DNA from: a virus
Strand: one strand, 5' to 3'
Length of the DNA stretch: 33,570 nucleotides
Virus record (IMG/VR): IMGVR_UViG_3300022916_000637
The number at the start of each line of letters is the position of its first letter. Position 1 is the stretch's first letter. The notes under the pieces are model-generated. The model searched no databases, was not told where the DNA came from, and saw only the letters and a list, made by a program, of their open reading frames with translations. Of this stretch, positions 1 through 33,570 are shown one piece after another. Position numbers and translations under genes: made by a program.

Positions 1-153
1 CTTGAAAAAGATGAAGAAATTCGAACTATAAGATTTAAGATATTTAAAAATCATCTTAATTTAGAGGATTTATTGTGTAGAGCAATACATGAACAAGATG
101 AAGATTCGCTTGATAAACTCACAACTGATGTTATTAATATTGAAGAAATTTAA
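1..153 (+). CDS. 3' end of a hypothetical protein entering from upstream of the window
   Basis: Frame 1 is open from base 1 (LEKDEEIRTIRFKIFKNHLNLEDLLCRAIHEQDEDSLDKLTTDVINIEEI) to TAA at 151-153. Confidence 0.6.
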   Translation, partial: LEKDEEIRTIRFKIFKNHLNLEDLLCRAIHEQDEDSLDKLTTDVINIEEI

Positions 154-271
154 TTATTTCTACCAGTTCACCGTGTAGACATATACATATTTGCAGACAC
201 ACAATGTAACGGGTTCAGAGTCTGGGGATTTCAATGCTATTTCGCCCTTCCTTTATATACGTTTAGATGTT

Positions 272-305
272 AGCTTCCACGTATGACTCGAAACGGAAGC
301 TTTTA
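272..305 (+). terminator. Probable intrinsic terminator
   Basis: AGCTTCC (272-278) and GGAAGCT (295-301) form an inverted repeat followed by a T run. Confidence 0.45.
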
Positions 306-331
306 TTTAAAAATTAATATAGGAGTAATGT

Positions 332-985
332 ATGTTAAATATATTAACAGTTGATCATGTTGACAATTTGGTATATCCTCCAATAGGTTCTGAGTTTTTA
401 AACATGGAAGAATATTCTCAAATTCACGATATTATTTTAAAACAGCTGCAAGATCTGGATAATTTAGGTGTAAATTTACTTAAAGATATCGAAGAAGGTG
501 AAATCAAAAATAAGATTTATCATGATATTATTGATTACACCAAAAACAATTATTTAGTTATCCCAAATAAAGATTATATAATGAATGATGAAGAATTATC
601 TCAAACAGCAAATCTATTATATCAATTTCTTTGTGTTGATGGATTTAATGTTATCATTCCTAGAATATTAGAACAGACTAATATACAATCAATAGAAGGT
701 TTTGATCGGTTACTTTTTCATAATAAAAATGATCGAAATTATATCAAAAAACACATAATGAATAATCTATCAGCAGCAATCAATATATTATTAAAATTAC
801 AAAAATTTGCAGAGCTTACTGATGATGAACCATACAAAGAACTAGTTAGTAGATTTGGTAATTATTTAGAATTAATTGATTTCAGTGATTGTGAGATGTT
901 TACAGAAAACTATTTAAGACCAATATTAAGTAAATATTTTGCACAAATACTATGGAGAACTCTTTCACCAGTTAGTGTTAATTAA
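332..985 (+). CDS. Hypothetical protein (217 aa)
   Basis: Long ORF with AGGAG RBS at 321-325; no recognisable motif. Confidence 0.8.
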   Translation: MLNILTVDHVDNLVYPPIGSEFLNMEEYSQIHDIILKQLQDLDNLGVNLLKDIEEGEIKNKIYHDIIDYTKNNYLVIPNKDYIMNDEELSQTANLLYQFLCVDGFNVIIPRILEQTNIQSIEGFDRLLFHNKNDRNYIKKHIMNNLSAAINILLKLQKFAELTDDEPYKELVSRFGNYLELIDFSDCEMFTENYLRPILSKYFAQILWRTLSPVSVN

Positions 986-1015
986 GTAGATCTAGTATAG
1001 GAGGCTAAAGTAAAT

Positions 1016-1126
1016 GTGGAATTTTTAGAAAGTATATGGGGTTTTGCAGTTAAATTATTTGAGTTCACAATACTTATTGGTGTGGTTACACTAATAGCTA
1101 TGGTATTTAACCGAAGGAATAGATAA
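1016..1126 (+). CDS. Small single-pass membrane peptide (36 aa, GTG start)
   Basis: Manual translation MEFLESIWGFAVKLFEFTILIGVVTLIAMVFNRRNR; AGGAGG at 999-1004; hydrophobic core with basic tail. Not in ORF track. Confidence 0.55.
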   Translation: MEFLESIWGFAVKLFEFTILIGVVTLIAMVFNRRNR

Positions 1127-1144
1127 TAGATTTGGAGTGTGCGT

Positions 1145-1267
1145 ATGGAAATGTTTTTAAATTTTATCGGTGGCATTGTTGAATTCATAGTAATCGGCAT
1201 AGTATTTATTATTGCTATACTAGCAATAACCAGTCGAGGAGACAACAAAAGAGAATCCCGATATTAA
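1145..1267 (+). CDS. Small single-pass membrane peptide (40 aa)
   Basis: Manual translation MEMFLNFIGGIVEFIVIGIVFIIAILAITSRGDNKRESRY; GGAG upstream. Not in ORF track. Confidence 0.6.
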   Translation: MEMFLNFIGGIVEFIVIGIVFIIAILAITSRGDNKRESRY

Positions 1268-1312
1268 AATCGTTTCCATAAGTTCTTAATAACTAAGTAG
1301 ACGGAGAATATA

Positions 1313-1729
1313 ATGGGCGAATTAACACAAGAGCAAAAAGTAGAAGTGGATAAGTATCTTGAAGAACTTATTGGAAAATATGTTGAGTATAAATCTCAAG
1401 AAAATCATTTTAAAAATTTATGTAAAGAAATATCAAATGAAGTTGATGAAACATTACATGATATCAAACAAAACTCAATAAAAGTATACATTTCTGCTAT
1501 TGATAAAACTTACGAAGCAAAATATGTTGATCGTAAAAGTAAGAAAGTTGATCATACAGCTTTAGCAGAAGTATTATCTGACGAGATGTATAGTCATGTT
1601 ATACAAGAGTCTGAAGTTACTTACCTTCAAATTCGTAAAGCTGCAATGACAAAAGGTACAAAAAGAGAAAAACCTGTTAAAGAAAAAAAGAGCAATAACT
1701 TGAGTATGCCAGTTGGTACATTTAAATAA
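1313..1729 (+). CDS. Hypothetical protein, helical N-terminus and basic C-terminus
   Basis: 138-aa ORF with GGAG RBS. Confidence 0.75.
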   Translation: MGELTQEQKVEVDKYLEELIGKYVEYKSQENHFKNLCKEISNEVDETLHDIKQNSIKVYISAIDKTYEAKYVDRKSKKVDHTALAEVLSDEMYSHVIQESEVTYLQIRKAAMTKGTKREKPVKEKKSNNLSMPVGTFK

Positions 1730-1749
1730 TCTTTGTGGAGGCACAAACG

Positions 1750-2058
1750 ATGACAGCTAAAAAAGAAAGTAAAAGTAATACAGATCTGGTAAAAAATAAA
1801 GATCAATTAAAATCGTCAGCAGAGAAAACATTAGATTTTCTAACAAACATTGTTGATTTAAGTTCTAGTACTGCGGAATATACTCTAAAAAGATTAACTC
1901 CAGTTATTAGTCAAACAGTTATTGAAGAAGAACTTAAAGGTATAAACACATCTGAATTTCCGCCTCTTTTTCAAGATATATATTCCCTAGTTAGTAAAAT
2001 CGAAAAAAATCTTTATGAAATACAAAACACTCTATCAAGAGTCGAGGTTAATTACTAA
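1750..2058 (+). CDS. Hypothetical protein
   Basis: ORF track 1735-2058; ATG 1750 preferred because GGAGG lies at 1737-1741; TAATG overlap with queC. Confidence 0.7.
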   Translation: MTAKKESKSNTDLVKNKDQLKSSAEKTLDFLTNIVDLSSSTAEYTLKRLTPVISQTVIEEELKGINTSEFPPLFQDIYSLVSKIEKNLYEIQNTLSRVEVNY

Positions 2059-2729
2059 TGTCAGATAGTTTTGTAGTAGCTTTATCGGGAGGATTAGATA
2101 GTACTACACTTTTAGCCATTTTATTCGATCAATCATTTCATCAATCAGACAGTATTAGATGTGTCGGATTTGAATATGGATCTAAACATAATAAATATGA
2201 AATTGAAAGTGCAAAAAAAATTGCTAAACATTATGATGTAGAATACAGTTTAATAGATTTAAGAAATGTTGGAAAATTACTTAAATCTAATTTACTATTG
2301 TCTGGTGGTGAAATACCTGAAGGACATTATAATGATGCAACAATGTCACAAACAGTAGTACCTGGTAGAAATTTAATGTTTGCTAGTATTTTAGCCGGTT
2401 ATGCTGAAAGTATTGGATTTAATAGAATTGCATTAGGTGTTCATAAGGGAGATCATGAGATCTATCCAGATTGTCGTAAGGAATTTGTAAAAGCACTAGA
2501 TTCTTGTATCTACTTGTCAACTGATAAAAGTGTTGAAGTTTACACACCATTAATTGATATGGATAAAATTGAGATTGTTCAAGAAGGTCTTGATTTGGAA
2601 GTTCCATATCATCTTACACGTACATGTTACAAAGATCAAGAAAGATCTTGTGGTGTTTGTGGATCATGTGTTGAGCGTCTTGAAGCATTTAAATTAAATA
2701 ATGTTAAAGATCCAATTGAATATGAATAA
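2058..2729 (+). CDS. queC: 7-cyano-7-deazaguanine (preQ0) synthase QueC
   Basis: SGGLDS PP-loop, VPGRN, YPDCR and C-terminal Zn site TCY-x6-CGVCGSC-ERLEAF, all typical of QueC. Confidence 0.95.
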   Translation: MSDSFVVALSGGLDSTTLLAILFDQSFHQSDSIRCVGFEYGSKHNKYEIESAKKIAKHYDVEYSLIDLRNVGKLLKSNLLLSGGEIPEGHYNDATMSQTVVPGRNLMFASILAGYAESIGFNRIALGVHKGDHEIYPDCRKEFVKALDSCIYLSTDKSVEVYTPLIDMDKIEIVQEGLDLEVPYHLTRTCYKDQERSCGVCGSCVERLEAFKLNNVKDPIEYE

Positions 2730-2744
2730 AAACAGGAGTATAAA

Positions 2745-3179
2745 TTGTACGAAATTGAAAAGAAATTTACATTTGAAGCAGCACATGTATTAAAAGGATT
2801 AGGAGAAAACCATCCATGCTCAACTATACATGGTCATTCATATAAATTATATGTTAAAATTTCTAGTGAAGAATTAGATCGAAATGGTTTCATAATTGAT
2901 TTTGGAGAATTAAAAACATTTCAAAAAGAATTAATTGATTCATTTATTGATCACTCTGTAATCATTACTAGAGATACTGTTATTGATGTTAATTGTTCTA
3001 AAGTATATATTATGCCAAAAGAATATACTAACACAACTGTCGAGAACATGTGTAAACACTTTCTAGATCTATTATTAGAATTTTTTAAAGATATAAAATT
3101 TGATAATTTTTATAAAATTCGTATAAAGATGTTTGAGACTGAAAATAATAGTGGGTCTTATACATACATTAAAAACTAG
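2745..3179 (+). CDS. queD: 6-carboxy-5,6,7,8-tetrahydropterin synthase QueD
   Basis: F-EAAH-L, C-x3-HGHSY, IDFG-LK, DH and T-VEN motifs; TTG start after AGGAG; adjacent to queC. Confidence 0.92.
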   Translation: MYEIEKKFTFEAAHVLKGLGENHPCSTIHGHSYKLYVKISSEELDRNGFIIDFGELKTFQKELIDSFIDHSVIITRDTVIDVNCSKVYIMPKEYTNTTVENMCKHFLDLLLEFFKDIKFDNFYKIRIKMFETENNSGSYTYIKN

Positions 3180-3186
3180 TAATATT

Positions 3187-3223
3187 AACTCCCGGAAGGT
3201 CATTAGATCTTCTGGGAGTTTTT
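3187..3223 (+). terminator. Intrinsic terminator after queC-queD
   Basis: AACTCCCGGAAG ... CTTCTGGGAGTT stem (one G-U pair) followed by Ts. Confidence 0.75.
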
Positions 3224-3231
3224 AACAATTA

Positions 3232-3432
3232 ATGGAGACAAAAATTATGATAACTGCATCATGTTTTACAAATATAGAAGAATATGAATTATTAGAGTGG
3301 CCTGAAGTTTTTGTAAATGTACCAAAAATAGGAACTTTAGTGAAATCAAAAAATGGAAACTTTTTAGAAGTTGGTCAATTGACTTACGATTTTGACGGGA
3401 AACTTTGGATTGAATTACGAGAGATAAAGTAA
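3232..3432 (+). CDS. Hypothetical protein (66 aa)
   Basis: ORF track; stop overlaps the next start (TAATG). Confidence 0.6.
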   Translation: METKIMITASCFTNIEEYELLEWPEVFVNVPKIGTLVKSKNGNFLEVGQLTYDFDGKLWIELREIK

Positions 3433-3602
3433 TGAAATTTAAAGATTTAAAAAAAATTATTGTTTTTAATGATGATTTTGGTATTAAAGATAGAAAAGAC
3501 ATTCAAAATATATTAATTGAATTAGAATCAATAACTGATGAGTGTAAACATGAACAGTTTCTTGAAGTTGATGACTTTGGAGATATTCATTTGAGGGATT
3601 GA
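3432..3602 (+). CDS. Hypothetical protein (56 aa), paralog of 3732-3941
   Basis: Manual translation MKFKDLKKIIVFNDDFGIKDRKDIQNILIELESITDECKHEQFLEVDDFGDIHLRD; shares IL-x2-L-x-SIT-x-EC...LE...I-x-L-x-D with the downstream ORF. Confidence 0.65.
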   Translation: MKFKDLKKIIVFNDDFGIKDRKDIQNILIELESITDECKHEQFLEVDDFGDIHLRD

Positions 3603-3612
3603 TAAATCTTAA

Positions 3613-3674
3613 AATTACTCCCATTATATTTTGGGGGTAATTCATATTTTTTCGTTTTATATATAGAAATAATA
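3613..3674 (+). promoter_or_regulatory. Terminator hairpin + TATAGAAATAATA putative promoter, copy 1
   Basis: Stem AATTACTCCCA/TGGGGGTAATT (3613-3642), T-rich spacer, TATAGAAATAATA at 3662-3674; the same unit recurs five times between genes. Confidence 0.7.
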
Positions 3675-3695
3675 TAGTAAAGTCTTTTTTATATT

Positions 3696-3719
3696 TCTAA
3701 AACGTAGGGCGCGATCTAG
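3696..3719 (+). promoter_or_regulatory. TCTAAAACGT-N6-(A/C)GATCT leader motif, copy 1
   Basis: TCTAAAACGTAGGGCGCGATCTAG directly before the RBS/ATG of 3732; matches copies at 19527, 19729 and 19935. Confidence 0.6.
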
Positions 3720-3731
3720 GAGGAAAAACAA

Positions 3732-3941
3732 ATGCAATTCGAAAAACTTAAGGAAACTGTTTTATTTAAAGATGCTGAAACTAGTATAAAAATGAAAATA
3801 TATGAAATCAGAGGTATTTTAAAAGATTTAACATCAATAACTAATGAATGTGAAAATGATGAAGCATATCTTGAATTCACACAAAATGAACAAATCGAAT
3901 TGTGTGATTTTAATGATTCTTCTAATTCCATTTGTATTTAG
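3732..3941 (+). CDS. Hypothetical protein (69 aa), paralog of 3432-3602
   Basis: AGGAGG RBS; similarity to the upstream 56-aa ORF. Confidence 0.7.
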   Translation: MQFEKLKETVLFKDAETSIKMKIYEIRGILKDLTSITNECENDEAYLEFTQNEQIELCDFNDSSNSICI

Positions 3942-3958
3942 GAGAGGAGATTAATCAA

Positions 3959-4270
3959 ATGACTCCGAATGTTAAGTGCCCTAATTGTGGTAAAGTAGGA
4001 TGTGTACAAATATCAGGATTCGCTAGTGAATTGGCAACCAGAGAAAAGTACTGTAGGTTCTGTAATGAAAAATTTTATGTTCATATAATTACAGCTACTT
4101 CAAAAGAAAAAGAAATACGTGATGGTAAAGTTAGTGAACTTAAAGAAAAAATAATAAGATTGTCTAAGAAAAGAAAAAAGATTTATAAAGAATTATTTAT
4201 TATGTGTGAAGGAAATATGAGTCTTATAGAAAAAGCTTCGCGAATAATTGGATATGCACAAGGAGAATGA
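3959..4270 (+). CDS. Zn-ribbon protein
   Basis: CPNC ... CRFC pairs; ATG 3959 follows GGAGAGGAG (track start 3932). Confidence 0.7.
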   Translation: MTPNVKCPNCGKVGCVQISGFASELATREKYCRFCNEKFYVHIITATSKEKEIRDGKVSELKEKIIRLSKKRKKIYKELFIMCEGNMSLIEKASRIIGYAQGE

Positions 4271-4271
4271 T

Positions 4272-4652
4272 ATGGATTTTGAAAAAAATATGAATATTCT
4301 CAAAAAGAACATGTATATTAAAGATGATACAAATGAAAAAGATTTAATAATTCTTGCAATGCCGGATATGATATTGTATGGTTTTGTTCATGAAATAATA
4401 AGAGATCAAGCTGTAAAGACTGGTACTTGGTGGCATGTAACATTTACAATACTATCTGTACCTTTACTTACTACTACATTAATCATGAGAACAGAACAAA
4501 TGACTGGTCAAGAAACATTCACTGTTAATGGTGAAGATAGATTTTTTGCTGCTCTTGATACTGATAAATTACATCAAGAGAAAATACCTTTAAAAGAAAA
4601 ACCTAAAGCTAAAACTGTTAAAAAGAATCCATTTACTCTAGTTAAAAAATAA
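4272..4652 (+). CDS. Hypothetical protein
   Basis: Track ORF 4248-4652; ATG 4272 follows AGGAG at 4261-4265. Confidence 0.7.
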   Translation: MDFEKNMNILKKNMYIKDDTNEKDLIILAMPDMILYGFVHEIIRDQAVKTGTWWHVTFTILSVPLLTTTLIMRTEQMTGQETFTVNGEDRFFAALDTDKLHQEKIPLKEKPKAKTVKKNPFTLVKK

Positions 4653-4661
4653 GGAGAAATA

Positions 4662-4925
4662 ATGGAAAAATTAGCCAGTGCAATAAAATTGGCAGTAAAA
4701 TTAAGAGAAGACTCTTTTGATCATAAACTAGCGCAATCTAAAGGACCTGGTTATGATTTTAGTAAATGTTATAAACTAACATTAAGAGAAGCATCAGACA
4801 AGGCAGCTACATTTGTATCTGTTGGGTTTGATACTAAAGGAATAAATCCTATATATTTACTTCTTAGAAGTTATTTGAATGAATCTTTAGATTGGGCTGA
4901 TAAATTTGAAGAAGAAAAATCATGA
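4662..4925 (+). CDS. Hypothetical protein (87 aa)
   Basis: AAGGAG RBS; ORF track. Confidence 0.7.
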   Translation: MEKLASAIKLAVKLREDSFDHKLAQSKGPGYDFSKCYKLTLREASDKAATFVSVGFDTKGINPIYLLLRSYLNESLDWADKFEEEKS

Positions 4926-5232
4926 AATGTTTGAAAAAATCAGTTTTATTTTAGGAGAATTAAAAATGGAAGAAAGATTACCACATAATTTTATTACTAA
5001 TTACAAACAGTGGTTAGAATATCAAGAAATTGTGAAATTTGATAATGACGAATTTCATTTAGTTCAAGAGATTCTTTCCCTACAAATAGCTCTTTATCTA
5101 TTAAGAAGAACAAATATAGTTGATAGTTCTCATATAGATTGTTTTTATAAAATAATATTTGAAAAGAAAACAGAATATTCAAGAATAATGGAGAAAAACT
5201 ATATTGATGTTAATGAAACTATTGATTTTTAA
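4906..5232 (+). CDS. Hypothetical protein (true start possibly ATG 4927)
   Basis: ORF track; fills the gap in the + strand gene run. Confidence 0.6.
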   Translation: MKKKNHEMFEKISFILGELKMEERLPHNFITNYKQWLEYQEIVKFDNDEFHLVQEILSLQIALYLLRRTNIVDSSHIDCFYKIIFEKKTEYSRIMEKNYIDVNETIDF

Positions 5233-5258
5233 AATTAACCTTACAGGAGGAATAAATA

Positions 5259-5456
5259 ATGGAACAAACTCAATATAACGGAATTGAAAGAGAGCTTGAA
5301 GGAATAAATAATAAATTAAGCATTTTGATATCTTTACTAAAACCTTTAAAGAACATATCAGAAGATATTGAAATGTCTAAAGTATCACTCAGTAAAATGC
5401 TCAAGAAAGATAACTCGCCGTCTATTCATGTACCACAACCTAAAGTAATGTCATGA
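5259..5456 (+). CDS. Hypothetical protein (65 aa)
   Basis: AGGAGG RBS; ATGA overlap with the next gene. Confidence 0.65.
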   Translation: MEQTQYNGIERELEGINNKLSILISLLKPLKNISEDIEMSKVSLSKMLKKDNSPSIHVPQPKVMS

Positions 5457-6010
5457 AAACGATAAAATTAGATGGTAAAACTAAAGATCAAATAGCAAAT
5501 GTGATGCTTCAGTGTGGTACACCTAAACAACAGAAAGAATCTATTGAATATTGTACAATAAAAACTATTAATAATTATATCAAAATGAAACCTCAGATAA
5601 ATGTTGAAGGTTCTTTAAAAGATGATATTATAGATCTTGAGAAACTAGATATAGAAGATGGTACTATTATTATTTTAAAGGTTGATAGTGAAACCTATAA
5701 ATTTAAAGATCAAATATCTAAAAAATTAAGAATGATTTTAAAAGAATTAAGAAAGAAAATCTTCTTCTTTATTCTTAATCCAAATCAAGAAATATCAACA
5801 CTGAATCAAGAAGAAATGGAAAAATTTGGATGGATTCGTAAAGAAAAAGCAATTAGTGATTTTCGATTTCTATTATCTCTTATGCCTGAATGGACTAAAA
5901 TTGTACCTAGAAATTTAGATCCCACTTTTTATACAACTCTTACATACGAAGGTGATTTAGCAATAAAAGAAAGAGTTGATAAAATAAGAGAATTTGTGAA
6001 AGGTGATTAA
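5453..6010 (+). CDS. Hypothetical protein (185 aa)
   Basis: ORF track; coupled to both neighbours. Confidence 0.7.
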   Translation: MKTIKLDGKTKDQIANVMLQCGTPKQQKESIEYCTIKTINNYIKMKPQINVEGSLKDDIIDLEKLDIEDGTIIILKVDSETYKFKDQISKKLRMILKELRKKIFFFILNPNQEISTLNQEEMEKFGWIRKEKAISDFRFLLSLMPEWTKIVPRNLDPTFYTTLTYEGDLAIKERVDKIREFVKGD

Positions 6011-6547
6011 ATGATTAAAGATGGATATATAAATATACCTAAAGGATATTTCTGGTGCGACGAATGTCAAGCTCTTACTCCACATGATCAAGAAAAATCT
6101 CCTGAATATTCCTGGCAAGAAGATTATTATTATTGCAAAATTTGTGACAGTCAGATAGATTTTAATAATGATACTAATTGCCCTAAATGTGGATGGAATT
6201 ATTTACCATATTATGAATCTGTACCGAAACAAGATATTCAAGCACATCAACCAGGATGTCACTATATGGAGAATAGTATTGATGCTGAAGATATATGTTA
6301 TTCTCTTGGATACTCACATGCTGAAAATGTGTGGGATGAATTCATTAGAAGGAATTTTCAATTTAGAAATATAAAAGAGATAAAATGTTCTTGTCTAACA
6401 TATGAAATAATTACAGATCCCTATTGTTATGCCAGTACTGGAGGATATGGATCTGGAATGGAGTGTTATAATGATACTTGGTGGCATTTAGATATTCGTT
6501 GTCCAATTTGTGGTGAAAGATTTGAAATTGATGATAGTAGTTGTTAG
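6011..6547 (+). CDS. Cys-rich multi-Zn-finger protein
   Basis: CDEC, CKIC, CPKC, CSC and CPIC motifs in 178 aa. Confidence 0.7.
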   Translation: MIKDGYINIPKGYFWCDECQALTPHDQEKSPEYSWQEDYYYCKICDSQIDFNNDTNCPKCGWNYLPYYESVPKQDIQAHQPGCHYMENSIDAEDICYSLGYSHAENVWDEFIRRNFQFRNIKEIKCSCLTYEIITDPYCYASTGGYGSGMECYNDTWWHLDIRCPICGERFEIDDSSC

Positions 6548-6625
6548 GGAGAGGAATTATGAAAAATCTTACACTGTGAATAAAAATATCTACAATATGG
6601 TTTAACACGAAACCGAGGAGGAAGG

Positions 6626-6808
6626 ATGATGGACAGCAATTATAGAGACACGCATATAACAGATGATGATATGGGAGAAGGATACACTGAATTGATTAGT
6701 GAAGATGAATCAGAAGATGACCGAAGACAACGGCATAGTTGGGCCTTACTTGAACGGTTGCGTAAAGAAGAATGGAAGCAACGGCAGAAAATACATAGTC
6801 GTAAATAA
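6626..6808 (+). CDS. Hypothetical protein (60 aa; acidic N-half, basic C-half)
   Basis: GAGGAGG RBS; ORF track. Confidence 0.55.
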   Translation: MMDSNYRDTHITDDDMGEGYTELISEDESEDDRRQRHSWALLERLRKEEWKQRQKIHSRK

Positions 6809-6830
6809 ACACTGAGGGTAATAAAGAATT

Positions 6831-6968
6831 ATGAAAAATCTTATACCATTACATTGTGATCTATCACTTATGGATATACGAACAGAAAATATTAAAGCTA
6901 AGAAAAAGAAACTTAAAAAGATCAAGAAACGAAAAATAAGTAAATCTTCTCGTAAAAGAAATAGGTAG
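6831..6968 (+). CDS. Small, very basic peptide (45 aa)
   Basis: Manual translation MKNLIPLHCDLSLMDIRTENIKAKKKKLKKIKKRKISKSSRKRNR; not in ORF track. Confidence 0.5.
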   Translation: MKNLIPLHCDLSLMDIRTENIKAKKKKLKKIKKRKISKSSRKRNR

Positions 6969-6987
6969 GAGTCGTTAGGAGAAAAAT

Positions 6988-7302
6988 ATGTTCTGGAAAA
7001 AGAAAAAAATAATTAAAGAAGAATCTAAAAAAGAATTACCTAAACCAATTAAATATAAAGAAATATCAACTAACAATCTAATAATTCAAACTAAATCAAG
7101 TGATAAAATGTCATGGACTGTTAAACCTTGGGAAGGTACTATAAAAATAGAACCTTGGATAAAATTTTATATGTGGTTCTTTGGAAGATCTGGAGATTTC
7201 TTTGTAATGAAATTTGACACAGGGGAAACCATGATTAAACGTGATGAAATCATCACATTTACAGTATTCATAAGTACTAAAAAGGAGATAGATGATTCAT
7301 GA
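6988..7302 (+). CDS. Hypothetical protein (104 aa)
   Basis: AGGAG RBS; ORF track. Confidence 0.7.
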   Translation: MFWKKKKIIKEESKKELPKPIKYKEISTNNLIIQTKSSDKMSWTVKPWEGTIKIEPWIKFYMWFFGRSGDFFVMKFDTGETMIKRDEIITFTVFISTKKEIDDS

Positions 7303-7490
7303 AAAATGTATATTTAATTGTGCAAGCAAAAAATTATACTGATGGTTATCCCTTATCTGTTTTTAAGACAAAGAAAATTGCGGTTAAAAGGTGTAGACAA
7401 GATGGTTATAAATATTCCAAACAATATGATTTATGGTCAAACGAAACACATTGGCGAACAATCAACCGTATCGAGTTTTATGAGGAATAA
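7299..7490 (+). CDS. Hypothetical protein (63 aa)
   Basis: Overlaps both neighbours (ATGA, TAATG). Confidence 0.6.
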   Translation: MKNVYLIVQAKNYTDGYPLSVFKTKKIAVKRCRQDGYKYSKQYDLWSNETHWRTINRIEFYEE

Positions 7491-8497
7491 TGTTTGATGT
7501 AAATCAAATTCCACCGGTGCTAGAACATCTAAAACAAATATCTCCGAACATGTTCCGTGTGATACCTCAAGGAGAAATAATAATACATTGTCCGTTCTGT
7601 GATGATGCATTAAGAAAGAAAGCTTTAAATCACGGACACTTGTATATATCAACAACCATGCCAGTTTTTAGTTGTTTTAGATGTAATAGTAGTGGTACCT
7701 TGTTAAGTCTATTACTACAAACTGGATTCGATGATCAAGATGTTCTAAAATACATATCAAGTTTTATCAAAATTAACTTTACTAAAGATTATTTTCGGTT
7801 GCGTAATCAAACAAATCTCGCGCCACGTTTTAGTCACTTAAAGAAAGAGTTATTAAAATACACTTTAAATTTCAAAAAGAATTATTATAATCACTACATT
7901 AATTATAGAAATTATATTAACAAGAGATTAGGACCAGACGTAGATCCCTCAACATTTCTACTATCTCCATCACTATATAAGAATAATATATTGATGTGTA
8001 GATTCACGAATCATATTGGAGAGAACGTTTTATTAAGACATACAGATAATAATGTATCATATAATCAAAGATACATAGTTAATACGAATACAAGCAACTT
8101 ATACTATTTTCAAAACATCCATAACAACATTAACAAAATTACTATCTGCGAAGGACCATTTGATGTAATCAGTTTATATTTATATAACGACCTATTCAAA
8201 GACAATATTTTTATCAGTATTAATGGTAAAAATTATGTCAACAACCTAGAACGTTTAATTATTATGTACTATTTGATTGATGATTTGGAAATTAACATTA
8301 TTTTCGATAGTGATCATTATAATAAAAGTAGAAAGATTTTATTGATGTTAAAGAAAATAATACAAATTTATAACGGCAAGATCTGGATTAATGCGTTTAA
8401 ACCTTTAATCGGTAATGATGTTGCCGATTTTCCAGCAGTAGTAAAAATAGATTGGGAGACTAAGTATGAGTCAAAAGAGCATCACACTAGAGAATAA
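7490..8497 (+). CDS. DNA primase-like protein (N-terminal Zn finger + TOPRIM; DnaG/T4 gp61-like)
   Basis: HCPFCDD...H...FSCFRC Zn-binding domain; TOPRIM motifs ICEGPFD and IFDSD. Confidence 0.75.
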   Translation: MFDVNQIPPVLEHLKQISPNMFRVIPQGEIIIHCPFCDDALRKKALNHGHLYISTTMPVFSCFRCNSSGTLLSLLLQTGFDDQDVLKYISSFIKINFTKDYFRLRNQTNLAPRFSHLKKELLKYTLNFKKNYYNHYINYRNYINKRLGPDVDPSTFLLSPSLYKNNILMCRFTNHIGENVLLRHTDNNVSYNQRYIVNTNTSNLYYFQNIHNNINKITICEGPFDVISLYLYNDLFKDNIFISINGKNYVNNLERLIIMYYLIDDLEINIIFDSDHYNKSRKILLMLKKIIQIYNGKIWINAFKPLIGNDVADFPAVVKIDWETKYESKEHHTRE

Positions 8498-9296
8498 TAA
8501 ACATAAGAACTATGAAATATTATCTTTGCTAACATATTTTTATAATGATAAATATGTACTCAAAAATCTGTATTCTGGTTACACCGAAACTACTTTTCAA
8601 TTTGTAAAAATTAATAAAGAACAGCGACTTGTTCAACATGATGAGTTTGCAAGTGAACAATATTCAATCAAAGTTGATGTTTATGATTCTAATGATAATT
8701 TCTATTATAACAGTGATAATGCTGTATTAAAAACATGTTTACGATTTACATATGACCAAAAAGATATTTATTTACTGTATCAATATAATAGTAATATGGA
8801 TCTACATACTGCTAGTGTAAATTATGGTAGACCAAATTATTATAACGTAATTGAAGAAGGTTCAGATAAATTTATCAAAGCACAGAATCGAATGATTAAT
8901 CGATTCACATTCTTTGAACTGTATGCGGATAAAATTCTACCAAATATACGCATAAAAAATGATTTTAATACATTGTATAGATTTAAGAAGTATATTAAAA
9001 ACATAATTGATTATGATTCAACGAAAGGATACGACACTCTAAGGAGTATGTGTAGATTTGTTGAAGATGATATGAAATTAAATAAGTCATATGTTATGAA
9101 TAAATTCTTAACAATAAGAAAACCTAATCGAGAATCAATCAGTTTAAGTATTGCTAATCTTGTACATAAAACAATATCAATTAGTTTGCCAGATTTTAAT
9201 TCATTTTTTAATATATTTATTCCTGTATTCGATCAACTTGGTGGTGTAAAAGAATTGGAAAATATAGTTTTAAGACAACGACTTATGGAGGAATAA
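8466..9296 (+). CDS. Hypothetical protein (276 aa) between primase and topoisomerase A
   Basis: ORF track; GGGAG RBS; no motif recognised. Confidence 0.75.
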   Translation: MSQKSITLENNKHKNYEILSLLTYFYNDKYVLKNLYSGYTETTFQFVKINKEQRLVQHDEFASEQYSIKVDVYDSNDNFYYNSDNAVLKTCLRFTYDQKDIYLLYQYNSNMDLHTASVNYGRPNYYNVIEEGSDKFIKAQNRMINRFTFFELYADKILPNIRIKNDFNTLYRFKKYIKNIIDYDSTKGYDTLRSMCRFVEDDMKLNKSYVMNKFLTIRKPNRESISLSIANLVHKTISISLPDFNSFFNIFIPVFDQLGGVKELENIVLRQRLMEE

Positions 9297-9299
9297 CAA

Positions 9300-9479
9300 T
9301 TGAAAGAACTAGAAATAAAAATTAAGTTGGAAGCATTGATTACCAGAAGATGTGCGATGGTGAGTGTAAATGAACACCTCAGATCTCGAAAAGAACCTAT
9401 AGTACATCTATTTGAAAATTTTCAAAAACTTGAACAAGAAATGTTGGATCTAGCCAAAATAGCGAGGGATTCTGACTAA
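9300..9479 (+). CDS. Hypothetical protein (59 aa, TTG start)
   Basis: Manual translation MKELEIKIKLEALITRRCAMVSVNEHLRSRKEPIVHLFENFQKLEQEMLDLAKIARDSD; GGAGG upstream; TAATG overlap with the next gene. Confidence 0.55.
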   Translation: MKELEIKIKLEALITRRCAMVSVNEHLRSRKEPIVHLFENFQKLEQEMLDLAKIARDSD

Positions 9480-10828
9480 TGGAAAAAGTTATTCCAATTT
9501 TTTATACTGAATATTTCAAATATATTTCTCGTTTTAGAATGATTCCTAATCCTGTAGATTGTTTGACACCTGTTTATAGACGGTTATTACTAAGCATGCA
9601 TGATATTGCTTCTAAAAAATTTACTAAGTGTTCAAAGATTACTGGTTATGCTACTGGTACTTATCATCCACATGGAACATTAGCTGCATATGGAGCACTA
9701 ATAACTCTTTATAAACAAGGATTTGTAGACAATCAAGGAAATTTTGGAACACCTGGATTAGATGATGCTAACCCTAGTGCAGAAAGATATACTGAAGCTA
9801 AACTAAAAAAATGGGTTGATGAATTTTGTTTTAAATATATTAATCTTGTTCCTTGGGATGAATATGAATATGAAAACGAACCTTTATTTATACCATCACC
9901 TATACCAATAGGATTAATTGGTGATGGTGATATTTATATGGGTATAGCTGCACACCGAACAATTATTCCAAGATACAAATTAAGTGATCTAGCAAAAAGA
10001 TTAAAATATTTGATAACTGAAGATGAATTAGATAAAATCATAATATATCCAAATCTAACTAAAGACGGTTGTTCTATTAAACGAGATGATATTCAAGCAG
10101 AAAAGATTTTAACTAATGGCTCTGGTACTCTAACAATTATTCCTAATTGTGTTTCTAAAAATAAAGAATTAAGAATCTTAGGAAGAGTACCACAAACGAC
10201 ATTTGCATCTTTAAAAGATGACGATAGATTACACTGTGAATGTTATTCTGGTGCAACAATTGATGTTAGTGTTAAACCAACTAAAAGAGAAGATCTACAA
10301 ACATTTTATAAATATATATATAAGAAACACCTAATCAAAAACATTAATTTTATCATATATATTTGTGAAAATGATGGGTCTGTTAAGCAAGAAGGTGTTG
10401 ATGATATCTTACTCAGGTGTTATGAGTATTATGTAGAGATTGTTAAATTTAGTCTTATTAATGAATGTATCAAACATATCGATAAGAAGTTCACTAACGA
10501 AATTATTTTAATCATTCGTGAAATATTAAGAAATCACCCAACTGTAAAATCTATTGATGAAATTATTAAAATCTTTGCTCTTAAAAATTATAAGATTAAG
10601 ACTGAAGATTATTATCAAGATCAAGATCAATTCATGTTGGTCGAAAAAACTATCTCTAATGAAGATATTAAAAACGTATGTACAACCAAAAGTATCAAAT
10701 CATTAATCGAACATAATGTTAATATTCAAGAGAATGATAAAAATATAAAAGATATTAAATTGAAAATAAGTAATAACGTAAATGATTGTTACGCTCTAAT
10801 TTGTAATTTTTGTAGTTCTAATATTTAA
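9479..10828 (+). CDS. gyrA: Type IIA topoisomerase subunit A (GyrA/ParC/T4 gp52-like), no C-terminal pinwheel domain
   Basis: D-CL-TPVYRR, YHPHG, QGNFG and catalytic-Tyr motif SAERYTEAKL; 449 aa. Confidence 0.88.
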   Translation: MEKVIPIFYTEYFKYISRFRMIPNPVDCLTPVYRRLLLSMHDIASKKFTKCSKITGYATGTYHPHGTLAAYGALITLYKQGFVDNQGNFGTPGLDDANPSAERYTEAKLKKWVDEFCFKYINLVPWDEYEYENEPLFIPSPIPIGLIGDGDIYMGIAAHRTIIPRYKLSDLAKRLKYLITEDELDKIIIYPNLTKDGCSIKRDDIQAEKILTNGSGTLTIIPNCVSKNKELRILGRVPQTTFASLKDDDRLHCECYSGATIDVSVKPTKREDLQTFYKYIYKKHLIKNINFIIYICENDGSVKQEGVDDILLRCYEYYVEIVKFSLINECIKHIDKKFTNEIILIIREILRNHPTVKSIDEIIKIFALKNYKIKTEDYYQDQDQFMLVEKTISNEDIKNVCTTKSIKSLIEHNVNIQENDKNIKDIKLKISNNVNDCYALICNFCSSNI

Positions 10829-10836
10829 GGAGTATT

Positions 10837-11004
10837 ATGGGTCATTCTATAGATACTGATACTGCTTACATTCTTCCAGAAATATTAGAAGGTGTTATTA
10901 ATGGGTATATGTTAGGCATGTCAGAGTTTGAAATTATGGACGTTTATGGTATAGGTCATAACTTAGTTGTTTCAATTCTTGATAAATACACACAGTACTT
11001 ATAA
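10837..11004 (+). CDS. Hypothetical protein (55 aa)
   Basis: Manual translation MGHSIDTDTAYILPEILEGVINGYMLGMSEFEIMDVYGIGHNLVVSILDKYTQYL; AAGGAG RBS. Confidence 0.55.
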   Translation: MGHSIDTDTAYILPEILEGVINGYMLGMSEFEIMDVYGIGHNLVVSILDKYTQYL

Positions 11005-11030
11005 TTCTAGTAATAAAGGAGATAAATAGT

Positions 11031-11752
11031 ATGAAGTCATTTTACACACAGAAAGATATTGATTATTCTTTAAGTAACTATTCTTTCAAAGGTAAAAAAA
11101 TAATAAATACCAAAAAGAAAATTATATAAAAGAATATGTTTTCGATATTCCAAAAGGTATATATGATATATTTATTAAATATTATAACCATAATTTTATA
11201 ATATCGGATAAACATAATAATTGTGGTGCAACAGCTGACGCTAAACTATCAACAAGAATCGATAAAAAGTCTAAAAAAATTATTCCAATACTAACTTGCA
11301 GAAAAGCTATAGTTCTTGAGCCAGGAAACTCAATAGTTGATAATCCTGATGAAGCAAAAGAACTATTAAATAAAACATATGAAGTATTTAAAAATCAATA
11401 TGATAAAGTTAAAAATGAAAAAATTCAAGCGGATTACAGTAGAACTAAAGACATTTTGTATAAACTAGCAAAAGAAAAAATTGAAGATACCGATGAGATG
11501 ATCAAACTCAAGAAGAAAAGATCTGACTTTTATGAAAAAGCAAGTAAGGTCGACGCTCAAATAAATAAACTTAATGAAAAAATTCAAGATGAAAAATTGT
11601 TAGAGGTTTGTAATGAAATAAAGAAAAACGACTATAAAATTCCAGAAGAGGAAATTGAAAGATTTCTTTGTACAACAACATATTTTGAGAAGTCGGCAAT
11701 CATTCAAGCGGTGACTGAAGTGATTGCTAGAATAGATGAAAATGATGAATAG
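11031..11752 (+). CDS. Hypothetical ~240-aa protein interrupted by a frameshift near an A7 run
   Basis: ATG 11031 (AAGGAG RBS) stops at 11127-11129; a second frame is open from 11096 to 11752 with no ATG/GTG/TTG before 11456; one extra A in 11094-11100 joins them. Confidence 0.6.
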
Positions 11753-11761
11753 GAGAAATAA

Positions 11762-12142
11762 TTGTCAAAATCTAAGAATAAAGCAAACAATCAACCAGAT
11801 AATTTTTGTGAATTTTGTAATGACAAAATTCCAAGAAATCTAACTAATTGGTGGCGACGAACAGCATGTGAAAAAGAAGAATGTCAAGAGAAAAAACGAT
11901 TAAAAATTTTAGAAAGATCTAGAAACTACCAAAGAAAAATACCATTTAAAGATGTTTTACGTAAATCACCAAAAGAAATTCTTGGTAAATTTAATGGTAG
12001 ACGTTGTGTTAAATGTAATAAAAAATTAAGAGAACCTTTTAGATTTCGATGTCCTACTTGTTTTGCATCAGTATCAAACGCATTTTATGATTTTGATAGT
12101 GTTGATAGTAGCAGACATAAATCATCACATTTATATGAGTAA
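11762..12142 (+). CDS. Basic Zn-finger protein
   Basis: CEFC, C-x4-C, CVKC and CPTC motifs; TTG start after AGGAG. Confidence 0.7.
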   Translation: MSKSKNKANNQPDNFCEFCNDKIPRNLTNWWRRTACEKEECQEKKRLKILERSRNYQRKIPFKDVLRKSPKEILGKFNGRRCVKCNKKLREPFRFRCPTCFASVSNAFYDFDSVDSSRHKSSHLYE

Positions 12143-12152
12143 TAGGAGATTC

Positions 12153-12365
12153 ATGAAAGCACCAAACGAAAAACCAGAAATTGAAATAGATTTAGATGGT
12201 GAAGACGGAAACGCTTTCGTAATAATTGGTAAAACTTGTAAATCTCTCTTTAATGAGGGAGCAGATGAAGAGTATCTTAATAAATATAGAGATGAAGCTA
12301 TGAGTGGAGATTATGAAAATCTCTTAAAAATAACATCTCAGTATGTAAATCTTAACCTAAAATAA
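12153..12365 (+). CDS. Small hypothetical protein (70 aa)
   Basis: ATG 12153 after AGGAG (track start 12063 overlaps the previous gene); DGNAF-x-IIG...SGDY-x2-LL pattern recalled from phage hypotheticals. Confidence 0.65.
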   Translation: MKAPNEKPEIEIDLDGEDGNAFVIIGKTCKSLFNEGADEEYLNKYRDEAMSGDYENLLKITSQYVNLNLK

Positions 12366-12370
12366 TCTAA

Positions 12371-12435
12371 TATCCTTAGCTACTTCGGTAGCTAGGGATA
12401 ATTTATATTTTCTTTGTTTTAATATAGAAATAATA
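12371..12435 (+). promoter_or_regulatory. UUCG terminator hairpin + TATAGAAATAATA putative promoter, copy 2
   Basis: TATCCTTAGCTAC-TTCG-GTAGCTAGGGATA (12371-12400), then ATTTATATTTTCTTTGTTTTAA and TATAGAAATAATA (12423-12435). Confidence 0.75.
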
Positions 12436-12483
12436 AGATAATAGTAATTTGCTTAAATTTATTTTTAAATTAAAGGAGAAAGT

Positions 12484-15400
12484 ATGACTATTTTTAGAGC
12501 TTTCGGAAGACACATTGATAAAATTAAACCTGTAGATATAAAAATAGATCAAAATGAAGATTTTGAAATAATCACACAGAGGAACCAACAAAGAGAAGTT
12601 TTTGAAGAAAATCGAAATTCAAAATATTTTCAACTGATACAACCACCTGGATCAGGTAAATCTATTAATGTTGCTTTTGTTATGGCTGATAGATTGAAAA
12701 ATAATCCAAACATGAAAGTTGTTATAGCTGTACCTCAAACATTTATTGCAAAATCTTTTGGAAAAATGATTCTTCAATATGATGATGGTACACAAATTAA
12801 TTGGGATTGTTTTCATGATCTTTGCAAGAAATCTAACCTTCAAAAAATCAAATACTTAACTAAATTTCTTAAAAAGAAAGAATTTGAACCTGGTATTGAA
12901 AATCGTGTGGCTATTGTTACACATTCTACTTTAGCTCAAACATATTCAAAAGTATCAAAATTTAATGATATATTTGATAATACTACAATCGTAATTGATG
13001 AAGCTCATCATATAATGTATGAGGATAATGAAACATCAAATAGAATTGGAAGTATGGTCAATCATATTTTTAAAAATAAATCTGATAGTTCTCTTTGGTT
13101 AGTAACAGCTACACCATATCGTGGTGATAGTAATTCTATTATACCTAAAGAAATTCTAGATACATTTGATAAGCATTTTCTTCCTCTAGATAAACATTGG
13201 GAAGAAAATATTAAGTATATTGAAGATTTTACTTTTAATTTTGTTATATACAAACAATATGAAATATTTGATGAAGTTAAGAAAGTATTTAAATTAGGAC
13301 ACAAAAAGAGCATAATTTTCTGTCCTTATGTTGGTCATCTTATGAATGATAGTAATAAGAATAAATTTAAAGATAAACTTATTAAAACTATCAAAGAAGA
13401 GTGGCATGATTGTAAAATTCTTGATCTTATTGAAACCAACGGTAGAGATAAGAGAAAAGAAATACTCCTTGATAATAGAGATGCTAAACATGTTGATGTG
13501 ATACTAACTCTTAAAATATTTGATGAAGGATCAGATTGGGTTCATGCAGAACAATGTCTTGATTTAGCACCTTCAAATACTTTAAGAATAACACATCAAC
13601 GTTTCGGTAGATTGTGGAGAGATTTCTTTAATAAGAAATCAATAATATATTACTGTTTTCTTCCTTTTGAAAGTAAATTTAAAAACGAAGAAGAAAGGCG
13701 AATACATTTAAGTAAAAGTTTCAATGCTCTAGCAACATCTTTATTGTTACAAGACATTATTGAACCAATTAAATACCCAACAAAATTAAAATCAAATAAT
13801 AGAAGAGAGTTATATATTAATCCTCTAGAGGAAATATTTCCAGATGATGATGAAAGAGCAAAATTATTGGAGAACATAATTAAAAAACTAATAGTTATGA
13901 AATCTGTTTCAGAAGATCCATCTGCTCAAGATGTTAAACAATGGATCAAATGTTTATTAACATCAGAGAACATAATTAAAAATCAAGACCAAATCATTAA
14001 TCACATCGGTTTAGTTTTTAGAAAAATGCACAATCAAAAACATATTATTAAATCAATTGATTATTCTAAAAATAATTCAAATTATTTTATCGAAGATTTT
14101 GATAAAATTTGGTTGAATGACATCTTTGAAGATTTAAGAATTTTTGGAACTAATACATGTACATCAAAAACATTTCAAGAATTTAGAGATGTTATTAAGG
14201 GAGAAAGAAAATCTATAGAAGAATGGGTACAAATAGCTGAGAAATTAACTGAAGAAAATGGTGGAAAATTACCACCATCTAAATGGTTAAGAGAGAATGG
14301 GTATAATGGATTAGAAATTTGTTTGTATAAATATAAAAATTCATTTAAACATATTCTTAAAGAAAATTTATATAAAGAAAGAAATTCACCAGAGGATTGG
14401 GTTAAAATTGCAGAGAAGTTAGCTAAAGATAATGGTGGAAAATTACAATCATATATTTGGTTAAAAAGAAATGGTTATATGGGGTTAACTGCTCTCTTGT
14501 ATAGTAAACATAAGAAAATGTTTGATCATATTAAAAGAAAATATGATTCTATGCCTCCAGAAAAATGGCTTAAAATAGCCGAGAATCTAGTTAAAGACAA
14601 TGGTGGAAAATTGCCACCAGCTACATGGTTGATAGAAAATGGGTATTCAAATTTACTTTACCATTTAAACAAAAAATCATTTTCACATATTGATAGAGAT
14701 TTTATTAATGATCCGTGTAAATCTCTGGATGAATGGATCGAAATAGCCGAGAAGTTAGCTAAAGACAATGGTGGAAAATTACCACCAGTTAAATGGTTAA
14801 GAAAGAATGGGTACGGAAGATTAGTAAACCATCTTTGTATAAACAAAAAATCATTTTCACATATTGATAGAGATTTTATTAATGATCCGTGTAAATCTCT
14901 GGATGAATGGATCGAAATAGCCGAGAAGTTAGCTAAAGACAATGGTGGAAAATTACCATCACTTAGTTGGTTGAAAACAAATGGTTATCGTAAGTTATAT
15001 CAATGTATAATATCAAATAGAGATACATTTTCTCATATTAAAAGAAATGATAATAATCTTAAATCTCTGGATGAATGGATCGAAATAGCCGAGAAGTTAG
15101 CTAAAGACAATGGTGGAAAATTGCCACCAGCTAAATGGTTAAAAACAAATGGTTATAATACATTAATTCGTATTATATACGCAAATAAAAAATCATTCAA
15201 ACATATTAAAAGAGATTATTGTCACAAACCTTCAGATGAATGGATCGAAATAGCCGAGAAGTTAGCTAAAGACAATGGTGGAAAATTACCACCAGCTAAA
15301 TGGTTAAGAGAGAATGGACACAAAAGATTAGTAGTTTATCTTTCTTTAAACAAAAAATCATTTTCACATATTGATAGAGATTTTATGGTTAATCCTAGTA

Positions 15401-15555
15401 AATCTTTTGAGGATTGGTTAGAAATAGCAGAGATTCTTGCTAAAGACAATGGTGGAAAATTACCACCAGCTACATGGTTAAAAAAGAATGGATATTATGG
15501 ATTAGTCAATCGAATATACAAAAAGAAAGAATTATTTCAACATATCCTTAGATAA
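12484..15555 (+). CDS. SF2 (DEAH) helicase/ATPase with eight C-terminal tandem repeats
   Basis: Motif I QPPGSGKS, II VIDEAHH, III VTATP, V FDEGSD, VI QRFGR; C-terminal ~450 aa is 8 copies of W-x2-IAE-x-L-x3-NGGKL-x4-WL-x2-NG[YH]. Confidence 0.85.
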   Translation: MTIFRAFGRHIDKIKPVDIKIDQNEDFEIITQRNQQREVFEENRNSKYFQLIQPPGSGKSINVAFVMADRLKNNPNMKVVIAVPQTFIAKSFGKMILQYDDGTQINWDCFHDLCKKSNLQKIKYLTKFLKKKEFEPGIENRVAIVTHSTLAQTYSKVSKFNDIFDNTTIVIDEAHHIMYEDNETSNRIGSMVNHIFKNKSDSSLWLVTATPYRGDSNSIIPKEILDTFDKHFLPLDKHWEENIKYIEDFTFNFVIYKQYEIFDEVKKVFKLGHKKSIIFCPYVGHLMNDSNKNKFKDKLIKTIKEEWHDCKILDLIETNGRDKRKEILLDNRDAKHVDVILTLKIFDEGSDWVHAEQCLDLAPSNTLRITHQRFGRLWRDFFNKKSIIYYCFLPFESKFKNEEERRIHLSKSFNALATSLLLQDIIEPIKYPTKLKSNNRRELYINPLEEIFPDDDERAKLLENIIKKLIVMKSVSEDPSAQDVKQWIKCLLTSENIIKNQDQIINHIGLVFRKMHNQKHIIKSIDYSKNNSNYFIEDFDKIWLNDIFEDLRIFGTNTCTSKTFQEFRDVIKGERKSIEEWVQIAEKLTEENGGKLPPSKWLRENGYNGLEICLYKYKNSFKHILKENLYKERNSPEDWVKIAEKLAKDNGGKLQSYIWLKRNGYMGLTALLYSKHKKMFDHIKRKYDSMPPEKWLKIAENLVKDNGGKLPPATWLIENGYSNLLYHLNKKSFSHIDRDFINDPCKSLDEWIEIAEKLAKDNGGKLPPVKWLRKNGYGRLVNHLCINKKSFSHIDRDFINDPCKSLDEWIEIAEKLAKDNGGKLPSLSWLKTNGYRKLYQCIISNRDTFSHIKRNDNNLKSLDEWIEIAEKLAKDNGGKLPPAKWLKTNGYNTLIRIIYANKKSFKHIKRDYCHKPSDEWIEIAEKLAKDNGGKLPPAKWLRENGHKRLVVYLSLNKKSFSHIDRDFMVNPSKSFEDWLEIAEILAKDNGGKLPPATWLKKNGYYGLVNRIYKKKELFQHILR
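14209..15552 (+). repeat. Eight tandem ~165-177-nt (~55-59 aa) in-frame repeats
   Basis: NGGKL occurs 8 times; 14666-14784 and 14840-14958 are identical over 119 nt. Confidence 0.92.
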
Positions 15556-15576
15556 TATTAATTGAGGGTTTAAATA

Positions 15577-16299
15577 ATGCGCAATACACAACCTAATTAT
15601 GTACATAGTAGTCCTTGGGATGATGATATAAAAGTGGAAGCTAGATATAAAACGATAATTAAAATATATCGTAAAGTATTTAGAAGGTTATCAATTCCTG
15701 AAAACTCAGAGTATTGGACAATGTGTGGAGCGCATTATACTCGAACTTCTTCTATAGTGGGTGAATTAGGGCATTTGGTTAATTCCAACCTAATTCACCC
15801 AGATCAATTCTACGGAGTTGATCGAGAAGAAAAAGTGATTAAAACTAATGCGAAATATTATCCACACATTAAATGGATTCATGGAGATTTCCTTGAAACT
15901 ATTTGCGAAAGAATAATAGGCAAACAATTCAACCCATCAATTATTAATTATGATGGTGTAATGCAACCAAAATATGGATCTGATTATCTTAAGAAAATTA
16001 TGAAAACTATAGATAATGGAGTTAAAAACGAATTACTACTTATTAGTAATTTTGTATTAAAAAATCCATATATTTTTTCAGAAAAATCAGAGTTTCAAAT
16101 AAGTGATATATTCGACATATTATTAAAAGAATATTGGATACCAGATCATTGGTCTATATACCCACAAGGGTATCCTTATAAACATGGTAAAACTCAAATG
16201 GGTACAGTTATCTTTATAAAGAAACCACATGATCCATTAAATATAACTTATACTAAAGGGAGAAATCTCTTGTGGAAGGAAAAATCAAATGCCAAATAG
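15577..16299 (+). CDS. Putative class I SAM-dependent methyltransferase-fold protein
   Basis: Order of Rossmann-like elements YWTMCG ... FYGVDRE ... WIHGDFL ... IINYDG; no canonical DNA-MTase DPPY motif seen. Confidence 0.4.
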   Translation: MRNTQPNYVHSSPWDDDIKVEARYKTIIKIYRKVFRRLSIPENSEYWTMCGAHYTRTSSIVGELGHLVNSNLIHPDQFYGVDREEKVIKTNAKYYPHIKWIHGDFLETICERIIGKQFNPSIINYDGVMQPKYGSDYLKKIMKTIDNGVKNELLLISNFVLKNPYIFSEKSEFQISDIFDILLKEYWIPDHWSIYPQGYPYKHGKTQMGTVIFIKKPHDPLNITYTKGRNLLWKEKSNAK

Positions 16300-17032
16300 A
16301 GTGATATATGAACCAAAAGGTTCTGCTAAAGAATATGCAGATCTTGCGCTCAATCTTTATATAGGTTGTAATCATGGTTGTAAGTACTGCTTTGTCCCTG
16401 GTGTTTGTAAAATCACTAGAGAAAATTTTAACGGAACAATTAAACCAAAAAAGGATATTATTACGAGATTAATAAGAGACTTAGAATTGATTGAAAAGAA
16501 TGATGAATTCGAAAAATCTCAAGTTCTTATGTCATTCACTAGTGATCCTTATCAACCACTAGAGGAAGAACTAAAACTAACACGAACATCAATTAAATTA
16601 TTAAATTCGTTTGATTTTCCTGTTCGAATACTTACAAAAGGAGAAGATTTAGCTCAAAGAGATTTTGATCTTTTGTCTCAAGTTCAAGAAAACGAATTCG
16701 GTATTACTTTAGTTATGTTAAATGAAGATTTACAAAAAGAATGGGAACCATTTGCAGCTTCCCCCAAACAAAGGATTGAAAATCTAAGAAGAGCCAAAAA
16801 AAGAAACATTAAAACTTGGTTAAGTTTAGAGCCAATTATTGATCTTCAAGAAGCATTAGATGTTATCGATAATACTCATGAATTCACAGATTTTTATGGT
16901 GTTGGTAAATTGAATTATAACAAACACCAAAAAACAATAAACTGGAAAGAAGTCAAAGAGAAGGTTGAGAAAAAATTGAATCATTATGGTAAAAAGTATA
17001 TGATTCATAAATCATTAGAGGAGGCCCAATGA
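16289..17032 (+). CDS. Radical SAM protein (SplB/photolyase-like, Rv2578c-like branch)
   Basis: LNLYIGCNHGCKYC = CxxxCxxC; SF-x-SDPYQP, ILTK and SLEP elements typical of that branch. Confidence 0.85.
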   Translation: MPNRVIYEPKGSAKEYADLALNLYIGCNHGCKYCFVPGVCKITRENFNGTIKPKKDIITRLIRDLELIEKNDEFEKSQVLMSFTSDPYQPLEEELKLTRTSIKLLNSFDFPVRILTKGEDLAQRDFDLLSQVQENEFGITLVMLNEDLQKEWEPFAASPKQRIENLRRAKKRNIKTWLSLEPIIDLQEALDVIDNTHEFTDFYGVGKLNYNKHQKTINWKEVKEKVEKKLNHYGKKYMIHKSLEEAQ

Positions 17033-17241
17033 AAGAATTAGACATTGAAGAAAATGAAGAAAGCGAAATTAGAATTGGGGATTTTGTAATTAATTTATCT
17101 CTAACTCCTGAAAAGGATCTTATGGCATCTTTTGCTAGAAATCAAGATCCAAGTGAAGACAATCCAGATAGTCCAGAAAGTCCAAATGGTGCTTTTGAAG
17201 ATTTTGTGTTTTCAAGAAAAAATATTCATGATTACGAATAA
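17029..17241 (+). CDS. Small acidic protein (70 aa)
   Basis: GAGGAGG RBS; ATGA overlap with the radical SAM gene. Confidence 0.65.
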   Translation: MKELDIEENEESEIRIGDFVINLSLTPEKDLMASFARNQDPSEDNPDSPESPNGAFEDFVFSRKNIHDYE

Positions 17242-17253
17242 ATCATCACAAAG

Positions 17254-17313
17254 ACCCGGCTGCTTCGGCAGTCGGGTAATTTATATTTTCTCTGTTTTTA
17301 TATAGAAATAATA
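17254..17313 (+). promoter_or_regulatory. UUCG terminator hairpin + TATAGAAATAATA putative promoter, copy 3
   Basis: ACCCGGCTGC-TTCG-GCAGTCGGGT (17254-17277), then AATTTATATTTTCTCTGTTTTTA and TATAGAAATAATA (17301-17313). Confidence 0.75.
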
Positions 17314-17375
17314 TAAATAATCATTATTTTTAAATATAAATAGACAGGAGGCTTTTTAAATGGAGACAATGAATA

Positions 17376-17576
17376 ATGAAAAATGAATTTACTAAACACA
17401 AATATCGAGTAATTTGTAAATGTGGTCATGAACAGGTTAATGAAGATGATAGTGTAGTATTAAAATGTAAATTAGTTAAAACTAATTATTGCAAAACATG
17501 TGAATCACAATATACCGAAATACCTACACAAACACAAATATTTTTCACACATGATGGAAAAAGAATTTATTTATAA
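17376..17576 (+). CDS. Small Zn-ribbon-like protein
   Basis: CKCGH ... CKTC motifs. Confidence 0.6.
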   Translation: MKNEFTKHKYRVICKCGHEQVNEDDSVVLKCKLVKTNYCKTCESQYTEIPTQTQIFFTHDGKRIYL

Positions 17577-17614
17577 TAGTATCAAACATAAATCTAAAGG
17601 GTTAGGATATAATA

Positions 17615-17908
17615 ATGATTCTAAATAGTTTAATAATCATATTGATTGTTTTAAATATAATAGATCTAATCCAGACTAAAATAATATTCAATAACTATGG
17701 TACTGATGGTGAGTTCAATCCAATTGTTAATCTCATATATGTAAGATTAGGATTTTTTGGAATTATACTTTATAAAATTACATTAATTGGATTTGCTATA
17801 ACCATGTGTTACATGATTGAAAGTATTGGTATTACACTAATACTTATAGGAGTATATGTATTTACAGTTATCTATAACTGGAGAGTAGCTAGATTTAATG
17901 CTTGTTAA
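17615..17908 (+). CDS. Small multi-pass membrane protein (DUF5658-like)
   Basis: Three hydrophobic segments with D-x3-T ... E-x-NP ... K pattern recalled for DUF5658. Confidence 0.55.
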   Translation: MILNSLIIILIVLNIIDLIQTKIIFNNYGTDGEFNPIVNLIYVRLGFFGIILYKITLIGFAITMCYMIESIGITLILIGVYVFTVIYNWRVARFNAC

Positions 17909-17978
17909 TCTTCTAACATAATTCCACCTCCGGTTGAGGATGTGGATTATTTAATATGAGAAAAGATTGGAGATAAAA

Positions 17979-18533
17979 ATGTATGACAATACAAAACCAT
18001 ACTATAATCAAATGGGATATGGTAATGATGTACTAGAACGATTTTGGTCAAAAGTGAATGTAAAGAAACTTGATGATGGATCTGATGATTTAGATTCTTG
18101 TATGGAATGGATTGGTGCTAAAAGTGGACACGGATCTGGTTACGGTCGTTTTAGTATTAAATATGACCAATTTGGAACTCATAGATTTATATATGAATGT
18201 TTTAATGGTCCAATTCCAGAAGGTTTACAAGTTCTTCATAGTTGTGACAATCCATCTTGTGTTAATCCTAAACATTTATGGGTAGGAACTATTCAAGATA
18301 ATTTAAAAGATCAAAAAAATAAAAATCGACAAAATAAAGGAAGTGATATTACAAACTCTATATTAATAGAAGATGAGGTTTTAGAAATAATAGAGTTATT
18401 AAATATTGGTGTTTCACACAATAATATTGCTAAAAAATTTAAAGTATCAGGAGTATCAATAACTAATATTAATACAGGAAGAACTTGGTCACATTTAACT
18501 GGAAGAAAATATAGGAGAAAAGATGTTAGATAA
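17979..18533 (+). mobile_element. Free-standing HNH homing endonuclease with C-terminal HTH
   Basis: RFWSKV, C-x-EW, GYG-x-F, HR-x2-Y, VLHSCDNPSCVNPKHL-x3-T-x2-DN; C-terminal HNNIAKKFKVSGVSI helix-turn-helix; ATG 17979 after GGAG. Confidence 0.85.
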
Positions 18534-19524
18534 GAATTGTGCTTGGATAAAGAAACACCAACCAGCTACGATAGAGAATTATGTGTTTAATAATGATCAA
18601 CACAAAAATCTTGTTACAAGTTGGTTAGAAACTGGAAGAATTGACGGGAATTTATTACTCTATGGAGCACCAGGTCTTGGAAAAACAACTCTTATAGAGA
18701 TTCTTATCCGACATATTATAAAAACACAGTCAGATCTTTTCCGTATGAAAACTCGTTCTGTAACTGAAGTGGATGAGCTAAAGAATTGGGTTGGAAAAAG
18801 TCCTAATAAGAGTAAACATAACATAGTCTACATTGAAGAAATAGATAAATTGAGTAAGGCAGCTCAGGTGACATTGAAAGATGGATTAATGGAAAAACAT
18901 GTAGAAACGTGTGTATTCTTAGCTGCAACAAATCATCCTCGTAAACTTGATCCAGCACTTTTTAGTCGATTTACATATAAATTTAATCTAGATTCATTTG
19001 ATAAATTAAACCTGTTCAATCAAATTGATCGGATTTTGAAAGAAGAAGAAGCCGACTTTGATGAAGAACAACTCGGAATTTATGTCGAGAATAATTATCA
19101 GAAAGGTTTGCGTGACATATTAAATCAATTACAAATAAGTTATATATCTAACAATAAAAAGATTGTCTTTTCAGATCTTATAGGCAATACAGAGATTGAA
19201 GAAAGTATTATTAGTTTGTTCTTAGTTATTACCAAAAGTATTTTAAAGATGAATAACAGTAAATTAAAGAAACAGTGTTTATACTTTCCAACTAATAGTA
19301 TTATAGCTCAAGATTACGTTAACTTTGTGACATTACTTAATAATAACTGGGATATTGATTTTGATACAGTTTTCAGTGAGATCATTAATAACATCGACTT
19401 GTTACCAGCCAAAATGATCGTAGTCAGGTATTACGAAACAATGGACAACAAAAAGTTCACATACCTACATTTAATTAGTTGTCTTTATGAGGTCATTGAA
19501 GCCTGTTGTAAAGCACAATTATGA
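18523..19524 (+). CDS. Sliding-clamp loader AAA+ subunit (RFC / T4 gp44-like)
   Basis: KHQP-x-TIE, Walker A LLYGAPGLGKTT, Walker B IEEIDKL, ATN-x-P and L-x-SRF (SRC-like) motif. Confidence 0.85.
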   Translation: MLDKNCAWIKKHQPATIENYVFNNDQHKNLVTSWLETGRIDGNLLLYGAPGLGKTTLIEILIRHIIKTQSDLFRMKTRSVTEVDELKNWVGKSPNKSKHNIVYIEEIDKLSKAAQVTLKDGLMEKHVETCVFLAATNHPRKLDPALFSRFTYKFNLDSFDKLNLFNQIDRILKEEEADFDEEQLGIYVENNYQKGLRDILNQLQISYISNNKKIVFSDLIGNTEIEESIISLFLVITKSILKMNNSKLKKQCLYFPTNSIIAQDYVNFVTLLNNNWDIDFDTVFSEIINNIDLLPAKMIVVRYYETMDNKKFTYLHLISCLYEVIEACCKAQL

Positions 19525-19526
19525 TG

Positions 19527-19550
19527 TCTAAAACGTGGGGCAAGATCTGG
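19527..19550 (+). promoter_or_regulatory. TCTAAAACGT-N6-AGATCT leader motif, copy 2
   Basis: TCTAAAACGTGGGGCAAGATCTGG followed by AGACAAATATG. Confidence 0.65.
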
Positions 19551-19558
19551 AGACAAAT

Positions 19559-19732
19559 ATGGAAATAGCGAATAAAAGTAAAAAACTTAAAGAATTTTTT
19601 AAAATTCATGGAATAAAAATTAAGAAAGATGAATCTATTAATTGTATTACACTGATTGGTAATGATAAAACTAAATTAGAAATTTTTGCAGAAATAGATG
19701 ATAATCTTCCACATATTGTTGTGATGGATTAA
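19559..19732 (+). CDS. Hypothetical protein (57 aa)
   Basis: ATG 19559 follows GGAG; track start 19535 lies inside the leader motif. Confidence 0.6.
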   Translation: MEIANKSKKLKEFFKIHGIKIKKDESINCITLIGNDKTKLEIFAEIDDNLPHIVVMD

Positions 19733-19752
19733 AACGTCACGGTAAGATCTGG
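19729..19752 (+). promoter_or_regulatory. TAAAACGT-N7-AGATCT leader motif, degenerate copy 3
   Basis: TTAAAACGTCACGGTAAGATCTGG; its TAA is the stop codon of the previous ORF. Confidence 0.55.
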
Positions 19753-19760
19753 TGAATTAG

Positions 19761-19934
19761 ATGGAACAAAATATAAAACCAATAATAGAGAAATTGTGTG
19801 AAGAAGTTGAATTTAAAATTAATTCTAAAACCGTTGTATCTGAAACAAAACCTATATACTTAAAAACCAATCTAATAGACTGTATTAGTCTTAAAGTAAT
19901 TATTGATAAAGATAATGTTGTGTTTGAAAGTTGA
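19761..19934 (+). CDS. Hypothetical protein (57 aa)
   Basis: Manual translation MEQNIKPIIEKLCEEVEFKINSKTVVSETKPIYLKTNLIDCISLKVIIDKDNVVFES; not in ORF track. Confidence 0.6.
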   Translation: MEQNIKPIIEKLCEEVEFKINSKTVVSETKPIYLKTNLIDCISLKVIIDKDNVVFES

Positions 19935-19958
19935 TCTAAAACGTGGGGCGAGATCTAG
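19935..19958 (+). promoter_or_regulatory. TCTAAAACGT-N6-AGATCT leader motif, copy 4
   Basis: TCTAAAACGTGGGGCGAGATCTAG followed by TATCGGAGGAGACAAAATG. Confidence 0.65.
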
Positions 19959-19974
19959 TATCGGAGGAGACAAA

Positions 19975-20292
19975 ATGAAAATAAAAACTAATACATTAAT
20001 TAAAATGAATCAGTTGTTAGCAAAAGGTAAAACTATTGCAGATATCTATGATAAATATCCAAGATATTCATATGATGATATTTATTGGCAAACAAAATAT
20101 CGTAGCTTTGTTGGTACAAAAAGAATGATTACTAATAGAGTGAGAAAACTTCAATTTGTTAATGACAAAGTTTCAAGAAAACATTTAGTTGACGAAATTG
20201 AAAGTCTAACAGACGATCTGTATTATCAATTAAAACAAAATAGTGATTTACTTATTAAAATTGAGAAACTTCTTGGTAAAGTCAATAGGTGA
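19975..20292 (+). CDS. Hypothetical basic protein (105 aa)
   Basis: ATG 19975 after GGAGGAG (track start 19903). Confidence 0.7.
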   Translation: MKIKTNTLIKMNQLLAKGKTIADIYDKYPRYSYDDIYWQTKYRSFVGTKRMITNRVRKLQFVNDKVSRKHLVDEIESLTDDLYYQLKQNSDLLIKIEKLLGKVNR

Positions 20293-20297
20293 TTTGA

Positions 20298-20552
20298 ATG
20301 AATCCATTTAAATGGTTTAAAAATCAATTACAAAAATCTAGAGAAAAAGAAACTAAAGAATTTGAAAATCAAAAGATTGAATTAACAAAAAGACTAGATC
20401 AACTTACAAATGAAATGTTAGCTTCCAAGTGTGCTATAAATAATTTTAAAAATTGTTCTATTGAATGTATACATTTTAATCCTGGATCAGTATTTCTTAT
20501 AAGTGGTATTGGTTATGCTAGTAAAGAACCATCTTGTAAGCTTTGGAGATAA
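20298..20552 (+). CDS. Hypothetical protein with Cys-rich C-terminus
   Basis: ORF track; C-x6-C-x3-C...C. Confidence 0.6.
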   Translation: MNPFKWFKNQLQKSREKETKEFENQKIELTKRLDQLTNEMLASKCAINNFKNCSIECIHFNPGSVFLISGIGYASKEPSCKLWR

Positions 20553-20558
20553 TAAATT

Positions 20559-20780
20559 ATGCTCATTATAAAATTCATAAGTAAGTCTCAAATAGTAGAA
20601 ATGTCATTTAAAGAATCTGATATTTATTTGATTGCTGATTATTTTGAAAAGAATGAAACACCATTTATAATAATTAGTTCAACTGGTATGATTAATCTAG
20701 AAGCTGATGATCTGTTTCCAACAAGAAAATTGAAATATTGGCGTAAAGAAACCTTTCTACCTAAAGACTGGGTTGAATAA
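20559..20780 (+). CDS. Hypothetical protein (73 aa)
   Basis: ORF track; GGAG RBS. Confidence 0.6.
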   Translation: MLIIKFISKSQIVEMSFKESDIYLIADYFEKNETPFIIISSTGMINLEADDLFPTRKLKYWRKETFLPKDWVE

Positions 20781-20791
20781 AGGAATATGAC

Positions 20792-21058
20792 ATGATAATC
20801 TTTAATGAAGAAACAGAAGATATTGATAGTGAAAAACATATTTGTTATTACACAATAAATAATTATCAATCGATTATTTTAATGGAAGTCTTTGAAAAGA
20901 AATTAAAACATCCAGAAGCTAAAGAACATGCATATGTTTATAAATTTGATACTAGAAAAATCAAAGAATTTGATAGGATTGGTGAAGATGCTTCTTCTAG
21001 TATATTATTGGAAGCGGCACAAAATAATATGAAAATCGTCAGAAAGGAAGGTGATTAA
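20792..21058 (+). CDS. Hypothetical protein (88 aa)
   Basis: ORF track. Confidence 0.6.
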   Translation: MIIFNEETEDIDSEKHICYYTINNYQSIILMEVFEKKLKHPEAKEHAYVYKFDTRKIKEFDRIGEDASSSILLEAAQNNMKIVRKEGD

Positions 21059-21272
21059 AATTTGTTATTCTGGCAGCTGTCCAAGTGAACTGTGGTCTGG
21101 AGAATGTGGTCATAAGAAAAGTCAAGGACCAAGACCTTGTAGTTTTGAAACAGATGAAGAAGCAATACAAGCACAAAAAGATTATGAAGATGAAAGAGGT
21201 GATTATCTTTACGAACAATGGAAAGATAGACACTTAGAAAGTCACCCTCGAAATTTTAATAGGCATATATAA
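21051..21272 (+). CDS. Hypothetical protein (73 aa, GTG start)
   Basis: ORF track; overlaps both neighbours. Confidence 0.55.
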   Translation: MIKICYSGSCPSELWSGECGHKKSQGPRPCSFETDEEAIQAQKDYEDERGDYLYEQWKDRHLESHPRNFNRHI

Positions 21273-21607
21273 TGGGATACAGATCTGATGTAGCAATCGC
21301 TGTAAAAGAAGAATATGCAAAAGAGTTTACTAAACTTGTTGAAAAACTTGAAGAACCAGATAGGAAACAACTTACAAAAGATGGATTCATAAAAGCAGTT
21401 TTTTATGAGTCATGTACTTGGAGTGAAATGGATGAAGATATAGAAGCTATTAGTAGTTTCGTAAAAAATCTTGATCCAGAAGAATATGGAATGATTGTCA
21501 TTGGAGAAAATATTGATGATATCGAGTATTTTGGTAATCCTTATAATTTTGATATAGCATTAAAAAGATCAATTGTATTTTATGCCGATTTTAATGGTGA
21601 AGTATAA
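21272..21607 (+). CDS. Hypothetical phage-type protein (MGYRSDV...IGENIDDIE)
   Basis: ORF track; N-terminal MGYRS pattern recalled from phage hypotheticals. Confidence 0.7.
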   Translation: MGYRSDVAIAVKEEYAKEFTKLVEKLEEPDRKQLTKDGFIKAVFYESCTWSEMDEDIEAISSFVKNLDPEEYGMIVIGENIDDIEYFGNPYNFDIALKRSIVFYADFNGEV

Positions 21608-21798
21608 TGCAAACTGTCGAAATATATTTTGATGATTTAACTGATAAAGCTCAAATCAAATTGCTTTCAACATTCGAAACTACTGTTGCTTGTGAAAATT
21701 GGGATCGAATTCCAGTTTTTACAGTTGTACGTACAGATGACGAAGATGAAGAGGCTATGATGCGTTTAATAAATCAAGATAGGATTGAAGAAGAATGA
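21607..21798 (+). CDS. Hypothetical protein (63 aa)
   Basis: ORF track; TAATG and ATGA coupling. Confidence 0.65.
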   Translation: MQTVEIYFDDLTDKAQIKLLSTFETTVACENWDRIPVFTVVRTDDEDEEAMMRLINQDRIEEE

Positions 21799-21986
21799 TA
21801 TATGAAAAATGTGAACCAGTAAAATATATTCCAGGTGATCCTTTTATTTGTGTAAAATGTACTCACTATAAAGGTGGTATTAAATGTGATCGTAATTATT
21901 TCATTAGTTTTTACGGCCAAGACACTTCAAAATGTGAATCATTTGAAGAAGGGAGAATATGTAAACATTGTGGGTTACTAACTTAG
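21795..21986 (+). CDS. Small Cys-rich protein
   Basis: CVKC, CKHC and further Cys in 63 aa. Confidence 0.6.
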   Translation: MIYEKCEPVKYIPGDPFICVKCTHYKGGIKCDRNYFISFYGQDTSKCESFEEGRICKHCGLLT

Positions 21987-21995
21987 AGATTACTT

Positions 21996-22907
21996 ATGGC
22001 CTCAGCCGAATCTAATTTTGAGGAGATGATCCGGCAATACAGCCGGATCTCTCAATTTCCATCAGAACACAAAAACATATTTAAAATTGATAAACCTATG
22101 AGGTGGTTACTTGCTGACGAAAATAATCAATATATCAGTTTCTACCAAAAGGATCAAGATCAAAAATTATTAGATGTTGATATTACTGGTTGTTTTCCAA
22201 CAATTTGTAGATTCCTATTCTCAGAAGAGAATCCAGATTTCGTGACACAAATAGAAGCTCTTGCCGATAAAAGAGAAAAAAACATATATATTGCAAACAC
22301 CCTAAAGACCACTCATTATCTAAAGACTTTGAACATAATTAGTAAGATGGTTATCCTTGGTTTTATATTCGATAGACAAGACTCAAATGACATTTCACTC
22401 TTAGAATTTGAGAAAGATGGATGCCTAATCATCACCACGGATAATAACATTGAAAACTGTGAAATCACTACACCATTTCAGGAGTTTATTACAAGAGCCG
22501 GATTTAAATTCCATATTAAACAATATAATTATTATATCAGATGTAATCATACTAGTTGGTATTGGAGTGAAAAAGATCAGAAATTAAAAGTTAAAGGTAT
22601 CTACAAACATGTTCCACCTAAAATATATGAATTTTATGAAGACTTATTTAAAGGTGTCGTAGTAGACATATCTAATATTAATAAAATATACAACTCAGTA
22701 AGCTTCAAATTTATTCGTAAAAATAATCTTACGACTCTTTTAGAAGATTACTATTATTGTAGTGATAATAAAAGAGTCTTAAATACAACCGGAAAGTATG
22801 AAAAGTATCATTGGAAGAACAGTCAAATAGATCCGAAAGTATATCTTTATAATTTCATTTTTCCAGTATGGTTATTTTACCAAAGAAATCTTAGTAATAT
22901 CATGTGA
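21996..22907 (+). CDS. Hypothetical protein with possible polymerase-palm-like motifs
   Basis: LLDVDITGCFPTIC resembles polymerase motif A; FEKDGCLI resembles motif C. The gene is solid; the function is uncertain. Confidence 0.35.
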   Translation: MASAESNFEEMIRQYSRISQFPSEHKNIFKIDKPMRWLLADENNQYISFYQKDQDQKLLDVDITGCFPTICRFLFSEENPDFVTQIEALADKREKNIYIANTLKTTHYLKTLNIISKMVILGFIFDRQDSNDISLLEFEKDGCLIITTDNNIENCEITTPFQEFITRAGFKFHIKQYNYYIRCNHTSWYWSEKDQKLKVKGIYKHVPPKIYEFYEDLFKGVVVDISNINKIYNSVSFKFIRKNNLTTLLEDYYYCSDNKRVLNTTGKYEKYHWKNSQIDPKVYLYNFIFPVWLFYQRNLSNIM

Positions 22908-22917
22908 AGGAGTAAAA

Positions 22918-23142
22918 ATGAACAATCAAATTCAAGATTTTGCAAAAAGCTATCTAAAAGATTCATTAGTACAATTACCAGAAAATTGGATATTAATGTT
23001 TAAACGTATGTATTCGCATGAAAATTTAGATGCTGATATAAACGATGTAATAGATATGATACCTGAAGATAAATTAGATTGGGCTATGCAACAAGTTGAA
23101 AATTCACTTAAAAAACAAAAGGAAAATTATGGGAACATTTGA
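22918..23142 (+). CDS. Hypothetical protein (74 aa)
   Basis: AAGGAG RBS; ORF track. Confidence 0.7.
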   Translation: MNNQIQDFAKSYLKDSLVQLPENWILMFKRMYSHENLDADINDVIDMIPEDKLDWAMQQVENSLKKQKENYGNI

Positions 23143-23341
23143 AGAAGATTTTAACAATCAATTCAAAAAGCTTTCACAAAAATATCGTGGACTTCAAGAA
23201 AAAGATCTAGAAAGAATGAATCCATCATACTCATGTGTAATCTGTCAGAAATTCAAAGAATGTGGGAAACTTGGAAGAGCCTGTCAAAATGCTATTCCAG
23301 CATCGGAAGAAGAATTTAGTTCTAATTACGAATTTTCGTAA
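23096..23341 (+). CDS. Small Cys-containing protein (true start probably the internal ATG, MGTFEE...)
   Basis: CVIC-x4-C-x6-C; ORF track. Confidence 0.55.
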   Translation: MKIHLKNKRKIMGTFEEDFNNQFKKLSQKYRGLQEKDLERMNPSYSCVICQKFKECGKLGRACQNAIPASEEEFSSNYEFS

Positions 23342-23384
23342 GAATTAACACGTCTTCCAATTATTTTCGCAAAGAGTTTGCACT

Positions 23385-23421
23385 AAAATTTTATATTCTC
23401 GATTTTAATATAGAAATAATA
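23385..23421 (+). promoter_or_regulatory. TATAGAAATAATA putative promoter, copy 4 (only a weak upstream hairpin)
   Basis: AAAATTTTATATTCTCGATTTTAA-TATAGAAATAATA (core 23409-23421) upstream of the topoisomerase B gene; short GCAAA-GAG-TTTGC hairpin at 23369-23381. Confidence 0.65.
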
Positions 23422-23503
23422 TGTATAGTTACAATAGTAACTTTAACTTTTTGTGGGTAATTTTTGTTCTTATTATGTTTTTAGTATATGTGTAGGAGTA
23501 AAA

Positions 23504-25252
23504 ATGGTAAAACAACAAGATTATGTTGCCCTCGATAGCATTACTGCGGTTCGAACAAACCCAGGAATGTTTATTGGTGATACAGAAACTCCTGATCATT
23601 TAGCTGTTGAAGTAATTGATAATATGCTAGATGAAGTTGTTAATAAATTTGCTACAATCGGTGAAGTTTTTATTGACGAATCAAATGAGTTCTGGGTTAC
23701 TGATAATGGTAGAGGATTAAAAATTGGTATCACACAAGATCCAGATACAAAAGAGATGAAAGATAGTATTGAATTATTGTGTACCAAACTATTCTCTGGA
23801 TCTAAATTTCGACAAAAAAATATAGTAGATTATAAAATTCAGATTGGTATGCATGGTGTCGGCTTAGTAGCCGTTAATGCATTTTCTGAATGGTTAGTTG
23901 TTCGAATTAAGAAAGATAATAAAATACATGAATATATCTTCATTGATTCAGTCCCATCAGAACACAATATAACTGATTATGCTGGTGAAACGTTTTCAAC
24001 TCAAGTTGGATTTAAACCTGATCCAAAGTATTTCGACAGTGTTTCATTTAATATAGAGCAAGTCGTTAGTCGATTACTTTTATCTCAATCAGTACATGAT
24101 CATGCACAATTCTTTGTAAATGAAACAGAGATTCCAAAGATCACTTTATATGAATATGTTCGAAATGTATTGTCTATAAATGATGATATTCAAATGTATT
24201 CAATCGAAGAAGTATTTGGTGTTGAAAAATTAAGAATATACTTAACATATATCAATGCCAAAGATAGTATAATTGTGGGTGATGTTAATCTACGCACTAG
24301 TGATGGTACATATATTACAAACACTAGTACAATGATTAAAGATATCATCGCAAATAATATCGATCGCAGATTTAGAAGTCTTAATAATAAAGAATTTCTA
24401 ACCGGTCTTCGATGTTATATTAATCTTACTTTAGAGAAACCAAAGTTTGATGCACAAGTTAAATCACGAATGAAAACAAATATTAAACCATATCTTAAAA
24501 CTATTGAAAAAAGATTAACTAAAATTCTTACCAGCTCTGATATTATGAATACACTTACAGATTTATTAGAAACTAAAATAACCAAAAAAATTATATCTAG
24601 AGCTAGTAGTAAGAGAATATCAAACAAGAATAAATTAAGAGATTGTAGTAAATCACCAGGAGACATATTATATATCGTCGAAGGTGATTCTGCTGATGGT
24701 ACTCTTAAGGTTATTCGGAACAAATCCACAGAAGCTTCTTTTCCACTTAAAGGAAAGATGATGAATGTGGAAAAAGGTTCAGCAATCAAAATTGGTCAAA
24801 ATCAAGAGATTAAACAATTATTGGAGGCATTAGGCCCAGAAGGGAGGCGCAGGTATAAGAAAGTAAAGCTACTGAGTGACGCAGACTCGGACGGTCTTCA
24901 TATTAATCTATTAGCAACCCTCTTTATGAGTAAGTTTGCTAGTGATATGATAAAAGAAGATCGTGTAAGTATACTCCTACCGCCACTATACGGTGCGGTT
25001 AAAGGAAAAACTTTTGTACCATTATATGAGATAGAGGAAACCGAAAAGTATCGGGCCCAGAATTATGAAATCAAAAGGTTTAAAGGTCTTGGAGAAATGA
25101 ATCCAGACCAACTAGAGATTGTCATAAGAAAAGGTAGAGAATATGTAATCAAGTACCCAGATACGATGGATATTGTTAATACTGTCGTTAATAGTACCGA
25201 AACAAGAAAGCAATTAATGTTAACAGACCTAAGTCTAAAAAATTTAATGTAA
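23504..25252 (+). CDS. gyrB: Type IIA topoisomerase subunit B (GyrB/ParE-like), ATPase + TOPRIM
   Basis: GHKL motifs EVIDNMLDE, VTDNGRG, GMHGVG; TOPRIM IVEGDSA, PLKGK, DADSDGLHI, RFKGLGEM; ATG 23504 follows AGGAG (track start 23453). Confidence 0.9.
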   Translation: MVKQQDYVALDSITAVRTNPGMFIGDTETPDHLAVEVIDNMLDEVVNKFATIGEVFIDESNEFWVTDNGRGLKIGITQDPDTKEMKDSIELLCTKLFSGSKFRQKNIVDYKIQIGMHGVGLVAVNAFSEWLVVRIKKDNKIHEYIFIDSVPSEHNITDYAGETFSTQVGFKPDPKYFDSVSFNIEQVVSRLLLSQSVHDHAQFFVNETEIPKITLYEYVRNVLSINDDIQMYSIEEVFGVEKLRIYLTYINAKDSIIVGDVNLRTSDGTYITNTSTMIKDIIANNIDRRFRSLNNKEFLTGLRCYINLTLEKPKFDAQVKSRMKTNIKPYLKTIEKRLTKILTSSDIMNTLTDLLETKITKKIISRASSKRISNKNKLRDCSKSPGDILYIVEGDSADGTLKVIRNKSTEASFPLKGKMMNVEKGSAIKIGQNQEIKQLLEALGPEGRRRYKKVKLLSDADSDGLHINLLATLFMSKFASDMIKEDRVSILLPPLYGAVKGKTFVPLYEIEETEKYRAQNYEIKRFKGLGEMNPDQLEIVIRKGREYVIKYPDTMDIVNTVVNSTETRKQLMLTDLSLKNLM

Positions 25253-25278
25253 AGAGATTTTTAAAGGAGATTTAAATT

Positions 25279-25821
25279 ATGGCAATGGCAACCAGACCCT
25301 CATTTATGCCCAAAATTAAGCCCGTAGTCGAAGCAGCCCCCGCAGCCCCCGCAGAAGCAGCTCCTGTTGCAGCTCCCGTTGCAGCCCCAGCCGCTCCCGC
25401 AGTTGAAGCAGCTCCCGTTGCAGCCCCAGTGGCCGCTCCTGTTGCAGCTCCCGTAGTTGATGCTGTACCTGCTGCTCCGGTTGAAGTGAAGAAAGCACGA
25501 AAGAAACCAAACCGTCAGATGACTCCGGAAGATACGGAATTTGTTGTGGCAAATGTCAAGAATATGTCATATACGGAAATTGCCGAAGCTCGTGGTATTA
25601 CAAAACATCAGGTGAATCGTGTACTGATGGAAACAAAAAAACAGTTGAGAGAAGCATGTGGTGATGATGCTGCTAGTTTAGCAACTGTTGATGCTTATAT
25701 CACTGAACATCTATCTCGTCCCGAAGATACTCGTCCCGGTGGCGGTGCTGGACGAGCATCAGTTGTGAAGGCGTCAATCAATGATATCGTTGGTAATATC
25801 CTGAATGGTCTTGGTAGTTAA
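25279..25821 (+). CDS. Ala/Pro-repeat protein with a putative helix-turn-helix
   Basis: N-terminal (A)APV/APA repeats, then MTPEDTEFVV...MSYTEIAEARGITKHQVNRVL; AAGGAG RBS; followed by a terminator. Confidence 0.65.
   Translation: MAMATRPSFMPKIKPVVEAAPAAPAEAAPVAAPVAAPAAPAVEAAPVAAPVAAPVAAPVVDAVPAAPVEVKKARKKPNRQMTPEDTEFVVANVKNMSYTEIAEARGITKHQVNRVLMETKKQLREACGDDAASLATVDAYITEHLSRPEDTRPGGGAGRASVVKASINDIVGNILNGLGS
25333..25482 (+). repeat. Imperfect in-frame GC-rich tandem repeats (GCAGCTCCCGTT-like units)
   Basis: GCAGC(T/C)CC(C/T)G(T/C)N units encoding AAPV/AAPA; about two-thirds GC in an AT-rich window. Confidence 0.8.
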
Positions 25822-25834
25822 ACACACCGGTAAC

Positions 25835-25866
25835 AAATTGGGTGGCCAATTGTGGTCACTCAATTT
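25835..25866 (+). terminator. Intrinsic terminator-like hairpin
   Basis: AAATTGGGTGGCCA-ATTG-TGGTCACTCAATTT, 14-bp stem with two G-U pairs. Confidence 0.7.
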
Positions 25867-25904
25867 AATATTCTTCTCATTTAGAGTGCAAAGGAGAACC
25901 TCCG

Positions 25905-26210
25905 GTGAATCTTAACATAAACAAAGTAATTATAGTGGGTAAGTTAGATAAAGACCCAAATATAGGTGAGACAAATAATGGAAAAACAGTAGCTAACTTA
26001 CTAGTTGTCACTGATGAAAGTTATACAAATATAGAGAAGGTAAAAGTTGAAAAATATGAGAGACATAAAATAGTAGCTTGGGGAAGACAAGCCGAATTGT
26101 GTAAAAATTTCAAAAAAGGTGACAAAGTATATATTGAAGGTAAAAATCAAACACGAAGAACAGATTCTAGCATAGTCACAGAGATTGTAGCTACGTTAGT
26201 TCAAAAATAG
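25905..26210 (+). CDS. ssb: Single-stranded DNA-binding protein, OB fold only (no acidic tail)
   Basis: NKVIIVGKL-x-KDP, VAWGRQAE, KGDKVYIEGK-x-QTR match bacterial SSB; only 101 aa; GTG start after AAGGAG. Confidence 0.85.
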   Translation: MNLNINKVIIVGKLDKDPNIGETNNGKTVANLLVVTDESYTNIEKVKVEKYERHKIVAWGRQAELCKNFKKGDKVYIEGKNQTRRTDSSIVTEIVATLVQK

Positions 26211-26216
26211 TATTAT

Positions 26217-26250
26217 TTTGGCGACCTGTAAAAGGGTCGTCAAATATTTT
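26217..26250 (+). terminator. Intrinsic terminator after ssb
   Basis: TTTGGCGACC (26217-26226) and GGTCGTCAAA (26235-26244), then a T run. Confidence 0.7.
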
Positions 26251-26269
26251 TAAAATTAGGAGAGTTCGC

Positions 26270-26824
26270 ATGGGAAAAGTAACCGTCTATCAATGTGATT
26301 CATGTGGATCTAATTACAAAAAACCTTCAGATGTGATAAATGTTAACGGTGACATATATGATGGTGATGGAAATATAATATATAATGGTGTTGAAGATGA
26401 GATTACTTGTATAAAATGTTTTGTAGAGAAACTTGAATTAGACTTACAAGAAGCTGAAAGTAATCATAAGAGTAAACAAAATGTTAATATTATAGAAGAA
26501 GATCTAACACTCAAAAATCTAAATGATTGTATTCTTTTAAAGAAGATATGTGACGAAAAAGATGAATCTGATTTTATACATTTTATTGGTCATGTCTCTA
26601 GAGATAGTTTTGAGAAAATTTATAGTAGTAGTTTAATTAAAAGCTATTACCCAATTGATTTTGATAGTTATGAAGATCTTAAAATTGAATCTTTTGATAA
26701 AGAAAAATCTATAAGTGTGATAAATAAAGTATTTGCTAGTGTTCCACAAATAAAGCAATTAAGAGCTTTATTATATGATCAAGAGAATCTTGCCGTTATT
26801 AATAAAAAAATATTTGAAGAGTAA
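26270..26824 (+). CDS. Acidic protein with N-terminal Zn ribbon
   Basis: CDSC ... CIKC; AGGAG RBS. Confidence 0.7.
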   Translation: MGKVTVYQCDSCGSNYKKPSDVINVNGDIYDGDGNIIYNGVEDEITCIKCFVEKLELDLQEAESNHKSKQNVNIIEEDLTLKNLNDCILLKKICDEKDESDFIHFIGHVSRDSFEKIYSSSLIKSYYPIDFDSYEDLKIESFDKEKSISVINKVFASVPQIKQLRALLYDQENLAVINKKIFEE

Positions 26825-28387
26825 TTGATTATGGCTAAAGCTAAATCTAGAAAGAAAACTCAGAATGTTAAGAAGAAAAAGAAGAAAAATATAAATTTCT
26901 TAGAATCACTCAAGTCAATCACTAAATGGATCAATAACTCTAATCGTAATGAAGAACAATTGGTTGGGTTAATTGAAAAATATGATATTAAAAATACTGT
27001 TGCTAAAAGAATATTAAGTTACAATTATGGATTTCCCTATATAATAAAGTATTTTAATACATATATGAATGATCTCTATAAATTTGATAGTTACGATACC
27101 AGACTTTTAATTAAATCTTTAGTGTATATAATGGAGATCAATAACCGTTGTAATAGTAAGATGTACATGTATATTAAATCAGCTACATTAAAAGACGACA
27201 TTAAGTTCACCATAAAGAAACTCATACATGATTACCTCTTAACTGTCCACAACATTGAATGTAATAGGCTTGACCTGAATATATACTATAAATTATTTAA
27301 AATGGGTGTTATTAAGGACGAAGATCTTTTAGAAATAGATAGGTTGCTTAATGGAGACAAACCATCTATTAAATCCTTTGACTTTATTAACTATAACGAT
27401 GTTGTAAAACCACCGCAAGAGCTGGATGAAAACCAGTTAAAAACATTAGGAACGTCAGACAAAAAAGAATTTGGTCCAGAAATAAATAGTTTTATTAGTA
27501 ACATCAAAGAAGCAAAAGCAAGTAGTGATTTATGTAAAACATGTTCTTTATATGCAAAACCAACAGTTATATTAGATAGTAATCTAAAAGAACCAGGTGA
27601 AGTCGATGTATGTTTCGTTGGTTTGAATCCTGGAAAAGCAGATATTGAAAAGGGATTACCATTTATTGGAGATTTAAGTGTTCGAAATATAATTAACCAG
27701 TTACCTAGAAGTATAACATGGACACTCTTCAATATTATTCCTTGTGAATCTTCAAATAAGAATGAAATCACTGGTGATATTATTACCAAGTGTCTAAATA
27801 TAACTTCTAAAATCTTTTCAACCTTTCCAACAAAGCTATATGTACCAATTGGTGATGAGGTTAAATCAACATTTGGTATTAAAAATAAAATTACTGCCGC
27901 TTCTGGAAAAGTATTTTCTCTAGAGAATAATGTCACAGTGATACCATTAATAAGCCCTAGTTCAATTTCACACAATAGTAAGAATAAAGCGATTTATGAA
28001 AAGAGTGTGAAAAATATTATAAAGTATATTAATCCTAATCCAGATGTTAGTAATGCTAATGCTAATAAGTATACCAAACCAGACGGTAAGAAATCATCAA
28101 CCATCATAGATAAAAGTATGACGGTTAAAGATGATAAAGACTTATTACTATTAGATATAAAGAAACTTGAAAACAATCAATTATTAATGATCTACACAGA
28201 TCTTGCCGGTAATAAAAAATATTTAATTAAACCGTATATGTTTCCGGTTTTGATTAAGAATGAAGACTGGAGTGAATGTAATATGATAACAGATAATATA
28301 TCCGACTCGTGTCAGTTAACTGATTGGGAGAAGATAAATGTGTCCAAGAAGTGTAATCAACTTCTAAAACAACTAGTGAGTATTTAG
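26825..28387 (+). CDS. Multidomain protein with central family-4 uracil-DNA-glycosylase-like domain
   Basis: CKTCSLY, CFVGLNPGKADIEKGLPFIG, FNIIPC...C, VPIG, IPLISPS align with UDG-F4 C-x2-C, GE(A/G)PG...G-x-PFVG, N-x3-C and HP motifs; likely start ATG 26831. Confidence 0.65.
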   Translation: MIMAKAKSRKKTQNVKKKKKKNINFLESLKSITKWINNSNRNEEQLVGLIEKYDIKNTVAKRILSYNYGFPYIIKYFNTYMNDLYKFDSYDTRLLIKSLVYIMEINNRCNSKMYMYIKSATLKDDIKFTIKKLIHDYLLTVHNIECNRLDLNIYYKLFKMGVIKDEDLLEIDRLLNGDKPSIKSFDFINYNDVVKPPQELDENQLKTLGTSDKKEFGPEINSFISNIKEAKASSDLCKTCSLYAKPTVILDSNLKEPGEVDVCFVGLNPGKADIEKGLPFIGDLSVRNIINQLPRSITWTLFNIIPCESSNKNEITGDIITKCLNITSKIFSTFPTKLYVPIGDEVKSTFGIKNKITAASGKVFSLENNVTVIPLISPSSISHNSKNKAIYEKSVKNIIKYINPNPDVSNANANKYTKPDGKKSSTIIDKSMTVKDDKDLLLLDIKKLENNQLLMIYTDLAGNKKYLIKPYMFPVLIKNEDWSECNMITDNISDSCQLTDWEKINVSKKCNQLLKQLVSI

Positions 28388-28389
28388 CT

Positions 28390-29724
28390 GTGTGGACATT
28401 TATTAAGAAAGAATCTTATGATGATTTTATAAATCAATACCAGATGTTAGGAGACTTTGCAGAAGAACTTATATTACTAGAGACTGATGATGCTTATTTC
28501 TTACCAAGACTTTTTGCAAAAAATTATCCTAATAAGCATTTACAAATATTTAGTGGTAATCAAGATCAATTTCAACCAGCAGAGATTAAAAATATTGAAT
28601 TCACAGGTAAATTGAGAGATGAACAAGTAAGTATAATAAATATTTTAGCTAAATCATATAACGCTAATGATTGTCTGAATGGAATTGTCAAAGCAAGACC
28701 TGGAATTGGCAAAACAGTTATGGCTATATATTTAGCAGCCCAACTTAAAATTAAAACATTGATTATTGTAGATAATCAAAATCTTATGAAACAATGGATC
28801 CAAGCCATACTCGACTTCACAAATTTTAGTACTAAAGATATTGGTATAATTCAAAAGAAAGCTTTTGGAGTAGACAAAGATATTATTATTGGTATGGCTC
28901 AGACTTTACTTCGAAAAGTGAAATCAAATATACAAGAAAATTTTAAAATAATTGATAAAGCTAAAATAGGTCTAGTAATTTATGATGAAGTTCATGCTAC
29001 TAGTTCAGCTCCGGTTTTCTCAAAGGTGTCGTTATTGTTTAGAACAAAAAATATAGTTGGACTATCAGCTACACCATTTCAAACTGGATTTGCAGAAATA
29101 CTGATGAAAAATTCAGTTGGTGAAATAATTTCAGATTCAAAAAATTATGATACTAAACCTGAATACCGCTTGATCAATTACAAGAGTGAATTAGATAATA
29201 AGAAAATATATGTAATGAATCAAATGAATGATTATCTTAGAAAGAAATCGTTCTATAATAAAGTTATTGTTAGTAGCCCTAATTATCTAAATATAATTGT
29301 TAATCAAGCACGTAAGATGGTAACTGAAGGTCATAGAATTATGATCTTGTGTTTCACAAAAATTCAAGTAACTACAATATCTGAATTGTTGACTGAGCGT
29401 GGAATAGAAAATACAATGTTCTATGGTGATCAACGTGAAATTACTTACAAAGAAAAAGTGCTTGTGGCGACATATTCTTATGCTGGGAAGGGCTTTGATT
29501 ACAAAGAATTAAGCTGTTTAATTTTAGCTTGTCCTTTAGCTGGAAAAAAGTCATTGATACAAGTTGTAGGTCGAATTTTACGTAGAGATTTAAACAAATT
29601 AAATCCAGTTGTAATAGATCTTGCCGATCTTTCAGTGCCAGGTTTTACTGTTCCGGAAATAAGAATGAAGCGTAAAGTAATTTCAGATGAATTCTCATGT
29701 AAAATTATTGATGAATATCTTTAG
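28390..29724 (+). CDS. SF2 helicase (UvsW / XPB-Ssl2-like)
   Basis: ARPGIGKT, YDEVH, GLSATP, YAGKGFD, QVVGRILR. Confidence 0.88.
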   Translation: MWTFIKKESYDDFINQYQMLGDFAEELILLETDDAYFLPRLFAKNYPNKHLQIFSGNQDQFQPAEIKNIEFTGKLRDEQVSIINILAKSYNANDCLNGIVKARPGIGKTVMAIYLAAQLKIKTLIIVDNQNLMKQWIQAILDFTNFSTKDIGIIQKKAFGVDKDIIIGMAQTLLRKVKSNIQENFKIIDKAKIGLVIYDEVHATSSAPVFSKVSLLFRTKNIVGLSATPFQTGFAEILMKNSVGEIISDSKNYDTKPEYRLINYKSELDNKKIYVMNQMNDYLRKKSFYNKVIVSSPNYLNIIVNQARKMVTEGHRIMILCFTKIQVTTISELLTERGIENTMFYGDQREITYKEKVLVATYSYAGKGFDYKELSCLILACPLAGKKSLIQVVGRILRRDLNKLNPVVIDLADLSVPGFTVPEIRMKRKVISDEFSCKIIDEYL

Positions 29725-29729
29725 AATTT

Positions 29730-29960
29730 TCTTGGTAGTAGCATGATGAAATCGTAGACATGCCATTAGGTTACAGCACCGGTGATGGTGGTTGAGCTAG
29801 AGTTTAGTCCACTTCGGTTAGAGACCTTCTGCACCAGGACCACGCAAGGCACACATACAGCGTGAATGGTTAAGCACCAGTAGCTGAGGGGTGAGAGCTC
29901 TGTTGAAAGCTATTAAGCAGAAAAATACCACTAGTGGGAGTAACGTCCCGCCTACCAAGA
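29730..29960 (+). ncRNA. Candidate structured non-coding RNA or cis-regulatory RNA (~230 nt), family not recognised
   Basis: 112/230 G+C counted (~49%) against an AT-rich background; no ORF on the + strand; ends pair (TCTTGGTAG 29730-38 / CTACCAAGA 29952-60); several internal stems; followed by a terminator. Confidence 0.7.
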
Positions 29961-29965
29961 TTTAT

Positions 29966-30005
29966 AAATTACTGGTGAGCATATACCAAGTCACCAGTAA
30001 TTTTT
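29966..30005 (+). terminator. Intrinsic terminator
   Basis: Perfect 13-bp inverted repeat AAATTACTGGTGA / TCACCAGTAATTT running into a T tract. Confidence 0.8.
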
Positions 30006-30053
30006 AACAGGAGACACAGATTAAATGTACAAAATAATTAGTGAAATTAAATT

Positions 30054-30626
30054 ATGAAAGATTATAGAATTACAGTAAAAATCAAAAATAATTATATGTT
30101 AAAAGCAATGGAGAAAGCTGGATTTTATAGTGGTGCAAGTCTTTCAAAAGCATCAAATGTTGGTCAAACACCAATAAGTTATTTTTTAAATTTAAAAAAA
30201 CCAGCTTATAATCTAGATGGTACTTTTAAAAAAGATGTATTAAAAATATCTAAGACTTTAAAAGTTTTACCAGAAGATCTGTTTCCACCACAACATTTAA
30301 TAAATCCTTTAGAAATTAATAAAGCAGAAGTTGAAGCAGATTTTGAAGAGATAAAACAAATTACTTCATCACAAAAGACACCATACGATCAAATTGTATT
30401 AGAAGAAAATTGTAAATTAGTGAATGATGTTGTCTCACGTTTAACAAAAGTAGAACAAGATGTTATTAATCGACGATTTGGATTAAATGATGAAGATAAG
30501 TGTACACTTAATGAAATTAGTAGGGATTATGAATGTAGCAGACAACGAATACAACAAATAAAAAATCGCGCTTTACAAAAACTTAAAGAAGAAGATGAAC
30601 TTAGATCTAGTTATGAAACGCAATAA
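30054..30626 (+). CDS. XRE-like HTH fused to a sigma-70 region-4-like domain
   Basis: C-terminus LTKVEQDVINRRFGL...TLNEISRDYECSRQRIQQIKNRALQKLK matches RpoD region 4; N-terminus SLSKASNVGQTPISYFLN...L-x-V-x-PEDLF is XRE-like; no region 2. Confidence 0.7.
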   Translation: MKDYRITVKIKNNYMLKAMEKAGFYSGASLSKASNVGQTPISYFLNLKKPAYNLDGTFKKDVLKISKTLKVLPEDLFPPQHLINPLEINKAEVEADFEEIKQITSSQKTPYDQIVLEENCKLVNDVVSRLTKVEQDVINRRFGLNDEDKCTLNEISRDYECSRQRIQQIKNRALQKLKEEDELRSSYETQ

Positions 30627-30635
30627 GGAATTAAA

Positions 30636-32561
30636 ATGGAACCTTCTTTAACACAAAAAAATGCAATTGAATATTTAGATGGTCCTTGCATAATATCTGC
30701 CGGTGCGGGAAGTGGTAAAACATTTACACTAATAAATAAGTTTATGTATCTTGTAAATAAAGGCTATAATCCAGAAAGAATATTATGTTTTACTTTTACA
30801 AATAAAGCAGCTACAGAACTTAAAGAAAGAATTATTAAATTTAGTAATGTTAACTGGTGGGATATTAAATGGGTTCGTACTATACATTCCGCTTGTCTTC
30901 AAATGTTAAAACCATATGTACATAAAATAAATTATTTAGAAAATGTTTCTATTTATTCTGCTTCCGAACAAAGAAAAATAATTAGAGAAATTTTAATAGG
31001 TCATAAATTAAATGCTAAAAAGTTTACAATGCCTTTATCTAAATTAATTTCAGACGCTAAAGATAATACAGATCCTCATGAATATATAAATAAAGTAAGA
31101 CTTAAAAAATACGAAATCATACAACAAGAACTTTTACCAATCTTTCAACATGATCGTGAAATATTAATTGATATATTTAATCAATATCGTTATGTTTTAA
31201 AAAGAAATAACGCTATTGATTATGATGACATCTTATTTTATACACTTCATTTATTAATTACTGATGAAGAATTTAAAAATGAATATAAAAACTATTTTCA
31301 ATATATTCTAGTTGATGAATTTCAAGATATTAATAACACTCAATACCAAATTATTATAAATTTAACTGATTGTTGTAAAAATCTAACCATAGTTGGGGAT
31401 GATTTCCAATCTATTTTTGGATGGCGCGGCGCTAAACCAGAATTTTTTATAGATGCTAAAGATAAAATCGAAGACTCTAAATTATTTAAATTAGAAGAAA
31501 ATTATAGATCTTCAACTAATATAGTTAACATGTCTAATGATATTATTAAGAAAAACACAAATCAAATTCCAAAAGTTTGTTATTCTAATATTATATCAGA
31601 TATTAAACCTATTATAATTAAATTTAAAAATGATGAACTTGAAGCCGATAATATTGCAAAAATTTGCTTATATTATGTTGATCAAATTAAATGTACATTT
31701 GATGATATCGCTATACTATATCGAGCTAAATTTATATCTAGAGCAATCGAAAAAGCATTAACGAATTTAGGAATACCTTATACCATTATAGGATCAGTTG
31801 CTTTCTTTGAAAGACGAGAAATTAAAGATATAATGGCTTATATTAAATTTGCATTTAACATTAATGATACAGAAGCTTTTGCTAGATCAATCAATGTTCC
31901 TAAACGTGGTATTGGAAAAGGTACAATACAAAAAATTTTAAATCAAACTGGTGATAATGTTATACGAAAAATTAAAAACTTTACATATAGTACAAAAATC
32001 AATTCTCGAATTTATCAAAACATATCTAAATATTATAAAATCATATTAAGTATAATTGATAACAATCCATCAGATAGTATAAATCTAATTTTAAAAGAAA
32101 TTAATTTTGATGATGAATTAAGATCAATGTCTGTAGATGATGAAGATTATGTAGATCGTAAAGAAAATATTAATGAATTACTTAAATTTGCTAGTAAATT
32201 TCAAACTATATCAGATTTTATAAATGAAAGTTCATTAATGACATCAGAAGATCAAAACAATAATGTTGAAAAAGTCAAACTAATGACAGTTCATTCGGCA
32301 AAAGGTTTAGAGTTTAAAATAGTGTTTATTATTGGATTAGAAGATGGATTATTCCCTCACTGGAAATCATTAAAGTCTGATTGTGAATTAAAAACAACAA
32401 AACATCTTGAAGAAGAAAGAAGATTATTCTATGTTGCGACAACACGCAGTAAAGAAATATTAAATATGACAACGGTTGAGAAAAGAACTTGTAGTTTTAG
32501 TGGGAAAAGAAGTAGATTTTTAAATGAAATCAATAGTCACTGTAAAATTTTGAGTGTATAG
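30636..32561 (+). CDS. uvrD: UvrD/PcrA/Rep SF1 DNA helicase
   Basis: SAGAGSGKT, TFTNKAA, VDEFQD, VGDDFQSIFGWRGA, LEENYRS, MTVHSAKGLEF, EERRLFYVATTR; ends without the PcrA/UvrD C-terminal extension. Confidence 0.93.
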   Translation: MEPSLTQKNAIEYLDGPCIISAGAGSGKTFTLINKFMYLVNKGYNPERILCFTFTNKAATELKERIIKFSNVNWWDIKWVRTIHSACLQMLKPYVHKINYLENVSIYSASEQRKIIREILIGHKLNAKKFTMPLSKLISDAKDNTDPHEYINKVRLKKYEIIQQELLPIFQHDREILIDIFNQYRYVLKRNNAIDYDDILFYTLHLLITDEEFKNEYKNYFQYILVDEFQDINNTQYQIIINLTDCCKNLTIVGDDFQSIFGWRGAKPEFFIDAKDKIEDSKLFKLEENYRSSTNIVNMSNDIIKKNTNQIPKVCYSNIISDIKPIIIKFKNDELEADNIAKICLYYVDQIKCTFDDIAILYRAKFISRAIEKALTNLGIPYTIIGSVAFFERREIKDIMAYIKFAFNINDTEAFARSINVPKRGIGKGTIQKILNQTGDNVIRKIKNFTYSTKINSRIYQNISKYYKIILSIIDNNPSDSINLILKEINFDDELRSMSVDDEDYVDRKENINELLKFASKFQTISDFINESSLMTSEDQNNNVEKVKLMTVHSAKGLEFKIVFIIGLEDGLFPHWKSLKSDCELKTTKHLEEERRLFYVATTRSKEILNMTTVEKRTCSFSGKRSRFLNEINSHCKILSV

Positions 32562-32695
32562 ATTTTACATAATTGTGTTAAGTACTTAACGGAGCATAAT
32601 GGAAAAATCAATTGAAGAACTTCGAAAAGAATACGAAGCAAAAAGAAGAGAGTATGGTGATCCAGGTAATCTAAAAATCAAAGGATTTATACCTC

Positions 32696-32932
32696 TTGAT
32701 AAAGGAGAAAATTATGAATGTAACACATCATTTGAGAATATATGCAAGAGACCATGATAATTCAAATATTGAATGTTTATGTGATAGAGTTTCTGGTATT
32801 TTAATTATTTCAAGTATTCTTCATCATAAACTAGAAGAAAGATACTTTGTTGAATTTAGAGATCTTCTTAATCAACAAGATGAAAAACTTAAAGGTTATA
32901 CAAGAGACGGATCTTGTTATTATACAAAATAA
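32696..32932 (+). CDS. Hypothetical protein (likely start ATG 32714)
   Basis: ORF track; AAGGAG at ~32702-32707. Confidence 0.55.
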   Translation: MIKEKIMNVTHHLRIYARDHDNSNIECLCDRVSGILIISSILHHKLEERYFVEFRDLLNQQDEKLKGYTRDGSCYYTK

Positions 32933-32942
32933 AGGTAATATT

Positions 32943-33335
32943 ATGCAAATACAAGACGAAGTTATTGAATTTTGTCCCGAAGTTCAAGGAAATTGTATTG
33001 GACCCGAATGTGCTGCATTTTCTAACAGAATGAAAATGCTATCAAATGTGACACCACTATTACATAAATTAAATTCTAATTTTGATATTGAAGAACCAAT
33101 CCCTTTAGTAATATATATAAATGCTTATCATTGCCAGAAGTATCATAAATTTCTAGATTATGAATCAATGAGTATTGTTGAACATTTAAATCTAGAGTTT
33201 GAAGAAGAAATTGAAACTAAATCTAAAGAACTAGGAGAAACTGATGAAAAAAGCACATGCGATTCCTGTAGTAGGAACAATAGAAAAGAGACAACTGTCA
33301 AAACTAAAAAGAAAAAGAGGACTGATGTATCTTAA
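32943..33335 (+). CDS. Hypothetical Cys-containing protein
   Basis: Track ORF 32847-33335; ATG 32943 avoids overlap with the previous gene; FCP-x5-C-x4-C motif. Confidence 0.65.
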   Translation: MQIQDEVIEFCPEVQGNCIGPECAAFSNRMKMLSNVTPLLHKLNSNFDIEEPIPLVIYINAYHCQKYHKFLDYESMSIVEHLNLEFEEEIETKSKELGETDEKSTCDSCSRNNRKETTVKTKKKKRTDVS

Positions 33336-33459
33336 GAGTAAAGACATTGATCCTGTAAAAAATTGTCAAAAGAATGATCCACTATTTCATGTTAAAGGTA
33401 TTGAAAGACATTTAAAGCTAAATACTAAAAAGCGCCCAAAATTTAATTGGGAAAAGTAG
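33325..33459 (+). CDS. Small hypothetical protein (44 aa)
   Basis: Internal ATG of track ORF 33244-33459, overlapping the previous stop. Confidence 0.35.
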   Translation: MYLKSKDIDPVKNCQKNDPLFHVKGIERHLKLNTKKRPKFNWEK

Positions 33460-33471
33460 GTCAAATCAAGA

Positions 33472-33535
33472 TACTCCAGTTACAATTATGTAGCTGGAGT
33501 AATTTTATTTTCTCTATTTTTATATAGAAATAATA
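33472..33535 (+). promoter_or_regulatory. Terminator hairpin + TATAGAAATAATA putative promoter, copy 5
   Basis: TACTCCAGTTACA-ATTA-TGTAGCTGGAGTA (33472-33501), then ATTTTATTTTCTCTATTTTTA and TATAGAAATAATA (33523-33535). Confidence 0.75.
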
Positions 33536-33570
33536 AAGTATATCTATTATTTTAAAACGTTCAAGAAAGG

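Follow-up and report, generated by a model that had tools for sequence, protein, structure and literature searches.

SF2 motors that carry strings of small modules of DNA-binding type are known in outline; the HA-domain helicases, Lhr, and RadD-like proteins are examples. Strings of small modules are found on other proteins as well. SelB carries four consecutive winged-helix (WH) domains of about 60 amino acids (aa) that bind SECIS RNA, and the repeats of TALE, PPR, and PUF proteins stack into a continuous solenoid in which each repeat corresponds to one base. For the HA domain, the title of the paper reporting the NMR structure, as cited in PMC12191111, states that the domain binds DNA. Lhr is an SF2 helicase with a C-terminal extension of five WH modules (PMC8053096), and these modules nucleate an oligomeric (tetrameric) state (PMC8053096, PMC9841417).

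Here we describe a viral gene for an SF2 helicase with a repeat array at its C-terminal end. The window, i.e., the whole stretch of DNA that we analyzed, is 33,570 nucleotides (nt) long (IMG/VR record IMGVR_UViG_3300022916_000637), and all features discussed below are on its forward strand. Like Lhr, which has a gene for a DNA repair enzyme as its operon neighbor, the protein is an SF2 helicase with a C-terminal series of (predicted) WH-like modules. The modules of Lhr are diverged and nonrepetitive in sequence, whereas those described here are clear sequence repeats, 3 to 13 units per protein, with basic linkers, and the two proteins do not resemble each other in sequence.

The helicase and its partner gene

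The helicase gene (P0001) occupies positions 12484 to 15555, stop codon included. Its exact 1023-aa product is recorded on 11 public contigs. By its sequence the protein is an SF2 helicase or translocase of the DEAD/DEAH, ResIII type. The core (12586 to 13620) consists of RecA-like domain 1 (DEAD/ResIII; residues 35 to 211/213) and domain 2 (Helicase_C; residues 270 to 379). All Pfam scores were over the cut-offs (DEAD, 40 bits versus 26; ResIII, 37.7 versus 22.5; Helicase_C, 24.6 versus 23.5). Helicase motifs I (PPGSGKS), II (DEAHH), III (TATP), and VI (QRFGRLWR) are present, and residues G58, K59, D172, E173, Q372, R376, and R379 are invariant in an alignment of 26 full-length relatives. The top match in the defense library was PbeA (E value, 6e-13). 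A sequence search for a relative with a solved structure found none, nor did Pfam and defense-library searches find a nuclease domain. Between the motor and the array lies a family-specific connector (13621 to 14214; residues about 380 to 577), which is conserved in the relatives' alignments, matches no Pfam family, and ends in a conserved FGT..C...TF.EFR motif.

The rest of the protein is an array of eight tandem repeats (14215 to 15552; residues 578 to 1023), each delimited by an NGGKL anchor. Repeats 1 to 4 are at 14215 to 14388, 14389 to 14556, 14557 to 14724, and 14725 to 14898, and repeats 5 to 8 are at 14899 to 15066, 15067 to 15231, 15232 to 15405, and 15406 to 15552; their lengths are 58, 56, 56, 58, 56, 55, 58, and 49 aa. 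TRF gave the array a score of 917 with a period of 174 nt, which is one 58-aa unit. A preliminary description of this DNA had reported eight repeats of ∼57 aa on an SF2 helicase, and the Pfam core, the anchored units, and TRF all agree with that reading.

Immediately downstream is a gene (15577 to 16299) for a 240-aa protein predicted, from structure-model matches, to have a class I SAM-methyltransferase fold (the Atlas model has TM values of 0.54 to 0.69 to Methyltransf_11/25 clusters). It matches no Pfam, PHROG, NCBIfam, or PADLOC family. In 10 of the 11 loci with downstream DNA, the array is immediately followed by a homolog that is 32 to 50% identical, and all of these homologs are single-domain proteins of 197 to 240 aa. 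The phage Tunturi_5 has a split version of the helicase with no adjoining partner gene. The partner gene is probably translationally coupled to the helicase gene. Its product has no target-recognition domain and lacks the (D/N/S)PP(Y/F) motif of DNA amino-methyltransferases; the invariant motif is N-x-D.

Methylase-helicase dyads (phage P1 DarB type) and Type III Res/Mod systems also link an SF2 motor to a SAM-methyltransferase-fold protein; here the link is an almost invariant pair of adjacent genes. A dyad of the DarB type was rejected, as motif IV is N-x-D, not of the DPPY type, and of 50,697 phage records searched by tblastn with the helicase, only two matched, neither being P1.

The third gene (16289 to 17032), which shares 11 nt with the partner gene, encodes a PA0069/Rv2578c-type radical SAM protein (Pfam Radical_SAM E value, 1.5e-13; NCBIfam rSAM_PA0069 E value, 3.9e-27, which is below the cut-off). 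This family presumably groups with SplB-like DNA repair enzymes. Apart from the window's phage, only contig L002 has the radical SAM gene, at the same position. A gene for a 70-aa acidic protein with no Pfam family match (17029 to 17241) closes the four-gene run, and the same gene order, including this last gene, is found in contigs L014 to L018. The surrounding genes in the window make up a module for DNA replication and repair, with a primase, topoisomerase II, a clamp loader, and XPB-like and UvrD-like helicases.

Relationships and predicted fold of the repeats

The repeat family comprises 605 sequence clusters with arrays of 3 to 13 units, always C-terminal on this helicase. The family is mostly viral, with one Planctomycete MAG, and has no curated entry. 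All of the roughly 40 full-length relatives have a motor of about 560 to 640 aa followed by 3 to 12 repeats at the extreme C-terminal end. The family signature is EEWV.IAE.LA..NGG.LP...WL..NGY..L.......P..F.HI., with a conserved core at W4, V5, A8, L11, L19, W24, L25, L33, M37, F44, and I47 (743 family repeats). The free positions in these repeats are 21 to 23, 26, 27, 31, 34, 35, and 38.

HA helicases are similar in having an SF2 (ResIII plus Helicase_C) motor and then, at the C-terminal end, tandem helical units of about 55 to 70 aa, and true HA arrays also consist of units that are nearly identical within one protein. However, the HA unit is about 69 aa long versus 55 to 58 aa for this repeat, and the HA signature, LG.W...QR...L..LGF.W, is lacking here. 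The suggestion that the repeats are HA domains (PF03457) failed at the sequence level. Neither single repeats nor the array gave an HMM match to PF03457 at an E value of ≤10 (the Pfam cut-off is 28.4 bits), and PF03457 was absent from the 25 families with the most matches among 72 relatives (E value, ≤0.1). In the Planctomycete genome, PF03457 matches at an E value of ≤10 lie elsewhere, and none is on the array copy. When a profile of 743 repeats was compared with 13 true HA units by hhalign, the probability of homology was 1% (E value, 0.057; 32 columns), the HA alignment used being shallow (Neff about 3). Structural searches gave some HA matches. The solved HA domain 2kta, the NMR structure from Bacteroides vulgatus BVU_0683, was at rank 11 in a PDB-wide search (Z, 3.2; rmsd, 6.0; 57 residues aligned). 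In the viral structure library (BFVD), 7 of the 15 top matches to the array model were SF2-helicase or "helicase associated domain" proteins, and HA-annotated viral proteins were enriched among the matches (E values, 1e-3 to 0.1).

The only hints of a relationship at the sequence level come from HNH_repeat (PF18780) and Tyr_recomb_halo_N (PF26683). The comparison of true HNH_repeat units with the repeat profile gave an hhalign probability of 14% (P = 0.002) with 49 of 55 columns collinear, and HNH_repeat has a similar length (about 54 aa) and a similar start (helix, G, then P). The HMM scan of the repeats, the array, and the relatives listed no match to PF18780. Precomputed matches to PF26683 on most relatives were "faint." A protein-atlas search named both families as leads (0.76 to 0.82), with PF18780 at 0.76 to 0.77. 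The hosts of these domains differ from ours: they are HNH nucleases and recombinases, not helicases.

AlphaFold2 modeled the array with a pLDDT of 88.8 and a pTM of 0.56, and a two-repeat model had a pLDDT of 92.7. Each repeat was modeled as an α1-β-α2-turn-α3-β fold. DSSP of both models gave H(13)-bridge-H(6)-H(9)-short H-bridge with no hairpin wing. In the array model the linkers had pLDDT values of 65 to 80, below those of the repeats; together with the pTM, this suggests beads on a string. Foldseek found no match in the PDB. PDB-wide structural matches to a single repeat were weak (Z, 2.7 to 3.6), but almost all were WH domains, including EF-Sec WH, TtgV, Z-alpha, LexA, MarR, MCM, and Rpa2 WH. 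The best was to the C-terminal tandem WH of SelB/EF-Sec (4zu9; Z, 3.6; rmsd, 2.6; 50 residues), a nonsignificant match tied with many other WH domains. SelB has no sequence relation to the repeats and differs in being a GTPase, not a helicase, and the repeats lack its β-hairpin wing. At low resolution, then, the models place the repeats in a WH-like fold class, with structural matches that are below significance (Z, ≤3.6).

In these models the variable positions map to an exposed, basic α2/α3 face. Across the 743 family repeats, the free positions on α3 are spaced i/i+3/i+4/i+7, opposite L33/A36/M37, and coincide with canonical helix-turn-helix (HTH) contact positions. The models thus support the proposal that the variable residues lie, in a basic segment, on the exposed face of a helix equivalent to the (winged) HTH recognition helix. 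The charge of the repeats is polar. Mean net charges over the 743 repeats are −1.5 for helix 1, +2.5 for β1-α2-α3, and +0.8 for the tail segment (positions 41 to 56, including the linker); the corresponding values for this protein are −2.6, +3.6, and +1.75, and the pI of its array is 9.5.

Sequence history of the array

Helix 1 of repeats 4 to 7 is identical at the DNA level, and the dS of the scaffold is 0.11. In contrast, the helix 2-helix 3 (H2-H3) segment is anciently diverged, with a dS of 0.91, even at invariant residues. Thus, the scaffold has been homogenized by conversion, and the helix has not been hypermutated. A match between 14666 to 14784 and 14840 to 14958, pointed out in the preliminary description, is an exact duplicate (119 of 119 nt) with no extension on either side. 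The first copy covers the end of repeat 3, the linker, and helix 1 of repeat 4, and the second covers the end of repeat 4, the linker, and helix 1 of repeat 5; we interpret the duplicate as a conversion or duplication tract. A sequence also said to recur in repeats 4 to 7 is a 50-mer with four exact copies (14731, 14905, 15073, and 15238).

Within this protein, identity between repeats was 0.72 at the family-variable positions of the scaffold versus 0.21 at the helix positions. The corresponding values family-wide were 0.41 and 0.21, so that homogenization of the scaffold, evident at the DNA level in this array, is supported statistically across the family. In the 28 pairs of repeats from one and the same protein whose scaffold positions were ≥90% identical, identity at the helix positions was just 38%. 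The α2/α3 face differs as much among the repeats of one protein as it does among unrelated proteins.

The eight variable segments are as first listed and differ in every copy. The amphipathic pattern proposed for them, x2-L-x3-(I/L), holds in that L33 never varies and position 37 is either L or I in every repeat, but positions 36 and 37, which had been counted as variable, belong to the hydrophobic core; the truly free positions are those listed above for the family and, in addition, 39. The term "hypervariable," if it means fast evolving, does not apply. The H2-H3 segments are old, and in six contigs that represent the same phage population in other samples, every helix is unchanged, with 0 single nucleotide polymorphisms (SNPs). 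No new helix sequence was found anywhere in the population contigs examined. At the free sites of the H2-H3 segments, pN was about equal to pS, and consequently there is no signal of positive selection. Nor is selection needed to explain the mosaic, because divergence itself can block conversion.

The same-population contigs differ by whole units only. Repeat 4, 5, or 6 is lost, and in one variant a second copy of repeat 4 is in place of repeat 5; the rest of the helicase core has 0 SNPs. The variants break exactly within tracts of about 57 to 119 identical nt; in the repeat 4 deletion variant (P0171), for example, the junction is within the tract from 14840 to 14958. The contigs with unit variants are all low-coverage (4 to 13×) SPAdes or MEGAHIT short-read assemblies. 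Such assembly could fake whole-unit gains and losses, identical tracts being the classic spot for repeat collapse. Of the proposed "repeat shuffling," therefore, the whole-unit losses and the one duplication were seen, but only in assemblies of this kind and with breaks at collapse-prone tracts.

The array was also considered, and rejected, as the target of a diversity-generating retroelement: six independent contigs carry the same variable segments, the differences between repeats span all base types and synonymous sites, and there was no reverse transcriptase among the window's ORFs that were scanned (part of the total).

Possible roles of the tail

On balance, we lean toward the tail being a multivalent nucleic acid-binding tether for the SF2 motor and its methyltransferase-like partner. 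Its target would most likely be DNA, rather than RNA. We infer both the binding of nucleic acid by the tail and a complex with the partner. The gene would then encode an accessory SF2 (DEAH/ResIII-type) translocase or helicase of an uncultured, low-GC, T4-like marine phage. The eight mini-WH-like modules of the tail would fold independently, with short basic linkers between them, and would act with the methyltransferase-fold protein of the next gene to hold the motor on its substrate or to load it there. The basic α2-turn-α3 face and the basic linkers would make the contact, and the constant frame would consist of the acidic helix 1 and the small β-bridge. Because all eight contact faces are old and no two are alike, the modules would not be interchangeable.

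A counterpoint is that WH modules can also be pure protein-protein glue, as in the nucleation of the tetramer by the five modules of the Lhr C-terminal domain (PMC8053096). The tail could be a scaffold whose WH modules oligomerize the helicase, or dock several copies of the partner or phage or host proteins, with no nucleic acid contact. The tight linkage and probable translational coupling of the partner gene suggest a complex, and the protein-binding WH domains of ScpB, ESCRT-II, Rpa2 WH, and UFL1 are among the weak structural matches. In addition, the exposed α3 residues of this protein are fairly hydrophobic (V, I, Y, and L) and would fit protein contacts as well as base contacts. However, a conserved partner should keep its docking surface conserved, yet the α2/α3 face differs between repeats. 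Repeat number varies from 3 to 13 across relatives, whereas the partner is a single domain, and the strong basic/acidic polarity and the basic linkers are typical of nucleic acid binders. We judge a pure scaffold to be unlikely, if worth keeping in mind.

The preliminary description favored a programmable reader, in which each module reads its own few bases via helix 3 and recombination at the scaffolds retargets the motor. The array does share with TALE, zinc-finger, PPR, and PUF proteins its tandem modules, a near-constant, here near-identical, frame, and few free surface positions, which would be those of specificity. The decoupling of scaffold and contact face, here and family-wide, the long retention of the H2-H3 segments despite conversion next to them, the coincidence of the free positions with HTH contacts, and the whole-unit differences among contigs all agree with such a reader. 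Furthermore, an array frame that is identical at the DNA level favors unequal recombination. However, TALE, PPR, and PUF repeats form solenoids, whereas the models of this array, with their weak linkers and a pTM of 0.56, suggest separate small domains and predict no regular solenoid (Foldseek PPR matches, with TM values of 0.09 to 0.13, are meaningless). The population data also argue against a reader of this type: helices were not renewed, positive selection was not detected, 11 contigs carry the array in its eight-unit form, and both the unit variants and the mosaic have the other explanations given above. We consider the programmable reader improbable. The same low standing applies to the broader idea of a naturally re-assortable DNA-reading array with DNA-identical scaffolds as built-in recombination sites to add, drop, and reorder modules and thereby redirect the motor and its methyltransferase-like partner.

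It is also doubtful, to a similar degree, that the array recognizes not a sequence but a state of the DNA (a fork, the Z-form, or a modification such as 7-deazaguanine) and couples the motor and the SAM enzymes to modification or repair. In favor of this role, the structural matches tied at the top include Z-alpha domains, queC and queD are in the window, methyltransferase-fold and radical SAM genes follow the helicase gene, and Mom-like and ThyX genes are near two relatives. Against it, the match to Z-alpha falls short of significance (Z, 3.4), neither the deazaguanine genes nor the radical SAM gene is conserved beside relatives, and the partner has the invariant N-x-D in place of a (D/N/S)PP(Y/F) motif.

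An easy misannotation is corrected by these results: the repeats are not Pfam HA domains. Despite its 605 sequence clusters, the repeat has had no curated family, and the same is true of its near-obligatory partner. Within one gene, the array presents an unusually clean case of concerted evolution that halts at a functional boundary, with a dS of 0.11 on one side and of 0.91, in the putative contact helices, on the other. If the re-assortable reader were true, the array would be a phage-borne analogue of zinc-finger and TALE arrays made from HTH modules, and if the modules are sequence specific, they would offer the design of DNA binders a compact HTH-based unit of about 56 aa. Should the tail bind DNA, the helicase and its partner, which at least one bacterial genome also has, would constitute a new system in which large phages combine a motor with a SAM enzyme, and the pair could bear on DNA modification or antirestriction.

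The repeat array and its family

P0001, the SF2 helicase encoded at 12484-15555 (+) in our ORF list and translation (1023 aa), carries its motor in the N-terminal half, where Pfam DEAD (residues 35-211), ResIII, and Helicase_C (residues 270-379) all score above their cutoffs. Across 26 full-length relatives there is no variation in the residues of Walker A, DEAH, and motif VI. Eight tandem units span residues 578-1023; they are 58, 56, 56, 58, 56, 55, 58, and 49 aa long, and the array has a TRF score of 917. The preliminary description had reported eight tandem repeats, 119-nt identical tracts, and a recurring 50-mer, and this observation proved accurate when checked by TRF, unit delimitation, and tract comparison: tracts 14666-14784 and 14840-14958 are identical over 119 nt, and there are four copies of the 50-mer, one in each of repeats 4-7. 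The feature is real, but the interpretation placed on it was supported only in part. Numbered within the unit, the residues constant in P0001 are W4, I7, A8, E9, L11, N15, G16, G17, K18, L19, W24, L25, N28, G29, L33, F44, H46, and I47.

A profile built from the eight units, scored against 1.84 billion representative proteins, matched 605 clusters (E ≤ 1e-3; 186 when the limit is E ≤ 1e-30), each with 3 to 13 units. The ~40 full-length members are all laid out alike, with ~560 to 640 aa of motor and then the array up to the last residues. The relatives are found on large-phage contigs (IMG/VR, 52 to 286 kb). A cultured relative is Tunturiibacter phage Tunturi_5 (309 kb), in which the annotation divides the homologue (L001 2088-5871; PP885688.1 75742-79525) into three neighboring ORFs named "DNA helicase," with the motor in gp100, five repeats in gp99, and three in gp98. 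The division may be genuine, may reflect read-through or a frameshift, or may stem from a sequencing error. The Tunturi_5 record has 12 places matching the query. There is also a bacterial copy, in a Planctomycetaceae metagenome-assembled genome (L022 1767-6717, on a contig of 815 kb), where a motor (3073-4827) and an array in a different frame (4824-6122) are followed by the partner gene discussed below. An ECF-type sigma-like ORF (1767-2747) lies just upstream of this cassette; at L004, the locus of another relative, a sigma-70 gene lies two genes upstream of the helicase.

When genome contigs were searched with a degenerate DNA version of the repeat, one bacterial copy proved genuine and two other matches were due to chance. 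There was no match in a scan of genome contigs with helicase patterns, in a megablast search of phage genomes with the P0001 gene, or in a related-locus search of IMG/VR with P0001 as the single query protein. Proteins of 200 to 720 aa consisting of an array only were rejected as stand-alone arrays; because the two that were checked both begin at the ends of short contigs, such short proteins are probably fragments. Nothing meaningful came from PDB sequence searches in which the queries were the motor core, a profile of the repeat, and a family profile two repeats long. In a defense library the nearest model to P0001 was PbeA (E = 6e-13), and matches to DpdE were faint; this likeness is resemblance rather than membership. 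A literature search covering PF26683, tandem winged-helix phage helicases, the Tunturi phage, and a jumbo-phage survey (PMC7824862) turned up no account of the repeat.

Constant scaffolds and old contact segments

Position statistics were calculated from 743 repeats of the family. The hydrophobic core consists of W4, V5, A8, L11, A12, L19, W24, L25, L33, M37, F44, and I47, and the conserved turn and cap residues are E9, N15, G16, G17, P20, N28, G29, Y30, P41, H46, and Q49. Entropy is highest at positions 6, 10, 18, 21 to 23, 26, 27, 31, 34 to 36, and 38. We compared pairs of repeats from one protein with pairs from different proteins. At positions that vary across the family, helix 1 and the tail have a within-protein identity excess of +0.15 to +0.25; at positions 21 to 23, 26, 31, 34, 35, and 39 the excess is almost nil (+0.01 to +0.07). 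Identity at family-variable positions is 0.41 within and 0.25 between proteins for the scaffold, versus 0.21 and 0.15 for the helix. Even in the 28 within-protein pairs whose scaffold positions are at least 90% identical, the helix positions are just 38% identical. Thus, the constant scaffold with a differing helix, as originally noticed, is a property of the whole family, and P0001, at 0.72 for the scaffold versus 0.21 for the helix, is an extreme case.

Codon alignment of repeats 4-7 shows that helix 1 is the same letter for letter, save one synonymous change, whereas the contact segment (helix 2-helix 3, or a2-a3) differs even at synonymous sites of unvarying residues. The G29 codons, for example, are GGG, GGT, GGT, and GGA, and those of L25, Y30, and L37 likewise differ. 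Nei-Gojobori estimates for these repeats were a dS of 0.11 and a dN of 0.016 for the scaffold, versus 0.91 and 0.47 for a2-a3, with a pS of 0.67 at the unvarying residues of the segment. The scaffolds were therefore recently homogenized, via gene conversion or unequal exchange, and the contact segments diverged long ago. This old divergence excludes a recent duplication followed by rapid mutation of helix 3. A diversity-generating retroelement or hypermutation is ruled out by the codon alignment, the dS estimates, and the unchanged helices of the population contigs described below. The helix, called "hypervariable" in the preliminary description, is not so in the sense of fast change.

No signal of positive selection on helix 3 could be demonstrated by the Nei-Gojobori method in repeats 4-7, because the free sites of a2-a3 are saturated (pN ~ pS, ~0.5) and because the databases contain no orthologues of 50 to 90% identity. 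The eight different faces may be kept by selection; alternatively, the conversion tracts may be stopped by divergence itself. Helix-by-helix positional comparison with relatives at 40 to 46% identity gave two vague resemblances (NGHKRL and NGYSN), insufficient for orthology. Concerted evolution of helicase tails is not peculiar to this family, since genuine HA-domain helicases of a Planctomycetota genome, G187 (L025, L031, and L033), also have near-identical tandem units within one protein.

In the 90% cluster of P0001, the eight-unit form is present on 11 contigs; other forms are without repeat 4, 5, or 6, and one has a second copy of repeat 4 replacing repeat 5. Among six contigs compared there were no differences over 1731 nt of motor and 0 to 1 differences per repeat; whole units were the sole changes, with junctions inside identical tracts. 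All the variant contigs are SPAdes or MEGAHIT assemblies, the SPAdes ones at 4 to 13x coverage. A loop skipped in a de Bruijn graph yields exactly such whole-unit products. Assembly artifact is the more probable source of these variants, and real unequal exchange the less probable one; whichever is correct, the helix sequences on the six contigs are unchanged.

Predicted fold and relation to known domains

AlphaFold2 models made with family alignments had a pLDDT of 88.8 and a pTM of 0.56 for the array and 92.7 and 0.69 for repeats 4-5. Confidence is lower in the linkers, so the array is modeled as beads on a string. Each unit is predicted to be a helix of 13 residues, a β-bridge at K18-L19, a helix of 6, an N-G-Y turn, a helix of 9, a short helix, and a β-bridge after H46-I47. 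A buried variable segment would have spoken against the preliminary reading. The free positions 31, 34, 35, and 38 of helix 3 are not buried, lying on the face opposite the conserved L33, A36, and M37; positions 36 and 37 are core. Mean net charge per repeat in the family is -1.5 for helix 1, +2.5 for b1-a2-a3, and +0.8 for the tail segment (positions 41 to 56, with linker); the P0001 values are -2.6, +3.6, and +1.75, and its array has a pI of 9.5.

Foldseek found no match to either model in the PDB, PPR and TPR rows being at a TM of ~0.1. Matches in a VIA-align search of the PDB were weak throughout (best Z, 3.6), and nearly all were winged-helix domains (EF-Sec, TtgV, Z-alpha, LexA, MarR, MCM, Rpa2, and ScpB); the solved HA domain, 2kta, was a weak match at rank 11 (Z, 3.2). 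In a viral model library, SF2 helicases or HA-annotated proteins made up 7 of the 15 top matches (E = 1e-3 to 0.1). The repeats had been likened to the HA domain (PF03457), but there is no HMM match, and when the family profile was compared by hhalign with genuine HA units taken from genomes of Planctomycetota, the probability was 1%. HA helicases share the architecture of P0001, and perhaps a related fold, but its repeat is not a member.

The same profile aligned with HNH_repeat (PF18780) over 49 collinear columns (hhalign probability 14%, P = 0.002). A protein atlas offered PF18780 and PF26683 as leads only, and PF26683, which in the homologue table had looked like a name for the family, is actually Tyr_recomb_halo_N, with faint matches only. 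Matches to Pfam APP_Cu_bd, Knl-2-like, AbiEi_3_N, DUF2188, and Pam3 gp33/gp59 were weak ones summed across repeats; few or no individual stretches pass alone, and they were rejected as repetition artifacts.

The partner gene and the role of the tail

Directly behind the array, at 15577-16299 (+), is a partner gene that occupies the same place in 10 of the 11 distinct loci having downstream sequence: the window, L002 (8929-9624), L003 (8039-8695), L004 (7729-8364), L005 (7599-8294; the same as L008), L006, L007, L022 (6124-6717), L051, and L052. The sole exception, with no partner behind the array, is Tunturi_5. The proteins are 197 to 240 aa long, with 32 to 50% identity among the five aligned, and belong to no family in Pfam, PHROG, NCBIfam, or PADLOC. 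An Atlas model of the partner aligns with class I SAM methyltransferases (TM, 0.54 to 0.69). The conserved motifs YWTMCG, GV[DE], HGDF, and N-x-D (strictly unvarying as YW..G, GV[DE],.GDF, and N-x-D) fit a Rossmann SAM fold and are not those of a DPPY-type DNA amino-methyltransferase, N-x-D standing in the place of DPPY. Together, the proteins make up an uncharacterized viral family with a predicted class I methyltransferase fold. Overlapping the partner gene by 11 nt is a radical SAM gene (16289-17032, +) whose product is of the PA0069/Rv2578c type, a type related to SplB-like DNA-repair enzymes; the gene follows the partner in the window and L002 only and is not conserved in the other relatives.

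The window is AT rich (GC, 0.26 to 0.32) and includes a phage DNA-metabolism block of primase, topoisomerase II subunits, clamp loader, and HNH endonuclease, as well as XPB-like and UvrD/PcrA-like helicases, QueC, and QueD. The adjacent genes for QueC, above the TIGR00364 cutoff, and QueD, just under the TIGR03367 cutoff (2058-3179, +), hint at 7-deazaguanine chemistry. The HNH endonuclease gene (17967-18533, +; PHROG E = 1e-29 to 1e-31) looks like that of a free-standing homing endonuclease; it is inserted immediately before the clamp-loader gene, which it overlaps by 11 nt. A 180-aa ORF (25279-25821, +) contains a 12/24/39-nt tandem repeat (25342-25454) that encodes an Ala-Pro-Val-rich low-complexity stretch and coincides with a local GC spike (0.42 versus ~0.28).

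The likeliest reading, which we consider slightly more probable than not, is that the tail serves as a multivalent tether to nucleic acid for a motor working with the methyltransferase-fold protein. The array would hold the motor to nucleic acid, probably DNA, and the motor would act together with the partner. It is rather unlikely that the array is instead a protein scaffold or oligomerizer, for which Lhr-CTD is a precedent, its five winged-helix modules nucleating an oligomer (PMC8053096). There is little chance that the array reads a state or modification of DNA, and a programmable sequence reader, as proposed in the preliminary description, is just as improbable.

P0001 belongs to a recognized type, that of SF2 helicases whose tandem tails are of DNA-binding type. 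What sets it apart is an uncurated repeat family, an uncharacterized partner gene that is near-obligatory, and the sharp boundary at which conversion stops.

Follow-up and report, generated by a model that had tools for sequence, protein, structure and literature searches.

Between the gene of an SF2 helicase and that of a sigma-like regulator, the uncultured marine phage studied here carries a short stretch of DNA whose composition differs strongly from the rest of its sequence. Does this stretch act in cis on the genes that follow it, or does it encode an RNA of its own? The original prediction had left both possibilities side by side, describing the element as an unrecognised structured RNA that would be either an attenuator, with an antiterminator for the following terminator, or a free-standing RNA mimicking tRNA. 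Here, we examine this locus within the window, that is, the whole stretch of 33,570 nt that was analysed. We propose that it is probably, with sizeable room for doubt, the gene for a stable, highly accumulating, processed and terminator-ended phage small RNA.

A GC-rich non-coding island behind the helicase gene

The island (29725-30005) is non-coding with a GC content of about 50%, as compared to 28.7% on average for the phage window. In 100-nt windows, the GC fraction is 0.47-0.53 over 29750-29950 and 0.18-0.36 in the surroundings. Upstream, the helicase ORF, with its ResIII, DEAD and Helicase_C domains, ends at 29724; downstream, a 190-aa protein with a sigma-70 region-4 domain starts at 30054 and is followed by UvrD, so that 329 nt separate the two neighbours. 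The claim of a GC-rich non-coding island right behind the helicase stop is thus borne out, and the motif GCACC(A/G)G is present, as had been noted, in three copies (29776, 29831 and 29874). No ORF of more than 47 codons runs through the island in any frame, which rules out a coding fragment. The island has a single copy in the window, where a search for its antisense targets returned chance-level 10-11-mers only.

The features considered in the following sections are listed here, on the strand that we favour.

29725..30007, +, whole unit, non-coding RNA island and terminator (from the joint 30005 to 29725 in run X15, with a 2-nt ambiguity, the ORF scan and the GC profile)
29730..29738, +, 5′ strand of P1, exact 9-bp pairing with 29952-29960 (pair probability about 1.0)
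29741..29763, +, predicted hairpin GCAUG/CAUGC with a 13-nt loop (pair probability 0.95), resembling the D-arm of a class II tRNA, without GG
29746..29930, +, core seen as separate 182-185-nt contigs in two RNA libraries of two studies (depth about 390-406)
29764..29933, +, central domain of 170 nt with two near-isoenergetic predicted folds
29841..29864, +, predicted hairpin CACGC/GCGUG, loop of 14 nt, common to both folds (pair probability 0.95)
29879..29914, +, variable hairpin with a UAGCU/AGCUA core, containing all four changes of the X16 strain
29934..29951, +, predicted hairpin GUGGGA/UCCCGC with the loop GUAACG (pair probability 0.99), abutting P1 at the place of a T-arm
29952..29960, +, 3′ strand of P1, pairing with 29730-29738
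29962..30007, +, predicted intrinsic terminator with a 13-17-bp stem, a 12-nt loop and UUUUU (MFE and centroid structures, inverted-pair search)
30009..30057, +, AGGAG (30009-13) and a 10-codon mini-ORF (30025-30057), read from the sequence, 4 nt past the terminator

Elsewhere in the window, stretches with at least 45% GC are confined to 24821-25861. The principal stretches (25251-25861) are coding and correspond to an Ala/Pro-rich ORF, a short one at 24821-24941 being the exception. This 180-aa ORF (25279-25821) reaches 70% GC in a genome of 28.7% GC; in its product, which has no Pfam match, a helix-rich C-terminal part comes after a long repeat of Ala and Pro (AAPVAAPV...). In the relatives, an ORF of similar size stands at the same place, after the Toprim gene.

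A predicted fold with firm ends and an ambiguous middle

The 281-nt unit including the terminator has a predicted minimum free energy (MFE) of -88.4 kcal/mol and a folding z-score of -3.5. From P1 end to P1 end (29730-29960, 231 nt) the z-score is -2.15, and the core alone (29746-29930, 185 nt) folds no better than shuffled sequence (z = +0.5). Altogether, the thermodynamic support for a structured island is moderate. Four helices are predicted robustly, with pair probabilities of 0.94-1.0: P1 and the hairpins at 29741-63, 29841-64 and 29934-51, the last of which includes one G.U pair in its stem (29934-39/29946-51). The pairings listed in the original prediction were all recovered at their positions, namely the exact 9-bp pairing of the ends (29730-38/29952-60) and the internal stems GCATG/CATGC, TTCTGC/GCAGAA, CACGC/GCGTG, TAGCT/AGCTA and GTGGGA/TCCCGC.

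The fold of the middle part is only half settled, as two very different structures are predicted within 1 kcal/mol of each other. The central domain may form either a long rod, which is the MFE structure, or two arms (29768-29827 and 29828-29921), at -71.7 and -71.0 kcal/mol, respectively. The two-arm fold contains the TTCTGC/GCAGAA and TAGCT/AGCTA helices. It is also the MFE structure predicted for the X16 variant and the consensus structure obtained from the three strain sequences; moreover, the strain change 29886 G>A disrupts a C-G pair of the rod.

No known RNA family and a topological likeness to tRNA

Searching the whole window with cmscan against Rfam 15 (4,227 families) gave no match at the gathering score. 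At E<=10, three chance-level matches only were returned on 29650-30080, one to a snoRNA model and two to microRNA models, and both of the latter fall on the terminator hairpin. Curated aptamer, riboswitch and T-box models of Rfam (gathering score and E<=10) had no match, nor did ribozyme models at the island (E<=10). ARAGORN detected no tRNA or tmRNA in the window in its default, intron, tmRNA and lowered-threshold modes, and the RF00005 tRNA model and the tmRNA models had no match at E<=10. The statement that the island belongs to no recognised RNA family, for which cmscan and ARAGORN had been put forward as a check, therefore holds.

The order of the predicted helices is nevertheless cloverleaf-like: P1 is followed, after 2 nt (UA), by the D-like hairpin, then by two arms and by a hairpin abutting the 3′ strand of P1. 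Furthermore, the D-like loop GAAAUCGUAGAC resembles GGAAUCGGCAGAC in the tRNA-Leu of a related phage, L006. Could the island be a decayed tRNA relic, for instance a class II tRNA with a grossly expanded middle, which would still be processed and stable with no function of its own? Besides helix order and the D-like loop, the presence of tRNA genes in relatives would be consistent with such an origin. Yet, ARAGORN reported nothing with or without introns and the Rfam tRNA model was silent. When 4,200 in-silico deletions of the middle were submitted to ARAGORN, no tRNA was found at the 95% threshold, and detections at 85% and 75% were no more frequent than among 4,200 random control pieces of the window. 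The loops (UACAGC and GUAACG, 6 nt each, and AUGAAAUCGUAGA, which has no GG) provide neither a 7-nt anticodon loop nor the T-loop UUCRANY nor the GG of a D-loop. We thus consider a tRNA relic very unlikely. Of the earlier D-arm and T-arm comparison, the helix order and the likeness to a D-arm stand, but every tRNA test failed.

The identity of the island as a tRNA or tmRNA is rejected by ARAGORN, RF00005, the deletion scan and the loop sequences. Like tRNA, tmRNA and tRNA-like RNAs, the predicted fold has its two ends paired in a terminal stem, from which a spacer of 2 nt leads to a D-like hairpin, and another hairpin adjoins the 3′ strand of this stem. It is set apart from tRNA and tmRNA by the absence of a T-loop, of GG in the D-loop, of an anticodon loop, of a tag frame and of CCA; the predicted resemblance is topological only. 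The island is an unclassified RNA, neither a tRNA, a tmRNA nor a known riboswitch. As for the relative L006, three tRNAs are recorded in it, Asn-GTT, Leu-TAA and Ile-TAT (coordinates given: 2043-2117 and 8670-8878).

Deep island contigs in seawater RNA libraries

The stretch was found in 20 public runs, 6 of them RNA runs and the other 14 DNA runs, which stem from 13 studies; on the DNA side, the phage is widespread. Four seawater metatranscriptomes (X15, X16, X17 and X18) were compared over 26000-33500, two further RNA runs with about one fifth of the sampled words (X19 and X20) being left out. The runs were chosen for containing the stretch, and the evidence consists of assembled contigs, each with one depth, without strand and without true read ends.

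In X17, a 185-nt contig covers 29746-29930 with 100% identity at a k-mer depth of 406 (record 20), and in X18 a 182-nt contig covers 29746-29927, also with 100% identity, at 386.6 (record 28). In X15, a contig with a depth of 592.8 corresponds to 29915-30005 joined to 29725-29860, limits that were derived from the bin depths and that reproduce them exactly; in X17 and X18, the bin depths are wholly explained by the island contigs. The remaining phage contigs of these three runs, each from a different study, have depths of 2-30, as compared to 387-593 for the island contigs, these being strandless contig k-mer depths, which sum over organisms and are a poor measure of abundance. Against such an excess, X16 contains a strain variant with helicase and island on a single 2,003-nt contig of depth 35. 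Contig cover downstream of the island is near zero in the RNA runs, and several kb of the 7.5-kb stretch, for instance 31522-32023, are without cover in any of the four runs, which makes a uniform carry-over of DNA unlikely. In X15, X17 and X18, the island RNA thus appears far more abundant than both flanking genes, which points to a stable, accumulating RNA and not only to a leader.

The X17 and X18 contigs, which come from two studies, share the start base 29746. This is a weak hint of a real end, and a mature core of 185 nt may exist; alternatively, the ends at 29746 and 29927/30 may result from clipping of short variable ends by the assembler. In these two runs, neither strand of P1 is covered, nor are the T-like hairpin and the terminator, which conflicts with a simple terminator-protected species unless such clipping took place. 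Uncovered parts (29667-29724, and 29931-30005 in X17 and X18) were not counted as evidence of absence. On the helicase side, one contig of X17 (record 19) and one of X15 (record 7, from a strain variant) have the same end at 29666, 58 nt before the helicase stop, and 29667-29724 is uncovered in X15, X17 and X18.

Given the nature of these depths, one may ask whether the island has any dedicated function. It could be a foreign GC-rich fragment that happens to lie before a terminator, its abundance being an artefact of contig depth or due to an identical sequence in another organism. The summing of contig depth over organisms leaves room for such an explanation, as do the unremarkable z-score of the core and the status of the island as an orphan sequence without covariation. 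Against it, the 182-185-nt contigs are 100% identical across runs of different years and studies, the X15 contig includes phage-specific flanks, and none of the 185,579 species genomes of GTDB contains either of two exact island words (19 and 22 nt). In addition, no open frame suggests a gene fragment, and the unit ends, the strong P1 and the terminator fit a defined unit. A functionless fragment therefore appears quite unlikely.

Unit ends and a head-to-tail joint

The X15 contig passes directly from 30005 to 29725, with a 2-nt ambiguity and zero extra letters. This joint delimits a 281-nt unit that extends from the first bases after the helicase stop to the end of the U-tract. Of the three placements of the joint that this ambiguity allows, one puts the 5′ end at 29726, after GA and before AUU. 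RNase E cleaves preferentially at RN|WUU, and the sequence UAG A|AUUUU at 29725/26 fits this preference.

The joint could originate from a circular RNA, from DNA copies in tandem in some of the genomes or from a library chimera. If it is genuine, the island might be a 281-nt mobile or amplifiable cassette or a true circular RNA, the joint then reflecting an excised circle, tandem copies or the ligation of RNA ends in the cell. The exactness of the joint in so deep a contig is in line with this explanation, as is the nature of the island as an insertion relative to all relatives. Independent assemblies also break at the 3′ edge of the island: L009 ends at 29992, L083 starts at about 30020 and the X16 contig ends at 29948. 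Moreover, a related phage, L006, encodes an RtcB RNA ligase (16593-17780). However, a single run shows the joint, and at so high a contig depth very few chimeric reads would suffice to close the k-mer graph. The joined form is absent from the JGI metagenome contigs, although this carries no information, since these contigs do not contain the island either. In the window, no ribozyme model matches at the island, no bulge-helix-bulge motif is present and the Pfam domains of ORFs of at least 80 aa include no transposase, RNA ligase or RtcB. A signature of a miniature inverted-repeat element is lacking as well, as there is a 9-bp inverted repeat only, with no convincing duplication, a single copy and none in relatives. 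A cassette or a circle is therefore improbable in our opinion.

Terminator, promoters and the genes behind the island

The predicted terminator (29962-30007) starts 2-6 nt after the end of P1. It was missed by a consensus terminator scan because the loop limit of that scan is 8 nt. Several observations favour the + strand for the island transcript. This strand carries every gene and, behind the hairpin, the U-tract; G.U pairs occur within the helices; and the predicted MFE is lower on + than on the minus strand (-88.4 vs -81.9).

We searched for the promoter from which the island could be transcribed. The phage has a nearly invariant terminator-promoter unit of about 36 nt, aatttatattttctctgtttttaTATAGAAATAATA, found in the window at 3662, 12423, 17301, 23409 and 33523, in most cases immediately after a GC hairpin. 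The core of this unit is also present in relatives (L084, L087, L005 and L006) at only about 50% helicase identity; in L006 it precedes the genes for tRNA-Asn and tRNA-Leu as well as a non-coding island. It has the appearance of a phage promoter shared across the lineage. Ahead of the island, this promoter unit (TATAGAAATAATA and its T-rich block) is missing. A sigma-70-type scan found no site just upstream of the island (near 29700); a TTGACT-17-TACAAT site lies 310 nt upstream, within the helicase gene. With no promoter of its own found, co-transcription with the upstream genes followed by processing is the most economical reading.

Downstream, the mini-ORF encodes MYKIISEIKL, and its TGA overlaps the ATG of the sigma-like gene (30054), giving ATGA. 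The arrangement suggests translational coupling of the two frames. The sigma-70 region-4 gene has no SD of its own. Since there is no room for a promoter behind the terminator, the mini-ORF and the sigma-like gene would have to be reached by read-through; the sole promoter-like site there (30011-30038, 9/12 matches) would yield an almost leaderless mRNA.

This organisation brings back the possibility of a cis-acting attenuator or riboswitch, in which the island would sense either translation of the end of the helicase gene or the presence of a ligand or a protein and set the terminator, hence the expression of the mini-ORF, the sigma-like gene and uvrD. The terminator lies where an attenuator would have it, between the island and the sigma-like gene, in close succession to P1. 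Then, 4 nt past it, come the SD and the mini-ORF, coupled to the sigma-like gene through ATGA and in need of read-through. The near-zero cover downstream in the RNA contigs and the poor promoter-like site also agree with attenuation. In addition, two complementarities could operate a switch: the 8-nt segment CACCAGTA at 29875-82 is complementary to 29970-77 in the 5′ arm of the terminator, so that CACCAGUA could pair with this arm as the original prediction had proposed, and CUUGGUA (29731-37) could form 7 bp with the terminator loop.

The complementarity of the 8-nt antiterminator is real, but it is no better than chance, since the same 500 nt contain several other exact inverted pairs of 8-9 nt, equal or longer, without meaning. 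The 7-nt pairing with the loop is likewise at chance level for the region. The candidate antiterminator also lies 87 nt upstream, inside the closed fold, and, judging from the sequence, we consider it unsupported. Further evidence against attenuation comes from the Rfam search, with no aptamer or T-box match, from the abundant species of X17 and X18, which have no terminator, and from the relatives described below, in which the element does not travel with the sigma-like gene. An attenuator is thus unlikely, and a free-standing RNA is preferred to it because the island contigs exceed both neighbours in depth, relatives lack the island, no aptamer matches and the antiterminator is at chance level. 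Separately, the last helicase codons (29701-29714, AAAATTATTGATGA) resemble the 5′ arm of the terminator (29965-29978, TAAATTACTGGTGA) and could also pair with its 3′ arm, probably by chance in AT-rich sequence.

A lineage-specific insertion

The helicase has hundreds of relatives. Among them, four related IMG/VR records measure 62-315 kb, three of them being jumbo-sized (106-315 kb); the two phage genomes in this set have 285 and 315 kb. At 85% helicase identity, the closest relative has its sigma-like gene 85 nt behind the helicase and lacks the island; in relatives at 75% and 69% helicase identity, the downstream region is AT-rich and different. Altogether, the island is absent from the fetched contigs with helicase relatives (58-85% identity) and from the region upstream of the fetched sigma-like homologues (55-61% identity). 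As these relatives carry the sigma-like gene without the island, the gene can do without the element.

Broader searches were equally negative. No island match was found by blastn in 50,697 phage records, and no exact or part-degenerate island words were found in IMG/VR. An 18-mer searched in the JGI metagenome contigs gave 68 matches, all 18-21 nt long and thus attributable to chance. Covariance model R1, nhmmer and a DNA search found no copy in the four related phage records and 13 loci. The collection of homologues from metagenomes, which had been proposed earlier for a covariation analysis, therefore returned none beyond strain variants in IMG/VR, JGI, GTDB and related phages. By comparison with these sequences, the island is lineage-specific, an insertion relative to all fetched relatives.

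The strain variants provide a limited view of structural constraint. In the L009 strain, 29950 G>A converts a U.G pair of the T-like hairpin into U-A, and the X16 strain has changes at 29886, 29907 (a deletion), 29908 and 29914, all in one distal hairpin, with 29908 A>G converting U-A into U.G. The pair-preserving changes are two in number and both one-sided (29950 and 29908), which is compatible with the structure and does not amount to covariation.

Unusual elements were also observed in the relatives. L006 has a non-coding island of its own, about 320 nt long (14340-14660) and GC-rich (up to 57%), which differs from the present one. The TATAGAAAT promoter core stands directly upstream of it, and an ORF of 31 codons, provided with a strong SD, lies downstream; the predicted MFE of this island has a z-score of -3.6, and it has no Rfam match. 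It was rejected as a homologue, as it has only the 10-mer GTGGGAGTAA in common with the island and aligns poorly. In L010, an HNH_3 endonuclease ORF splits the helicase into pieces of 116 and 342 aa (2656-5029), which suggests an intron or another homing insertion. In L007, a unit of about 60 nt, AGTTATAGTTATAATCTTCCTC.ACCTACTAAAGTAGGTGG.ATCCAGATTACGGA, occurs twice (11990-12050 and 12670-12730), each time before a short GC-rich ORF; this region, with up to 68% GC in a phage of 28% GC, looks like foreign cassettes.

Discussion

In this study, we describe a non-coding GC island that belongs to no known family, is present in one lineage, has definable unit ends and is covered by deeper RNA contigs than its neighbours. 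These observations underlie our proposal of a phage small RNA gene. Of the original prediction, the structured and unrecognised RNA stands, with the free-standing form fitting better; tRNA mimicry failed its tests and the antiterminator is at chance level.

We can propose the following course for the expression of this RNA. The island sits in the 3′ UTR of the SF2 helicase without a phage-type promoter, and it would most likely be transcribed with the upstream genes, on the + strand. The transcript would be ended by the intrinsic terminator (29962-30007) and most likely cleaved just after the helicase stop, where the site at 29725/26 matches the preference of RNase E. Its fold, compact and rich in GC, with P1 closing it and hairpins flanking it, would then protect the RNA, which may outlast the mRNA by one to two orders of magnitude; the shorter 185-nt core (29746-29930) may be its final form. 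Such an RNA would most likely act in trans on a protein or RNA target. A leaky terminator would in turn feed the mini-ORF and the sigma-like and UvrD genes.

The closest known systems would be functional analogues and not relatives. The T4 RNAs RNAC and RNAD lie in a tRNA gene region and are matured by tRNA-processing enzymes. Like the proposed island RNA, to which we liken them by these traits and not by sequence, they are phage-encoded, small, stable, abundant and non-coding. The island RNA differs by being larger, by its location outside a tRNA cluster, in a helicase 3′ UTR, and by its own terminator. RNAC and RNAD (species 1 and 2) have been described as 'RNAs of yet unknown functions' (PMC9697503).

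The genomic position of the island is reminiscent of another group. As with 3′-UTR-derived small RNAs, it lies directly behind a stop codon, shares the intrinsic terminator of the mRNA, has an AU-rich stretch before this terminator and has a 5′ end that maps to GA|AUU just after the stop. In Bacteria, small RNAs of this type, such as CpxQ and SroC, are released by RNase E. While they are usually 50-100 nt long and poorly structured besides the terminator, the island is predicted to adopt a GC-rich multi-helix fold of 230 nt. Like terminating riboswitches and T-box leaders, it is a P1-closed element immediately upstream of an intrinsic terminator that precedes genes; unlike them, it has no known aptamer or convincing antiterminator, is absent from relatives and appears to accumulate as its own RNA. 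Finally, GOLLD and ROOL, which are associated with phages, and IMES-1 to IMES-4, which are abundant in marine RNA libraries, are structured non-coding RNAs of unknown function. All are Rfam families, none of which matches the island at E<=10, and GOLLD and ROOL are two to three times longer.

A bolder proposal would combine the topology of the fold with the joint. The island might represent a new class of DNA-encoded, tRNA-shaped, non-decoding RNA, whose 281-nt unit, with its terminator, would be closed covalently head to tail into a circle in infected cells and would become highly abundant; it could serve for instance as a nuclease-resistant decoy or sponge for a host factor directed at tRNA or RNA. 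We regard this as a long shot, and the processed small RNA as the reading to be preferred.

Very few non-coding RNAs are known from large uncultured marine phages. If raw reads confirm its abundance, the island RNA would be a tangible and plentiful object on which to study the role of phage small RNAs at sea. In view of the head-to-tail joint, it is also possible, and open to testing, that the phage makes a circular RNA. The lack of relatives among the searched sequences suggests that the island was acquired recently, and its source, if found, would be informative.
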